Below, one piece after another: positions 1 to 64,000 of a DNA stretch of 64,000 bases. The stretch lies in assembly GCA_009914755.4 (NCBI GenBank), contig CP086569.2, positions 47,424,001-47,488,000 of the forward strand, read 5' to 3'. Within the stretch, counting starts at the first letter, position 1. Each line of letters starts with the position of its first letter. Under the pieces are notes generated by a model. It made no database searches, had not been told where the DNA came from, and saw nothing but the letters and a program-made list of their open reading frames with translations. This DNA comes from the human T2T-CHM13v2.0 reference genome, Homo sapiens. The translations under genes were made by a program, and so were the position numbers.

Positions 1-1
1 T

Positions 2-2652
2 GGAAATCACTCGAATAGAATGCAATTTAATAAAATAGGATCAAATGTAATAGAATGGAATGGAAAGGAATCGAAACGGAAGGAATGGAGACAGATGGAA
101 TGGAATGGAACAGAGAGCAATGGTATAGAATGGAATGGAATCATCTGGAATGGAATTGAATGGAATGGAATAATATGAAATGGAATGGAATGGAATGGAA
201 TGGAATGCCCTTGAATTAAATGGACTGGACTCGAACAGAGTGGAATGGAAAGTGTTGAGATAGAATGGAATGGACTCCTTTGGAATGGTCTAGTATGCAA
301 TGCAATCGACTGGCAGGGAATCAAAAGGAATGTAATCGAATGGATTGGACTGGAATGCAATGGACTCGAATAGATTGGAAACGGAATGCAAAGGAATGGA
401 ATGGAATAGTATGGAATGCAATGGAAGGGAATGGAGTGGAATAGACTAGAGTGGAATGGAATGGACTGGAAAGCAATGGACTGGAATGGAACTTTCTTGG
501 ATGGATTGGAATCAAACGGAATGGAATGTAATGCAATCAAATGGCATGGAATAAAATAGAATGAAAGAGAATCAAATGGAATTGAATCGAATGGAATCGA
601 ATGGATTGGAAAGGAATAGAATGGAATGGAATGGAATTGACTCAAATGGAATGGACTAGAATGGAATGGATTCGAATGGAATGGAATGTCATGGAATGGC
701 ATCAAATGGAATGGCATCAAATGGAATGGAATCGAATGCAATGGAATGCTATGGAATGGAATGGAATGCATTGGAATGGAATGTCCTCTAATGGAATGGA
801 TTCGAGTGGAATGGAATTGAATATAATGGAGTCGAATGAAATGGAATTGAAAGGAATGGGATCGAATACAATGGAATATACTGGAATGTAACGTAATGAA
901 CTCGAATGTAATTGACTGGAATGGAATGTACATGAATGGAATGTAATCGAATGGAAAGTAATCCAATGGAATAGAATCTAATGCAATAAAATCGACTCAG
1001 ATAGAGTAGAATGTAATGGAATGGAGTGCAGTGCAATGGAATGGAATGGAATGGAATGCAATGGAATGGAATGGAATGGAATGGAATGGAATGGAATGGA
1101 ATGGGATGGAATGGTATGGAATGGATAGTAATGGACTGGAGTGAAATGGACTGGAAAGGAATGGACTCAAATTGAAAGGGCTCGAAAGGAATGGAGTCAA
1201 ATGGAATGGTCTGGAATGGAATGAACACGAATGTAATGCAATCCAATAGAATGGAATCGAATGGCATGGAATATAAAGAAATGGAATCGAAGAGAATGGA
1301 AACAAATGGAATGGAATTGAATGGAATGGAATTGAATGGAATGTGAACGAATGGAGTGAAATTGTATGCAGTAGAAGAGAATAGAATGGAATGCAAGCGA
1401 AAGGAAAGGAATGGATTGGAATGGAATGGAATTCATTGGAATGGAAGGGAATGTAGTGTAATGGACAGGCCTGGAATAAAGTGGAATGCTACGGTCTCGA
1501 ATGGAATAAAAATGTATGGAATGGAATGCAATGAAACGGAATCGAATGTCATAGAATGTAATGGAATGCAAAAAAATGGAATCCAAAATCATTGAATGGA
1601 AAGGCTGGGTGTCGAAAGGAATTGACTCCAATGGAATGGAATCGAATGGAATGGAAGTGAATAGAATCGAACTAAATCGAATGGAATGGAATTGATAGGA
1701 ACGGAATGGAAAGGAATGCAATGATTTGGCATGGAATGGAATCGAATGGCATCGAATGGAATGGAATGGAATGCAATGGAATGGAATGTATTAGAATGTA
1801 ATGAACTTTAATGGAATGTACTCGAATGGATTCGACTGGAATGGAATGTTCTGGAAGTGAATGGACTCCAATGGAATGGATTCAAAAGGAATGGAATCGT
1901 ACGGAATGGAATCTAATGGAATGGAATTAAATGGAAATGAATCAAATTGAATAGCACGGAATTGAATTGAATGGAATGGAATGCAATGGAATCTAATGAA
2001 ACGGAAAGGAAAGGAATGGAATGGAATGGAATGGACTGGAATGGAAAGGAATCGAAACGAATGGAATGGAATCGAACTGAAGAGACTGGAATGGAATGCA
2101 CTGGAATGGAAGGGAGTGTAATGGAAGGTTCTCGAAAAAAATGGAATCGAATGGAATGGAATTGAATGGAACGGAATAGAGTCGAATGGAATTGAATGGA
2201 ATGGAATGGACTAGAGTGAAATGGAATCGAACCACAAGGAATGGACAGGAATAGAATGGTCTCGAATTGAATGGAATCGTATGGAATGGCATCAAACGGA
2301 ATGGAATGGACAGCCACGGAATGGAATGCACTCGAATGCAATGGAGTCGAAACTAATGGACTGGAATAGAATGGACTCGACTGGTATGGACTCCAATGGA
2401 ATGGAATCGAATGGAAGGGAATCGAACGGAATGGACTCGAAGGGAAAAGACTGCAATGGAAAGGTCTCGAATGGAATGGAAATTAATGGAATGGAATGGA
2501 ATCGAATGAAATGGAGTCAAAAGGAATGGAATCGAATGGCAAGAAATCGAATGTAATGGAATCGCAAGGAATTGATGTGAACGGAACGGAATGGAATGGA
2601 ATCCAAAGGAATGGAATAGAATGGAATGGAATCGAATGGAAAGGACTCGAAT
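2..2652 (+). repeat. HOR unit U1 (2651 bp). Deletion variant A: lacks about 0.9 kb found in canonical units
   Basis: Anchor motif at 2 and next anchor at 2653. After GGACTAGAATGGAATGGATTCGAATGG (~665-680) the sequence jumps straight to AATGGAATGTCATGGAATGGCATCAAATGG, which lies about 900 bp further on in canonical units (compare 13972 to ~14872 in U5). Confidence 0.85.
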
Positions 2653-5600
2653 GGAAATCACTCGAATAGAATGCAATTTAATAAAATAGGATCAAATGTA
2701 ATGGAATGGAATGGAAAGGAATCGAAACGAAAGGAATGGAGACAGATGGAATGGAATGGAACAGAGAGCAATGGTATAGAATGGAATGGAATCATCTGGA
2801 ATGGAATTGAATGGAATGGAATAATATGAAATGGAATGGAATGGAATGGAATGGAATGCCCTTGAATTAAATGGACTGGAATGGAATGGACTCGAACAGA
2901 GTGGAATGGAAAGTGTTGACATAGAATGGAATGGACTCCTTTGGAATGGTGTACTATGCAATGCAATCGACTGGCAGGGAATCAAAAGGAATGTAATCGA
3001 ATGGATTGGACTGGAATGCAATGGACTCGAATAGATTGCAAACGGAATGCAAAGGAATGGAATGGAATAGTATGGAATGGAATGGAAAGGAATGGAGTGG
3101 AATAGACTAGAGTGGAATGGAATGGACTGGAAAGCAATGGACTGGAATGGAACTTTCTTGAATGGACTGGAATCAAACGGAATGGAATGCAATGCAATCA
3201 AAAGGCATGGAATAAAATAGAATGAAAGAGAATCAAATGGAATTGAATCGAATGGAATCGAATGGATTGGAAAGGAACAGAATGGAATGGAATGGAATGG
3301 ACTAGAATGGAATGGATTCGAATGGAAGGCAAAGGAATGGAATCTATTGGAATGGACTGTAATGGAATGGAATGGAAGGGATTGGAATGGACTCGAATGG
3401 AATGGACTGCAATAGAAAGGATTCGAATGGAATGAAAAAGAATTGAATGGAATAGAACAGAATGGAATCAAATCGAATGAAATGGAATGGAATAGAAAGG
3501 AATGGAATGAAATGGAATGGAAAGGATTCGAATGGAATGCAATCGAATGGAATGGAATCGAACGGAATGGAATAAAATGGAAGAAAACTGGCAAGAAAGG
3601 GAATCGATATGAATGGAGTTTTATGGAACGGACTCAAAAGGAATTGAATGTAATAGAATGGAGTGGAGTGGACTCGAATATAATGGACTGGAATGGAATG
3701 AAATCACATGGAATGGGAACGAATGGAATGGAATGGAAAGGAATGGAATCGAATGGAAAGGAATCGAATGGAAGGGAATGAAATTGAATCAACAGGAATG
3801 GAAGGGAATAGAATAGACGGTAATGGAAGGGACTCGAATAGAATGGACACGAATGCTCAAATTGAATGGACTCGAATGGAATGGAAACGAAAGGAATGTC
3901 ATCGAATGGAATTGAATCGATTGGAATGAAATTGCATAGAATGGAGTGGAATCAAATGGAATTGAATCGAAAGGAAAGGAAGCGAATGGACTGAAATGAA
4001 ATGGAATGGAATTGAATGGAAAGTAATGCAATGGAATAGAATGGAACGAAATTTCACGGAATGGAATCAAACTGAATGGAATCAAATCAATGGAATCCAA
4101 TCAAATGGAATGGAGTAGATTGGATTGGATGGGATTGGAATGAAATGTACTGGAAAGGACTCGAATTTCATGAAACGGAATGGAATGAATTGGAACGGAA
4201 TGGACTCGAATGGAATGGAATGTCATAGAATGGCATCAAATGGAATGGCATCAAATGGAATGGAATAGAATGCAATGGAATGCTATGGAATGGAATGGAA
4301 TGTATTGGAATGGAATGTCCTCTAATGGAATGGATTCGAGTGGAATGGAATCGAATATAATGGAGTCGAATGAAATGGAATTGAAAGGAATGGGATCGAA
4401 TACAATGGAATATACTGGAATGTAATGTAATGAACTGGAATGTAATTGACTGGAATGGAATGTACATGAATGGAATGTAATCGAATGGAAAGTAATCCAA
4501 TGGAATAGAATCTAATGCAATAAAATCGACTCAGATAGAGTAGAATGTAATGGAATGGAGTGCAGTGCAATGGAATGGAATGGAATGGAATGCAATGGAA
4601 TGGAATGGAATGGAATGGAATGGAATGGAATGGAATGGAATGGGATGGAATGGTATGGAATGGATAGTAATGGACTGGAGTGAAATGGACTGGAAAGGAA
4701 TGGACTCAAATTGAAAGGGCTCGAAAGGAATGGAGTCAAATGGAATGGTCTGGAATGGAATGAACACGAATGTAATGCAATCCAATAGAATGGAATCGAA
4801 TGGCATGGAATATAAAGAAATGGAATCGAAGAGAATGGAAACAAATGGAATGGAATTGAATGGAATGGAATTGAATGGAATGGGAACGAATGGAGTGAAA
4901 TTGTATGCAGTAGAAGGGAATAGAATGGAATGCAAGCGAAAGGAAAGGAATGGATTGGAATGGAATGGAATTCATTGGAATGGAAGGGAATGTAGTGTAA
5001 TGGACAGGCCTGGAATAAAGTGGAATGCTACGGTCTCGAATGGAATAAAAATGTATGGAATGGAATGCAATCAAACGGAATCGAATGTCATAGAATGTAA
5101 TGGAATGCAAAAAAATGGAATCCAAAATCATTGACTGGAAAGGCTGGGTGTCGAAAGGAATTGACTGCAATGGAATGGAATCAAATGGAATGGAAGTGAA
5201 TAGAATCGAACTAAATCGAATGGAATGGAATTGATAGGAACGGAATGGAAAGGAATGCAATGATTTGGCATGGAATGGAATCGAATGGCATCGAATGGAA
5301 TGGAATGGAATGCAATGGAATGGAATGTATTAGAATGTAATGAACATTAGTGGAATGTACTCGAAAGGATTCGACTGGAATGGAATGTTCTGGAAGTGAA
5401 TGGACTCCAATAGAATGGATTCGAAAGGAATGGAATCGAACGGAATGGATTCTAATGGAATGGAATTAAATGGAAATGAATCAAATTGAATAGCACGGAA
5501 TTGAATTGAATGGAATCGAATGCAATGGAATCTAATGAAACGGAAAGGAAAGAATGGAATGGAATAGAATGGGCTGGAATGGAAAGGAATCGAAACGAAT

Positions 5601-6190
5601 GGAATGGAAGCGAACTGAAGAGACTGGAATGGAATGCACTGGAATGGAAGGGAGTGTAATGGAAGGTTCTCGAAAAAAATGGAATCGAATGGAATGGAAT
5701 TGAATGGAACGGAATAGAGTCGAATGGAATTGAATGGAATGGAATGGACTAGAATGAAATGGAATCGAACCACAAGGAATGGACATGAATAGAATGGTCT
5801 CGAATTGAATGGAATCGTATGGAATGGCATCAAACGGAATGGAATGGACAGCCACGGAATGGAATGCACTCGAATGCAATGGAGTCGAAACTAATGGACT
5901 GGAATAGAATGGACTCGACTGGTACGGACTCCAATGGAATGGAATCGAATGGAAGGGAATCGAACAGAATGGACTCGAAGGGAAAAGACTGTAATGGAAA
6001 GGTCTCGAATGGAATGGAAATTAATGGGATGGAATGGAATCGAATGAAATGGAGTCAGAAGGAATGGAATCGAATGGCAAGAAATCGAATGTAATGGAAT
6101 CGCAAGGAATTGATGTGAACGGAACGGAATGGAATGGAATCCAAAGGAATGGAATAGAATGGAATGGAATCGAATGGAAAGGACTCGAAT
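2653..6190 (+). repeat. HOR unit U2 (3538 bp), full length
   Basis: Anchor-to-anchor spacing. All landmark motifs present in canonical order. Shares private variants with U12 (GTGTACTATG, ATTGCAAACGG, GGCAAGAAAGGGAATCGATATG, GTCATAGAATGGCATC). Confidence 0.85.
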
Positions 6191-9100
6191 GGAAATCACT
6201 CGAATAGAATGCAATTTAATAAAATAGGATCAAATGTAATAGAATGGAATGGAAAGGAATCGAAACGGAAGGAATGGAGACAGATGGAATGGAATGGAAC
6301 AGAGAGCAATGGTATAGAATGGAATGGAATCATCTGGAATGGAATTGAATGGAATGGAATAATATGAAATGGAATGGAATGGAATGGAATGGAATGCCCT
6401 TGAATTAAATGGACTGGACTCGAACAGAGTGGAATGGAAAGTGTTGAGATAGAATGGAATGGACTCCTTTGGAATGGTGTAGTATGCAATGCAATCCACT
6501 GGCAGGGAATCAAAAGGAATGTAATCGAATGGATTAGACTGGAATGCAATGGACTCGAATAGATTGGAAACGGAATGCAAAGGAATGGAATGGAATAGTA
6601 TGGAATGCAATGGAAGGGAATGGAGTGGAATAGACTAGAGTGGAATGGAATGGACTGGAAAGCAATGGACTGGAATGGAACTTTCTTGCATGGATTGGAA
6701 TCAAACGGAATGGAATGCAATGCAATCAAATGGCATGGAATAAAATAGAATGAAAGAGAATCAAATGGAATTGAATCGAATGGAATCGAATGGATTGGAA
6801 AGGAATAGAATGGAATGGAATGGAATTGACTCAAATGGAATGGACTAGAATGGAATGGATTCGAATGGAAGGCAAAGGAATGGAATCTATTGGAATGGAC
6901 TGTAATGGAATGGAATGGAAGGGATTGGAATGGACTCGAATGGAATGGACTGCAATAGAAAGGATTCGAATGGAATGAAAAAGAATTGAATGGAATAGAA
7001 CAGAATGGAATCAAATCGAATGAAATGGAATGGAATAGAAAGGAATGGAATGAAATGGAATGGAAAGGATTCGAATGGAATGCAATCGAATGGAATGGAA
7101 TCGAACGGAATGGAATAAAATGGAAGAAAACTGGCAAGAAATGGAATCGAAATGAATGGAGTGTTATGGAACGGACTCAAAAGGAATTGAATGTAATAGA
7201 ATGGAGTGGAGTGGACTCGAATATAATGGACTGGAATGGAATGAAATCACATGGAATGGGAACGAATGGAATGGAATGGAAAGGAATGGAATCGAATGGA
7301 AAGGAATCGAATGGAAGGGAATGAAATTGAATCAACACGAATGGAAGGGAATAGAATAGACTGTAATGGAATGGACTCGAATAGAATGGACACGAATGCT
7401 CAAATTAAATGGACTCGAATGGAATGGAAACGAAAGGAATGTCATCGAATGGAATTGAATCGATTGGAATGAAATCGCATAGAATGGAGTGGAATCAAAT
7501 GGAATTGAATCGAAAGGAAAGAAGCGAATGGACTGAAATGAAATGGAATGGAATTGAATGGAAAGTAATGCAATGGAATAGAATGGAACGAAATTTCACG
7601 GAATGGAATCAAACTGAATGGAATCAAATCAATGGAATCAAATCAAATGGAATGGAAAGGAATTGAATGGAGTAGATGGGATTGGATGGGATTGGAATGA
7701 AATGTACTGGAAAGGACTCGAATTTCATGAAACGGAATGGAATGAATTGGAACGGAATGGACTCGAATAGAATGGAATGTCATGGGATGGCATCAAATGG
7801 AATGGCATCATATGGAATGGAATCGAATGCAATGGAATGCTATGGAATGGAATGGAATGCATTGGAATGGAATGTCCTCTAATGGAATGGATTCGAGTGG
7901 AATGGAATTGAATATAATGGAGTCGAATGAAATGGAATTGAAAGGAATGGGATCGAATACAATGGAATATACTGGAATGTAACGTAATGAACTCGAATGT
8001 AATTGACTGGAATGGAATGTACATGAATGGAATGTAATCGAATGGAAAGTAATCCAATGGAATAGAATCTAATGCAATAAAATCGACTCAGATAGAGTAG
8101 AATGTAATGGAATGGAGTGCAGTGCAATGGAATGGAATGGAATGGAATGCAATGGAATGGAATGGAATGGAATGCAATGGAATGGAATGGAATGGAATGG
8201 AATGGGATGGAATGGTATGGAATGGATAGTAATGGACTGGAGTGAAATGGACTGGAAAGGAATGGACTCAAATTGAAAGGGCTCGAAAGGAATGGAGTCA
8301 AATGGAATGGTATGGAATGGAATGAACACGAATGTAATGCAACCCAATAGAATGGAATCGAATGGCATGGAATATAAAGAAATGGAATCGAAGAGAATGG
8401 AAACAAATGGAATGGAATTGAATGGAATGGAATTGAATGGAATGTGAACGAATGGAGTGAAATTGTATGCAGTAGAAGAGAATAGAATGGAATGCAAGCG
8501 AAAGGAAAGGAATGGATTGGAATGGAATGGAATTCATTGGAATGGAAGGGAATGTAGTGTAATGGACAGGCCTGGAATAAAGTGGAATGCTACGGTCTCG
8601 AATGGAATAAAAATGTATGGAATGGAATGCAATGAAACGGAATCGAATGTCATAGAATGTAATGGAATGCAAAAAAATGGAATCCAAAATCATTGACTGG
8701 AAAGGCTGGGTGTCGAAAGGAATTGACTCCAATGGAATGGAATCGAATGGAATGGAAGTGAATAGAATCGAACTAAATCGAATGGAATGGAATTGATAGG
8801 AACGGAATGGAAAGGAATGCAATGATTTGGCATGGAATGGAATCGAATGGCATCGAATGGAATGGAATGCAATGCAATGGAATGGAATGTATTAGAATGT
8901 AATGAACTTTAATGGAATGTACTCGAATGGATTCGACTGGAATGGAATGTTCTGGAAGTGAATGGACTCCAATGGAATGGATTCAAAAGGAATGGAATCG
9001 TACGGAATGGAATCTAATGGAATGGAATTAAATGGAAATGAATCAAATTGAATAGCACGGAATTGAATTGAATGGAATGGAATGCAATGGAATCTAATGA

Positions 9101-9768
9101 AACGGAAAGGAAAGGAATGGAATGGAATGGAATGGACTGGAATGGAAAGGAATCGAAACGAATGGAATGGAATCGAACTGAAGAGACTGGAATGGAATGC
9201 ACTGGAATGGAAGGGAGTGTAATGGAAGGTTCTCGAAAAAAATGGAATCGAATGGAATGGAATTGAATGGAACGGAATAGAGTCGAATGGAATTGAATGG
9301 AATGGAATGGACTAGAGTGAAATGGAATCGAACCACAAGGAATGGACAGGAATAGAATGGTCTCGAATTGAATGGAATCGTATGGAATGGCATCAAACGG
9401 AATGGAATGGACAGCCACGGAATGGAATGCACTCGAATGCAATGGAGTCGAAACTAATGGACTGGAATAGAATGGACTCGACTGGTACGGACTCCAATGG
9501 AATGGAATCGAATGGAAGGGAATCGAACGGAAGGGAATCGAACGGAATGGACTCGAAGGGAAAAGACTGCAATGGAAAGGTCTCGAATGGAATGGAAATT
9601 AATGGAATGGAATGGAATCGAATGAAATGGAGTCAAAAGGAATGGAATCGAATGGCAAGAAATGGAATGTAATGGAATCGCCAGGAATTGATGTGAACGG
9701 AGCGGAATGGAATGGAATCCAAAGGAATGGAATAGAATGGAATGGAATCGAATGGAAAGGACTCGAAT
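6191..9768 (+). repeat. HOR unit U3 (3578 bp), full length
   Basis: Anchor spacing. Subtype with GACTGGACTCGAACAGAGTGG (lacks one AATGGAATGG) and GCAATGGAAGGG, shared with U1, U10, U13, U14 and U19. Confidence 0.85.
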
Positions 9769-12700
9769 GGAAATCACTCGAATAGAATGCAATTTAATAA
9801 AATAGGATCAAATGTAATGGAATGGAATGGAAAGGAATCGAAAGGAAAGGAATGGAGACAGATGGAATGGAATGGAACAGAGAGCAATGGTATAGAATGG
9901 AATGGAATCATCTGGAATGGAATTGAATGGAATGGAATGGAATGCCCTTGAATTAAATGGACTGGAATGGAATGGACTCAAACAGAGTGGAATGGAAAGT
10001 GTTGAGATAGAATGGAATGAACTCCTTTGGAATGGTCTAGTAGGCAATGCAATCGACTGGCAGGGAATCAAAAGGAATGTAATCGAATGGATTGGACTGG
10101 AATGCAATGGACTCGAATAGATTGGAAACGGAATGCAAAGGAATGGAATGGAATAGTATGGAATGGAATGGAAAGGAATGGAGTGGAATAGACTAGAGTG
10201 GAATGGAATGGACTGGAAAGCAATGGACTGGAATGGAACTTTCTTGAATGGACTGGAATCAAACGGAATGGAATGCAATGCAATCAAATGGCATGGAATA
10301 AAATAGAATGAAAGAGAATCAAATGGAATTGAATCGAATGGAATCGAATGGATTGGAAAGGAATAGAACGGAATGGAATGGAATTGACTCAAATGGAATG
10401 GACTAGAATGGAATGGATTCGAATGGAAGGCAAAGGAATGGAATCTATTGGAATGGACTGTAATGGAATGGAATGGAAGGGATTGGAATGGACTCGAATG
10501 GAATGGACTGCAATAGAAAGGATTCGAATGGAATGAAAAAGAATTGAAAGGAATAGAACAGAATGGAATCAAATCGAATGAAATGGAATGGAATAGAAAG
10601 GAATGGAATGAAATGGAATGAAAAGGATTCCAATGGAATGCAATCGAATGGAATGGAATCGAACGGAATGGAATAAAATGGAAGAAAACTGGCAATAAAT
10701 GGAATCGAAAGGAATGGAGTGTTATGGAACGGACTCAAAAGGAATTGAATGTAATAGAATGGAGTGGAGTGGACTCGAATATAATGGACTGGAATGGAAT
10801 GAAATCACATGGAATGGGAACGAATGGAATGGAATGGAAAGGAATGGAATCGAATGGAAAGGAATCGAATGGAGGGAATGAAATTGAATCAACAGGAATG
10901 GAAGGGAATAGAATAGACGGTAATGGAATGGACTCGAATAGAATGGACACGAATGCTCAAATTGAATGGACTCGAATGGAATGGAAACGAAAGGAATGTC
11001 ATCGAATGGAATTGAATCGATTGGAATGAAATCGCATAGAATGGAGTGGAATCAAATGGAATTGAATCGAAAGGAAAGGAAGCGAATGGACTGAAATGAA
11101 ATGGAATGGAATTGAATGGAAAGTAATGCAATGGAATAGAATGGAACGAAATTTCACGGAATGGAATCAAACTGAATGGAATCAAATCAATGGAATCAAA
11201 TCAAATGGAATGGAAAGGAATTGAATGGAGTAGATTGGATTGGATGGGATTGGAATGAAATGTACTGGAAAGGACTCGAATTTCATGAAACGGAATGGAA
11301 TGAATTGGAAAGGAATGGACTCGAATGGAATGGAATGTCATGGGATGGCATCAAATGGAATGGCATCAAATGGAATGGAATCGAATGCAATGGAATGCTA
11401 TGGAATGGAATGGAATGCATTGGAATGGAATGTCCTCTAATGGAATGGATTCGAGTGGAATGGAATTGAATATAATGGAGTCGAATGAAATGGAATTGAA
11501 AAGAATGGGATCGAATACAATGGAATATACTGGAATGTAACGTAATGAACTCGAATGTAATTGACTGGAATGGAATGTACATGAATGGAATGTAATCGAA
11601 TGGAAAGTAATCCAATGGAATAGAATCTAATGCAATAAAATCGACCCAGATAGAGTAGAATGTAATGGAATGGAGTGTTGTGCAATGGAATGGAATGGAA
11701 TGGAATGCAATGGAATGGAATGGAATGGAATGGGATGGAATGGTATGGAATGGATAGTAATGGACTGGAGTGAAATGGACTGGAAAGGAATGGACTCAAA
11801 TTGAAAGGGCACGAAAGGAATGGAGTCAAATGGAATGGTCTGGAATGGAATGAACACGAATGTAATGCAACCCAATAGAATGGAATCGAATGGCATGGAA
11901 TATAAAGAAATGGAATCGAAGAGAATGGAAACAAATGGAATGGAATTGAATGGAATGGGAACGAATGGAGTGAAATTGTATGCAGTAGAAGAGAATAGAA
12001 TGGAATGCAAGCGAAAGGAAAGGAATGGATTGGAATGGAATGGAATTCATTGGAATGGAAGGGAATGTAGTGTAATGGACAGGCCTGGAATAAAGTGGAA
12101 TGCTACGGTCTCGAATGGAATAAAAATGTATGGAATGGAATGCAATGAAACGGAATCGAATGTCATAGAATGTAATGGAATGCAAAAAAATGGAATCCAA
12201 AATCATTGACTGGAAAGGCTGGGTGTCGAAAGGAATTGACTCCAATGGAATGGAATCGAATGGAATGGAAGTGAATAGAATCGAACTAAATCGAATGGAA
12301 TGGAATTGATAGGAACGGAATGGAAAGGAATGCAATGATTTGGCATGGAATGGAATCGAATGGCATCGAATGGAATGGAATGGAATGCAATGGAATGGAA
12401 TGTATTAGAATGGAATGAACTTTAATGGAATGTACTCGAATGGATTCGACTGGAATGGAATGTTCTGGAAGTGAATGGACTCCAATGGAATGGATTCAAA
12501 AGGAATGGAATCGTACGGAATGGAATCTAATGGAATGGAATTAAATGGAAATGAATCAAATTGAATAGCACGGAATTGAATTGAATGGAATGGAATGCAA
12601 TGCAATCTAATGAAACGGAAAGGAAAGGAATGGAATGGAATGGAATGGGCTGGAATGGAAAGGAATCGAAACGAATGGAATGGAATCGAACTGAAGAGAC

Positions 12701-13281
12701 TGGAATGGAATGCACTGGAATGGAAGGGAGTGTAATGGAAGGTTCTCGAAAAAAATGGAATCGAATGGAATGGAATTGAATGGAACGGAATAGAGTCGAA
12801 TGGAATTGAATGGAATGGAATGGACTAGAGTGAAATGGAATCGAACCACAAGGAATGGACAGGAATAGAATGGTCTCGAATTGAATGGAATCGTATGGAA
12901 TGGCATCAAACGGAATGGAATGGACAGCCACGGAATGGAATGCACTCGAATGCAATGAAGTCGAAACTAACGGACTGGAATAGAATGGACTCGACTGGTA
13001 CGGACTCCAATGGAATGGAATCGAATGGAAGGGAATCGAACGGAAGGGAATCGAACGGAATGGACTCGAAGGGAAAAGACTGCAATGGAAAGGTCTCGAA
13101 TGGAATGGAAATTAATGGAATGGAATGGAATCGAATGAAATGGAGTCAAAAGGAATGGAATCGAATGGCAAGAAATCGAATGTAATGGAATCGCAAGGAA
13201 TTGATGTGAACGGAACGGAATGGAATGGAATCCAAAGGAATGGAATAGAATGGAATGGAATCGAATGGAAAGGACTCGAAT
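9769..13281 (+). repeat. HOR unit U4 (3513 bp)
   Basis: Anchor spacing. Lacks the 15-bp AATAATATGAAATGG segment before GAATGCCCTTG (~9925-9950). U8 has the same deletion and the same length. Confidence 0.85.
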
Positions 13282-16200
13282 GGAAATCACTCGAATAGAA
13301 TGCAATTTAATAAAATAGGATCAAATGTAATGGAATGGAATGGAAAGGAATCGAAACGAAAGGAATGGAGACAGATGGAATGGAATGGAACAGAGAGCAA
13401 TGGTATAGAATGGAATGGAATCATCTGGAATGGAATTGAATGGAATGGAATAATATGAAATGGAATGGAATGGAATGGAATGGAATGCCCTTGAATTAAA
13501 TGGACTGGAATGGAATGGACTCAAACAGAGTGGAATGGAAAGTGTGGAGATAGAATGGAATGAACTCCTTTGGAATGGACTAGTAGGCAATGCAATCGAC
13601 TGGCAGGGAATCAAAAGGAATGTAATCGAATGGATTGGACTGGAATGCAATGGACTCGAATAGATTGGAAACGGAATGCAAAGAATGGAATGGAATAGTA
13701 TGGAATGGAATGGAAAGGAATGGAGTGGAATAGACTAGAGTGGAATGGAATGGACTGGAAAGCAATGGACTGGAATGGAACTTTCTTGAATGGACTGGAA
13801 TCAAACGGAATGGAATGCAATGCAATCAAATGGCATGGAATAAAATAGAATGAAAGAGAATCAAATGGAATTGAATCGAATGGAATCGAATGGATTGGAA
13901 AGGAATAGAATGGAATGGAATGGAATGGACTCAAATGGAATGGACTAGAATGGAATGGATTCGAATGGAAGGCAAAGGAATGGAATCTATTGGAATGGAC
14001 TGTAATGGAATGGAATGGAAGGGATTGGAATGGACTCGAATGGAATGGACTGCAATAGAAAGGATTCGAATGGAATGAAAAAGAATTGAATGGAATAGAA
14101 CAGAATGGAATCAAATCGAATGAAATGGAATGGAATAGAAAGGAATGGAATGAAATGGAATGGAAAGGATTCGAATGGAATGCAATCGAATGGAATGGAA
14201 TCGAACGGAATGGAATAAAATGGAAGAAAACTGGCAAGAAATGGAATCGAAATGAATGGAGTGTTATGGAACGGACTCAAAAGGAATTGAATGTAATAGA
14301 ATGGAGTGGAGTGGACTCGAATATAATGGACTGGAATGGAATGAAATCACATGGAATGGGAACGAATGGAATGGAATGGAAAGGAATGGAATCGAATGGA
14401 AAGGAATCGAATGGAAGGGAATGAAATTGAATCAACAGGAATGGAAGGGAATAGAATAGACGGTAATGGAATGGACTCGAATAGAATGGACACGAATGCT
14501 CAAATTAAATGGACTCGAATGGAATGGAAACGAAAGGAATGTCATCGAATGGAATTGAATCGATTGGAATGAAATCGCATAGAATGGAGTGGAATCAAAT
14601 GGAATTGAATCGAAAGGAAAGGAAGCGAATGGACTGAAATGAAATGGAATGGAATTGAATGGAAAGTAACGCAATGGAATAGAATGGAACGAAATTTCAC
14701 GGAATGGAATCAAACTGAATGGAATCAAATCAATGGAATCAAATCAAATGGAATGGAAAGGAATTGAATGGAGTAGATGGGATTGGATGGGATTGGAATG
14801 AAATGTACTGGAAAGGACTCGAATTTCATGAAACGGAATGGAATGAATTGGAAAGGAATGGACTCGAATGGAATGGAATGTCATGGGATGGCATCAAATG
14901 GAATGGCATCAAATGGAATGGAATCGAATGCAATGGAATGCTATGGAATGGAATGGAATGCATTGGAATGGAATGTCCTCTAATGGAATGGATTCGAGTG
15001 GAATGGAATTGAATATAATGGAGTCGAATGAAATGGAATTGAAAAGAATGGGATCGAATACAATGGAATATACTGGAATGTAACGTAATGAACTCGAATG
15101 TAATTGACTGGAATGGAATGTACATGAATGGAATGTAATCGAATGGAAAGTAATCCAATGGAATAGAATCTAATGCAATAAAATCGACCCAGATAGAGTA
15201 GAATGTAATGGAATGGAGTGTTGTGCAATGGAATGGAATGGAATGGAATGCAATGGAATGGAATGGAATGGAATGGGATGGAATGGTATGGAATGGATAG
15301 TAATGGACTGGAGTGAAATGGACTGGAAAGGAATGGACTCAAATTGAAAGGGCACGAAAGGAATGGAGTCAAATGGAATGGTCTGGAATGGAATGAACAC
15401 GAATGTAATGCAACCCAATAGAATGGAATCGAATGGCATGGAATATAAAGAAATGGAATCGAAGAGAATGGAAACAAATGGAATGGAATTGAATGGAATG
15501 GGAACGAATGGAGTGAAATTGTATGCAGTAGAAGAGAATAGAATGGAATGCAAGCGAAAGGAAAGGAATGGATTGGAATGGAATGGAATTCATTGGAATG
15601 GAAGGGAATGTAGTGTAATGGACAGGCCTGGAATAAAGTGGAATGCTACGGTCTCGAATGGAATAAAAATGTATGGAATGGAATGCAATGAAACGGAATC
15701 GAATGTCATAGAATGTAATGGAATGCAAAAAAATGGAATCCAAAATCATTGACTGGAAAGGCTGGGTGTCGAAAGGAATTGACTCCAATGGAATGGAATC
15801 GAATGGAATGGAAGTGAATAGAATCGAACTAAATCGAATGGAATGGAATTGATAGGAACGGAATGGAAAGGAATGCAATGATTTGGCATGGAATGGAATC
15901 GAATGGCATCGAATGGAATGGAATGGAATGCAATGGAATGGAATGTATTAGAATGGAATGAACTTTAATGGAATGTACTCGAATGGATTCGACTGGAATG
16001 GAATGTTCTGGAAGTGAATGGACTCCAATGGAATGGATTCAAAAGGAATGGAATCGTACGGAATGGAATCTAATGGAATGGAATTAAATGGAAATGAATC
16101 AAATTGAATAGCACGGAATTGAATTGAATGGAATGGAATGCAATGCAATCTAATGAAACGGAAAGGAAAGGAATGGAATGGAATGGAATGGGCTGGAATG

Positions 16201-16824
16201 GAAAGGAATCGAAACGAATGGAATGGAATCGAACTGAAGAGACTGGAATGGAATGCACTGGAATGGAAGGGAGTGTAATGGAAGGTTGTCGAAAAAAATG
16301 GAATCGAATGGAATGGAATTGAATGGAACGGAATAGAGTCGAATGGAATTGAATGGAATGGAATGGACTAGAGTGAAATGGAATCGAACCACAAGGAATG
16401 GACAGGAATAGAATGGTCTCGAATTGAATGGAATCGTATGGAATGGCATCAAACGGAATGGAATGGACAGCCACGGAATGGAATGCACTCGAATGCAATG
16501 AAGTCGAAACTAACGGACTGGAATAGAATGGACTCGACTGGTACGGACTCCAATGGAATGGAATCGAATGGAAGGGAATCGAACGGAAGGGAATCGAACG
16601 GAATGGACTCGAAGGGAAAAGACTGCAATGGAAAGGTCTCGAATGGAATGGAAATTAATGGAATGGAATGGAATCGAATGAAATGGAGTCAAAAGGAATG
16701 GAATCGAATGGCAAGAAATCGAATGTAATGGAATCGCAAGGAATTGATGTGAACGGAACGGAATGGAATGGAATCCAAAGGAATGGAATAGAATGGAATG
16801 GAATCGAATGGAAAGGACTCGAAT
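13282..16824 (+). repeat. HOR unit U5 (3543 bp), used here as the canonical reference unit
   Basis: Anchor spacing. Near-identical to U6 and to the 5' half of U7. Confidence 0.85.
15586..15628. other. The single EcoRI site (GAATTC, 15586-15591) and single HaeIII site (GGCC, 15625-15628) of unit U5. The same pair recurs once in every unit at about +2.30 and +2.34 kb from the anchor
   Basis: Direct reading: GGAATTCATTGG and GGACAGGCCTGG occur once per HOR copy, at ~1468, 5007, 8569, 12086 and onward. I found no other GGCC or GAATTC within the units I checked. Confidence 0.8.
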
Positions 16825-19800
16825 GGAAATCACTCGAATAGAATGCAATTTAATAAAATAGGATCAAATGTAATGGAATGGAATGGAAAGGAATCGAAAC
16901 GAAAGGAATGGAGACAGATGGAATGGAATGGAACAGAGAGCAATGGTATAGAATGGAATGGAATCATCTGGAATGGAATTGAATGGAATGGAATAATATG
17001 AAATGGAATGGAATGGAATGGAATGGAATGCCCTTGAATTAAATGGACTGGAATGGAATGGACTCAAACAGAGTGGAATGGAAAGTGTGGAGATAGAATG
17101 GAATGAACTCCTTTGGAATGGACTAGTAGGCAATGCAATCGACTGGCAGGGAATCAAAAGGAATGTAATCGAATGGATTGGACTGGAATGCAATGGACTC
17201 GAATAGATTGGAAACGGAATGCAAAGAATGGAATGGAATAGTATGGAATGGAATGGAAAGGAATGGAGTGGAATAGACTAGAGTGGAATGGAATGGACTG
17301 GAAAGCAATGGACTGGAATGGAACTTTCTTGAATGGACTGGAATCAAACGGAATGGAATGCAATGCAATCAAATGGCATGGAATAAAATAGAATGAAAGA
17401 GAATCAAATGGAATTGAATCGAATGGAATCGAATGGATTGGAAAGGAATAGAATGGAATGGAATGGAATGGACTCAAATGGAATGGACTAGAATGGAATG
17501 GATTCGAATGGAAGGCAAAGGAATGGAATCTATTGGAATGGACTGTAATGGAATGGAATGGAAGGGATTGGAATGGACTCGAATGGAATGGACTGCAATA
17601 GAAAGGATTCGAATGGAATGAAAAAGAATTGAATGGAATAGAACAGAATGGAATCAAATCGAATGAAATGGAATGGAATAGAAAGGAATGGAATGAAATG
17701 GAATGGAAAGGATTCGAATGGAATGCAATCGAATGGAATGGAATCGAACGGAATGGAATAAAATGGAAGAAAACTGGCAAGAAATGGAATCGAAATGAAT
17801 GGAGTGTTATGGAACGGACTCAAAAGGAATTGAATGTAATAGAATGGAGTGGAGTGGACTCGAATATAATGGACTGGAATGGAATGAAATCACATGGAAT
17901 GGGAACGAATGGAATGGAATGGAAAGGAATGGAATCGAATGGAAAGGAATCGAATGGAAGGGAATGAAATTGAATCAACAGGAATGGAAGGGAATAGAAT
18001 AGACGGTAATGGAATGGACTCGAATAGAATGGACACGAATGCTCAAATTAAATGGACTCGAATGGAATGGAAACGAAAGGAATGTCATCGAATGGAATTG
18101 AATCGATTGGAATGAAATCGCATAGAATGGAGTGGAATCAAATGGAATTGAATCGAAAGGAAAGGAAGCGAATGGACTGAAATGAAATGGAATGGAATTG
18201 AATGGAAAGTAACGCAATGGAATAGAATGGAACGAAATTTCACGGAATGGAATCAAACTGAATGGAATCAAATCAATGGAATCAAATCAAATGGAATGGA
18301 AAGGAATTGAATGGAGTAGATGGGATTGGATGGGATTGGAATGAAATGTACTGGAAAGGACTCGAATTTCATGAAACGGAATGGAATGAATTGGAAAGGA
18401 ATGGACTCGAATGGAATGGAATGTCATGGGATGGCATCAAATGGAATGGCATCAAATGGAATGGAATCGAATGCAATGGAATGCTATGGAATGGAATGGA
18501 ATGCATTGGAATGGAATGTCCTCTAATGGAATGGATTCGAGTGGAATGGAATTGAATATAATGGAGTCGAATGAAATGGAATTGAAAAGAATGGGATCGA
18601 ATACAATGGAATATACTGGAATGTAACGTAATGAACTCGAATGTAATTGACTGGAATGGAATGTACATGAATGGAATGTAATCGAATGGAAAGTAATCCA
18701 ATGGAATAGAATCTAATGCAATAAAATCGACCCAGATAGAGTAGAATGTAATGGAATGGAGTGTTGTGCAATGGAATGGAATGGAATGGAATGCAATGGA
18801 ATGGAATGGAATGGAATGGGATGGAATGGTATGGAATGGATAGTAATGGACTGGAGTTAAATGGACTGGAAAGGAATGGACTCAAATTGAAAGGGCACGA
18901 AAGGAATGGAGTCAAATGGAATGGTCTGGAATGGAATGAACACGAATGTAATGCAACCCAATAGAATGGAATCGAATGGCATGGAATATAAAGAAATGGA
19001 ATCGAAGAGAATGGAAACAAATGGAATGGAATTGAATGGAATGGGAACGAATGGAGTGAAATTGTATGCAGTAGAAGAGAATAGAATGGAATGCAAGCGA
19101 AAGGAAAGGAATGGATTGGAATGGAATGGAATTCATTGGAATGGAAGGGAATGTAGTGTAATGGACAGGCCTGGAATAAAGTGGAATGCTACGGTCTCGA
19201 ATGGAATAAAAATGTATGGAATGGAATGCAATGAAACGGAATCGAATGTCATAGAATGTAATGGAATGCAAAAAAATGGAATCCAAAATCATTGACTGGA
19301 AAGGCTGGGTGTCGAAAGGAATTGACTCCAATGGAATGGAATCGAATGGAATGGAAGTGAATAGAATCGAACTAAATCGAATGGAATGGAATTGATAGGA
19401 ACGGAATGGAAAGGAATGCAATGATTTGGCATGGAATGGAATCGAATGGCATCGAATGGAATGGAATGGAATGCAATGGAATGGAATGTATTAGAATGGA
19501 ATGAACTTTAATGGAATGTACTCGAATGGATTCGACTGGAATGGAATGTTCTGGAAGTGAATGGACTCCAATGGAATGGATTCAAAAGGAATGGAATCGT
19601 ACGGAATGGAATCTAATGGAATGGAATTAAATGGAAATGAATCAAATTGAATAGCACGGAATTGAATTGAATGGAATGGAATGCAATGCAATCTAATGAA
19701 ACGGAAAGGAAAGGAATGGAATGGAATGGAATGGGCTGGAATGGAAAGGAATCGAAACGAATGGAATGGAATCGAACTGAAGAGACTGGAATGGAATGCA

Positions 19801-20367
19801 CTGGAATGGAAGGGAGTGTAATGGAAGGTTCTCGAAAAAAATGGAATCGAATGGAATGGAATTGAATGGAACGGAATAGAGTCGAATGGAATTGAATGGA
19901 ATGGAATGGACTAGAGTGAAATGGAATCGAACCACAAGGAATGGACAGGAATAGAATGGTCTCGAATTGAATGGAATCGTATGGAATGGCATCAAACGGA
20001 ATGGAATGGACAGCCACGGAATGGAATGCACTCGAATGCAATGAAGTCGAAACTAACGGACTGGAATAGAATGGACTCGACTGGTACGGACTCCAATGGA
20101 ATGGAATCGAATGGAAGGGAATCGAACGGAAGGGAATCGAACGGAATGGACTCGAAGGGAAAAGACTGCAATGGAAAGGTCTCGAATGGAATGGAAATTA
20201 ATGGAATGGAATGGAATCGAATGAAATGGAGTCAAAAGGAATGGAATCGAATGGCAAGAAATCGAATGTAATGGAATCGCAAGGAATTGATGTGAACGGA
20301 ACGGAATGGAATGGAATCCAAAGGAATGGAATAGAATGGAATGGAATCGAATGGAAAGGACTCGAAT
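16825..20367 (+). repeat. HOR unit U6 (3543 bp)
   Basis: Anchor spacing. The ORF-track peptides from U5 and U6 are identical over long stretches, which implies DNA identity above 99.5 percent. Confidence 0.85.
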
Positions 20368-23300
20368 GGAAATCACTCGAATAGAATGCAATTTAATAAA
20401 ATAGGATCAAATGTAATGGAATGGAATGGAAAGGAATCGAAACGAAAGGAATGGAGACAGATGGAATGGAATGGAACAGAGAGCAATGGTATAGAATGGA
20501 ATGGAATCATCTGGAATGGAATTGAATGGAATGGAATAATATGAAATGGAATGGAATGGAATGGAATGGAATGCCCTTGAATTAAATGGACTGGAATGGA
20601 ATGGACTCAAACAGAGTGGAATGGAAAGTGTGGAGATAGAATGGAATGAACTCCTTTGGAACGGACTAGTAGGCAATGCAATCGACTGGCAGGGAATCAA
20701 AAGGAATGTAATCGAATGGATTGGACTGGAATGCAATGGACTCGAATAGATTGGAAACGGAATGCAAAGAATGGAATGGAATAGTATGGAATGGAATGGA
20801 AAGGAATGGAGTGGAATAGACTAGAGTGGAATGGAATGGACTGGAAAGCAATGGACTGGAATGGAACTTTCTTGAATGGACTGGAATCAAACGGAATGGA
20901 ATGCAATGCAATCAAATGGCATGGAATAAAATAGAATGAAAGAGAATCAAATGGAATTGAATCGAATGGAATCGAATGGATTGGAAAGGAATAGAATGGA
21001 ATGGAATGGAATGGACTCAAATGGAATGGACTAGAATGGAATGGATTCGAATGGAAGGCAAAGGAATGGAATCTATTGGAATGGACTGTAATGGAATGGA
21101 ATGGAAGGGATTGGAATGGACTCGAATGGAATGGACTGCAATAGAAAGGATTCGAATGGAATGAAAAAGAATTGAATGGAATAGAACAGAATGGAATCAA
21201 ATCGAATGAAATGGAATGGAATAGAAAGGAATGGAATGAAATGGAATGGAAAGGATTCGAATGGAATGCAATCGAATGGAATGGAATCGAACGGAATGGA
21301 ATAAAATGGAAGAAAACTGGCAAGAAATGGAATCGAAATGAATGGAGTGTTATGGAACGGACTCAAAAGGAATTGAATGTAATAGAATGGAGTGGAGTGG
21401 ACTCGAATATAATGGACTGGAATGGAATGAAATCACATGGAATGGGAACGAATGGAATGGAATGGAAAGGAATGGAATCGAATGGAAAGGAATCGAATGG
21501 AAGGGAATGAAATTGAATCAACAGGAATGGAAGGGAATAGAATAGACGGTAATGGAATGGACTCGAATAGAATGGACACGAATGCTCAAATTAAATGGAC
21601 TCGAATGGAATGGAAACGAAAGGAATGTCATCGAATGGAATTGAATCGATTGGAATGAAATCGCATAGAATGGAGTGGAATCAAATGGAATTGAATCGAA
21701 AGGAAAGGAAGCGAATGGACTGAAATGAAATGGAATGGAATTGAATGGAAAGTAACGCAATGGAATAGAATGGAACGAAATTTCACGGAATGGAATCAAA
21801 CTGAATGGAATCAAATCAATGGAATCAAATCAAATGGAATGGAAAGGAATTGAATGGAGTAGATGGGATTGGATGGGATTGGAATGAAATGTACTGGAAA
21901 GGACTCGAATTTCATGAAACGGAATGGAATGAATTGGAAAGGAATGGACTCGAATGGAATGGAATGTCATGGGATGGCATCAAATGGAATGGCATCAAAT
22001 GGAATGGAATCGAATGCAATGGAATGCTATGGAATGGAATGGAATGCATTGGAATGGAATGTCCTCTAATGGAATGGATTCGAGTGGAATGGAATTGAAT
22101 ATAATGGAGTCGAATGAAATGGAATTGAAAGGAATGGGATCGAATACAATGGAATATACTGGAATGTAACGTAATGAACTCGAATGTAATTGACTGGAAT
22201 GGAATGTACATGAATGGAATGTAATCGAATGGAAAGTAATCCAATGGAATAGAATCTAATGCAATAAAATCGACTCAGATAGAGTAGAATGTAATGGAAT
22301 GGAGTGCAGTGCAATGGAATGGAATGGAATGGAATGCAATGGAATGGAATGGAATGGAATGGAATGGAATGGAATGGAATGGGATGGAATGGTATGGAAT
22401 GGATAGTAATGGACTGGAGTGAAATGGACTGGAAAGGAATGGACTCAAATTGAAAGGTCTCGAAAGGAATGGAGTCAAATGGAATGGTCTGGAATGGAAT
22501 GAACACGAATGTAATGCAACCCAATAGAATGGAATCGAATGGCATGGAATATAAAGAAATGGAATCGAAGAGAATGGAAACAAATGGAATGGAATTGAAT
22601 GGAATGGAATTGAATGGAATGGGAACGAATGGAGTGAAATTGTATGCAGTAGAAGAGAATAGAATGGAATGCAAGCGAAAGGAAAGGAATGGATTGGAAT
22701 GGAATGGAATTCATTGGAATGGAAGGGAATGTAGTGTAATGGACAGGCCTGGAATAAAGTGGAATGCTACGGTCTCGAATGGAATAAAAATGTATGGAAT
22801 GGAATGCAATGAAACGGAATCGAATGTCATAGAATGTAATGGAATGCAAAAAAATGGAATCCAAAATCATTGACTGGAAAGGCTGGGTGTCGAAAGGAAT
22901 TGACTCCAATGGAATGGAATCGAATGGAATGGAAGTGAATAGAATCGAACTAAATCGAATGGAATGGAATTGATAGGAACGGAATGGAAAGGAATGCAAT
23001 GATTTGGCATGGAATGGAATCGAATGGCATCGAATGGAATGGAATGGAATGCAATGGAATGGAATGTATTAGAATGGAATGAACTTTAATGGAATGTACT
23101 CGAATGGATTCGACTGGAATGGAATGTTCTGGAAGTGAATGGACTCCAATGGAATGGATTCAAAAGGAATGGAATCGTACGGAATGGAATCTAATGGAAT
23201 GGAATTAAATGGAAATGAATCAAATTGAATAGCACGGAATTGAATTGAATGGAATGGAATGCAAGGGAATCTAATGAAACGGAAAGGAAAGGAATGGAAT

Positions 23301-23945
23301 GGAATGGAATGGGCTGGAATGGAAAGGAATCGAAACGAATGGAATGGAATCGAACTGAAGAGACTGGAATGGAATGCACTGGAATGGAAGGGAGTGTAAT
23401 GGAAGGTTCTCGAAAAAAATGGAATCGAATGGAATGGAATTGAATGGAACGGAATAGAGTCGAATGGAATTGAATGGAATGGAATGGACTAGAGTGAAAT
23501 GGAATCGAACCACAAGGAATGGACAGGAATAGAATGGTCTCGAATTGAATGGAATCGTATGGAATGGCATCAAACGGAATGGAATGGACAGCCACGGAAT
23601 GGAATGCACTCGAATGCAATGGAGTCGAAACTAATGGACTGGAATAGAATGGACTCGACTGGTACGGACTCCAATGGAATGGAATCGAATGGAAGGGAAT
23701 CGAACGGAAGGGAATCGAACGGAATGGACTCGAAGGGAAAAGACTGCAATGGAAAGGTCTCGAATGGAATGGAAATTAATGGAATGGAATGGCATCGAAT
23801 GAAATGGAGTCAAAAGGAATGGAATCGAATGGCAAGAAATGGAATGTAATGGAATCGCCAGGAATTGATGTGAACGGAGCGGAATGGAATGGAATCCAAA
23901 GGAATGGAATAGAATGGAATGGAATCGAATGGAAAGGACTCGAAT
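20368..23945 (+). repeat. HOR unit U7 (3578 bp). 5' part like U5/U6, 3' part of a different subtype
   Basis: Anchor spacing. The region ~22250-22620 has GACTCAGATAG...GAGTGCAGTGCAATGG, a longer (GGAAT)n tract and an extra AATGGAATTGAATGG, as in U1-type units rather than U5/U6. Confidence 0.8.
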
Positions 23946-26900
23946 GGAAATCACTCGAATAGAATGCAATTTAATAAAATAGGATCAAATGTAATGGAAT
24001 GGAATGGAAAGGAATCGAAACGAAAGGAATGGAGACAGATGGAATGGAATGGAACAGAGAGCAATGGTATAGAATGGAATGGAATCATCTGGAATGGAAT
24101 TGAATGGAATGGAATGGAATGCCCTTGAATTAAATGGACTGGAATGGAATGGACTCAAACAGAGTGGAATGGAAAGTGTTGAGATAGAATGGAATGAACT
24201 CCTTTGGAATGGTCTAGTAGGCAATGCAATCGACTGGCAGGGAATCAAAAGGAATGTAATCGAATGGATTGGACTGGAATGCAATGGACTCGAATAGATT
24301 GGAAACGGAATGCAAAGGAATGGAATGGAATAGTATGGAATGGAATGGAAAGGAATGGAGTGGAATAGACTAGAGTGGAATGGAATGGACTGGAAAGCAA
24401 TGGACTGGAATGGAACTTTCTTGAATGGACTGGAATCAAACGGAATGGAATGCAATGCAATCAAATGGCATGGAATAAAATAGAATGAAAGAGAATCAAA
24501 TGGAATTGAATCGAATGGAATCGAATGGATTGGAAAGGAACAGAACGGAATGGAATGGAATTGACTCAAATGGAATGGACTAGAATGGAATGGATTCGAA
24601 TGGAAGACAAAGGAATGGAATCTGTTGGAATGGACTGTAATGGAATGGAATGGAAGGGATTGGAATGGACTCGAATGGAATGGACTGCAATAGAAAGGAT
24701 TCGAATGGAATGAAAAAGAATTGAATGGAATAGAACAGAATGGAATCAAATCGAATGAAATGGAATGGAATAGAAAGGAATGGAATGAAATGGAATGAAA
24801 AGGATTCCAATGGAATGCAGTCGAATGGAATGGAATCGAACGGAATGGAATAAAATGGAAGAAAACTGGCAATAAATGGAATCGAAATGAATGGAGTGTT
24901 ATGGAACGGACTCAAAAGGAATTGAATGTAATAGAATGGAGTGGAGTGGACTCGAATATAATGGACTGGAATGGAATGAAATCACATGGAATGGGAACGA
25001 ATGGAATGGAATGGAAAGGAATGGAATCGAATGGAAAGGAATCGAATGGAGGGAATGAAATTGAATCAACAGGAATGGAAGGGAATAGAATAGACGGTAA
25101 TGGAATGGACTCGAATAGAATGGACACGAATGCTCAAATTGAATGGACTCGAATGGAATGGAAACGAAAGGAATGTCATCGAATGGAATTGAATCGATTG
25201 GAATGAAATCGCATAGAATGGAGTGGAATCAAATGGAATTGAATCGAAAGGAAAGGAAGCGAATGGACTGAAATGAAATGGAATGGAATTGAATGGAAAG
25301 TAATGCAATGGAATAGAATGGAACGAAATTTCACGGAATGGAATCAAACTGAATGGAATCAAATCAATGGAATCAAATCAAATGGAATGGAAAGGAATTG
25401 AATGGAGTAGATTGGATTGGATGGGATTGGAATGAAATGTACTGGAAAGGACTCGAATTTCATGAAACGGAATGGAATGAATTGGAACGGAATGGACTCG
25501 AATGGAATGGAATGTCATGGGATGGCATCAAATGGAATGGCATCAAATGGAATGGAATCGAATGCAATGGAATGCTATGGAATGGAATGGAATGCATTGG
25601 AATGGAATGTCCTCTAATGGAATGGATTCGAGTGGAATGGAATTGAATATAATGGAGTCGAATGAAATGGAATTGAAAAGAATGGGATCGAATACAATGG
25701 AATATACTGGAATGTAACGTAATGAACTCGAATGTAATTGACTGGAATGGAATGTACATGAATGGAATGTAATCGAATGGAAAGTAATCCAATGGAATAG
25801 AATCTAATGCAATAAAATCGACTCAGATAGAGTAGAATGTAATGGAATGGAGTGTTGTGCAATGGAATGGAATGGAATGGAATGCAATGGAATGGAATGG
25901 AATGGAATGGGATGGAATGGTATGGAATGGATAGTAATGGACTGGAGTGAAATGGACTGGAAAGGAATGGACTCAAATTGAAAGGGCACGAAAGGAATGG
26001 AGTCAAATGGAATGGTCTGGAATGGAATGAACACGAATGTAATGCAACCCAATAGAATGGAATCGAATGGCATGGAATATAAAGAAATGGAATCGAAGAG
26101 AATGGAAACAAATGGAATGGAATTGAATGGAATGTGAACGAATGGAGTGAAATTGTATGCAGTAGAAGAGAATAGAATGGAATGCAAGCGAAAGGAAAGG
26201 AATGGATTGGAATGGAATGGAATTCATTGGAATGGAAGGGAATGTAGTGTAATGGACAGGCCTGGAATAAAGTGGAATGCTACGGTCTCGAATGGAATAA
26301 AAATGTATGGAATGGAATGCAATGAAACGGAATCGAATGTCATAGAATGTAATGGAATGCAAAAAAATGGAATCCAAAATCATTGACTGGAAAGGCTGGG
26401 TGTCGAAAGGAATTGACTCCAATGGAATGGAATCGAATGGAATGGAAGTGAATAGAATCGAACTAAATCGAATGGAATGGAATTGATAGGAACGGAATGG
26501 AAAGGAATGCAATGATTTGGCATGGAATGGAATCGAATGGCATCGAATGGAATGGAATGGAATGCAATGGAATGGAATGTATTAGAATGGAATGAACTTT
26601 AATGGAATGTACTCGAATGGATTCGACTGGAATGGAATGTTCTGGAAGTGAATGGACTCCAATGGAATGGATTCAAAAGGAATGGAATCGTACGGAATGG
26701 AATCTAATGGAATGGAATTAAATGGAAATGAATCAAATTGAATAGCACGGAATTGAATTGAATGGAATGGAATGCAAGGGAATCTAATGAAACGGAAAGG
26801 AAAGGAATGGAATGGAATGGAATGGGCTGGAATGGAAAGGAATCGAAACGAATGGAATGGAATCGAACTGAAGAGACTGGAATGGAATGCACTGGAATGG

Positions 26901-27458
26901 AAGGGAGTGTAATGGAAGGTTCTCGAAAAAAATGGAATCGAATGGAATGCAATTGAATGGAACGGAGTAGAGCCGAATGCAATTGAATGGAATGGAATGG
27001 ACTAGAGTGAAATGGAATCGAACCACAAGGAATGGACAGGAATAGAATGGTCTCGAATTGAATGGAATCGTATGGAATGGCATCAAACGGAATGGAATGG
27101 ACAGCCACGGAATGGAATGCACTCGAATGCAATGGAGTCGAATCTAATGGACTGGAATAGAATGGACTCGACTGGTACGGACTCCAATGGAATGGAATCG
27201 AATGGAAGGGAATCGAACGGAAGGGAATCGAATGGAATGGACTCGAAGGGAAAAGACTGTAATGGAAAGGTCTCGAATGGAATGGAAATTAATGGAATGG
27301 AATGGAATCGAATGAAATGGAGGCAAAAGGAATGGAATCGAATGGCAAGAAATCGAATGTAATGGAATCGCAAGGAATTGATGTGAACGGAACGGAATGG
27401 AATGGAATCCAAAGGAATGGAATAGAATGGAATGGAATCGAATGGAAAGGACTCGAAT
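23946..27458 (+). repeat. HOR unit U8 (3513 bp), same subtype as U4
   Basis: Anchor spacing. Shares the 15-bp AATAATATGAAATGG deletion (~24105-24125) and the GTCTAGTAGGCAATGC variant with U4. The ORF-track peptides of U4 and U8 are nearly identical. Confidence 0.85.
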
Positions 27459-30400
27459 GGAAATCACTCGAATAGAATGCAATTTAATAAAATAGGATCA
27501 AATGTAATGGAATGGAATGGAAAGGAATCGAAACGAAAGGAATGGAGACAGATGGAATGGAATGGAACAGAGAGCAATGGTATAGAACGGAATGGAATCA
27601 TCTGGAATGGAATTGAATGGAATGGAATAATATGAAATGGAAAGGAATGAAATGGAATGCCCTTGAATTAAATGGACTACAATGGGAATGGACTCGAACA
27701 GAGTGGAATGGAAAGTGTTGAAATAGAATGGAATTGACTCGTTTGGAATGGTCTAGTATGCAATGCAATCGACTGGCAGGGAATCAAAAGGAATGTAATC
27801 GAGTGGATTGGACTGGAATGCAATGGACTCGAATAGATTGGAAACGGAATGCAAAGGAATGGAATGGAATAGTATGGAATGGAATGGAAAGGAATGGAGT
27901 GGAATAGACTAGAGTGGAATGGAATGGACTCGAAAGCAATGGACTGGAATGGAACTTTCTTGAATGGACTGGAACCAAACGGAATGGAATGCAATGCAAT
28001 CAAATGGCATGGAATAAGATAGAATGAAAGAGAATCAAATGGAATTGAATCGAATGGAATCGAATGGATTGGAAAGGAATAGAATGGAATGGAATGGAAT
28101 TGACTCAAATGGAATGGACTAGAATGGAATGGATTCGAATGGAAGGCAAAGGAATGGAATCTATCGGAATGCACTGTAATGGAATGGAATGGAAGGGATT
28201 GGAATGGATTCGAATGGAATGGACTGCAATAGAAAGGATTCGAATGGAATGAAAAAGAATTGAATGGAATAGAACAGAATGGAATCAAATCGAATGAAAT
28301 GGAATGGAATAGAAAGGAATGGAATGAAATGGAATGGAAAGGATTCGAATGGAATGCAATCGAATGGAATGGAATCGAACGGAATGGAATAAAATGGAAG
28401 AAAACTGGCAAGAAATGGAATCGAAATGAATGGAATGTTTTGGAACGGACTCAAAAGGAATTGAATGTAATAGAATGGAGTGGAGTGGACTCGAATATAA
28501 TGGACTGGAATGGAATGAAATCACATGGAATGGGAACGAATGGAATGGAATGGAAAGGAATGGAATCGAATGGAAAGCAATCGAATGGAAGGGAATGAAA
28601 TTGAATCAACAGGAATGGAAGGGAATAGAATAGACGGTAATGGAATGGACTCGAATAGAATGGACACGAATGCTCAAATTGAATGGACTCGAATGGAATG
28701 GAAACGAAAGGAATGTCATCGAATGGAATTGAATCGATTGGAATGAAATCGCATAGAATGGAGTGGAATCAAATGGAATTGAATCGAAAGAAAAGGAAGC
28801 GAATGGACTGAAATGAAATGGAATGGAATTGAATGGAAAGTAACGCAATGGAATACAATGGAACGAAATTTCACGGAATGGAATCAAACTGAATGGAATC
28901 AAATCAATGGAATCTAATCAAATGGAATGGAAAGGAATTGAATGGAGTAGATTGGATTGGATGGGATTGGAATGAAATGTACTGGAAAGGACTCGAATTT
29001 CATGAAACGGAATGGAATGAATTGGAACGGAATGGACTCGAATGGAATGGAATGTCATGGAATGGTATCAAATGGAATGCCATCAAATGGAATGGAATCG
29101 AATGCAATGGAATGTTATGGAATGGAATGGAATGCATTGGAATGGAGTGTCCTCTAATGGAATGGATTCGAGTGGAATGGAATCGAATATAATGGAGTCG
29201 AATGAAATGGAATTGAAAGGAATGGGATCGAATAGAATGGAATATACTGGAATGTAATGTAATGAACTCGAATGTAATTGACTGGAATGGAATGTACATG
29301 AATGGAATGTAATCGAATGGAAAGTAATCCAATGGAATAGAATCTAATGCAATAAAACCGACTCAGATAGAGTAGAATGTAATGGAATGGAGTGCAGTGC
29401 AATGAAATGGAATGGAATTGAATGCAATGGAATGGAATGGAATGGAATGGAATGGAATGGAATGGAATGGAATTGGATGGAATGGTATGGAATGGATAGT
29501 AATGGACTGGAGTGAAATGGACTGGAAAGGAATGGACTCAAATTGAAAGGTCTCGAAAGGAATGGAGTCAAATGGAATGGTCTGGAATGGAATGAACACG
29601 AATGTAATGCAATCCAATAGAATGGAATCGAATGGCATGGAATATAAAGAAATGGAATCGAAGAGAATGGAAACAAATGGAATGGAATTGAATGGAATGG
29701 AATTGAATGGAATGGGAACGAATGGAGTGAAATTGTATGCAGTAGAAGGGAATAGAATGGAATGCAAGCGAAAGGAAAGGAATGGATTGGAATGGAATGG
29801 AATTCATTGGAATGGAAGGGAATGTAGTGTAATGGACAGGCCTGGAATAAAGTGGAATGCTACGGTCTCGAATGGAATAAAAATGTATGGAATGGAATGC
29901 AATGAAACGGAATCGAATGTCATAGAATGTAATGGAATGCAAAAAAATGGAATCCAAAATCATTGACTGGAAAGGCTGGGTGTCGAAAGGAATTGACTCC
30001 AATGGAATGGAATCGAATGGAATGGAAGTGAATAGAATCGAACTAAATCGAATGGAATGGAATTGATAGGAACGGAATGGAAAGGAATGCAATGATTTGG
30101 CATGGAATGGAATCGAATGGCATCGAATGGAATGGAATGGAATGCAATGGAATGGAATGTATTAGAATGGAATGAACTTTAATGGAATGTACTCGAATGG
30201 ATTCGACTGGAATGGAATGTTCTGGAAGTGAATGGACTCCAATGGAATGGATTCAAAAGGAATGGAATCGTACGGAATGGAATCTAATGGAATGGAATTA
30301 AATGGAAATGAATCAAATTGAATAGCACGGAATTGAATTGAATGGAATGGAATGCAATGGAATCTAATGAAACGGAAAGGAAAGGAATGGAATGGAATGG

Positions 30401-31043
30401 AATGGAATGGGCTGGAATGGAAAGGAATCGAAACGAATGGAATGGAATCGAACTGAAGAGACTGGAATGGAATGCACTGGAATGGAAGGGAGTGTAATGG
30501 AAGGTTCTCGAAAAAAATGGAATCGAATGGAATGGAATTGAATGGAACGGAATAGAGTCGAATGGAATTGAATGGAATGGAATGGACTAGAGTGAAATGG
30601 AATCGAACCACAAGGAATGGACAGGAATAGAATGGTCTCGAATTGAATGGAATCGTATGGAATGGCATCAAACGGAATGGAATGGACAGCCACGGAATGG
30701 AATGCACTCGAATGCAATGGAGTCGAAACTAACGGACTGGAATAGAATGGACTCGATTGGTACGGACTCCAATGGAATGGAATCGAATGGAAGGGAATCG
30801 AACGGAAGGGAATCGAACGGAATGGACTCGAAGGGAAAAGACTGCAATGGAAAGGTCTCGAATGGAATGGAAATTAATGGAATGGAATGGAATCGAATGA
30901 AATGGAGTCAAAAGGAATGGAATCGAATGGCAAGAAATCGAATGTAATGGAATCGCAAGGAATTGATGTGAACGGAACGGAATGGAATGGAATCCAAAGG
31001 AATGGAATAGAATGGAATGGAATCGAATGGAAAGGACTCGAAT
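27459..31043 (+). repeat. HOR unit U9 (3585 bp), same subtype as U11
   Basis: Anchor spacing. Private variants GGACTACAATGGGAATGG, GTTGAAATAG, GAATTGACTCGTTTGG, GGAACCAAACGG, AATAAGATAG and AATCTAATCAAATGG are all shared with U11. Confidence 0.85.
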
Positions 31044-33714
31044 GGAAATCACTCGAATAGAATGCAATTTAATAAAATAGGATCAAATGTAATAGAATGG
31101 AATGGAAAGGAATCGAAACGGAAGGAATGGAGACAGATGGAATGGAATGGAACAGAGAGCAATGGTATAGAATGGAATGGAATCATCTGGAATGGAATTG
31201 AATGGAATGGAATAATATGAAATGGAATGGAATGGAATGGAATGGAATGCCCTTGAATTAAATGGACTGGACTCGAACAGAGTGGAATGGAAAGTGTTGA
31301 GATAGATTGGAATGGACTCCTTTGGAATGGTCTAGTATGCAATGCAATCGACTGGCAGGGAATCAAAAGGAATGTAATCGAATGGATTGGACTGGAATGC
31401 AATGGACTCGAATAGATTGGAAACGGAATGCAAAGGAATGGAATGGAATAGTATGGAATGCAATGGAAGGGAATGGAGTGGAATAGACTAGAGTGGAATG
31501 GAATGGACTGGAAAGCAATGGACTGGAATGGAACTTTCTTGGATGGATGGGAATCAAACGGAATGGAATGCAATGCAATCAAATGGCATGGAATAAAATA
31601 GAATGAAAGAGAATCAAATGGAATTGAATCGAATGGAATCGAATGGATTGGAAAGGAATAGAATGGAATGGAATGGAATTGACTCAAATGGAATGGACTA
31701 GAATGGAATGGATTCGAATGGAATGGAATGTCATGGAATGGCATCAAATGGAATGGCATCAAATGGAATGGAATCGAATGCAATGGAATGCTATGGAATG
31801 GAATGGAATGCATTGGAATGGAATGTCCTCTAATGGAATGGATTCGAGTGGAATGGAATTGAATATAATGGAGTCGAATGAAATGGAATTGAAAGGAATG
31901 GGATCGAATACAATGTAATATACTGGAATGTAACGTAATGAACTCGAATGTAATTGACTGGAATGGAATGTACATGAATGGAATGTAATCGAATGGAAAG
32001 TAATCCAATGGAATAGAATCTAATGCAATAAAATCGACTCAGATAGAGTAGAATGTAATGGAATGGAGTGCAGTGCAATGGAATGGAATGGAATGGAATG
32101 CAATGGAATGGAATGGAATGGAATGGAATGGAATGGAATGGAATGGAATGGGATGGAATGGTATGGAATGGATAGTAATGGACTGGAGTGAAATGGACTG
32201 GAAAGGAATGGACTCAAATTGAAAGGGCTCGAAAGGAATGGAGTCAAATGGAATGGTCTGGAATGGAATGAACACGAATGTAATGCAATCCAATAGAATG
32301 GAATCGAATGGCATGGAATATAAAGAAATGGAATCGAAGAGAATGGAAACAAATGGAATGGAATTGAATGGAATGGAATTGAATGGAATGTGAACGAATG
32401 GAGTGAAATTGTATGCAGTAGAAGAGAATAGAATGGAATGCAAGCGAAAGGAAAGGAATGGATTGGAATGGAATGGAATTCATTGGAATGGAAGGGAATG
32501 TAGTGTAATGGACAGGCCTGGAATAAAGTGGAATGCTACGGTCTCGAATGGAATAAAAATGTATGGAATGGAATGCAATGAAACGGAATCGAATGTCATA
32601 GAATGTAATGGAATGCAAAAAAATGGAATCCAAAATCATTGACTGGAAAGGCTGGGTGTCGAAAGGAATTGACTCCAATGGAATGGAATCGAATGGAATG
32701 GAAGTGAATAGAATCGAACTAAATCGTATGGAATGGAATTGATAGGAACGGAATGGAAAGGAATGCAATGATTTGGCATGGAATGGAATCGAATGGCATC
32801 GAATGGAATGGAATGGAATGCAATGGAATGGAATGTATTAGAATGGAATGAACTTTAATGGAATGTACTCGAATGGATTCGACTGGAATGGAATGTTCTG
32901 GAAGTGAATGGACTCCAATGGAATGGATTCAAAAGGAATGGAATCGTACGGAATGGAATCTAATGGAATGGAATTAAATGGAAATGAATCAAATTGAATA
33001 GCACGGAATTGAATTGAATGGAATGGAATGCAATGGAATCTAATGAAACGGAAAGGAAAGGAATGGAATGGAATGGAATGGGCTGGAATGGAAAGGAATC
33101 GAAACGAATGGAATGGAATCGAACTGAAGAGACTGGAATGGAATGCACTGGAATGGAAGGGAGTGTAATGGAAGGTTCTCGAAAAAAATGGAATCGAATG
33201 GAATGCAATTGAATGGAACGGAGTAGAGCCGAATGCAATTGAATGGAATGGAATGGACTAGAGTGAAATGGAATCGAACCACAAGGAATGGACAGGAATA
33301 GAATGGTCTCGAATTGAATGGAATCGTATGGAATGGCATCAAACGGAATGGAATGGACAGCCACGGAATGGAATGCACTCGAATGCAATGGAGTCGAATC
33401 TAATGGACAGGAATAGAATGGACGCGACTGGTACGGACTCCAATGGAATGGAATCGAATGGAAGGGAATCGAACGGAAGGGAATCGAATGGAATGGACTC
33501 GAAGGGAAAAGACTGTAATGGAAAGGTCTCGAATGGAATGGAAATTAATGGAATGGAATGGAATCGAATGAAATGGAGGCAAAAGGAATGGAATCGAATG
33601 GCAAGAAATCGAATGTAATGGAATCGCAAGGAATTGATGTGAACGGAACGGAATGGAATGGAATCCAAAGGAATGGAATAGAATGGAATGGAATCGAATG
33701 GAAAGGACTCGAAT
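31044..33714 (+). repeat. HOR unit U10 (2671 bp). Deletion variant A, same junction as U1
   Basis: Anchor spacing. GGATTCGAATGGAATGGAATGTCATGGAATGGCATC at ~31711-31745 reproduces the U1 junction. The 319-aa artefactual minus-strand ORFs 7..966 and 31049..32008 are almost identical. Confidence 0.85.
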
Positions 33715-36700
33715 GGAAATCACTCGAATAGAATGCAATTTAATAAAATAGGATCAAATGTAATGGAATGGAATGGAAAGGAATCGAAACGAAAGGAATG
33801 GAGACAGATGGAATGGAATGGAACAGAGAGCAATGGTATAGAACGGAATGGAATCATCTGGAATGGAATTGAATGGAATGGAATAATATGAAATGGAAAG
33901 GAATGAAATGGAATGCCCTTGAATTAAATGGACTACAATGGGAATGGACTCGAACAGAGTGGAATGGAAAGTGTTGAAATAGAATGGAATTGACTCGTTT
34001 GGAATGGTCTAGTATGTAATGCAATCGACTGGCAGGGAATCAAAAGGAATGTAATCGAGTGGATTGGACTGGAATGCAATGGACTCGAATAGATTGGAAA
34101 CGGAATGCAAAGGAATGGAATGGAATAGTATGGAATGGAATGGAAAGGAATGGAGTGGAATAGACTAGAGTGGAATGGAATGGACTCGAAAGCAATGGAC
34201 TGGAATGGAACTTTCTTGAATGGACTGGAACCAAACGGAATGGAATGCAATGCAATCAAATGGCATGGAATAAGATAGAATGAAAGAGAATCAAATGGAA
34301 TTGAATCGAATGGAATCGAATGGATTGGAAAGGAATAGAATGGAATGGAATGGAATTGACTCAAATGGAATGGACTAGAATGGAATGGATTCGAATGGAA
34401 GGCAAAGGAATGGAATCTATCGGAATGCACTGTAATGGAATGGAATGGAAGGGATTGGAATGGATTCGAATGGAATGGACTGCAATAGAAAGGATTCGAA
34501 TGGAATGAAAAAGAATTGAATGGAATAGAACAGAATGGAATCAAATCGAATGAAATGGAATGGAATAGAAAGGAATGGAATGAAATGGAATGGAAAGGAT
34601 TCGAATGGAATGCAATCGAATGGAATGGAATCGAACGGAATGGAATAAAATGGAAGAAAACTGGCAAGAAATGGAATCGAAATGAATGGAGTGTTTTGGA
34701 ACGGACTCAAAAGGAATTGAATGTAATAGAATGGAGTGGAGTGGACTCGAATATAATGGACTGGAATGGAATGAAATCACATGGAATGGGAACGAATGGA
34801 ATGGAATGGAAAGGAATGGAATCGAATGGAAAGCAATCGAATGGAAGGGAATGAAATTGAATCAACAGGAATGGAAGGGAATAGAATAGACTGTAATGGA
34901 ATGGACTCGAATAGAATGGACACGAATGCTCAAATTGAATGGACTCGAATGGAATGGAAACGAAAGGAATGTCATCGAATGGAATTGAATCGATTGGAAT
35001 GAAATCGCATAGAATGGAGTGGAATCAAATGGAATTGAATCGAAAGGAAAGGAAGCGAATGGACTGAAATGAAATGGAATGGAATTGAATGGAAAGTAAT
35101 GCAATGGAATAGAATGGAACGAAATTTCACGGAATGGAATCAAACTGAATGGAATCAAATCAATGGAATCTAATCAAATGGAATGGAAAGGAATTGAATG
35201 GAGTAGATTGGATTGGATGGGATTGGAATGAAATGTACTGGAAAGGACTCGAATTTCATGAAACGGAATGGAATGAATTGGAACGGAATGGACTCGAATG
35301 GAATGGAATGTCATGGAATGGTATCAAATGGAATGCCATCAAATGGAATGGAATCGAATGCAATGGAATGTTATGGAATGGAATGGAATGCATTGGAATG
35401 GAATGTCCTCTAATGGAATGGATTCGAGTGGAATGGAATCGAATATAATGGAGTCGAATGAAATGGAATTGAAAGGAATGGGATCGAATAGAATGGAATA
35501 TACTGGAATGTAATGTAATGAACTCGAATGTAATTGACTGGAATGGAATGTACATGAATGGAATGTAATCGAATGGAAAGTAATCCAATGGAATAGAATC
35601 TAATGCAATAAAACCGACTCAGATAGAGTAGAATGTAATGGAATGGAGTGCAGTGCAATGAAATGGAATGGAATTGAATGCAATGGAATGGAATGGAATG
35701 GAATGGAATGGAATGGAATGGAATTGGATGGAATGGTATGGAATGGATAGTAATGGACTGGAGTGAAATGGACTGGAAAGGAATGGACTCAAATTGAAAG
35801 GTCTCGAAAGGAATGGAGTCAAATGGAATGGTCTGGAATGGAATGAACACGAATGTAATGCAATCCAATAGAATGGAATCGAATGGCATGGAATATAAAG
35901 AAATGGAATCGAAGAGAATGGAAACAAATGGAATGGAATTGAATGGAATGGAATTGAATGGAATGGGAACGAATGGAGTGAAATTGTATGCAGTAGAAGG
36001 GAATAGAATGGAATGCAAGCGAAAGGAAAGGAATGGATTGGAATGGAATGGAATTCATTGGAATGGAAGGGAATGTAGTGTAATGGACAGGCCTGGAATA
36101 AAGTGGAATGCTACGGTCTCGAATGGAATAAAAATGTATGGAATGGAATGCAATGAAACGGAATCGAATGTCATAGAATGTAATGGAATGCAACAAAATG
36201 GAATCCAAAATCATTGACTGGAAAGGCTGGGTGTCGAAAGGAATTGACTCCAATGGAATGGAATCGAATGGAATGGAAGTGAATAGAATCGAACTAAATC
36301 GAATGGAATGGAATTGATAGGAACGGAATGGAAAGGAATGCAATGATTTGGCATGGAATGGAATCGAATGGCATCGAATGGAATGGAATGGAATGCAATG
36401 GAATGGAATGTATTAGAATGTAATGAACTTTAATGGAATGTACTCGAATGGATTCGACTGGAATGGAATGTTCTGGAAGTGAATGGACTCCAATGGAATG
36501 GATTCAAAAGGAATGGAATCGTACGGAATGGAATCTAATGGAATGGAATTAAATGGAAATGAATCAAATTGAATAGCACGGAATTGAATTGAATGGAATG
36601 GAATGCAATGGAATCTAATGAAACGGAAAGGAAAGGAATGGAATGGAATGGAATGGACTGGAATGGAAAGGAATCGAAACGAATGGAATGGAATCGAACT

Positions 36701-37274
36701 GAAGAGACAGGAATGGAATGCACTGGAATGGAAGGGAGTGTAATGGAAGGTTCTCGAAAAAAATGGAATCGAATGGAATGGAATTGAATGGAACGGAATA
36801 GAGTCGAATGGAATTGAATGGAATGGAATGGACTAGAGTGAAATGGAATCGAACCACAAGGAATGGACAGGAATAGAATGGTCTCGAATTGAATGGAATC
36901 GTATGGAATGGCATCAAACGGAATGGAATGGACAGCCACGGAATGGAATGCACTCGAATGCAATGGAGTCGAAACTAATGGACTGGAATAGAATGGACTC
37001 GACTGGTACGGACTCCAATGGAATGGAATCGAATGGAAGGGAATCGAAAGGAATGGACTCGAAGGGAAAAGACTGCAATGGAAAGGTCTCGAATGGAATG
37101 GAAATTAATGGAATGGAATGGAATCGAATGAAATGGAGTCAAAAGGAATGGAATCGAATGGCAAGAAATCGAATGTAATGGAATCGCAAGGAATTGATGT
37201 GAACGGAACGGAATGGAATGGAATCCAAAGGAATGGAATAGAATGGAATGGAATCGAATGGAAAGGACTCGAAT
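33715..37274 (+). repeat. HOR unit U11 (3560 bp), copy of the U9 subtype
   Basis: Anchor spacing. See the shared variants listed for U9. Confidence 0.85.
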
Positions 37275-39958
37275 GGAAATCACTCGAATAGAATGCAATT
37301 TAATAAAATAGGATCAAATGTAATGGAATGGAATGGAAAGGAATCGAAACGAAAGGAATGGAGACAGATGGAATGGAATGGAACAGAGAGCAATGGTATA
37401 GAATGGAATGGAATCATCTGGAATGGAATTGAATGGAATGGAATAATATGAAATGGAATGGAATGGAATGGAATGGAATGCCCTTGAATTAAATGGACTG
37501 GAATGGAATGGACTCGAACAGAGTGGAATGGAAAGTGTTGAGATAGAATGGAATGGACTCCTTTGGAATGGTGTACTATGCAATGCAATCGACTGGCAGG
37601 GAATCAAAAGGAATGTAATCGAATGGATTGGACTGGAATGCAATGGACTCGAATAGATTGCAAACGGAATGCAAAGGAATGGAATGGAATAGTATGGAAT
37701 GGAATGGAAAGGAATGGAGTGGAATAGACTAGAGTGGAATGGAATGGACTGGAAAGCAATGGACTGGAATGGAACTTTCTTGAATGGACTGGAATCAAAC
37801 GGAATGGAATGCAATGCAATCAAAAGGCATGGAATAAAATAGAATGAAAGAGAATCAAATGGAATTGAATCGAATGGAATCGAATGGATTGGAAAGGAAT
37901 AGAATGGAATGGAATGGAATGGACTAGAATGGAATGGATTCGAATGGAAGGCAAAGGAATGGAATCTATTGGAATGGACTGTAATGGAATGGAATGGAAG
38001 GGATTGGAATGGACTCGAATGGAATTGACTGCAATAGATAGGATTCGAATGGAATGAAAAAGAATTGAATGGAATAGAACAGAATGGAATCAAATCGAAT
38101 GAAATGGAATGGAATAGAAAGGAATGGAATGAAATGGAATGGAAAGGATTCGAATGGAATGCAATCGAATGGAATGGAATCGAACGGAATGGAATAAAAT
38201 GGAAGAAAACTGGCAAGAAAGGGAATCGATATGAATGGAGTGTTATGGAACGGACTCAAAAGGAATTGAATGTAATAGAATGGAGTGGAGTGGACTCGAA
38301 TATAATGGACTGGAATGGAATGAAATCACATGGAATGGGAACGAATGGAATGGAATGGAAAGGAATGGAATCGAATGGAAAGGAATCGAATGGAAGGGAA
38401 TGAAATTGAATCAACAGGAATGGAAGGGAATAGAATAGACGGTAATGGAATGGACTCGAATAGAATGGACACGAATGCTCAAATTGAATGGACTCGAATG
38501 GAATGGAAACGAAAGGAATGTCATCGAATGGAATTGAATCGATTGGAATGAAATCGCATAGAATGGAGTGGAATCAAATGGAATTGAATCGAAAGGAAAG
38601 GAAACGAATGGACTGAAATGAAATGGAATGGAATTGAATGGAAAGTAATGCAATGGAATAGAATGGAACGAAATTTCACGGAATGGAATCAAACTGAATG
38701 GAATCAAATCAATGGAATCCAATCAAATGGAATGGAGTAGATTGGATTGGATGGGATTGGAATGAAATGTACTGGAAAGGACTCGAATTTCATGAAACGG
38801 AATGGAATGAATTGGAACGGAATGGACTCGAATGGAATGGAATGTCATAGAATGGCATCAAATGGAATGGCATCAAATGGAATGGAATCGAATGCAATGG
38901 AATGCTATGGAATGGAATGGAATGCATTGGAATGGAATGTCCTCTAATGGAATGGATTCGAGTGGAATGGAATCGAATATAATGGAGTCGAATGAAATGG
39001 AATTGAAAGGAATGGGATCGAATACAATGGAATATACTGGAATGTAATGTAATGAACTGGAATGTAATTGACTGGAATGGAATGTACATGAATGGAATGT
39101 AATCGAATGGAAAGTAATCCAATGGAATAGAATCTAATGCAATAAAATCGACTCAGATAGAGTAGAATGTAATGGAATGGAGTGCAGTGCAATGGAATGG
39201 AATGGAATGGAATGCAATGGAATGGAATGGAATGGAATGGAATGGAATGGAATGGAATGGAATGGAATGGGATGGAATGGTATGGAATGGATAGTAATGG
39301 ACTGGAGTGAAATGGACTGGAAAGGAATGGACTCAAATTGAAAGGGCTCGAAAGGAATGGAGTCAAATGGAATGGTCTGGAATGGAATGAACACGAATGT
39401 AATGCAATCCAATAGAATGGAATCGAATGGCATGGAATATAAAGAAATGGAATCGGAGAGAATGGAAACAAATGGAATGGAAATGAATGGAATGGAATTG
39501 AATGGAATGGGAACGAATGGAGTGAAATTGTATGCAGTAGAAGGGAATAGAATGGAATGCAAGCGAAAGGAAAGGAATGGATTGGAATGGAATGGAATTC
39601 ATTGGAATGGAAGGGAATGTAGTGTAATGGACAGGCCTGGAATAAAGTGGAATGCTACGGTCTCGAATGGAATAAAAATGTATGGAATGGAATGCAATGA
39701 AATGGAATCGAATGTCATAGAATATAATGGAATGCAAAAAAATGGAATCCAATATCATTGACTGGAAAGGCTGGGTGTCGAAAGGAATTGACTCCAATGG
39801 AATGGAATCGAATGGAATGGAGTCAAAAGGAATGGAATCGAATGGCAAGAAATCGAATTTAATGGAATCGCAAGGAATTGATGTGAACGGAACGGAATGG
39901 AATGGAATCCAAAGGAATGGAATAGAATGGAATGGAATCGAATGGAAAGGACTCGAAT
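37275..39958 (+). repeat. HOR unit U12 (2684 bp). Deletion variant B: about 0.885 kb missing from the 3' part of the unit, otherwise U2 subtype
   Basis: Anchor spacing. After GACTCCAATGGAATGGAATCGAATGGAATGG (~39791-39820) the sequence continues AGTCAAAAGGAATGGAATCGAATGGCAAGAAATCG, which in canonical units is about 885 bp downstream (compare 15812 to ~16697 in U5). Confidence 0.85.
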
Positions 39959-42900
39959 GGAAATCACTCGAATAGAATGCAATTTAATAAAATAGGATCA
40001 AATGTAATATAATGGAATGGAAAGGAATCGAAACGGAAGGAATGGAGACAGGTGGAATGGAATGGAACAGAGAGCAATGGTATAGAATGGAATGGAATCA
40101 TCTGGAATGGAATTGAATGGAATGGAATAATATGAAATGGAATGGAATGGAATGGAATGGAATGCCCTTGAATTAAATGGACTGGACTCGAACAGAGTGG
40201 AATGGAAAGTGTTGAGATAGAATGGAATGGACTCCTTTGGAATGGTGTAGTATGCAATGCAATCGACTGGCAGGGAATCAAAAGGAATGTAATCGAATGG
40301 ATTGGACTGGAATGCAATGGACTCGAATAGATTGGAAACGGAATGCAAAGGAATGGAATGGAATAGTATGGAATGCAATGGAAGGGAATGGAGTGGAATA
40401 GACTAGAGTGGAATGGAATGGACTGGAAAGCAATGGACTGGAATGGAACTTTCTTGGATGGATTGGAATCAAACGGAATGGAATGCAATGCAATCAAATG
40501 GCATGGAATAAAATAGAATGAAAGAGAATCAAATGGAATTGAATTGAATGGAATCGAATGGATTGGAAAGGAATAGAATGGAATGGAATGGAATTGACTC
40601 AAATGGAATGGACTAGAATGGAATGGATTCGAATGGAAGGCAAAGGAATGGAATCTATTGGAATGGACTGTAATGGAATGGAATGGAAGGGATTGGAATG
40701 GACTCGAATGGAATGGACTGCAATAGAAAGGATTCGAATGGAATGAAAAAGAATTGAATGGAATAGAACAGAATGGAATCAAATCGAATGAAATGGAATG
40801 GAATAGAAAGGAATGGAATGAAATGGAATGGAAAGGATTCGAATGGAATGCAATCGAATGGAATGGAATCGAACGGAATGGAATAAAATGGAAGAAAACT
40901 GGCAAGAAATGGAATCGAAATGAATGGAGTGTTATGGAACGGACTCAAAAGGAATTGAATGTAATAGAATGGAGTGGAGTGGACTCGAATATAATGGACT
41001 GGAATGGAATGAAATCACATGGAATGGGAACGAATGGAATGGAATGGAAAGGAATGGAATCGAATGGAAAGGAATCGAATGGAAGGGAATGAAATTGAAT
41101 CAACACGAATGGAAGGGAATAGAATAGACTGTAATGGAATGGACTCGAATAGAATGGACACGAATGCTCAAATTAAATGGACTCGAATGGAATGGAAACG
41201 AAAGGAATGTCATCGAATGGAATTGAATCGATTGGAATGAAATCGCATAGAATGGAGTGGAATCAAATGGAATTGAATCGAAAGGAAAGGAAGCGAATGG
41301 ACTGAAATGAAATGGAACGGAATTGAATGGAAAGTAATGCAATGGAATAGAATGGAACGAAATTTCACGGAATGGAATCAAACTGAATGGAATCAAATCA
41401 ATGGAATCAAATCAAATGGAATGGAAAGGAATTGAATGGAGTAGATGGGATTGGATGGGATTGGAATGAAATGTACTGGAAAGGACTCGAATTTCATGAA
41501 ACGGAATGGAATGAATTGGAACGGAATGGACTCGAATGGAATGGAATGTCATGGGATGGCATCAAATGGAATGGCATCAAATGGAATGGAATCGAATGCA
41601 ATGGAATGCTATGGAATGGAATGGAATGCATTGGAATGGAATGTCCTCTAATGGAATGGATTCGAGTGGAATGGAATGGAATATAATGGAGTCGAATGAA
41701 ATGGAATTGAAAGGAATGGGATCGAATACAATGGAATATACTGGAATGTAACGTAATGAACGCGAATGTAATTGACTGGAATGGAATGTACATGAATGGA
41801 ATGTAATCGAATGGAAAGTAATCCAATGGAATAGAATCTAATGCAATAAAATCGACTCAGATAGAGTAGAATGTAATGGAATGGAGTGCAGTGCAATGGA
41901 ATGGAATGGAATGGAATGCAATGGAATGGAATGGAATGGAATGGAATGGAATGGAATGGAATGGAATGGAATGGGATGGAATGGTATGGAATGGATAGTA
42001 ATGGACTGGAGTGAAATGGACTGGAAAGGAATGGACTCAAATTGAAAGGGCTCGAAAGGAATGGAGTCAAATGGAATGGTCTGGAATGGAATGAACACGA
42101 ATGTAATGCAACCCAATAGAATGGAATCGAATGGCATGGAATATAAAGAAATGGAATCGAAGAGAATGGAAACAAATGGAATGGAATTGAATGGAATGGA
42201 ATTGAATGGAATGGGAACGAATGGAGTGAAATTGTATGCAGTAGAAGAGAATAGAATGGAATGCAAGCGAAAGGAAAGGAATGGATTGGAATGGAATGGA
42301 ATTCATTGGAATGGAAGGGAATGTAGTGTAATGGACAGGCCTGGAATAAAGTGGAATGCTACGGTCTCGAATGGAATAAAAATGTATGGAATGGAATGCA
42401 ATGAAACGGAATCGAATGTCATAGAATGTAATGGAATGCAAAAAAAAGGAATCCAAAATCATTGACTGGAAAGGCTGGGTGTCGAAAGGAATTGACTCCA
42501 ATGGAATGGAATCGAATGGAATGGAAGTGAATAGAATCGAACTAAATCGAATGGAATGGAATTGATAGGAACGGAATGGAAAGGAATGCAATGATTTGGC
42601 ATGGAATGGAATCGAATGGCATCGAATGGAATGGAATGGATTGCAATGGAATGGAATGTATTAGAATGTAATGAACTTTAATGGAATGTACTCGAATGGA
42701 TTCGACTGGAATGGAATGTTCTGGAAGTGAATGGACTCCAATGGAATGGATTCAAAAGGAATGGAATCGTACGGAATGGAATCTAATGGAATGGAATTAA
42801 ATGGAAATGAATCAAATTGAATAGCACGGAATTGAATTGAATGGAATGGAATGCAATGGAATCTAATGAAACGGAAAGGAAAGGAATGGAATGGAATGGA

Positions 42901-43537
42901 ATGGGCTGGAATGGAAAGGAATCGAAACGAATGGAATGGAATCGAACTGAAGAGACTGGAATGGAATGCACTGGAATGGAAGGGAGTGTAATGGAAGGTT
43001 CTCGAAAAAAATGGAATCGAATGGAATGGAATTGAATGGAACGGAATAGAGTCGAATGGAATTGAATGGAATGGAATGGACTAGAGTGAAATGGAATCGA
43101 ACCACAAGGAATGGACAGGAATAGAATGGTCTCGAATTGAATGGAATCGTATGGAATGGCATCAAACGGAATGGAATGGACAGCCACGGAATGGAATGCA
43201 CTCGAATGCAATGGAGTCGAAACTAATGGACTGGAATAGAATGGACTCGACTGGTACGGACTCCAATGGAATGGAATCGAATGGAAGGGAATCGAACGGA
43301 AGGGATTCGAACGGAATGGACTCGAAGGGAAAAGACTGCAATGGAAAGGTCTCGAATGGAATGGTAATTAATGGAATGGAATGGAATCGAATGAAATGGA
43401 GTCAAAAGGAATGGAATCGAATGGCAAGAAATCGAATGTAATGGAATCGCAAGGAATTGATGTGAACGGAACGGAATGGAATGGAATCCAAAGGAATGGA
43501 ATAGAATGGAATGGAATCGAATGGAAATGACTCCAAT
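39959..43537 (+). repeat. HOR unit U13 (3579 bp), U3 subtype
   Basis: Anchor spacing. Shares GAAACGGAAGGAATGG, GACTGGACTCGAACAGAGTGG and GCAATGGAAGGG with U3. The 313-aa and 126-aa artefactual ORFs match those of U3. Confidence 0.85.
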
Positions 43538-46500
43538 GGAAATCACTCGAATAGAATGCAATTTAATAAAGTAGGATCAAATGTAATGGAATGGAATGGA
43601 AAGGAATCGAAACGAAAGGAATGGAGACAGATGGAATGGAATGGAACAGAGAGCAATGGTATAGAATGGAATGGAATCATCTGGAATGGAATTGAATGGA
43701 ATGGAATAATATGAAATGGAATGGAATGGAATGGAATGGAATGCCCTTGAATTAAATGGACTGGACTCAAACAGAGTGGAATGGAAAGTGTGGAGATAGA
43801 ATGGAATGAACTCCTTTGGAATGGTGTAGTATGCAATGCAATCGACTGGCAGGGAATCAAAAGGAATGTAATCGAATGGATTGGACTGGAATGCAATGGA
43901 CTCGAATAGATTGGAAACGGAATGCAAAGGAATGGAATGGAATAGTATGGAATGCAATGGAAGGGAATGGAGTGGAATAGACTAGAGTGGAATGGAATGG
44001 ACTGGAAAGCAATGGACTGGAATGGAACTTTCTTGGATGGACTGGAATCAAACGGAATGGAATACAATGCAATCAAATGGCATGGAATAAAATAGAATGA
44101 AAGAGAATCAAATGGAATTGAATCGAATGGAATCGAATGGATTGGAAAGGAATAGAATGGAATGGAATGGAATTGACTCAAATGGAATGGACTAGAATGG
44201 AATGGATTCGAATGGAAGGCAAAGGAATGGAATCTATTGGAATGGACTGTAATGGAATGGAATGGAAGGGATTGGAATGGACTCGAATGGAATGGACTGC
44301 AATAGAAAGGATTCGAATGGAATGAAAAAGAATTGAATGGAATAGAACAGAATGGAATCAAATCGAATGAAATGGAATGGAATAGAAAGGAATGGAATGA
44401 AATGGAATGGAAAGGATTCGAATGGAATGCAATCGAATGGAATGGAATCGAACGGAATGGAATAAAATGGAAGAAAACTGGCAAGAAATGGAATCGAAAT
44501 GAATGGAGTGTTATGGAACGGACTCAAAAGGAATTGAATGTAATAGAATGGAGTGGAGTGGACTCGAATATAATGGACTGGAATGGAATGAAATCACATG
44601 GAATGGGAACGAATGGAATGGAATGGAAAGGAATGGAATCGAATGGAAAGGAATCGAATGGAAGGGAATGAAATTGAATCAACACGAATGGAAGGGAATA
44701 GAATACACTGTAATGGAATGGACTCGAATAGAATGGACACGAATGCTCAAATTAAATGGACTCGAATGGAATGGAAACGAAAGGAATGTCATCGAATGGA
44801 ATTGAATCGATTGGAATGAAATCGCATAGAATGGAGTGGAATCAAATGGAATTGAATCGAAAGGAAAGGAAGCGAATGGACTGAAATGAAATGGAATGGA
44901 ATTGAATGGAAAGTAATGCAATGGAATAGAATGGAACGAAATTTCACGGAATGGAATCAAACTGAATGGAATCAAATCAATGGAATCAAATCAAATGGAA
45001 TGGAAAGGAATTGAATGGAGTAGATGGGATTGGATGGGACTGGAATGAAATGTACTGGAAAGGACTCGAATTTCATGAAACGGAATGGAATGAATTGGAA
45101 CGGAATGGACTCGAATGGAATGGAATGTCATGGGATGGCATCAAATGGAATGACATCAAATGGAATGGAATCGAATGCAATGGAATGCTATGGAATGGAA
45201 TGGAATGCATTGGAATGGAATGTCCGCTAATGGAATGGATTCGAGTGGAATGGAATTGAATATAATGGAGTCGAATGAAATGGAATTGAAAGGAATGGGA
45301 TCGAATACAATGGAATATACTGGAATGTAACGTAATGAACTCGAATGTAATTGACTGGAATGGAATGTAAATGAATGGAATGTAATCGAATGGAAAGTAA
45401 TCCAATGGAATAGAATCTAATGCAATAAAATCGACTCAGATAGAGTAGAATGTAATGGAATGGAGTGCAGTGCAATGGAATGGAATGGAATGGAATGCAA
45501 TGGAATGGAATGGAATGGAAAGGAATGGAATGGAATGGAATGGAATGGGATGGAATGGTATGGAATGGATAGTAATGGACTGGAGTGAAATGGACTGGAA
45601 AGGAATGGACTCAAATTGAAAGGGCTCGAAAGGAATGGAGTCAAATTGAATGGTCTGGAATGGAATGAACACGAATGTAATGCAACCCAATAGAATGGAA
45701 TCGAATGGCATGGAATATAAAGAAATGGAATCGAAGAGAATGGAAACAAATGGAATGGAATTGAATGGAATGGAATTGAATGGAATGGGAACGAATGGAG
45801 TGAAATTGTATGCAGTAGAAGAGAATAGAATGGAATGCAAGCGAAAGGAAAGGAATGGATTGGAATGGAATGGAATTCATTGGAATGGAAGGGAATGTAG
45901 TGTAATGGACAGGCCTGGAATAAAGTGGAATGCTACGGTCTCGAATGGAATAAAAATGTATGGAATGGAATGCAATGAAACGGAATCGAATGTCATAGAA
46001 TGTAATGGAATGCAAAAAAATGGAATCCAAAATCATTGACTGGAAAGGCTGGGTGTCGAAAGGAATTGACTCCAATGGAATGGAATCGAATGGAATGGAA
46101 GTGAATAGAATCGAACTAAATCGAATGGAATGGAATTGATAGGAACGGAATGGAAAGGAATGCAATGATTTGGCATGGAATGGAATCGAATGGCATCGAA
46201 TGGAATGGAATGGAATGCAATGGAATGGAATGTATTAGAATGTAATGAACTTTAATGGAATGTACTCGAATGGATTCGACTGGAATGGAATGTTCTGGAA
46301 GTGAATGGACTCCAATGGAATGGATTCAAAAGGAATGGAATCGTACGGAATGGAATCTAATGGAATGGAATTAAATGGAAATGAATCAAATTGAATAGCA
46401 CGGAATTGAATTGAATGGAATGGAATGCAATGGAATCTAATGAAACGGAAAGGAAAGGAATGGAATGGAATGGAATGGACTGGAATGGAAAGGAATCGAA

Positions 46501-47111
46501 ACGAATGGAATGGAATCGAACTGAAGAGACTGGAATGGAATGCACTGGAATGGAAGGGAGTGTAATGGAAGGTTCTCGAAAAAAATGGAATCGAATGGAA
46601 TGGAATTGAATGGAACGGAATAGAGTCGAATGGAATTGAATGGAATGGAATGGACTAGAGTGAAATGGAATCGAACCACAAGGAATGGACAGGAATAGAA
46701 TGGTCTCGAATTGAATGGAATCGTATGGAATGGCATCAAACGGAATGGAATGGACAGCCACGGAATGGAATGCACTCGAATGCAATGGAGTCGAAACTAA
46801 TGGACTGGAATAGAATGGACTCGACTGGTACGGACTCCAATGGAATGGAATCGAATGGAAGGGAATCGAACGGAAGGGAATCGAACGGAATGGACTCGAA
46901 GGGAAAAGACTGCAATGGAAAGGTCTCGAATGGAATGGAAATTAATGGAATGGAATGGAATCGAATGAAATGGAGTCAAAAGGAATGGAATCGAATGGCA
47001 AGAAATCGAATGTAATGGAATAGCCAGGAATTGATGTGAACGGAACGGAATGGAATGGAATCCAAAGGAATGGAATAGAATGGAATGGAATCGAATGGAA
47101 AGGACTCGAAT
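43538..47111 (+). repeat. HOR unit U14 (3574 bp), U3/U13-like
   Basis: Anchor spacing. Anchor variant GAAATGACTCCAATGGAAATCACTCG and the same diagnostic variants as U13. Confidence 0.85.
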
Positions 47112-50100
47112 GGAAATCACTCGAATAGAATGCAATTTAATAAAATAGGATCAAATGTAATGGAATGGAATGGAAAGGAATCGAAACGAAAGGAATGGAG
47201 ACAGATGGAATGGAATGGAACAGAGAGCAATGGTATAGAATGGAATGGAATCATCTGGAATGGAATTGAATGGAATGGAATAATATGAAATGGAATGGAA
47301 TGGAATGGAATGGAATGCCCTTGAATTAAATGGACTGGAATGGAATGGACTCAAACAGAGTGGAATGGAAAGTGTGGAGATAGAATGGAATGAACTCCTT
47401 TGGAATGGTGTAGTATGCAATGCAATCGACTGGCAGGGAATCAAAAGGAATGTAATCGAATGGATTGGACTGGAATGCAATGGACTCGAATAGATTGGAA
47501 ACGGAATGCAAAGGAATGGAATGGTATAGTATGGAATGCAATGGAAGGGAATGGAGTGGAATAGACTAGAGTGGAATGGAATGGACTGGAAAGCAATGGA
47601 CTGGAATGGAACTTTCTTGGATGGACTGGAATCAAACGGAATGGAATGCAATGCAATCAAATGGCATGGAATAAAATAGAATGAAAGAGAATCAAATGGA
47701 ATTGAATCAAATGGAATCGAATGGATTGGAAAGGATTAGAATGGAATGGAATGGAATTGACTCAAATGGAATGGACTAGAATGGAATGGATTCGAATGGA
47801 AGGCAAAGGAATGGAATCTATTGGAATGGACTGTAATGGAATGGAATGGAAGGGATTGGAATGGACTCGAATGGAATGGACTGCAATAGAAAGGATTCGA
47901 ATGGAATGAAAAAGAATTGAATGGAATAGAACAGAATGGAATCAAATCGAATGAAATGGAATGGAATAGAAAGGAATGGAATGAAATGGAATGGAAAGGA
48001 TTCGAATGGAATGCAATCGAATGGAATGGAATTGAACGGAATGGAATAAAATGGAAGAAAACTGGCAAGAAATGGAATCGAAATGAATGGAGTGTTATGG
48101 AACGGACTCAAAAGGAATTGAATGTAATAGAATGGAGTGGAGTGGACTCGAATATAATGGACTGGAATGGAATGAAATCACATGGAATGGGAACGAATGG
48201 AATGGAATGGAAAGGAATGGAATCGAATGGAAAGGAATCGAATGGAAGGGAATGAAATTGAATCAACAGGAATGGAAGGGAATAGAATAGACGGTAATGG
48301 AATGGACTCGAATAGAATGGACACGAATGCTCAAATTGAATGGACTCGAATGGAATGGAAACGAAAGGAATGTCATCGAATGGAATTGAATGGATTGGAA
48401 TGAAATCGCATAGAATGGAGTGGAATCAAATGGAATTGAATCGAAAGGAAAGGAAGCGAATGGACTGAAATGAAATGGAATGGAATTGAATGGAAAGTAA
48501 TGCAATGGAATAGAATGGAACGAAATTTCACGGAATGGAATCAAACTGAATGGAATCAAATCAATGGAATCAAATCAAATGGAATGGAAAGGAATTGAAT
48601 GGAGTAGATGGGATTGGATGGGATTGGAATGAAATGTACTGGAAAGGACTCGAATTTCATGAAACGGAATGGAATGAATTGGAACGGAATGGACTCGAAT
48701 GGAATGGAATGTCATGGGATGGCATCAAATGTAATGGCATCAAATGGAATGGAATCGAATGCAATGGAATGCTATGGAATGGAATGGAATGCATTGGAAT
48801 GGAATGTCCTCTAATGGAATGGATTCGAGTGGAATGGAATTGATTATAATGTAGTCGAATGAAATGGAATTGAAAGGAATGGGATCGAATACAATGGAAT
48901 ATACTGGAATGTAACGTAATGAACTCGAATGTAATTGACTGGAATGGAATGTACATGAATGGAATGTAATCGAATGGAAAGTAATCCAATGGAATAGAAT
49001 CTAATGCAATAAAATCGACTCAGATAGAGTAGAATGTAATGGAATGGAGTGCAGTGCAATGGAATGGAATGGAATGGAATGCAATGGAATGGAATGGAAT
49101 GGAATGGAATGGAATGGAATGGGATGGAATGGTATGGAATGGATATTAATGGACTGGAGTGAAATGGACTGGAAAGGAATGGACTCAAATTGAAAGGTCT
49201 CGAAAGGAATGGAGTCAAATGGAATGGTCTGGAATGGAATGAACACGAATGTAATGCAACCCAATAGAATGGAATCGAATGGCATGGAATATAAAGAAAT
49301 GGAATCGAAGAGAATGGAAACAAATGGAATGGAATTGAATGGAATGGAATTGAATGGAATGGGAACGAATGGAGTGAAATTCTATGCAGTAGAAGAGAAT
49401 AGAATGGAATGCAAGCGAAAGGAAAAGAATGGATTGGAATGGAATGGAATTCATTGGAATGGAAGGGAATGTAGTGTAATGGACAGGCCTGGAATAAAGT
49501 GGAATGCTACGGTCTCGAATGGAATAAAAATGTATGGAATGGAATGCAATGAAACGGAATCGAATGTCATAGAATGTAATGGAATGCAAAAAAATGGAAT
49601 CCAAAATCATTGACTGGAAAGGCTGGGTGTCGAAAGGAATTGACTCCAATGGAATGGAATCGAATGGAATGGAAGTGAATAGAATCGAACTAAATCGAAT
49701 GGAATGGAATTGATAGGAACGGAATGGAAAGGAATGCAATGATTTGGCATGGAATGGAATCGAATGGCATCGAATGGAATGGAATGGAATGCAATGGAAT
49801 GGAATGTATTAGAATGTAATGAACTTTAATGGAATGTACTCGAATGGATTCGACTGGAATGGAATGTTCTGGAAGTGAATGGACTCCAATGGAATGGATT
49901 CAAAAGGAATGGAATCGTACGGAATGGAATCTAATGGAATGGAATTAAATGGAAATGAATCAAATTGAATAGCACGGAATTGAATTGAATGGAATGGAAT
50001 GCAATGGAATCTAATGAAACGGAAAGGAAAGGAATGGAATGGAATGGAATGGGCTGGAATGGAAAGGAATCGAAACGAATGGAATGGAATCGAACTGAAG

Positions 50101-50685
50101 AGACTGGAATGGAATGCACTGGAATGGAAGGGAGTGTAATGGAAGGTTCTCGAAAAAAATGGAATCGAATGGAATGGAATTGAATGGAACGGAGTAGAGT
50201 CGAATGGAATTGAATGGAATGGAATGGACTAGAGTGAAATGGAATCCAACCACAAGGAATGGACAGGAATAGAATGGTCTCGAATTGAATGGAATCGTAT
50301 GGAATGGCATCAAACGGAATGGAATGGACAGCCACGGAATGGAATGCACTCGAATGCAATGGAGTCGAAACTAACGGACTGGAATAGAATGGACTCGACT
50401 GGTACGGACTCCAATGGAATGGAATCGAATGGAAGGGAATCGAACGGAAGGGAATCGAACGGAATGGACTCGAAGGGAAAAGACTGCAATGGAAAGGTCT
50501 CGAATGGAATGGAAATTAATGGAATGGAATGGAATCGAATGAAATGGAGTCAAAAGGAATGGAATCGAATGGTAAGAAATCGAATGTAATGGAATCGCAA
50601 GGAATTGATGTGAACGGAACGGAATGGAATGGAATCCAAAGGAATGGAATAGAATGGAATGGAATCGAATGGAAAGGACTCGAAT
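47112..50685 (+). repeat. HOR unit U15 (3574 bp), mosaic subtype
   Basis: Anchor spacing. Combines the GACTGGAATGGAATGGACTCAAACAGAGTGG variant (U4/U5 type) with GCAATGGAAGGG (U3 type). Confidence 0.8.
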
Positions 50686-53600
50686 GGAAATCACTCGAAT
50701 AGAATGCAATTTAATAAAATAGGATCAAATGTAATGGAATGGAATGGAAAGGAATCGAAACGAAAGGAATGGAGACAGATGGAATGGAATAGAACAGAGA
50801 GCAATGGTATAGAATGGAATGGAATCATCTGGAATGGAATTGAATGGAATGGAATAATATGAAATGGAATGGAATGGAATGGAATGGAATGCCCTTGAAT
50901 TAAATGGACTGGAATGGAATGGACTCGAACAGAGTGGAATGGAAAGTTGAGATAGAATGGAATGGACTCCTTTGGAATGGTGTAGTATGCAATGCAATCG
51001 ACTGGCAGGGAATCAAAAGGAATGTAATCGAATGGATTGGACTGGAATGCAATGGACTCGAATAGATTGGAAACGGAATGCAAAGGAATGGAATGGAATA
51101 GTATGGAATGGAATGGAAAGGAATGGAGTGGAATAGACTAGAGTGGAATGGAATGGACTGGAAAGCAATGGACTGGAATGGAACTTTCTTGAATGGACTG
51201 GAATCAAACGGAATGGAATGCAATGCAATCAAATGGCATGGAATAAAATAGAATGAAAGAGAATCAAATGGAATTGAATCGAATGGAATCGAATGGATTG
51301 GAAAGGAATAGAATGGAATGGAATGGAATGGACTAGAATGGAATGGATTCGAATGGAAGGCAAAGGAAATGAATCTATTGGAATGGACTGTAATGGAAAG
51401 GAATGGAAGGGATTGGAATGGACTCGAATGGAATGGACTGCAATAGAAAGGATTCGAATGGAATGAAAAAGAATTGAATGGAATAGAACAGAATGGAATC
51501 AAATCGAATGAAATGGAATGGAATAGAAAGGAATGGAATGAAATGGAATGGAAAGGATTCGAATGGAATGCAATCGAATGGAATGGAATCGAACGGAATG
51601 GAATAAAATGGAAGAAAACTGGCAAGAAATGGAATCGAAATGAATGGAGTGTTATGGAACGGACTCAAAAGGAATTGAATGTAATAGAATGGAGTGGAGT
51701 GGACTCGAATATAATGGACTGGAATGGAATGAAATCACATGGAATGGGAACGAATGGAATGGAATGGAAAGGAATGGAATCGAATGGAAAGGAATCGAAT
51801 GGAAGGGAATGAAATTGAATCAACAGGAATGGAAGGGAATAGAATAGACGGTAATGGAATGGACTCGAATAGAATGGACACGAATGCTCAAATTGAATGG
51901 ACTCGAATGGAATGGAAACGAAAGGAATGTCATCGAATGGAATTGAATCGATTGGAATGAAATCGCATAGAATGGAGTGGAATCAAATGGAATTGAATCG
52001 AAAGGAAAGGAAGCGAATGGACTGAAATGAAATGGAATGGAATTGAATGGAAAGTAATGCAATGGAATAGAATGGAACGAAATTTCACGGAATGGAATCA
52101 AACTGAATGGAATCAAATCAATGGAATCCAATCAAATGGAATGGAGTAGATTGGATTGAATGGGATTGGAATGAAATGTACTGGAAAGGACTCGAATTTC
52201 ATGAAACGGAATGGAATGAATTGGAACGGAATGGACTCGAATGGAATGGAATGTCATAGAATGGCATCAAATGGAATGGCATCAAATGGAATGGAATCGA
52301 ATGCAATGGAATGCTATGGAATGGAATGGAATGCATTGGAATGGAATGTCCTCTAATGGAATGGATTCGAGTGGAATGGAATCGAATATAATGGAGTCGA
52401 ATGAAATGGAATTGAAAGGAATGGGATCGAATACAATGGAATATACTGGAATGTAATGTAATTAACTGGAATGTAATTGAATGGAATGGAATGTACATGA
52501 ATGGAATGTAATCGAATGGAAAGTAATCCAATGGAATAGAATCTAATGCAATAAAATCGACTCAGATAGAGTAGAATGTAATGGAATGGAGTGCAGTGCA
52601 ATGGAATGGAATGGAATGGAATGCAATGGAATGGAATGGAATGGAATGGAATGGGATGGAATGGTATGGAATGGATAGTAATGGACTGGAGTGAAATGGA
52701 CTGGAAAGGAATGGACTCAAATTGAAAGGGCTCGAAAGGAATGGAGTCAAATGGAATGGTCTGGAATGGAATGAACACGAATGTAATGCAACCCAATAGA
52801 ATGGAATCGAATGGCATGGAATATAAAGAAATGGAATCGAAGAGAATGGAAACAAATGGAATGGAATTGAATGGAATGGAATTGAATGGAATGGGAACGA
52901 ATGGAGTGAAATTGTATGCAGTAGAATGGAATAGAATGGAATGCAAGCGAAAGGAAAGGAATGGATTGGAATGGAATGGAATTCATTGGAATGGAAGGGA
53001 ATGTAGTGTAATGGACAGGCCTGGAATAAAGTGGAATGCTACGGTCTCGAATGGAATAAAAATGTATGGAATGGAATGCAATGAAACGGAATCGAATGTC
53101 ATAGAATGTAATGGAATGCAAAAAAATGGAATCCAAAATCATTGACTGGAAAGGCTGGGTGTCGAAAGGAATTGACTCCAATGGAATGGAATCGAATGGA
53201 ATGGAAGTGAATAGAATCGAACTAAATCGAATGGAATGGAATTGATAGGAACGGAATGGAAAGGAATGCAATGATTTGGCATGGAATGGAATCGAATGGC
53301 ATCGAATGGAATGGAATGGAATGCAATGGAATGGAATGTATTAGAATGTAATGAACATTAATGGAAGGTACTCGAATGGATTCGACTGGAATGGAATGTT
53401 CTGGAAGTGAATGGACTCCAATGGAATGGATTCGAAAGGAATGGAATCGAACGGAATGGATTCTAATGGAATGGAATTAAATGGAAATGAATCAAATTGA
53501 ATAGCACGGAATTGAATTGAATGGAATCGAATGCAATGGAATCTAATGAAACGGAAAGGAAAGAATGGAATGGAATAGAATGGGCTGGAATGGAAAGGAA

Positions 53601-54216
53601 TCGAAACGAATGGAATGGAATCGAACTGAAGAGACTGGAATGGAATGCACTGGAATGGAAGGGAGTGTAATGGAAGGTTCTCGAAAAAAATGGAATCGAA
53701 TGGAATGGAATTGAATGGAAAAGAATAGAGTCGAACGGAATTGAATGGAATGGAATGGACTAGAGTGAAATGGAATCGAACCACAAGGAATGGACTGGAA
53801 TAGAATGGTCTCGAATTGAATGGAATCGTATGGAATGGCATCAAATGGAATGGAATGGACAGCCACGGAATGGAATGCACTCGAATGCAATGGAGTCGAA
53901 ACTAATGGACTGGAATAGAATGGACTCGACTGGTACGGACTCCAATGGAATGGAATCGAATGGAAGGGATTCGAACGGAAGGGAATCGGACGGAATGGAC
54001 TCGAAGGGAAAAGACTGCAATGGAAAGGTCTCGAATGGAATGGAAATTAATGGAATGGAATGGAATCGAATGAAATGGAGTCAAAAGGAATGGAATCGAA
54101 TGGCAAGAAATCGAATGTAATGGAATCGCAAGGAATTGATGTGAACGGAACGGAATGGAATGGAATCCAAAGGAATGGAATAGAATGGAATGGAATCGAA
54201 TGGAAAGGACTCCAAT
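50686..54216 (+). repeat. HOR unit U16 (3531 bp). U2/U12-like in the middle of the unit
   Basis: Anchor spacing. Shares AATCCAATCAAATGGAATGGAGTAGATTGG (lacks AATGGAAAGGAATTGAATGG) and GTCATAGAATGGCATC with U2 and U12. Private 3-bp loss at ~50946 (AAAGTTGAGATAG). Confidence 0.8.
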
Positions 54217-57200
54217 GGAAATCACTCGAATAGAATGCAATTTAATAAAATAGGATCAAATGTAATGGAATGGAATGGAAAGGAATCGAAACGAAAGGAA
54301 TGGAGACAGATGGAATGGAATGGAACAGAGAGCAATGGTATAGAATGGAATGGAATCATCTGGAATGGAATTGAATGGAATGGAATAATATGAAATGGAA
54401 TGGAATGGAATGGAATGGAATGCCCTTGAATTAAATGGACTGGAATGGAATGGACTCAAACAGAGTGGAATGGAAAGTGTTGAGATAGAATGGAATGAAC
54501 TTCTTTGGAATGGTCTAGTAGGCAATGCAATCGACTGGCAGGGAATCAAAAGGAATGTAATCGAATAGATTGGACTGGAATGCAATGGACTCGAATAGAT
54601 TGGAAACGGAATGCAAAGGAATGGAATGGAATAGTATGGAATGGAATGGAAAGGAATGGAGTGGAATAGACTAGAGTGGAATGGAATGGACTGGAAAGCA
54701 ATGGACTGGAATGGAACTTTCTTGAATGGACTGGAATCAAACGGAATGGAATGCAATGCAATCAAATGGCATGGAATAAAATAGAATGAAAGAGAATCAA
54801 ATGGAATTGAATCGAATGGAATCGAATGGATTGGAAAGGAATAGAATGGAATGGAATGGAATTGACTCAAATGGAATGGACTAGAATGGAATGGATTCGA
54901 ATGGAAGGCAAAGGAATGGAATCTATTGGAATGGACTGTAATGGAATGGAATGGAAGGGATTGGAATGGACTCGAATGGAATGGACTGCAATAGAAAGGA
55001 TTCGAATGGAATGAAAAAGAATTGAATGGAATAGAACAGAATGGAATCTAATCGAATGAAATGGAATGGAATAGAAAGGAATGGAATGAAATGGAATGAA
55101 AAGGATTCGAATGGAATGCAATCGAATGGAATGGAATCGAACGGAATGGAATAAAATGGAAGAAAACTGGCAAGAAATGGAATCGAAATGAATGGAGTGT
55201 TATGGAACGGACTCAAAAGGAATTGAATGTAATAGAATGGAGTGGAGTGGACTCGAATATAATGGACTGGAATGGAATGAAATCACATGGAATGGGAACG
55301 AATGGAATGGAATGGAAAGGAATGGAATCGAATGGAAAGGAATCGAATGGAAGGGAATGAAATTGAATCAACAGGAATGGAAGGGAATAGAATAGACGGT
55401 AATGGAATGGACTCGAATAGAATGGACACGAATGCTCAAATTGAATGGACTCGAATGGAATGGAAACGAAAGGAATGTCATCGAATGGAATTGAATCGAT
55501 TGGAATGAAATCGCATAGAATGGAGTGGAATCAAATGGAATTGAATCGAAAGGAAAGGAAGCGAATGGACTGAAATGAAATGGAATGGAATTGAATGGAA
55601 AGTAATGCAATGGAATAGAATGGAACGAAATTTCACGGAATGGAATGAAACTGAATGGAATCAAATCAATGGAATCAAATCAAATGGAATGAAAAGGAAT
55701 TGAATGGAGTAGATTGGATTGGATGGGATTGGAATGAAATGTACTGGAAAGGACTCGAATTTCATGAAACGGAATGGAATGAATTGGAACGGAATTGACT
55801 CGAATGGAATGGAATGTCATGGGATGGCATCAAATGGAATGGCATCAAATGGAATGGAATCGAATGCAATGGAATGCTATGGAATGGAATGGAATGCATT
55901 GGAATGGAATGTCCTCTAATGGAATGGATTCGAGTGGAATGGAATCGAATATAATGGAGTCGAATGAAATGGAATTGAAAGGAATGGGATCGAATACAAT
56001 GGAATATACTGGAATGTAATGTAATGAACTCGAATGTAATTGACTGGAATGGAATGTAATCGAATGGAAAGTAATCCAATGGAATAGAATCTAATGCAAT
56101 AAAATCGACTCAGATAGAGTAGAATGTAATGGAATGGAGTGCAGTGCAATGGAATGGAATGGAATGGAATGCAATGGAATGGAATGGAATGGAATGGAAT
56201 GGAATGGAATGGAATGGAATGGGATGGAATGGTATGGAATGGATAGTAATGGACTGGAATGAAATGGACTGGAAAAGTATGGACTCAAATTGAAAGGGCT
56301 CGAAAGGAATGGAGTCAAATGGAATGGTCTGGAAAGGAATGAACACGAATGTAATGCAATCCAATAGAGTGGAATCAAATGGCATGGAATATAAAGAAAT
56401 GGAATCGAAGAGAATGGAAACAAATGGAATGGAATTGAATGGAATGGAATTGAATGGAATGGGAACGAATGGAGTGAAATTGTATGTAGTAGAAGAGAAT
56501 AGAATGGAATGCAAGCGAAAGGAAAGGAATGGATTGGAATGGAATGGAATTCATTGGAATGGAAGGGAATGTAGTGTAATGGACAGGCCTGGAATAAAGT
56601 GGAATGCTACGGTCTCGAATGGAATAAAAATGTATGGAATGGAATGCAATGAAACGTAATCGAATGTCATAGAATGTAATGGAATGCAAAAAAATGGAAT
56701 CCAAAATCATTGACTGGAAAGGCTGGGTGTCGAAAGGAATTGACTCCAATGGAATGGAATCGAATGGAATGGAAGTGAATAGAATCGAACTAAATCGAAT
56801 GGAATGGAATTGATAGGAACGGAATGGAAAGGAATGCAATGATTTGGCATGGAATGGAATCGAATGGCATCGAATGGAATGGAATGGAATGCAATGGAAT
56901 GGAATGTATTAGAATGTAATGAACTTTAATGGAATGTACTCGAATGGATTCGACTGGAATGGAATGTTCTGGAAGTGAATGGACTCCAATGGAATGGATT
57001 CAAAAGGAATGGAATCGTACGGAATGGAATCTAATGGAATGGAATTAAATGGAAATGAATCAAATTGAATAGCACGGAATTGAATTGAATGGAAAGGAAT
57101 GCAATGGAATCTAATGAAACGGAAAGGAAAGGAATGGAATGGAATGGAATGGACTGGAATGGAAAGGAATCGAAACGAATGGAATGGAATCGAACTGAAG

Positions 57201-57785
57201 AGACTGGAATGGAATGCACTGGAATGGAAGGGAGTGTAATGGAAGGTTCTCGAAAAAAATGGAATCGAATGGAATGGAATTGAATGGAACGGAATAGAGT
57301 CGAATGGAATTGAATGGAATGGAATGGACTAGAGTGAAATGGAATCGAACCACAAGGAATGGACAGGAATAGAATGGTCTCGAATTGAATGGAATCGTAT
57401 GGAATGGCATCAAACGGAATGGAATGGACAGCCACGGAATGGAATGCACTCGAATGCAATGGAGTCGAAACTAATGGACTGGAATAGAATGGACTCGACT
57501 GGTACGGACTCCAATGGAATGGAATCGAATGGAAGGGAATCGAACGGAAGGGAATCGAACGGAATGGACTCGAAGGGAAAAGACTGCAATGGAAAGGTCT
57601 CGAATGGAATGGAAATTAATGGAATGGAATGGAATCGAATGAAATGGAGTCAAAAGGAATGGAATCGAATGGCAAGAAATCGAATGTAATGGAATCGCAA
57701 GGAATTGATGTGAACGGAACGGAATGGAATGGAATCCAAAGGAATGGAATAGAATGGAATGGAATCGAATGGAAAGGACTCCAAT
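54217..57785 (+). repeat. HOR unit U17 (3569 bp), near-identical to U18
   Basis: Anchor spacing. Shares the anchor variant GGACTCCAATGGAAATCAC, AATCGAATAGATTGGACTGG, GAACTTCTTTGG and a 15-bp deletion at ~56050-56065 with U18. Confidence 0.85.
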
Positions 57786-60700
57786 GGAAATCACTCGAAT
57801 AGAATGCAATTTAATAAAATAGGATCAAATGTAATGGAATGGAATGGAAAGGAATCGAAACGAAAGGAATGGAGACAGATGGAATGGAATGGAACAGAGA
57901 GCAATGGTATAGAATGGAATGGAATCATCTGGAATGGAATTGAATGGAATGGAATAATATGAAATGGAATGGAATGGAATGGAATGGAATGCCCTTGAAT
58001 TAAATGGACTGGAATGGAATGGACTCAAACAGAGTGGAATGGAAAGTGTTGAGATAGAATGGAATGAACTTCTTTGGAATGGTCTAGTAGGCAATGCAAT
58101 CGACTGGCAGGGAATCAAAAGGAATGTAATCGAATAGATTGGACTGGAATGCAATGGACTCGAATAGATTGGAAACGGAATGCAAAGGAATGGAATGGAA
58201 TAGTATGGAATGGAATGGAAAGGAATGGAGTGGAATAGACTAGAGTGGAATGGAATGGACTGGAAAGCAATGGACTGGAATGGAACTTTCTTGAATGGAC
58301 TGGAATCAAACGGAATGGAATGCAATGCAATCAAATGGCATGGAATAAAATAGAATGAAAGAGAATCAAATGGAATTGAATCGAATGGAATCGAATGGAT
58401 TGGAAAGGAATAGAATGGAATGGAATGGAATTGACTCAAATGGAATGGACTAGAATGGAATGGATTCGAATGGAAGGCAAAGGAATGGAATCTATTGGAA
58501 TGGACTGTAATGGAATGGAATGGAAGGGATTGGAATGGACTCGAATGGAATGGACTGCAATAGAAAGGATTCGAATGGAATGAAAAAGAATTGAATGGAA
58601 TAGAACAGAATGGAATCTAATCGAATGAAATGGAATGGAATAGAAAGGAATGGAATGAAATGGAATGAAAAGGATTCGAATGGAATGCAATCGAATGGAA
58701 TGGAATCGAACGGAATGGAATAAAATGGAAGAAAACTGGCAAGAAATGGAATCGAAATGAATGGAGTGTTATGGAACGGACTCAAAAGGAATTGAATGTA
58801 ATAGAATGGAGTGGAGTGGACTCGAATATAATGGACTGGAATGGAATGAAATCACATGGAATGGGAACGAATGGAATGGAATGGAAAGGAATGGAATCGA
58901 ATGGAAAGGAATCGAATGGAAGGGAATGAAATTGAATCAACAGGAATGGAAGGGAATAGAATAGACGGTAATGGAATGGACTCGAATAGAATGGACACGA
59001 ATGCTCAAATTGAATGGACTCGAATGGAATGGAAACGAAAGGAATGTCATCGAATGGAATTGAATCGATTGGAATGAAATCGCATAGAATGGAGTGGAAT
59101 CAAATGGAATTGAATCGAAAGGAAAGGAAGCGAATGGACTGAAATGAAATGGAATGGAATTGAATGGAAAGTAATGCAATGGAATAGAATGGAACGAAAT
59201 TTCACGGAACGGAATCAAACTGAATGGAATCAAATCAATGGAATCAAATCAAATGGAATGGAAAGGAATTGAATGGAGTAGATTGGATTGGATGGGATTG
59301 GAATGAAATGTACTGGAAAGGACTCGAATTTCATGAAACGGAATGGAATGAATTGGAACGGAATGGACTCGAATGGAATGGAATGTCATGGAATGGCATC
59401 AAATGGAATGGCATCAAATGGAATGGAATCGAATGCAATGGAATGCTATGGAATGGAATGGAATGCATTGGAATGGAATGTCCTCTAATGGAATGGATTC
59501 GAGTGGAATGGAATCGAATATAATGGAGTCGAATGAAATGGAATTGAAAGGAATGGGATCGAATACAATGGAATATACTGGAATGTAATGTAATGAACTC
59601 GAATGTAATTGACTGGAATGGAATGTAATCGAATGGAAAGTAATCCAATGGAATAGAATCTAATGCAATAAAATCGACTCAGATAGAGTAGAATGTAATG
59701 GAATGGAGTGCAGTGCAATGGAATGGAATGGAATGGAATGCAATGGAATGGAATGGAATGGAATGGAATGGAATGGAATGGAATGGAATGGAATGGAATG
59801 GGATGGAATGGTATGGAATGGATAGTAATGGACTGGAATGAAATGGACTGGAAAAGAATGGACTCAAATTGAAAGGGCTCGAAAGGAATGGAGTCAAATG
59901 GAATTGTCTGGAATGGAATGAACACGAATGTAATGCAATCCAATAGAATGGAATCGAATGGCATGGAATATAAAGAAATGGAATCGAAGAGAATGGAAAC
60001 AAATGGAATGGAATTGAATGGCATGGAATTGAATGGAATGGGAACGAATGGAGTGAAATTGTATGCAGTAGAAGAGAATAGAATGGAATGCAAGCGAAAG
60101 GAAAGGAATGGATTGCAATGGAATGGAATTCATTGGAATGGAAGGGAATGTAGTGTAATGGACAGGCCTGGAATAAAGTGGAATGCTACGGTCTCGAATG
60201 GAATAAAAATGTATGGAATGGAATGCAATGAAACGGAATCGAATGTCATAGAATGTAATGGAATGCAAAAAAATGGAATCCAAAATCATTGACTGGAAAG
60301 GCTGGGTGTCGAAAGGAATTGACTGCAATGGAATGGAATCGAATGGAATGGAAGTGAATAGAATCGAACTAAATCGAATGGAATGGAATTGATAGGAACG
60401 GAATGGAAAGGAATGCAATGATTTGGCATGGAATGGAATCGAATGGCATCAAATGGAATGGAATGGAATGCAATGGAATGGAATGTATTAGAATGTAATG
60501 AACATTAATGGAATGTACTCGAATGGATTCGACTGGAATGGAATGTTCTGGAAGTGAATGGACTCCAATGGAATGGATTCGAAAGGAATGGAATCGAACG
60601 GAATGGAATCTAATGGAATGGAATTAAATGGAAATGAATCAAATTGAATAGCACGGAATTGAATTGAATGGAATCGAATGCAATGGAATCTAATGAAACG

Positions 60701-61348
60701 GAAAGGAAAGAATGGAATGGAATGGAATGGGCTGGAATGGAAAGGAATCGAAACGAATGGAATGGAATCGAACTGAAGAGACTGGAATGGAATGCACTGG
60801 AATGGAAGGGAGTGTAATGGAAGGTTCTCGAAAAAAATGGAATCGAATGGAATGGAATTGAATGGAACGGAATAGAGTCGCATGGAATTGAATGGAGTGG
60901 AATGGACTAGAGTGAAATGGAATCGAACGAAAAGGAATGGACAGGAATGGAATGGTCTCGAATTGAATGGAATCGTATGGAATGGCATCAAACGGAATGG
61001 AATGGACAGCCACGGAATGGAATGCACTCGAATGCAATGGAGTCGAAACTAATGGACTGGAATAGAATGGACTCGACTGGTATGGACTCCAATGGAATGG
61101 AATCGAATGGAAGGGAATCGAACGGAATGGACTCGAAGGGAAAAGACTGCAATGGAAAGGTCTCGAATGGAATGGAAATTAATGGAATGGAATGGAATCG
61201 AATGAAATGGAGTCAAAAGGAATGGAATCGAATGGCAAGAAATCGAATGTAATGGAATCGCAAGGAATTGATGTGAACGGAACGGAATGGAATGGAATCC
61301 AAAGGAATGGAATAGAATGGAATGGAATCGAATGGAAAGGACTCGAAT
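57786..61348 (+). repeat. HOR unit U18 (3563 bp), near-identical to U17
   Basis: Anchor spacing. Same private variants and the same 15-bp deletion (~59620-59635) as U17. Longest pure (GGAAT)n tract in the window at ~59711-59808. Confidence 0.85.
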
Positions 61349-64000
61349 GGAAATCACTCGAATAGAATGAAATTTAATAAAATAGGATCAAATGTAATAG
61401 AATGGAATGGAAAGGAATCGAAACGGAACGAATGGAGACAGATGGAATGGAATGGAACAGAGAGCAATGGTATAGAATGGAATGGAATCATCTGGAATGG
61501 AATTGAATGGAATGGAATAATATGAAATGGAATGGAATGGAATGGAATGGAATGGAATGCCCTTGAATTAAATGGACTGGACTCGAACAGAGTGGAATGG
61601 AAAGTGTTGAGATAGAATGGAATGGACTCCTTTGGAATGGTGTACTATGCAATGCAATCGACTGGCAGGGAATCAAAAGGAATGTAATCGAATGGATTGG
61701 ACTGGAATGCAATGGACTCGAATAGATTGGAAACGGAATGCAAAGGAATGGAATGGAATAGTATGGAATGCAATGGAAGGGAATGGAGTGGAATAGACTA
61801 GAGTGGAATGGAATGGACTGGAAAGCAATGGAGTGGAATGGAACTTTCTTGGATGGACTGGAATCAAACGGAATGGAATGCAATGCAATCAAATGGCATG
61901 GAATAAAATAGAATGAAAGAGAATCAAATGGAATTGAATCGAATGGAATCGAATGGATTGGAAAGGAATAGAATGGAATGGAATGGAATTGACTCAAATG
62001 GAATGGACTAGAATGGAATGGATTCGAATGGAAGGCAAAGGAATGGAATCTATTGGAATGGACTGTAATGGAATGGAATGGAAGGGATTGGAATGGACTC
62101 GAATGGAATGGACTGCAATAGAAAGGATTCGAATGGAATGAAAAAGAATTGAATGGAATAGAACAGAATGGAATCAAATCGAATGGAATGGAATGGAATA
62201 GAAAGGAATGGAATGAAATGGAATGGAAAGGATTCGAATGGAATGCAATCGAATGGAATGGAATCGAACGGAATGGAATAAAATGGAAGAAAACTGGCAA
62301 GAAATGGAATCGAAATGAATGGAGTGTTATGGAATGGACTCAAAAGGAATTGAATGTAATAGAATGGAGTGGAGTGGACTCGAATATAATGGACTGGAAT
62401 GGAATGAAATCACATGGAATGGGAACGAATGGAATGGAATGGAAAGGAATGGAATCGAATGGAAAGGAATCGAATGGAAGGGAATGAAATTGAATCAACA
62501 GGAATGGGAGGGAATAGAATAGACTGTAATGGAATGGACTCGAATAGAATGGACACGAATGCTCAAATTAAATTGACTCGAATGGAATGGAAACGAAAGG
62601 AATGTCATCGAATGGAATTGAATCGATTGGAATGAAATTGCATAGAATGGAGTGGAATCAAATGGAATTGAATCGAAAGGAAAGGAAGCGAATGGACTGA
62701 AATGAAATGGAATGGAATTGAATGGAAAGTAATGCAATGGAATAGAATGGAACGAAATTTCACGGAATGGAATCAAACTGAATGGAATCAAATCAATGGA
62801 ATCAAATCAAATGGAATTGAAAGGAATTGAATGGAGTAGATGGGATTGGATGGGATTGGAATGAAATGTACTGGAAAGGACTCGAATTTCATGAAACGGA
62901 ATGGAATGAATTGGAAAGGAATGGACTCGAATGGAATGGAATGTCATGGAATGGCATCAAATGGAATGGCATCAAATGGAATGGAATCGAATGCAATGGA
63001 ATGCTGTGGAATGGAATGGAATGCATTGGAATGGAATGTCCTCTAATGGAATGGATTCGAGTGGAATGGAATTGAATATAATGGAGTCGAATGAAATGGA
63101 ATTGAAAGGAATGGGATCGAATACAATGGAATATACTGGAATGTAACGTAATGAACTCGAATGTAATTGACTGGAATGGAATGTACATGAATGGAATGTA
63201 ATCGAATGGAAAGTAGTCCAATGGAATAGAATCTAATGCAATAAAATCGACTCAGATAGAGTAGAATGTAATGGAATGGAGTGCAGTGCAATGGAATGGA
63301 ATGGAATGGAATGGAATGGAATGGAATGGGATGGAATGGTATGGAATGGATAGTAATGGACTGGAGTGAAATGGACTGGAAAGGAATGGACTCAAATTGA
63401 AAGGTCTCGAAAGGAATGGAGTCAAATGGAATGGTCTGGAATGGAATGAACACGAATGTAATGCAATCCAATAGAATGGAATCGAATGGCATGGAATATA
63501 AAGAAATGGAATCGAAGAGAATGGAAACAAATGGAATGAAATTGAATGGAATGGAATTGAATGGAATGTGAACGAATGGAGTGAAATTGTATGCAGTAGA
63601 AGAGAATAGAATGGAATGCAAGCGAAAGGAAAGGAATGGATTGGAATGGAATGGAATTCATTGGAATGGAAGGGAATGTAGTGTAATGGACAGGCCTGGA
63701 ATAAAGTGGAATGCTACGGTCTCGAATGGAATAAAAATGTATGGAATGGAATGCAATGAAACGGAATCGAATGTCATAGAATGTAATGGAATGCAAAAAA
63801 ATGGAATCCAAAATCATTGAATGGAAAGGCTGGGTGTCGAAAGGAATTGACTCCAATGGAATGGAATCGAATGGAATGGAAGTGAATAGAATCGAACTAA
63901 ATCGAATGGAATGGAATTGATAGGAACGGAATGGAAAGGATTGCAATGATTTGGCATGGAATGGAATCGAATGGCATCGAATGGAATGGAATGGAATGCA
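61349..64000 (+). repeat. HOR unit U19, partial (2652 bp to the window end), U1/U3-like subtype
   Basis: Anchor with variant GAATAGAATGAAATTTAATAAAATAG. GACTGGACTCGAACAGAGTGG variant. Truncated by the window end. Confidence 0.8.

What the first reader, a model, noticed from the sequence alone, without database searches (positions are those of the whole stretch)
2..2652. Deletion variant A: ~0.9 kb missing from HOR unit U1, junction at a TCGAATGGAA direct repeat
U1 is 2651 bp, whereas canonical units are about 3.55 kb. The breakpoint at ~671-690 joins GGATTCGAATGGAA directly to TGGAATGTCATGG. In canonical units those two sequences are about 900 bp apart (13972 and ~14872 in U5), and both are followed by the same TCGAATGGAA(TGG) motif. 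This is the signature of recombination or replication slippage between short direct repeats. The deletion is a multiple of 5 bp, so the pentamer phase is preserved.
Basis: seen in the sequence. Interest (0 to 1): 0.5.

Follow-up and report, generated by a model that had tools for sequence, protein, structure and literature searches.

The report
Short deletion variant of DYZ1 satellite unit
One repeat unit of the human Y-chromosome DYZ1 satellite has lost 903 bp between two copies of a 10-base motif; this is an ordinary satellite structural variant that occurs twice in the window.

Summary
The window is a human DYZ1 (HSat3A6, Yq12) array. Seven published DYZ1 primers and one HaeIII site each occur once per unit.

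- **Unit length:** U1 (2-2652) is 2651 bp. Fifteen of the 18 complete units are 3513-3585 bp.
- **Deletion:** Against full-length units, U1 shows one large gap of 902-903 bp. The other gaps are 5-30 bp indels that also vary among full-length units.
- **Junction:** It lies in TCGAATGGAA (672-681). Full-length units carry this motif at both ends of the missing segment, as a 10 bp exact repeat or 19 bp with one mismatch. No bases are inserted.
The deletion is not a multiple of 5. The lost segment holds three pentamer frame shifts (net +3), so the GGAAT frame still reads through the junction.
- **Chance:** Random breakpoint pairs show 10 bp or more of microhomology only 1.3% of the time. However, about 11,000 such repeat pairs exist per unit, so this site is not special.
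- **Second copy:** U10 (31044-33714) has the identical junction and is U1's nearest relative around it. Both are nested among full-length units, which points to one derived deletion that was later copied.
- **Independent data:** None of 58 DYZ1 copies in contaminant or metagenome contigs carries the junction.
- **Literature:** Short DYZ1 units are already reported in aggregate.

Low interest.

The parts
2..2652 (.). U1, a short DYZ1 unit of 2651 bp carrying the 903-bp internal deletion
   Evidence: Marker spacing. Single 902-903 bp gap against U3-U6.
672..681 (.). Junction motif TCGAATGGAA, the single retained copy of the direct repeat. The extended homology GGAATGGATTCGAATGGAA is 663-681.
   Evidence: Three-way comparison of U1 with the left and right breakpoints of U3. 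All units are listed.
31044..33714 (.). U10, a second unit (2671 bp) with the identical deletion junction. Its 3' third is U8-like, so it is a recombinant.
31714..31723 (.). Junction motif TCGAATGGAA in U10
   Evidence: The 40-mer spanning the junction occurs only at 655 and 31697.
13971..14873 (.). The 903-bp segment in full-length unit U5 that is missing from U1 and U10. It is bounded by TCGAATGGAA at 13961-13970 and 14864-14873.
62034..62936 (.). The same 903-bp segment in U19, a full-length unit close to the deleted haplotype. Its bounding repeats are at 62024-62033 and 62927-62936.

Best explanation
U1 is a structural variant of the human Y-chromosome DYZ1 (HSat3A6) 3.56-kb repeat unit. 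A full-length unit of the U3/U13/U19 type lost 903 bp.

The two ends of the lost segment carry the same short direct repeat. It is TCGAATGGAA, exact over 10 bp, or GGAATGGA[T/C]TCGAATGGAA over 19 bp with one mismatch. The two copies were paired and the DNA between them was removed, leaving one copy.

The most likely routes are template slippage during replication, or repair of a break by annealing of the two repeat copies (microhomology-mediated end joining or single-strand annealing). An out-of-register exchange at the same short homology would leave the same product.

The deletion happened once. The short unit was then copied to at least two places 31 kb apart by the unequal exchange and duplication that continually reshuffles this array. 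One copy, U10, later acquired a U8-like 3' end.

Shown: the anatomy, the repeat, the shared haplotype and the nesting among full-length units. Inferred: the molecular route and that the variant is real in the source DNA.
For: Identity of the array:
- All seven DYZ1 primers of PMC3925983 Table 5 hit once per unit, and there is one HaeIII site per unit.

Anatomy of the deletion:
- There is a single 902-903 bp gap.
- The repeat is present at both edges in all 17 units that keep the segment, and once in U1 and U10, with no inserted bases.
- U1 keeps the left-copy T just upstream of the motif, so the switch lies inside the 10-mer.

Chance:
- P(10 bp or more of microhomology) = 0.013.
- P(19 bp or more with at most one mismatch) = 0.0035.

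Single origin and polarity:
- U1 and U10 are mutual nearest neighbours on both flanks of the junction, with 6 differences in 1766 bp.
- In the 3' third, U10 is 3/885 from U8 but 13/885 from U1.
- The short units share derived variants with the full-length units U3, U13 and U19, so the short form is nested within the long forms.

Independent support for the mechanism:
- The separate 875-bp deletion in U12 also lies in a 26-bp direct repeat with one mismatch.
Against: - No read data were available, so an assembly error is not formally excluded.
- The junction was absent from 58 canonical DYZ1 copies in public contaminant and metagenome contigs, and from a direct junction scan. I found no independent sample carrying it. 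Most of those contigs are short and may represent collapsed consensus copies, so this is weak negative evidence.
- About 11,000 direct-repeat pairs of 10 bp or more exist per unit. The homology explains how the deletion formed, but not why it formed here.
- No reciprocal 4.45-kb duplication unit is present in the window. That neither supports nor excludes unequal exchange.
Confidence: 0.85

Rival explanations
1. Assembly artefact: the assembler collapsed or mis-joined reads inside the satellite, and the 903 bp are present in the real chromosome.
For: Yq12 is one of the hardest regions to assemble. No reads were available here, and no independent contig carries the junction.
Against: - The identical junction occurs in two units that differ from each other by 19 substitutions and two indels and have different neighbours. 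The same mis-join would have to happen twice.
- The two breakpoint contexts are only about 67% identical over 100-200 bp. That is far too low for an overlap-based mis-join.
- I would expect collapse in tandem arrays to remove whole units rather than a quarter of one unit at a 10-bp motif (my own reasoning).
Confidence: 0.05
2. Two independent, recurrent deletions occurred at the same repeat pair (a hotspot) in U1 and U10, rather than one event that was then copied.
For: The same repeat pair exists in every full-length unit, so recurrence is mechanistically possible. U1 and U10 differ strongly in their 3' thirds.
Against: - U1 and U10 are each other's closest units on both sides of the junction (3/677 and 3/1089 differences) and share every informative variant from alignment column 50 to 2276.
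- About 11,000 alternative repeat pairs exist per unit, so exact recurrence is improbable without a specific hotspot.
Confidence: 0.07
3. The short form is ancestral, and the canonical 3.55-kb unit gained a 903-bp insertion or duplication.
For: A direct repeat flanking the extra segment could in principle be a duplication footprint.
Against: - The short units share derived variants with only a subset of the long units (U3, U13, U19), so they are nested inside long-unit diversity.
- The 903-bp segment is not a copy of adjacent sequence. At offset 903 the best 200-bp window is 71.5% identical, against a background median of 70%.
- All 58 independent DYZ1 copies in public contigs have the canonical left breakpoint, and the classical unit is 3564 bp.
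Confidence: 0.01
4. Blunt end joining of two random breaks, with the 10-bp repeat at the junction a coincidence of the low-complexity sequence.
For: The satellite is pentamer-based, so some microhomology is common. Random breakpoint pairs have 3 bp or more in 14% of cases.
Against: Homology of 10 bp or more has P = 0.013, and 19 bp or more with at most one mismatch has P = 0.0035. The unrelated U12 deletion also sits in a 26-bp repeat with one mismatch, which is rarer still by the distribution (P between 0.00009 and 0.0006).
Confidence: 0.02

Closest known systems
DYZ1 / HSat3A6 3.56-kb repeat of human Yq12 (Nakahori 3564-bp HaeIII unit; T2T-Y and Hallast et al. assemblies)
   Same: The sequence is derived from the GGAAT pentamer. 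Units are about 3.55 kb with one HaeIII site. All seven published DYZ1 primer sites are present once per unit. Unit-length heterogeneity is already reported: a range of 1,165-3,608 bp, with 95% of units over 3 kb.
   Different: U1 and U10 lack 903 bp of the unit, including the sites of primers DYZ1 C, E and F. I found no paper in the searchable library that describes this junction.
Structural variants of satellite higher-order repeats, such as alpha-satellite HOR variants that differ by whole monomers and arise by unequal crossing-over (own knowledge)
   Same: A minority unit-length variant is embedded in an otherwise homogeneous array, has been propagated to several positions, and shows mosaic units indicating exchange.
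   Different: There is no monomer-scale paralogy to support an out-of-register crossover. Homology at the breakpoints is only 10-19 bp, and identity at offset 903 is at background level. The footprint is therefore microhomology or short-homology type, not classical non-allelic homologous recombination.
2.7-kbp repeat of the Yq11/Yq12 transition zone (Hallast et al.)
   Same: Similar length of about 2.7 kb, and largely DYZ1-like sequence.
   Different: That repeat is 23% DYZ18-derived and forms its own array. U1 aligns to DYZ1 over its full length at 99.4% identity with one gap, and sits among canonical units.

Membership tests
DYZ1 / HSat3A6 satellite | Built from diverged GGAAT/ATTCC pentamers | tested here: met
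   Sequence read directly. TRF reports periods of 10 and 15 over the whole window. Autocorrelation peaks at multiples of 5.
DYZ1 / HSat3A6 satellite | Unit of about 3.56 kb with a single HaeIII (GGCC) site | tested here: met
   There are 19 GGCC sites, one per unit. Spacing is 3513-3580 bp except for the two intervals (2676 and 2704 bp) that span the short units U10 and U12. The published modal lengths are 3,564 and 3,569 bp.
DYZ1 / HSat3A6 satellite | Published DYZ1-specific primer sites | tested here: met
   Primers DYZ1 A-G of PMC3925983 Table 5 hit 10-19 times in the window at 0-2 mismatches, never more than once per unit. Two further primers recalled from memory give a 154-bp amplicon in every unit, but I could not confirm them in the paper library.
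DYZ1 / HSat3A6 satellite | Located in Yq12, alternating with DYZ2 blocks | not testable with these tools
   The window contains only DYZ1, and no human reference genome was available.
Deletion mediated by a short direct repeat (slippage, microhomology-mediated end joining or single-strand annealing footprint) | One contiguous gap relative to the parental form | tested here: met
Deletion mediated by a short direct repeat (slippage, microhomology-mediated end joining or single-strand annealing footprint) | Direct repeat at both edges in the parent, one copy in the product, and no filler bases | tested here: met
Deletion mediated by a short direct repeat (slippage, microhomology-mediated end joining or single-strand annealing footprint) | Homology longer than expected for random breakpoints | tested here: met
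   P = 0.013 for 10 bp exact and 0.0035 for 19 bp with one mismatch.
Non-allelic homologous recombination or unequal crossover between extended paralogous sub-repeats | Hundreds of bp of high identity between the two breakpoint regions | tested here: not met
   Identity at offset 903 is 67-68% over 100-200 bp around the breakpoint. The best 200-bp window anywhere in the unit is 71.5%, against a background median of 70%.
2.7-kbp Yq11/Yq12 transition repeat | About 23% of the unit derived from DYZ18 | tested here: not met
   All of U1 aligns to canonical DYZ1 units at 98.9-99.4% identity. The definition of the 2.7-kbp repeat is.

The most novel reading that the evidence does not exclude
The two unrelated deletions in this window (903 bp in U1 and U10, about 875 bp in U12) both remove roughly a quarter of a unit at short imperfect direct repeats. 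If units of about 2.65-2.7 kb turned out to be a recurrent, preferred size class across Y haplogroups, that would point to a constrained deletion process in Yq12 heterochromatin, for example a preferred spacing for repair or slippage. The junction k-mers could then serve as lineage markers for reconstructing how DYZ1 blocks were amplified.
Probability: 0.08. Interest if true: 0.3.

Novelty: new member of a known kind. Interest (0 to 1): 0.1.

Why it matters
It matters little by itself. It is a clean, base-resolved example of how unit-length variants arise and spread in the DYZ1 satellite.

Two practical points follow:
- **Marker use:** The junction 27-mer GGATTCGAATGGAATGGAATGTCATGG occurs only at the two junctions in this window and was absent from all three public contig collections scanned or screened. 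It could be used to trace block duplications in Yq12 or to compare Y haplogroups.
- **PCR assays:** Published DYZ1 assays that use primers C, E or F cannot detect these short units, because those sites lie at or within the deleted segment.

Tried and rejected
- **Sub-periodicity of about 0.9 kb** as a substrate for unequal crossover: rejected. Identity at offsets 860-920 is at background level.
- **2.7-kbp transition repeat:** rejected.
- **Independent occurrence of the junction:** an exact scan of viral contigs and metagenome contigs found nothing. A scan with the shared 29-mer left of the breakpoint found 9 'bacterial' genome contigs and 51 metagenome stretches. They hold 58 canonical DYZ1 copies and no junction. 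Six further hits have different flanks and appear to be other GGAAT-type (HSat3-like) satellite sequence.
- **Primers recalled from memory** (TCCACTTTATTCCAGGCCTGTCC and TTGAATGGAATGGGAACGAATGG) match once per unit. I could not verify them in the paper library, so the identification rests on the primers of PMC3925983 instead.
- **Tool limits:** TRF cannot see the 3.55-kb period because its longest period is 500. DNA alignment is capped at 3000 bases, so I did the unit alignments with my own scripts.
- **Literature:** searches for a described 2.6-2.7 kb DYZ1 deletion unit found nothing specific.

Full report
**What the window is**

The whole 64 kb is GGAAT-type satellite with uniform composition: GC 0.38-0.40 and a strong G-over-C skew. 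A 39-base boundary marker recurs 19 times and defines 18 complete units. Fifteen are 3513-3585 bp. Three are short: U1 (2-2652, 2651 bp), U10 (31044-33714, 2671 bp) and U12 (37275-39958, 2684 bp).

The seven primers published for the 3564-bp DYZ1 HaeIII unit (PMC3925983, Table 5) hit 10-19 times in the window, never more than once per unit. GGCC occurs exactly once per unit. The array is therefore human DYZ1 (HSat3A6) of Yq12, read on the GGAAT strand. T2T-Y and Hallast et al. describe DYZ1 as a nested repeat of about 3.5-3.6 kb derived from the pentamer.

**Checking the observation**

I aligned U1 globally to U3, U4, U5 and U6. Each alignment gives 98.9-99.4% identity and one large gap of 902-903 bp at U1 position about 672-679. 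The only other gaps are 1-30 bp indels that also vary among full-length units. The refutation condition of many small dispersed gaps is not met.

The junction reads GGATTCGAATGGAA (668-681) followed directly by TGGAATGTCATGG (682-694). In U5 the corresponding sequences are 903 bp apart.

**Junction anatomy**

In every one of the 17 units that retain the segment:
- the left edge reads ...GGAATGGATTCGAATGGAA|GGCAAAGG...
- the right edge reads ...GGAATGGACTCGAATGGAA|TGGAATGTCATGG...

The shared motif is 10 bp exact, or 19 bp with a single T/C mismatch. U1 carries the left-copy T just upstream of the motif and right-copy sequence immediately after it. The switch therefore lies inside the 10-mer, and no bases are added.

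**The 'multiple of 5' claim is wrong**

Relative to the units that keep the segment, the missing length is 903 bp in 11, 902 bp in 3 and 888 bp in 3. None of these is a multiple of 5.

The deleted segment contains three shifts of the GGAAT frame (phase 0 to 1 to 4 to 3, net +3). U1 has one uninterrupted frame from 453 to 923. The phase is continuous across the junction because the join is at a homologous motif, not because the length is a multiple of 5.

**Is the microhomology more than chance?**

I scored all breakpoint pairs with spacings of 300-3300 bp in a canonical unit.
- Only 1.3% lie in an exact direct repeat of 10 bp or more.
- Only 0.35% lie in a repeat of 19 bp or more with at most one mismatch.

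A homology-guided event is therefore favoured over blunt joining. However, about 11,000 distinct repeat pairs of 10 bp or more exist per unit, so this pair is not exceptional. It explains how the deletion formed, not why it formed here.

There is no extended homology. Identity between the two breakpoint regions is 67-68% over 100-200 bp. No offset near 0.9 kb stands out anywhere in the unit: at offset 903 the best 200-bp window is 71.5% identical, against a background median of 70%. Classical unequal crossover between paralogous sub-repeats is not supported.

**A second copy, one origin, and polarity**

U10 has exactly the same junction. The 40-mer spanning it occurs only at 655 and 31697.

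In the 5' two-thirds of the unit, U1 and U10 are mutual nearest neighbours, with 6 differences in 1766 bp. This holds separately on each flank, at 3/677 and 3/1089. They share every informative variant between alignment columns 50 and 2276.

Those variants are shared with only some full-length units (U3, U13, U19). The short form is therefore nested within the long forms and is the derived state.

In the 3' third, U10 switches to a U8-like haplotype, 3/885 from U8 against 13/885 from U1. This indicates later exchange or conversion.

The simplest history is one deletion, then copying of the short unit within the array, then local exchange. T2T-Y reports that Yq12 evolves by unequal exchange and iterative duplication, and pedigree data show ongoing conversion-like changes there.

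**Independent data**

The junction 27-mer was not found in viral contigs or metagenome contigs.

The 29-mer just left of the breakpoint found 9 contigs labelled as bacterial genomes and 51 metagenome stretches. This is human contamination of the kind T2T-Y described. All 58 DYZ1 copies among them continue with the canonical GGCAAA... sequence. Six other hits have different flanks and appear to be other GGAAT-type (HSat3-like) satellite sequence.

I therefore have no independent sample with the variant. Most of these contigs are short and may represent collapsed consensus copies, so the negative result is weak.

**Literature**

Hallast et al. report DYZ1 units ranging from 1,165 to 3,608 bp, with 95% over 3 kb. 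Short units are thus known in aggregate. I found no description of this junction.

Their '2.7-kbp repeat' of the Yq11/Yq12 transition zone is a different thing. It is 23% DYZ18-derived, whereas U1 is DYZ1 along its whole length.

**Mechanism and rivals**

Best explanation, confidence about 0.85: a real deletion mediated by a short direct repeat, arising through replication slippage or annealing-based break repair. An out-of-register exchange at the same motif would be indistinguishable from sequence. The deletion occurred once and was then propagated.

An assembly artefact is unlikely, at about 0.05. The same join occurs in two units that differ at 19 substitutions and two indels and have different neighbours. 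The joined contexts are also far too dissimilar for an overlap mis-join. Only reads can exclude it.

Recurrent independent deletion, an ancestral short form, and chance microhomology are each disfavoured by the haplotype and probability results above.

**Verdict**

This is an ordinary structural variant of a well-known satellite and is of low interest. Its junction k-mer could be a convenient marker for tracing DYZ1 block history.

Noticed in passing
window 37275-39958 (U12); junction 39796-39821: A second, unrelated short unit of 2684 bp lacks about 875 bp (860-880 bp depending on the reference unit) from a different part of the unit. Its junction lies in the direct repeat AATGGAATGGAATCGAATG[G/A]AATGGA (26 bp, one mismatch), with the switch in the last 6 bp. 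Apart from the deletion it is U2/U16-like.
   Followed up: partly
window 31044-33714 (U10) compared with 23946-27458 (U8): U10 is a mosaic. Its 5' two-thirds are U1-like, and its 3' third (alignment columns 2731-3469) carries eight variants otherwise seen almost only in U8. This suggests crossover or gene conversion between units two positions apart.
   Followed up: partly
window 13282-20367 (U5, U6); 27459-31043 (U9) and 33715-37274 (U11): U5 and U6 differ at only 2 positions, which suggests a very recent tandem duplication. U9 and U11, which flank the short U10, differ at 14 positions and form their own divergent subtype.
   Followed up: no
window 672-694 and the primer sites listed: Published DYZ1 primers C and F (TCGAATGGAAGGCAAAGG) straddle the left breakpoint, and primer E lies inside the deleted segment. 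U1 and U10 are therefore invisible to those PCR assays. Primer B has an exact site in only 10 of 19 units because of a G/A polymorphism.
   Followed up: partly
L001-L009 (for example BMRF01000076.1 Actinomadura cremea, and BMTN01000073.1, BMUF01000085.1 and BMTH01000073.1, all Streptomyces JCM strains): Contigs deposited as bacterial or archaeal genomes consist of human DYZ1 satellite, which is male human DNA contamination. Several come from the same culture-collection sequencing series.
   Followed up: partly
L011, L015, L018, L026 (BNJT01001888.1, 55 kb); L019 (BNJU01001848.1, 52 kb); L030, L033, L060 (BNJU01004413.1, 55 kb): Long metagenome contigs of 52-55 kb appear to be human DYZ1-like arrays. 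The HaeIII fragments in the fetched parts of BNJT01001888.1 are 3539-3562 bp, with no short units. L018 and L019 show a spacing of 3483-3485 bp and lack the boundary marker, so they may be a diverged DYZ1 subtype.
   Followed up: no
whole window: Most indels among units are multiples of 5 (5, 10, 15, 30, 35 bp), but a few are 1, 6 or 11 bp. Autocorrelation and TRF favour a 15-bp sub-period over 5 bp, with 69% matches at period 15.
   Followed up: no

What the first reader, a model, noticed from the sequence alone, without database searches (positions are those of the whole stretch)
31044..43537. Long-range recurrence of unit subtypes: U1-U2-U3 resembles U10-(U11)-U12-U13, with U11 a copy of U9
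Diagnostic variants tie U1 to U10 (deletion A), U2 to U12 and U3 to U13. U1, U2 and U3 are adjacent. U10, U12 and U13 are separated by U11, whose private variants (GGACTACAATGGGAATGG, GTTGAAATAG, GAATTGACTCGTTTGG, GGAACCAAACGG, AATAAGATAG) match U9, the unit immediately before U10. This suggests a multi-unit block duplicated about 31-34 kb away, then an unequal exchange that inserted an extra U9-type unit, then the deletion B event in U12. U4 resembles U8 (shared 15-bp deletion, identical 3513 bp length). Those two units are 14 kb apart.
Basis: seen in the sequence. Interest (0 to 1): 0.55.

Follow-up and report, generated by a model that had tools for sequence, protein, structure and literature searches.

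The report
Local duplications inside Y-chromosome DYZ1 satellite
The window is an ordinary stretch of the human Y-chromosome DYZ1 satellite, and the look-alike repeat units in it are the expected traces of repeat units being copied, inserted and deleted by misaligned exchange within the array.

Summary
The whole 64-kb window is a tandem array of the human Y-specific satellite DYZ1 (HSat3A6): 18 complete units and one truncated unit, of 3.5-3.6 kb.

**What held up**
- The five quoted U9/U11 strings each occur exactly twice, 6256 bp apart.
- U9/U11 cluster with 100% bootstrap and 26 shared private substitutions.
- U2/U12 cluster at 98%.
- U1 and U10 carry the same 902-bp deletion with an identical junction.

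**What did not hold up well**
- U3/U13 is weak: 55% bootstrap and no exclusive shared variant.
- U4 resembles U8 only over its first ~1.5 kb. The 15-bp deletion cited for them is also in U5 and U6.

**Refinement**
The extra piece is not U11 itself. It is a segment about one unit long, out of phase with the unit frame: U10 tail plus U11 head (~32.5-36.3 kb). It copies U8 tail plus U9 head (~26.3-30.1 kb). U1 matches the chimera of U10 head and U11 tail far better than it matches any real unit (8 substitutions, against at least 17 for any complete unit).

A three-unit block duplication (U1-U2-U3 versus U10h/U11t-U12-U13) is plausible but only moderately supported (permutation p≈0.08, uneven divergence).

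Duplication by unequal exchange is already described for Yq12, so the finding is real but ordinary.

The parts
1..64000 (+). Tandem array of DYZ1 (HSat3A6) units: 18 complete and one cut by the window end. The + strand is the GGAAT-rich strand.
   Evidence: TRF finds period 5/10/15 across the whole window. Unit spacing is 3513-3585 bp. All eight published DYZ1 primers hit once per unit, and there is one HaeIII site per unit. GC is 38-40% and CpG density is 1 per 35 bp, matching the published values.
1..2651 (+). U1, a 2651-bp unit carrying deletion A (902 bp lost, junction 671|672).
   Evidence: Pairwise alignment to U3 shows one 902-bp gap. The junction is identical to that of U10. The nearest relative is the chimera of U10 head and U11 tail.
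2652..6189 (+). U2, a gamma-type unit and partner of U12.
   Evidence: 18 mismatches in 2679 bp to U12. NJ bootstrap is 98%.
6190..9767 (+). U3, an alpha-type full-length unit and weak partner of U13.
   Evidence: 7.0 substitutions per kb to U13, 55% bootstrap, no exclusive shared variant. A 744-bp exact match links 6778 and 40546.
26110..30170 (+). U8 tail plus U9 head, one of the two copies of the boundary-crossing segment. These are outer limits; the inner limits are 26387-29967.
   Evidence: Three-way site patterns and head/tail nearest neighbours. A 592-bp exact match runs across the unit boundary, 27169-27760 = 33425-34016.
31043..32643 (+). U10 head, U1-like, with deletion A (junction 31713|31714). 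The switch to U8-like sequence falls between 32366 and 32643.
   Evidence: 24 of 25 discriminating sites are U1-like before the switch and 13 of 14 are U8-like after it. Fisher p=2e-8.
32366..36421 (+). U10 tail plus U11 head, the second copy of the segment, about one unit long. These are outer limits; the inner limits are 32643-36218. It lies 6256 bp from its partner.
Evidence: 12 substitutions and 1 indel in 3575 bp against U8 tail plus U9 head.
36421..37273 (+). U11 tail. It is not U9-like. Its closest relative is the U1 tail, by a small margin.
   Evidence: 3 differences to the U1 tail, against 5 to U14 and U17 and 7 to U9. It shares the 15-bp deletion at columns 3351-3365 with U1, U2 and U18.
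37274..39957 (+). U12, a gamma-type unit and partner of U2, with private deletion B (875 bp, junction 39815|39816).
   Evidence: Pairwise alignments. The deletion lies between 25/26-matching direct repeats AATGGAATGGAATCGAATG(G/A)AATGGA.
39958..43536 (+). U13, an alpha-type unit and weak partner of U3.
9664..11236 (+). U3 tail plus U4 head, a block repeated at 23841-25413 (U7 tail plus U8 head), offset 14177 bp.
   Evidence: Shared variants at columns 3501, 3519 and 3539, then columns 157-1505. Exact matches of 599 and 519 bp at offset 14177.
11237..21998 (+). Three nearly identical out-of-phase unit copies: U4 tail/U5 head, U5 tail/U6 head and U6 tail/U7 head. This is the youngest amplification in the window.
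   Evidence: U5 and U6 differ by 2 substitutions. Exact repeats of 2569, 1803, 1508 and 1468 bp lie at offsets 3543 and 7086.

Best explanation
The window is non-coding satellite DNA: a piece of a DYZ1 (HSat3A6) array of the kind that fills human Yq12. It has no gene-like function that would need explaining. The recurrence of unit subtypes is a record of how the array changes.

[quoted passage not shown] Change therefore comes from misaligned exchange or repair between sister chromatids, or within one chromatid. Such events copy, insert and delete stretches whose ends fall anywhere within a unit.

**Shown here**
1. A segment about 3.6 kb long (U8 tail plus U9 head) is present a second time 6256 bp downstream (U10 tail plus U11 head). 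There it splits a deletion-A unit whose uninterrupted form is seen in U1.
2. Deletion A (902 bp) arose once and is now in two units 31 kb apart.
3. Deletion B (875 bp) arose in U12 between 26-bp direct repeats.
4. Younger one-unit amplifications gave U4-U7 and U17-U18.

**Inferred**
- The U1-U2-U3 stretch and the U10h/U11t-U12-U13 stretch descend from one duplication of about 10 kb.
- The extra segment was added afterwards. Either of two routes would do it: a two-unit unequal crossover followed by a one-unit deletion, or a single out-of-register repair event that copied one unit length.
- The direction could also be the reverse. A crossover between U10 and U11 would produce a U1-like unit.
For: **Identity**
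- All eight DYZ1 primers from PMC3925983 Table 5 hit once per unit. There is a single HaeIII site per unit, giving fragments of 3513-3580 bp.
- The base composition is pentameric.
- GC is 38% and CpG density is 1 per 35 bp, as reported for DYZ1.
- Human-derived contigs from elsewhere are 97-99.5% identical to the window consensus.

**Copy of the segment**
- Site patterns switch parent once in U10 (Fisher p=2e-8) and once in U11 (p=1e-4).
- The U10 tail has 4 differences to U8, against at least 14 to other units. The U11 head has 9 differences to U9, against at least 36 to others.
- An exact 592-bp match crosses the unit boundary.

**U1 resembles U10 head plus U11 tail**
- 8 substitutions and 1 indel, against 19 substitutions to U10 and 36 to U11.

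**Block**
- It is the best three-unit diagonal in the window.
- U2/U12 has 98% bootstrap.

**Local origin of the variants**
- Neither the deletion junctions nor any of the five quoted U9/U11 strings occur in 129 kb of external DYZ1, and almost none of the scorable subtype variants do.

**Mechanism in the literature**
[quoted passage not shown] Sister-chromatid exchanges in Yq12 were seen in about 15% of Strand-seq libraries (10.1101/2022.12.01.518724).
- Six of 35 de novo Yq12 events in a pedigree were consistent with gene conversion (10.64898/2026.06.03.729890).
Against: **The block duplication is not statistically secure.**
- Permutation p is 0.08.
- U1 against the chimera differs at 3.0 per kb, while U2/U12 and U3/U13 differ at 7.0-7.5 per kb (p≈0.03). 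One event alone does not explain all three pairs.
- U3/U13 has no exclusive variant.

**Other weak points**
- The tie between the U11 tail and the U1 tail rests on a margin of one or two differences.
- The right-hand end of the copied segment is poorly bounded, because unit tails vary little.
- The order and direction of events cannot be fixed from one window.
- The chromosomal location and the correctness of the assembly could not be checked.
- The external DYZ1 sample is small, and short-read contigs tend towards the consensus, so absence of rare variants there is weak evidence.
Confidence: 0.7

Rival explanations
1. There was no multi-unit block duplication. The pairs U1/U10, U2/U12 and U3/U13 arose through separate short gene-conversion or single-unit duplication events, and their collinear order is coincidence.
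For: - The pairs differ in divergence: 3.0 against 7.0-7.5 substitutions per kb, p≈0.03.
- The permutation test on the three-unit diagonal gives p=0.08.
- U3/U13 has 55% bootstrap and no exclusive variant.
- Gene conversion is documented in Yq12.
- Every other relation in the window is a patch of 1.5-3.6 kb.
Against: - Both deletion-A units are followed by the two mutually closest gamma units, once the inserted segment is set aside. Those are in turn followed by full-length alpha units.
- Only three gamma units exist among 18, so this order is unlikely by chance (my rough estimate is about 0.02 for the first step).
- The U1 tail and the U11 tail are mutual nearest neighbours, which makes the U1/U2 junction continuous with the U11/U12 junction.
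Confidence: 0.22
2. The array has, or once had, a regular super-repeat of about nine units (~31 kb). U1, U10 and U19 would mark the same position in three successive periods.
For: - U1, U10 and U19 form a clade (77% bootstrap).
- They are spaced 31042 and 30305 bp apart, nine units each time.
- In the array with the extra segment removed, offset 9 has the lowest mean distance among offsets 1-16.
Against: - No other position corresponds. U9 and U18 differ at 69 places. U4/U14 differ at 45 places.
- U19 lacks deletion A.
- Only three of nine positions match in the first two 'periods', and nothing can be tested in the third.
Confidence: 0.05
3. The shared variants mark old DYZ1 subfamilies that are interspersed throughout Yq12, or they arose by recurrent mutation at hot spots. 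On this view recurrence at a distance says nothing about local events.
For: - Indels in multiples of 5 bp recur at two hot spots, columns 157-191 and 1978-2012.
- About 12% of variant alleles lie at CpG positions, which make up 6% of sites.
Against: - In 129 kb of external DYZ1, 14 of the 16 scorable U9/U11 variants were absent and the other two were rare (1 and 3 occurrences, against about 25 for the major allele). The deletion junctions were absent and almost all other subtype variants were too.
- 26 linked substitutions and an identical 902-bp deletion junction cannot be recurrent mutation.
Confidence: 0.03
4. The pattern is an assembly artefact: reads from similar units were joined wrongly, which created chimeric units such as U10 and U11.
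For: Yq12 is among the hardest regions of the genome to assemble. Chimeric units are what a mis-join between similar units would look like.
Against: - Each copy has accumulated its own private substitutions (12 between the two segment copies; U10 has 6 and U11 has 4). This is as expected for real paralogues.
- The mosaic boundaries are typical of unequal exchange and occur throughout the window.
- This could not be tested directly.
Confidence: 0.04

Closest known systems
DYZ1 / HSat3A6, the ~3.56-kb pentamer-derived satellite of human Yq12
   Same: - Unit length 3513-3585 bp, including one unit of the modal 3569 bp.
- One HaeIII site per unit.
- GGAAT/ATTCC composition, 38% GC, 1 CpG per 35 bp.
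- All eight published DYZ1 primers match once per unit.
   Different: Nothing found. Three of the 19 units are about 2.65-2.68 kb because of two deletions of about 0.9 kb. Chromosomal position and flanking DYZ2 could not be checked.
Iterative tandem duplications in Yq12 attributed to unequal exchange (T2T-Y paper, 10.1101/2022.12.01.518724)
   Same: Same array family and same inferred mechanism: duplicated stretches spanning several repeat units, later modified by smaller deletions and expansions.
   Different: The published events are up to 5 Mb and span whole DYZ1/DYZ2 blocks. Here the scale is 3.6-10 kb within one DYZ1 array.
The 2.7-kb repeat of the DYZ18 subregion (Hallast et al., 10.1101/2022.12.01.518658)
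   Same: Similar length to U1, U10 and U12 (2651-2684 bp), and largely derived from DYZ1.
   Different: That repeat is 23% DYZ18-derived and forms its own array. The short units here align to DYZ1 along their full length, differ from full units only by one clean deletion, and sit singly inside a DYZ1 array.
Local expansions and layered haplotypes in alpha-satellite higher-order repeat arrays
   Same: Neighbouring or nearby units share private variants, because expansion and contraction act locally. Hallast et al. say DYZ1 arrays evolve 'similarly to the centromeric region'.
   Different: A different satellite family. No regular multi-unit period is seen here.
Out-of-register repair (synthesis-dependent strand annealing) that changes tandem-repeat copy number. 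This is from my own knowledge of yeast studies and was not checked in the library.
   Same: It would add a whole number of units with both junctions at homologous positions, as seen for the U10 tail/U11 head segment.
   Different: Not distinguishable here from two successive unequal crossovers.

Membership tests
DYZ1 / HSat3A6 | Tandem unit of about 3.56 kb, released as a single HaeIII fragment. | tested here: met
   There are 19 GGCC sites, one per unit. Sixteen of the 18 intervals are 3513-3580 bp. The other two, 2676 and 2704 bp, carry deletions A and B. The literature gives a 3564-bp unit and a modal fragment of 3569 bp.
DYZ1 / HSat3A6 | Built from diverged copies of the pentamer GGAAT/ATTCC. 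| tested here: met
   TRF finds period 5/10/15 over positions 44-63998. Self-identity peaks at multiples of 5.
DYZ1 / HSat3A6 | Sequence match to published DYZ1-specific oligonucleotides. | tested here: met
   - Primers A-H of PMC3925983 Table 5 were each found with at most 1 mismatch and in the expected orientation. A and H were found in every unit and B-G in 10 to 16 units.
- Two sexing primers recalled from memory also hit once per unit, 154 bp apart. Their source could not be found in the library.
DYZ1 / HSat3A6 | Base composition and CpG density as reported for DYZ1 (38% GC, 1 CpG per 35 bp). | tested here: met
   GC is 0.38-0.40. The 3579-bp consensus has 103 CpG.
DYZ1 / HSat3A6 | Located in Yq12 and alternating with DYZ2 arrays. 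| not testable with these tools
   The window holds DYZ1 only, with no flank and no human genome to map against.
Regular higher-order (multi-unit) repeat | Units at the same position of successive periods are more alike than neighbours, at all positions of the period. | tested here: not met
   Only U1/U10(/U19), U2/U12 and, weakly, U3/U13 correspond. U4/U14 differ at 45 places and U9/U18 at 69.
Multi-unit segmental duplication within a tandem array | Collinear pairs of closest relatives, with continuity across unit junctions. | tested here: inconclusive
   It is the best three-unit diagonal in the window, but permutation p=0.08. Junction continuity rests on the weak tie between the U1 and U11 tails.
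Multi-unit segmental duplication within a tandem array | Equal divergence along the duplicated block. | tested here: not met
   3.0 per kb for U1 against the chimera, versus 7.0-7.5 per kb for U2/U12 and U3/U13; p≈0.03. A later conversion could account for this.
Single-segment copy by unequal exchange or conversion (U8t+U9h to U10t+U11h) | One contiguous tract of high identity, with one parent switch at each end at homologous unit positions. | tested here: met
   The switches fall in columns 2252-2529 (U10) and 2529-2732 (U11). The tract has 12 substitutions and 1 indel in 3575 bp. Fisher p=2e-8 and 1e-4.

The most novel reading that the evidence does not exclude
This DYZ1 array might carry a cryptic super-repeat of about 31 kb (nine units) that has not been described for DYZ1. 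U1, U10 and U19 would mark successive periods, and the U1-U2-U3 and U10-U12-U13 blocks would be its best-preserved parts. Later local turnover would have overwritten the rest.
Probability: 0.06. Interest if true: 0.3.

Novelty: already known. Interest (0 to 1): 0.15.

Why it matters
It matters little beyond description. The window gives a base-level example of how a Y-chromosome satellite array is reshaped.
- Copied stretches start and end inside units, so comparisons framed on whole units mislead. U10 and U11 are both chimeras.
- Deletions of about 0.9 kb arise between short direct repeats and are then propagated.

If the same junctions were scored across the many complete Y assemblies now available, they could serve as rare structural markers. 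Such markers could date and order Yq12 rearrangements along the Y phylogeny.

One practical by-product is that several 'bacterial' genome assemblies contain human DYZ1 contigs.

Tried and rejected
1. **First MAFFT alignment.** It put deletion B of U12 in the wrong place and produced 53 false private substitutions. I fixed this by adding U12 as two fragments.
2. **Internal sub-repeat of ~890 bp.** I considered this as a cause of both ~0.9-kb deletions. Self-comparison of the consensus shows no such period, only a decay from 15 bp. The deletions lie between short direct repeats instead.
3. **Simple two-unit (6256-bp) tandem duplication.** Rejected. It would require the U12 head to resemble the U10 head, but they differ at about 30 places plus deletion A.
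4. **Nine-unit super-repeat.** Not supported.
5. **Deletion-A junction in metagenome and prokaryote-genome collections.** No hit.
6. **Generic DYZ1 probe in the same collections.** It returned 39 human-derived loci, and none carries the window's quoted U9/U11 strings or deletion junctions.
7. **Literature search for the classical sexing-primer sequence.** No paper found. Identity rests on the primers of PMC3925983 instead.
8. **Rfam scan and ORF list.** No RNA family was found. The only ORFs are stop-free pentamer runs.
9. **The 2.7-kb repeat of the DYZ18 region.** Considered for the short units and rejected.

Full report
**What the window is**

Tandem Repeats Finder reports one array of period 5/10/15 (AATGG-type) over positions 44-63998. 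GC is 0.38-0.40 with a strong G-over-C skew throughout. K-mer spacing shows a longer unit of about 3.5 kb.

| Unit | Start | Length (bp) |
|---|---|---|
| U1 | 1 | 2651 |
| U2 | 2652 | 3538 |
| U3 | 6190 | 3578 |
| U4 | 9768 | 3513 |
| U5 | 13281 | 3543 |
| U6 | 16824 | 3543 |
| U7 | 20367 | 3578 |
| U8 | 23945 | 3513 |
| U9 | 27458 | 3585 |
| U10 | 31043 | 2671 |
| U11 | 33714 | 3560 |
| U12 | 37274 | 2684 |
| U13 | 39958 | 3579 |
| U14 | 43537 | 3574 |
| U15 | 47111 | 3574 |
| U16 | 50685 | 3531 |
| U17 | 54216 | 3569 |
| U18 | 57785 | 3563 |
| U19 | 61348 | cut at 64000 |

Several independent features identify the array as DYZ1:
- All eight DYZ1 primers listed in Table 5 of PMC3925983 are found with at most one mismatch and in the expected orientation. 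A and H are found in every unit and B-G in 10 to 16 units.
- There is exactly one HaeIII site per unit, giving fragments of 3513-3580 bp plus two short ones of 2676 and 2704 bp.
- The consensus is 3579 bp long with 103 CpG, which is 1 per 35 bp.
- Hallast et al. (10.1101/2022.12.01.518658) describe DYZ1 as a unit of about 3.5 kb with a modal HaeIII fragment of 3569 bp, 38% GC and 1 CpG per 35 bp. They also call it HSat3A6.

The window is therefore human Y-type DYZ1 satellite, read on its GGAAT strand. Its position in Yq12 cannot be checked from the window. No Rfam family matches. The long ORFs on the minus strand are stop-free pentamer runs.

**Checking the observation**

The five strings quoted for U9/U11 each occur exactly twice, always 6256 bp apart.

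A MAFFT alignment of the 19 units needed one repair. Deletion B of U12 had been misplaced, which gave 53 false private substitutions. After U12 was re-added as two fragments, neighbour-joining with 300 bootstraps gave the following:

| Cluster | Bootstrap |
|---|---|
| U9/U11 | 100% |
| U5/U6 | 100% |
| U2/U12/U16 | 100% |
| U2/U12 | 98% |
| U17/U18 | 82% |
| U1/U10/U19 | 77% |
| U3/U13 | 55% |
| U4/U8 | 40% |

Pair by pair:
- **U9/U11.** They share 26 private substitutions, all within alignment columns 130-2036.
- **U1/U10.** They carry the same 902-bp deletion with an identical junction (after 671 and after 31713). The junction lies in a short homology, TCGAAT(G/A)GAA.
- **U2/U12.** They differ at 18 of 2679 aligned bases.
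- **U3/U13.** They have no exclusive shared variant. They are no closer to each other (7.0 per kb) than U3 is to U1 (6.4 per kb) or to U14 (7.6 per kb).
- **U4/U8.** Both are 3513 bp long. U4 follows U8 only in columns ~157-1505 and then follows U5/U6.

**The units are mosaics**

A table of informative sites and a nearest-neighbour scan in 400-column windows show that relationships change within units and continue across unit boundaries. Three-way comparisons locate the switches.

- **U10.** It agrees with U1 at 24 of 25 discriminating sites up to column 2252, and with U8 at 13 of 14 sites from column 2529 on (Fisher p=2e-8).
- **U11.** It agrees with U9 at 34 of 36 sites up to column 2529. 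After that it does not: 5 of 6 sites agree with U1 (p=1e-4).

Head and tail distances agree with this:
- U10 tail to U8: 4 differences, next best 14.
- U11 head to U9: 9 differences, next best 36.
- U1 head to U10: 6 differences, next best 14.
- U1 tail to U11: 3 differences, next best 4. This last tie is weak.

Two conclusions follow.
- A contiguous segment about one unit long occurs twice, 6256 bp apart. The copies are window ~26110/26387 to ~29967/30170 and ~32366/32643 to ~36218/36421. They differ by 12 substitutions and 1 indel in 3575 bp.
- An alignment-free check finds an exact 592-bp match running across the unit boundary, 27169-27760 = 33425-34016, and a 673-bp match inside U9/U11.

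In the classical HaeIII frame this segment is almost exactly one fragment: 26259-29838 against 32515-36089.

**U1 is the uninterrupted form**

A chimera made of U10 head and U11 tail differs from U1 by 8 substitutions and 1 indel in 2651 bp. U1 differs from U10 by 19, from U11 by 36, and from any other complete unit by at least 17. So the copied segment sits inside a deletion-A unit whose intact version is U1.

A single two-unit tandem duplication does not fit. It would require the U12 head to resemble the U10 head, and they differ at about 30 places plus deletion A.

Three routes fit:
- A two-unit unequal crossover followed by a one-unit deletion.
- One out-of-register repair event that copies one unit length.
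- The reverse direction, in which a crossover between U10 and U11 produces a U1-like unit.

The window does not discriminate between these.

**The three-unit block**

With the extra segment removed, U1-U2-U3 against chimera-U12-U13 is the best non-overlapping three-unit diagonal (5.8 substitutions per kb, next best 8.4). Random unit orders reach this value in 8% of 5000 permutations.

Divergence is uneven: 3.0 per kb for U1 against the chimera, versus 7.5 and 7.0 per kb for U2/U12 and U3/U13 (p≈0.03). The correspondence stops at U4/U14, which differ at 45 places.

I rate a single ~10-kb duplication with later conversion as the more likely reading. Independent events are a serious rival.

**Other events in the window**

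- **Deletion B.** It is 875 bp, private to U12, with its junction at 39815|39816. It lies between direct repeats AATGGAATGGAATCGAATG(G/A)AATGGA that match at 25 of 26 positions.
- **U3 tail plus U4 head** (9664-11236) recurs as U7 tail plus U8 head (23841-25413), at an offset of 14177 bp.
- **U4 tail through U7 head** is three nearly identical out-of-phase copies. U5 and U6 differ at 2 sites, and exact repeats reach 2569 bp.
- **U16 tail/U17 head and U17 tail/U18 head** share an exact 1651-bp repeat.

**Are the variants local?**

The deletion-A junction has no exact match in the metagenome or prokaryote-genome collections. A generic DYZ1 probe retrieved 39 human-derived loci totalling 129 kb. 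Many are 97-99.5% identical to the window consensus.

None of them carries the deletion junctions or the five quoted U9/U11 strings. At sites that vary within the window, they almost always carry the window's majority allele. Fourteen of the 16 scorable U9/U11 variants are absent there, and the other two are rare. This argues against widespread subfamilies and for local descent.

The sample is small, however, and short-read contigs lean towards the consensus.

**Mechanism and comparison with what is known**

[quoted passage not shown] It also reports sister-chromatid exchanges in Yq12 in about 15% of Strand-seq libraries.
- A 2026 preprint reports that 6 of 35 de novo Yq12 events in a pedigree fit gene conversion.
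- Hallast et al. note that DYZ1 arrays evolve like centromeric arrays, by local expansion and contraction.

The pattern here is the same process seen at the scale of single units. The short units are not the 2.7-kb repeat of the DYZ18 region. That repeat contains DYZ18-derived sequence, and these units do not.

**Verdict**

It is weak for U3/U13 and only partial for U4/U8.

The main correction is that the extra DNA is an out-of-phase segment that makes both U10 and U11 chimeras. The phenomenon and its mechanism are already known for this satellite, so interest is low.

Noticed in passing
L034-L039 (BMRF01000076.1 Actinomadura cremea JCM 3308; CALPCJ010000043.1 Senimuribacter sp. DSM 106208; NZ_JBFAJD010000109.1 Streptomyces sp. 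NPDC050549; BNBB01000077.1 Streptosporangium violaceochromogenes JCM 3281; BMTN01000077.1 Streptomyces kurssanovii JCM 4388; CAYVXY010000078.1 Polyangiaceae MAG): Contigs in assemblies labelled as bacterial are 98.2-99.3% identical to the DYZ1 consensus over their whole length. This is contamination with human male DNA. Several are about 3.6 kb, one collapsed repeat unit.
   Followed up: partly
window 1, 31043 and 61348 (starts of U1, U10, U19): The three units of the U1/U10/U19 clade are spaced 31042 and 30305 bp apart, nine units each time. U19 has the same head type but lacks deletion A, so it may represent the pre-deletion form. No other position of a nine-unit period corresponds.
   Followed up: partly
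alignment columns 157-191 and 1978-2012 of every unit (for example window ~9925 and ~11740 in U4): There are two indel hot spots where units differ by 5, 10, 15, 20, 30, 35 or 45 bp, always multiples of the pentamer. These length changes recur and are poor markers of relationship.
   Followed up: no
window 53990-55640 and 57559-59209: An exact 1651-bp repeat crosses the U16/U17 and U17/U18 boundaries. It is another out-of-phase one-unit duplication.
   Followed up: no
window 50685-54215 (U16), with U2 and U18, alignment columns 2740-2970: U2, U16 and partly U18 share a cluster of tail variants in the region that deletion B removed from U12. The U2/U12/U16 type therefore probably extends into the tail, and U18 is a mosaic that carries it.
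   Followed up: no
window, minus strand (for example 7-966, 31049-32008): There are 22 ORFs of 200-319 aa, all starting with TTG. They recur at the same place in successive units. They come from stop-free frames of the pentamer repeat and are not evidence of genes.
   Followed up: partly
L004/L005 (BNJT01001888.1, 55.5 kb), L013/L027 (BNJU01004413.1, 54.6 kb), L021 (BNJU01001848.1, 52.3 kb): Metagenome records contain contigs longer than 50 kb that carry DYZ1 arrays from human DNA. Only parts were fetched. They could serve as independent arrays for comparing local duplication structure.
   Followed up: no
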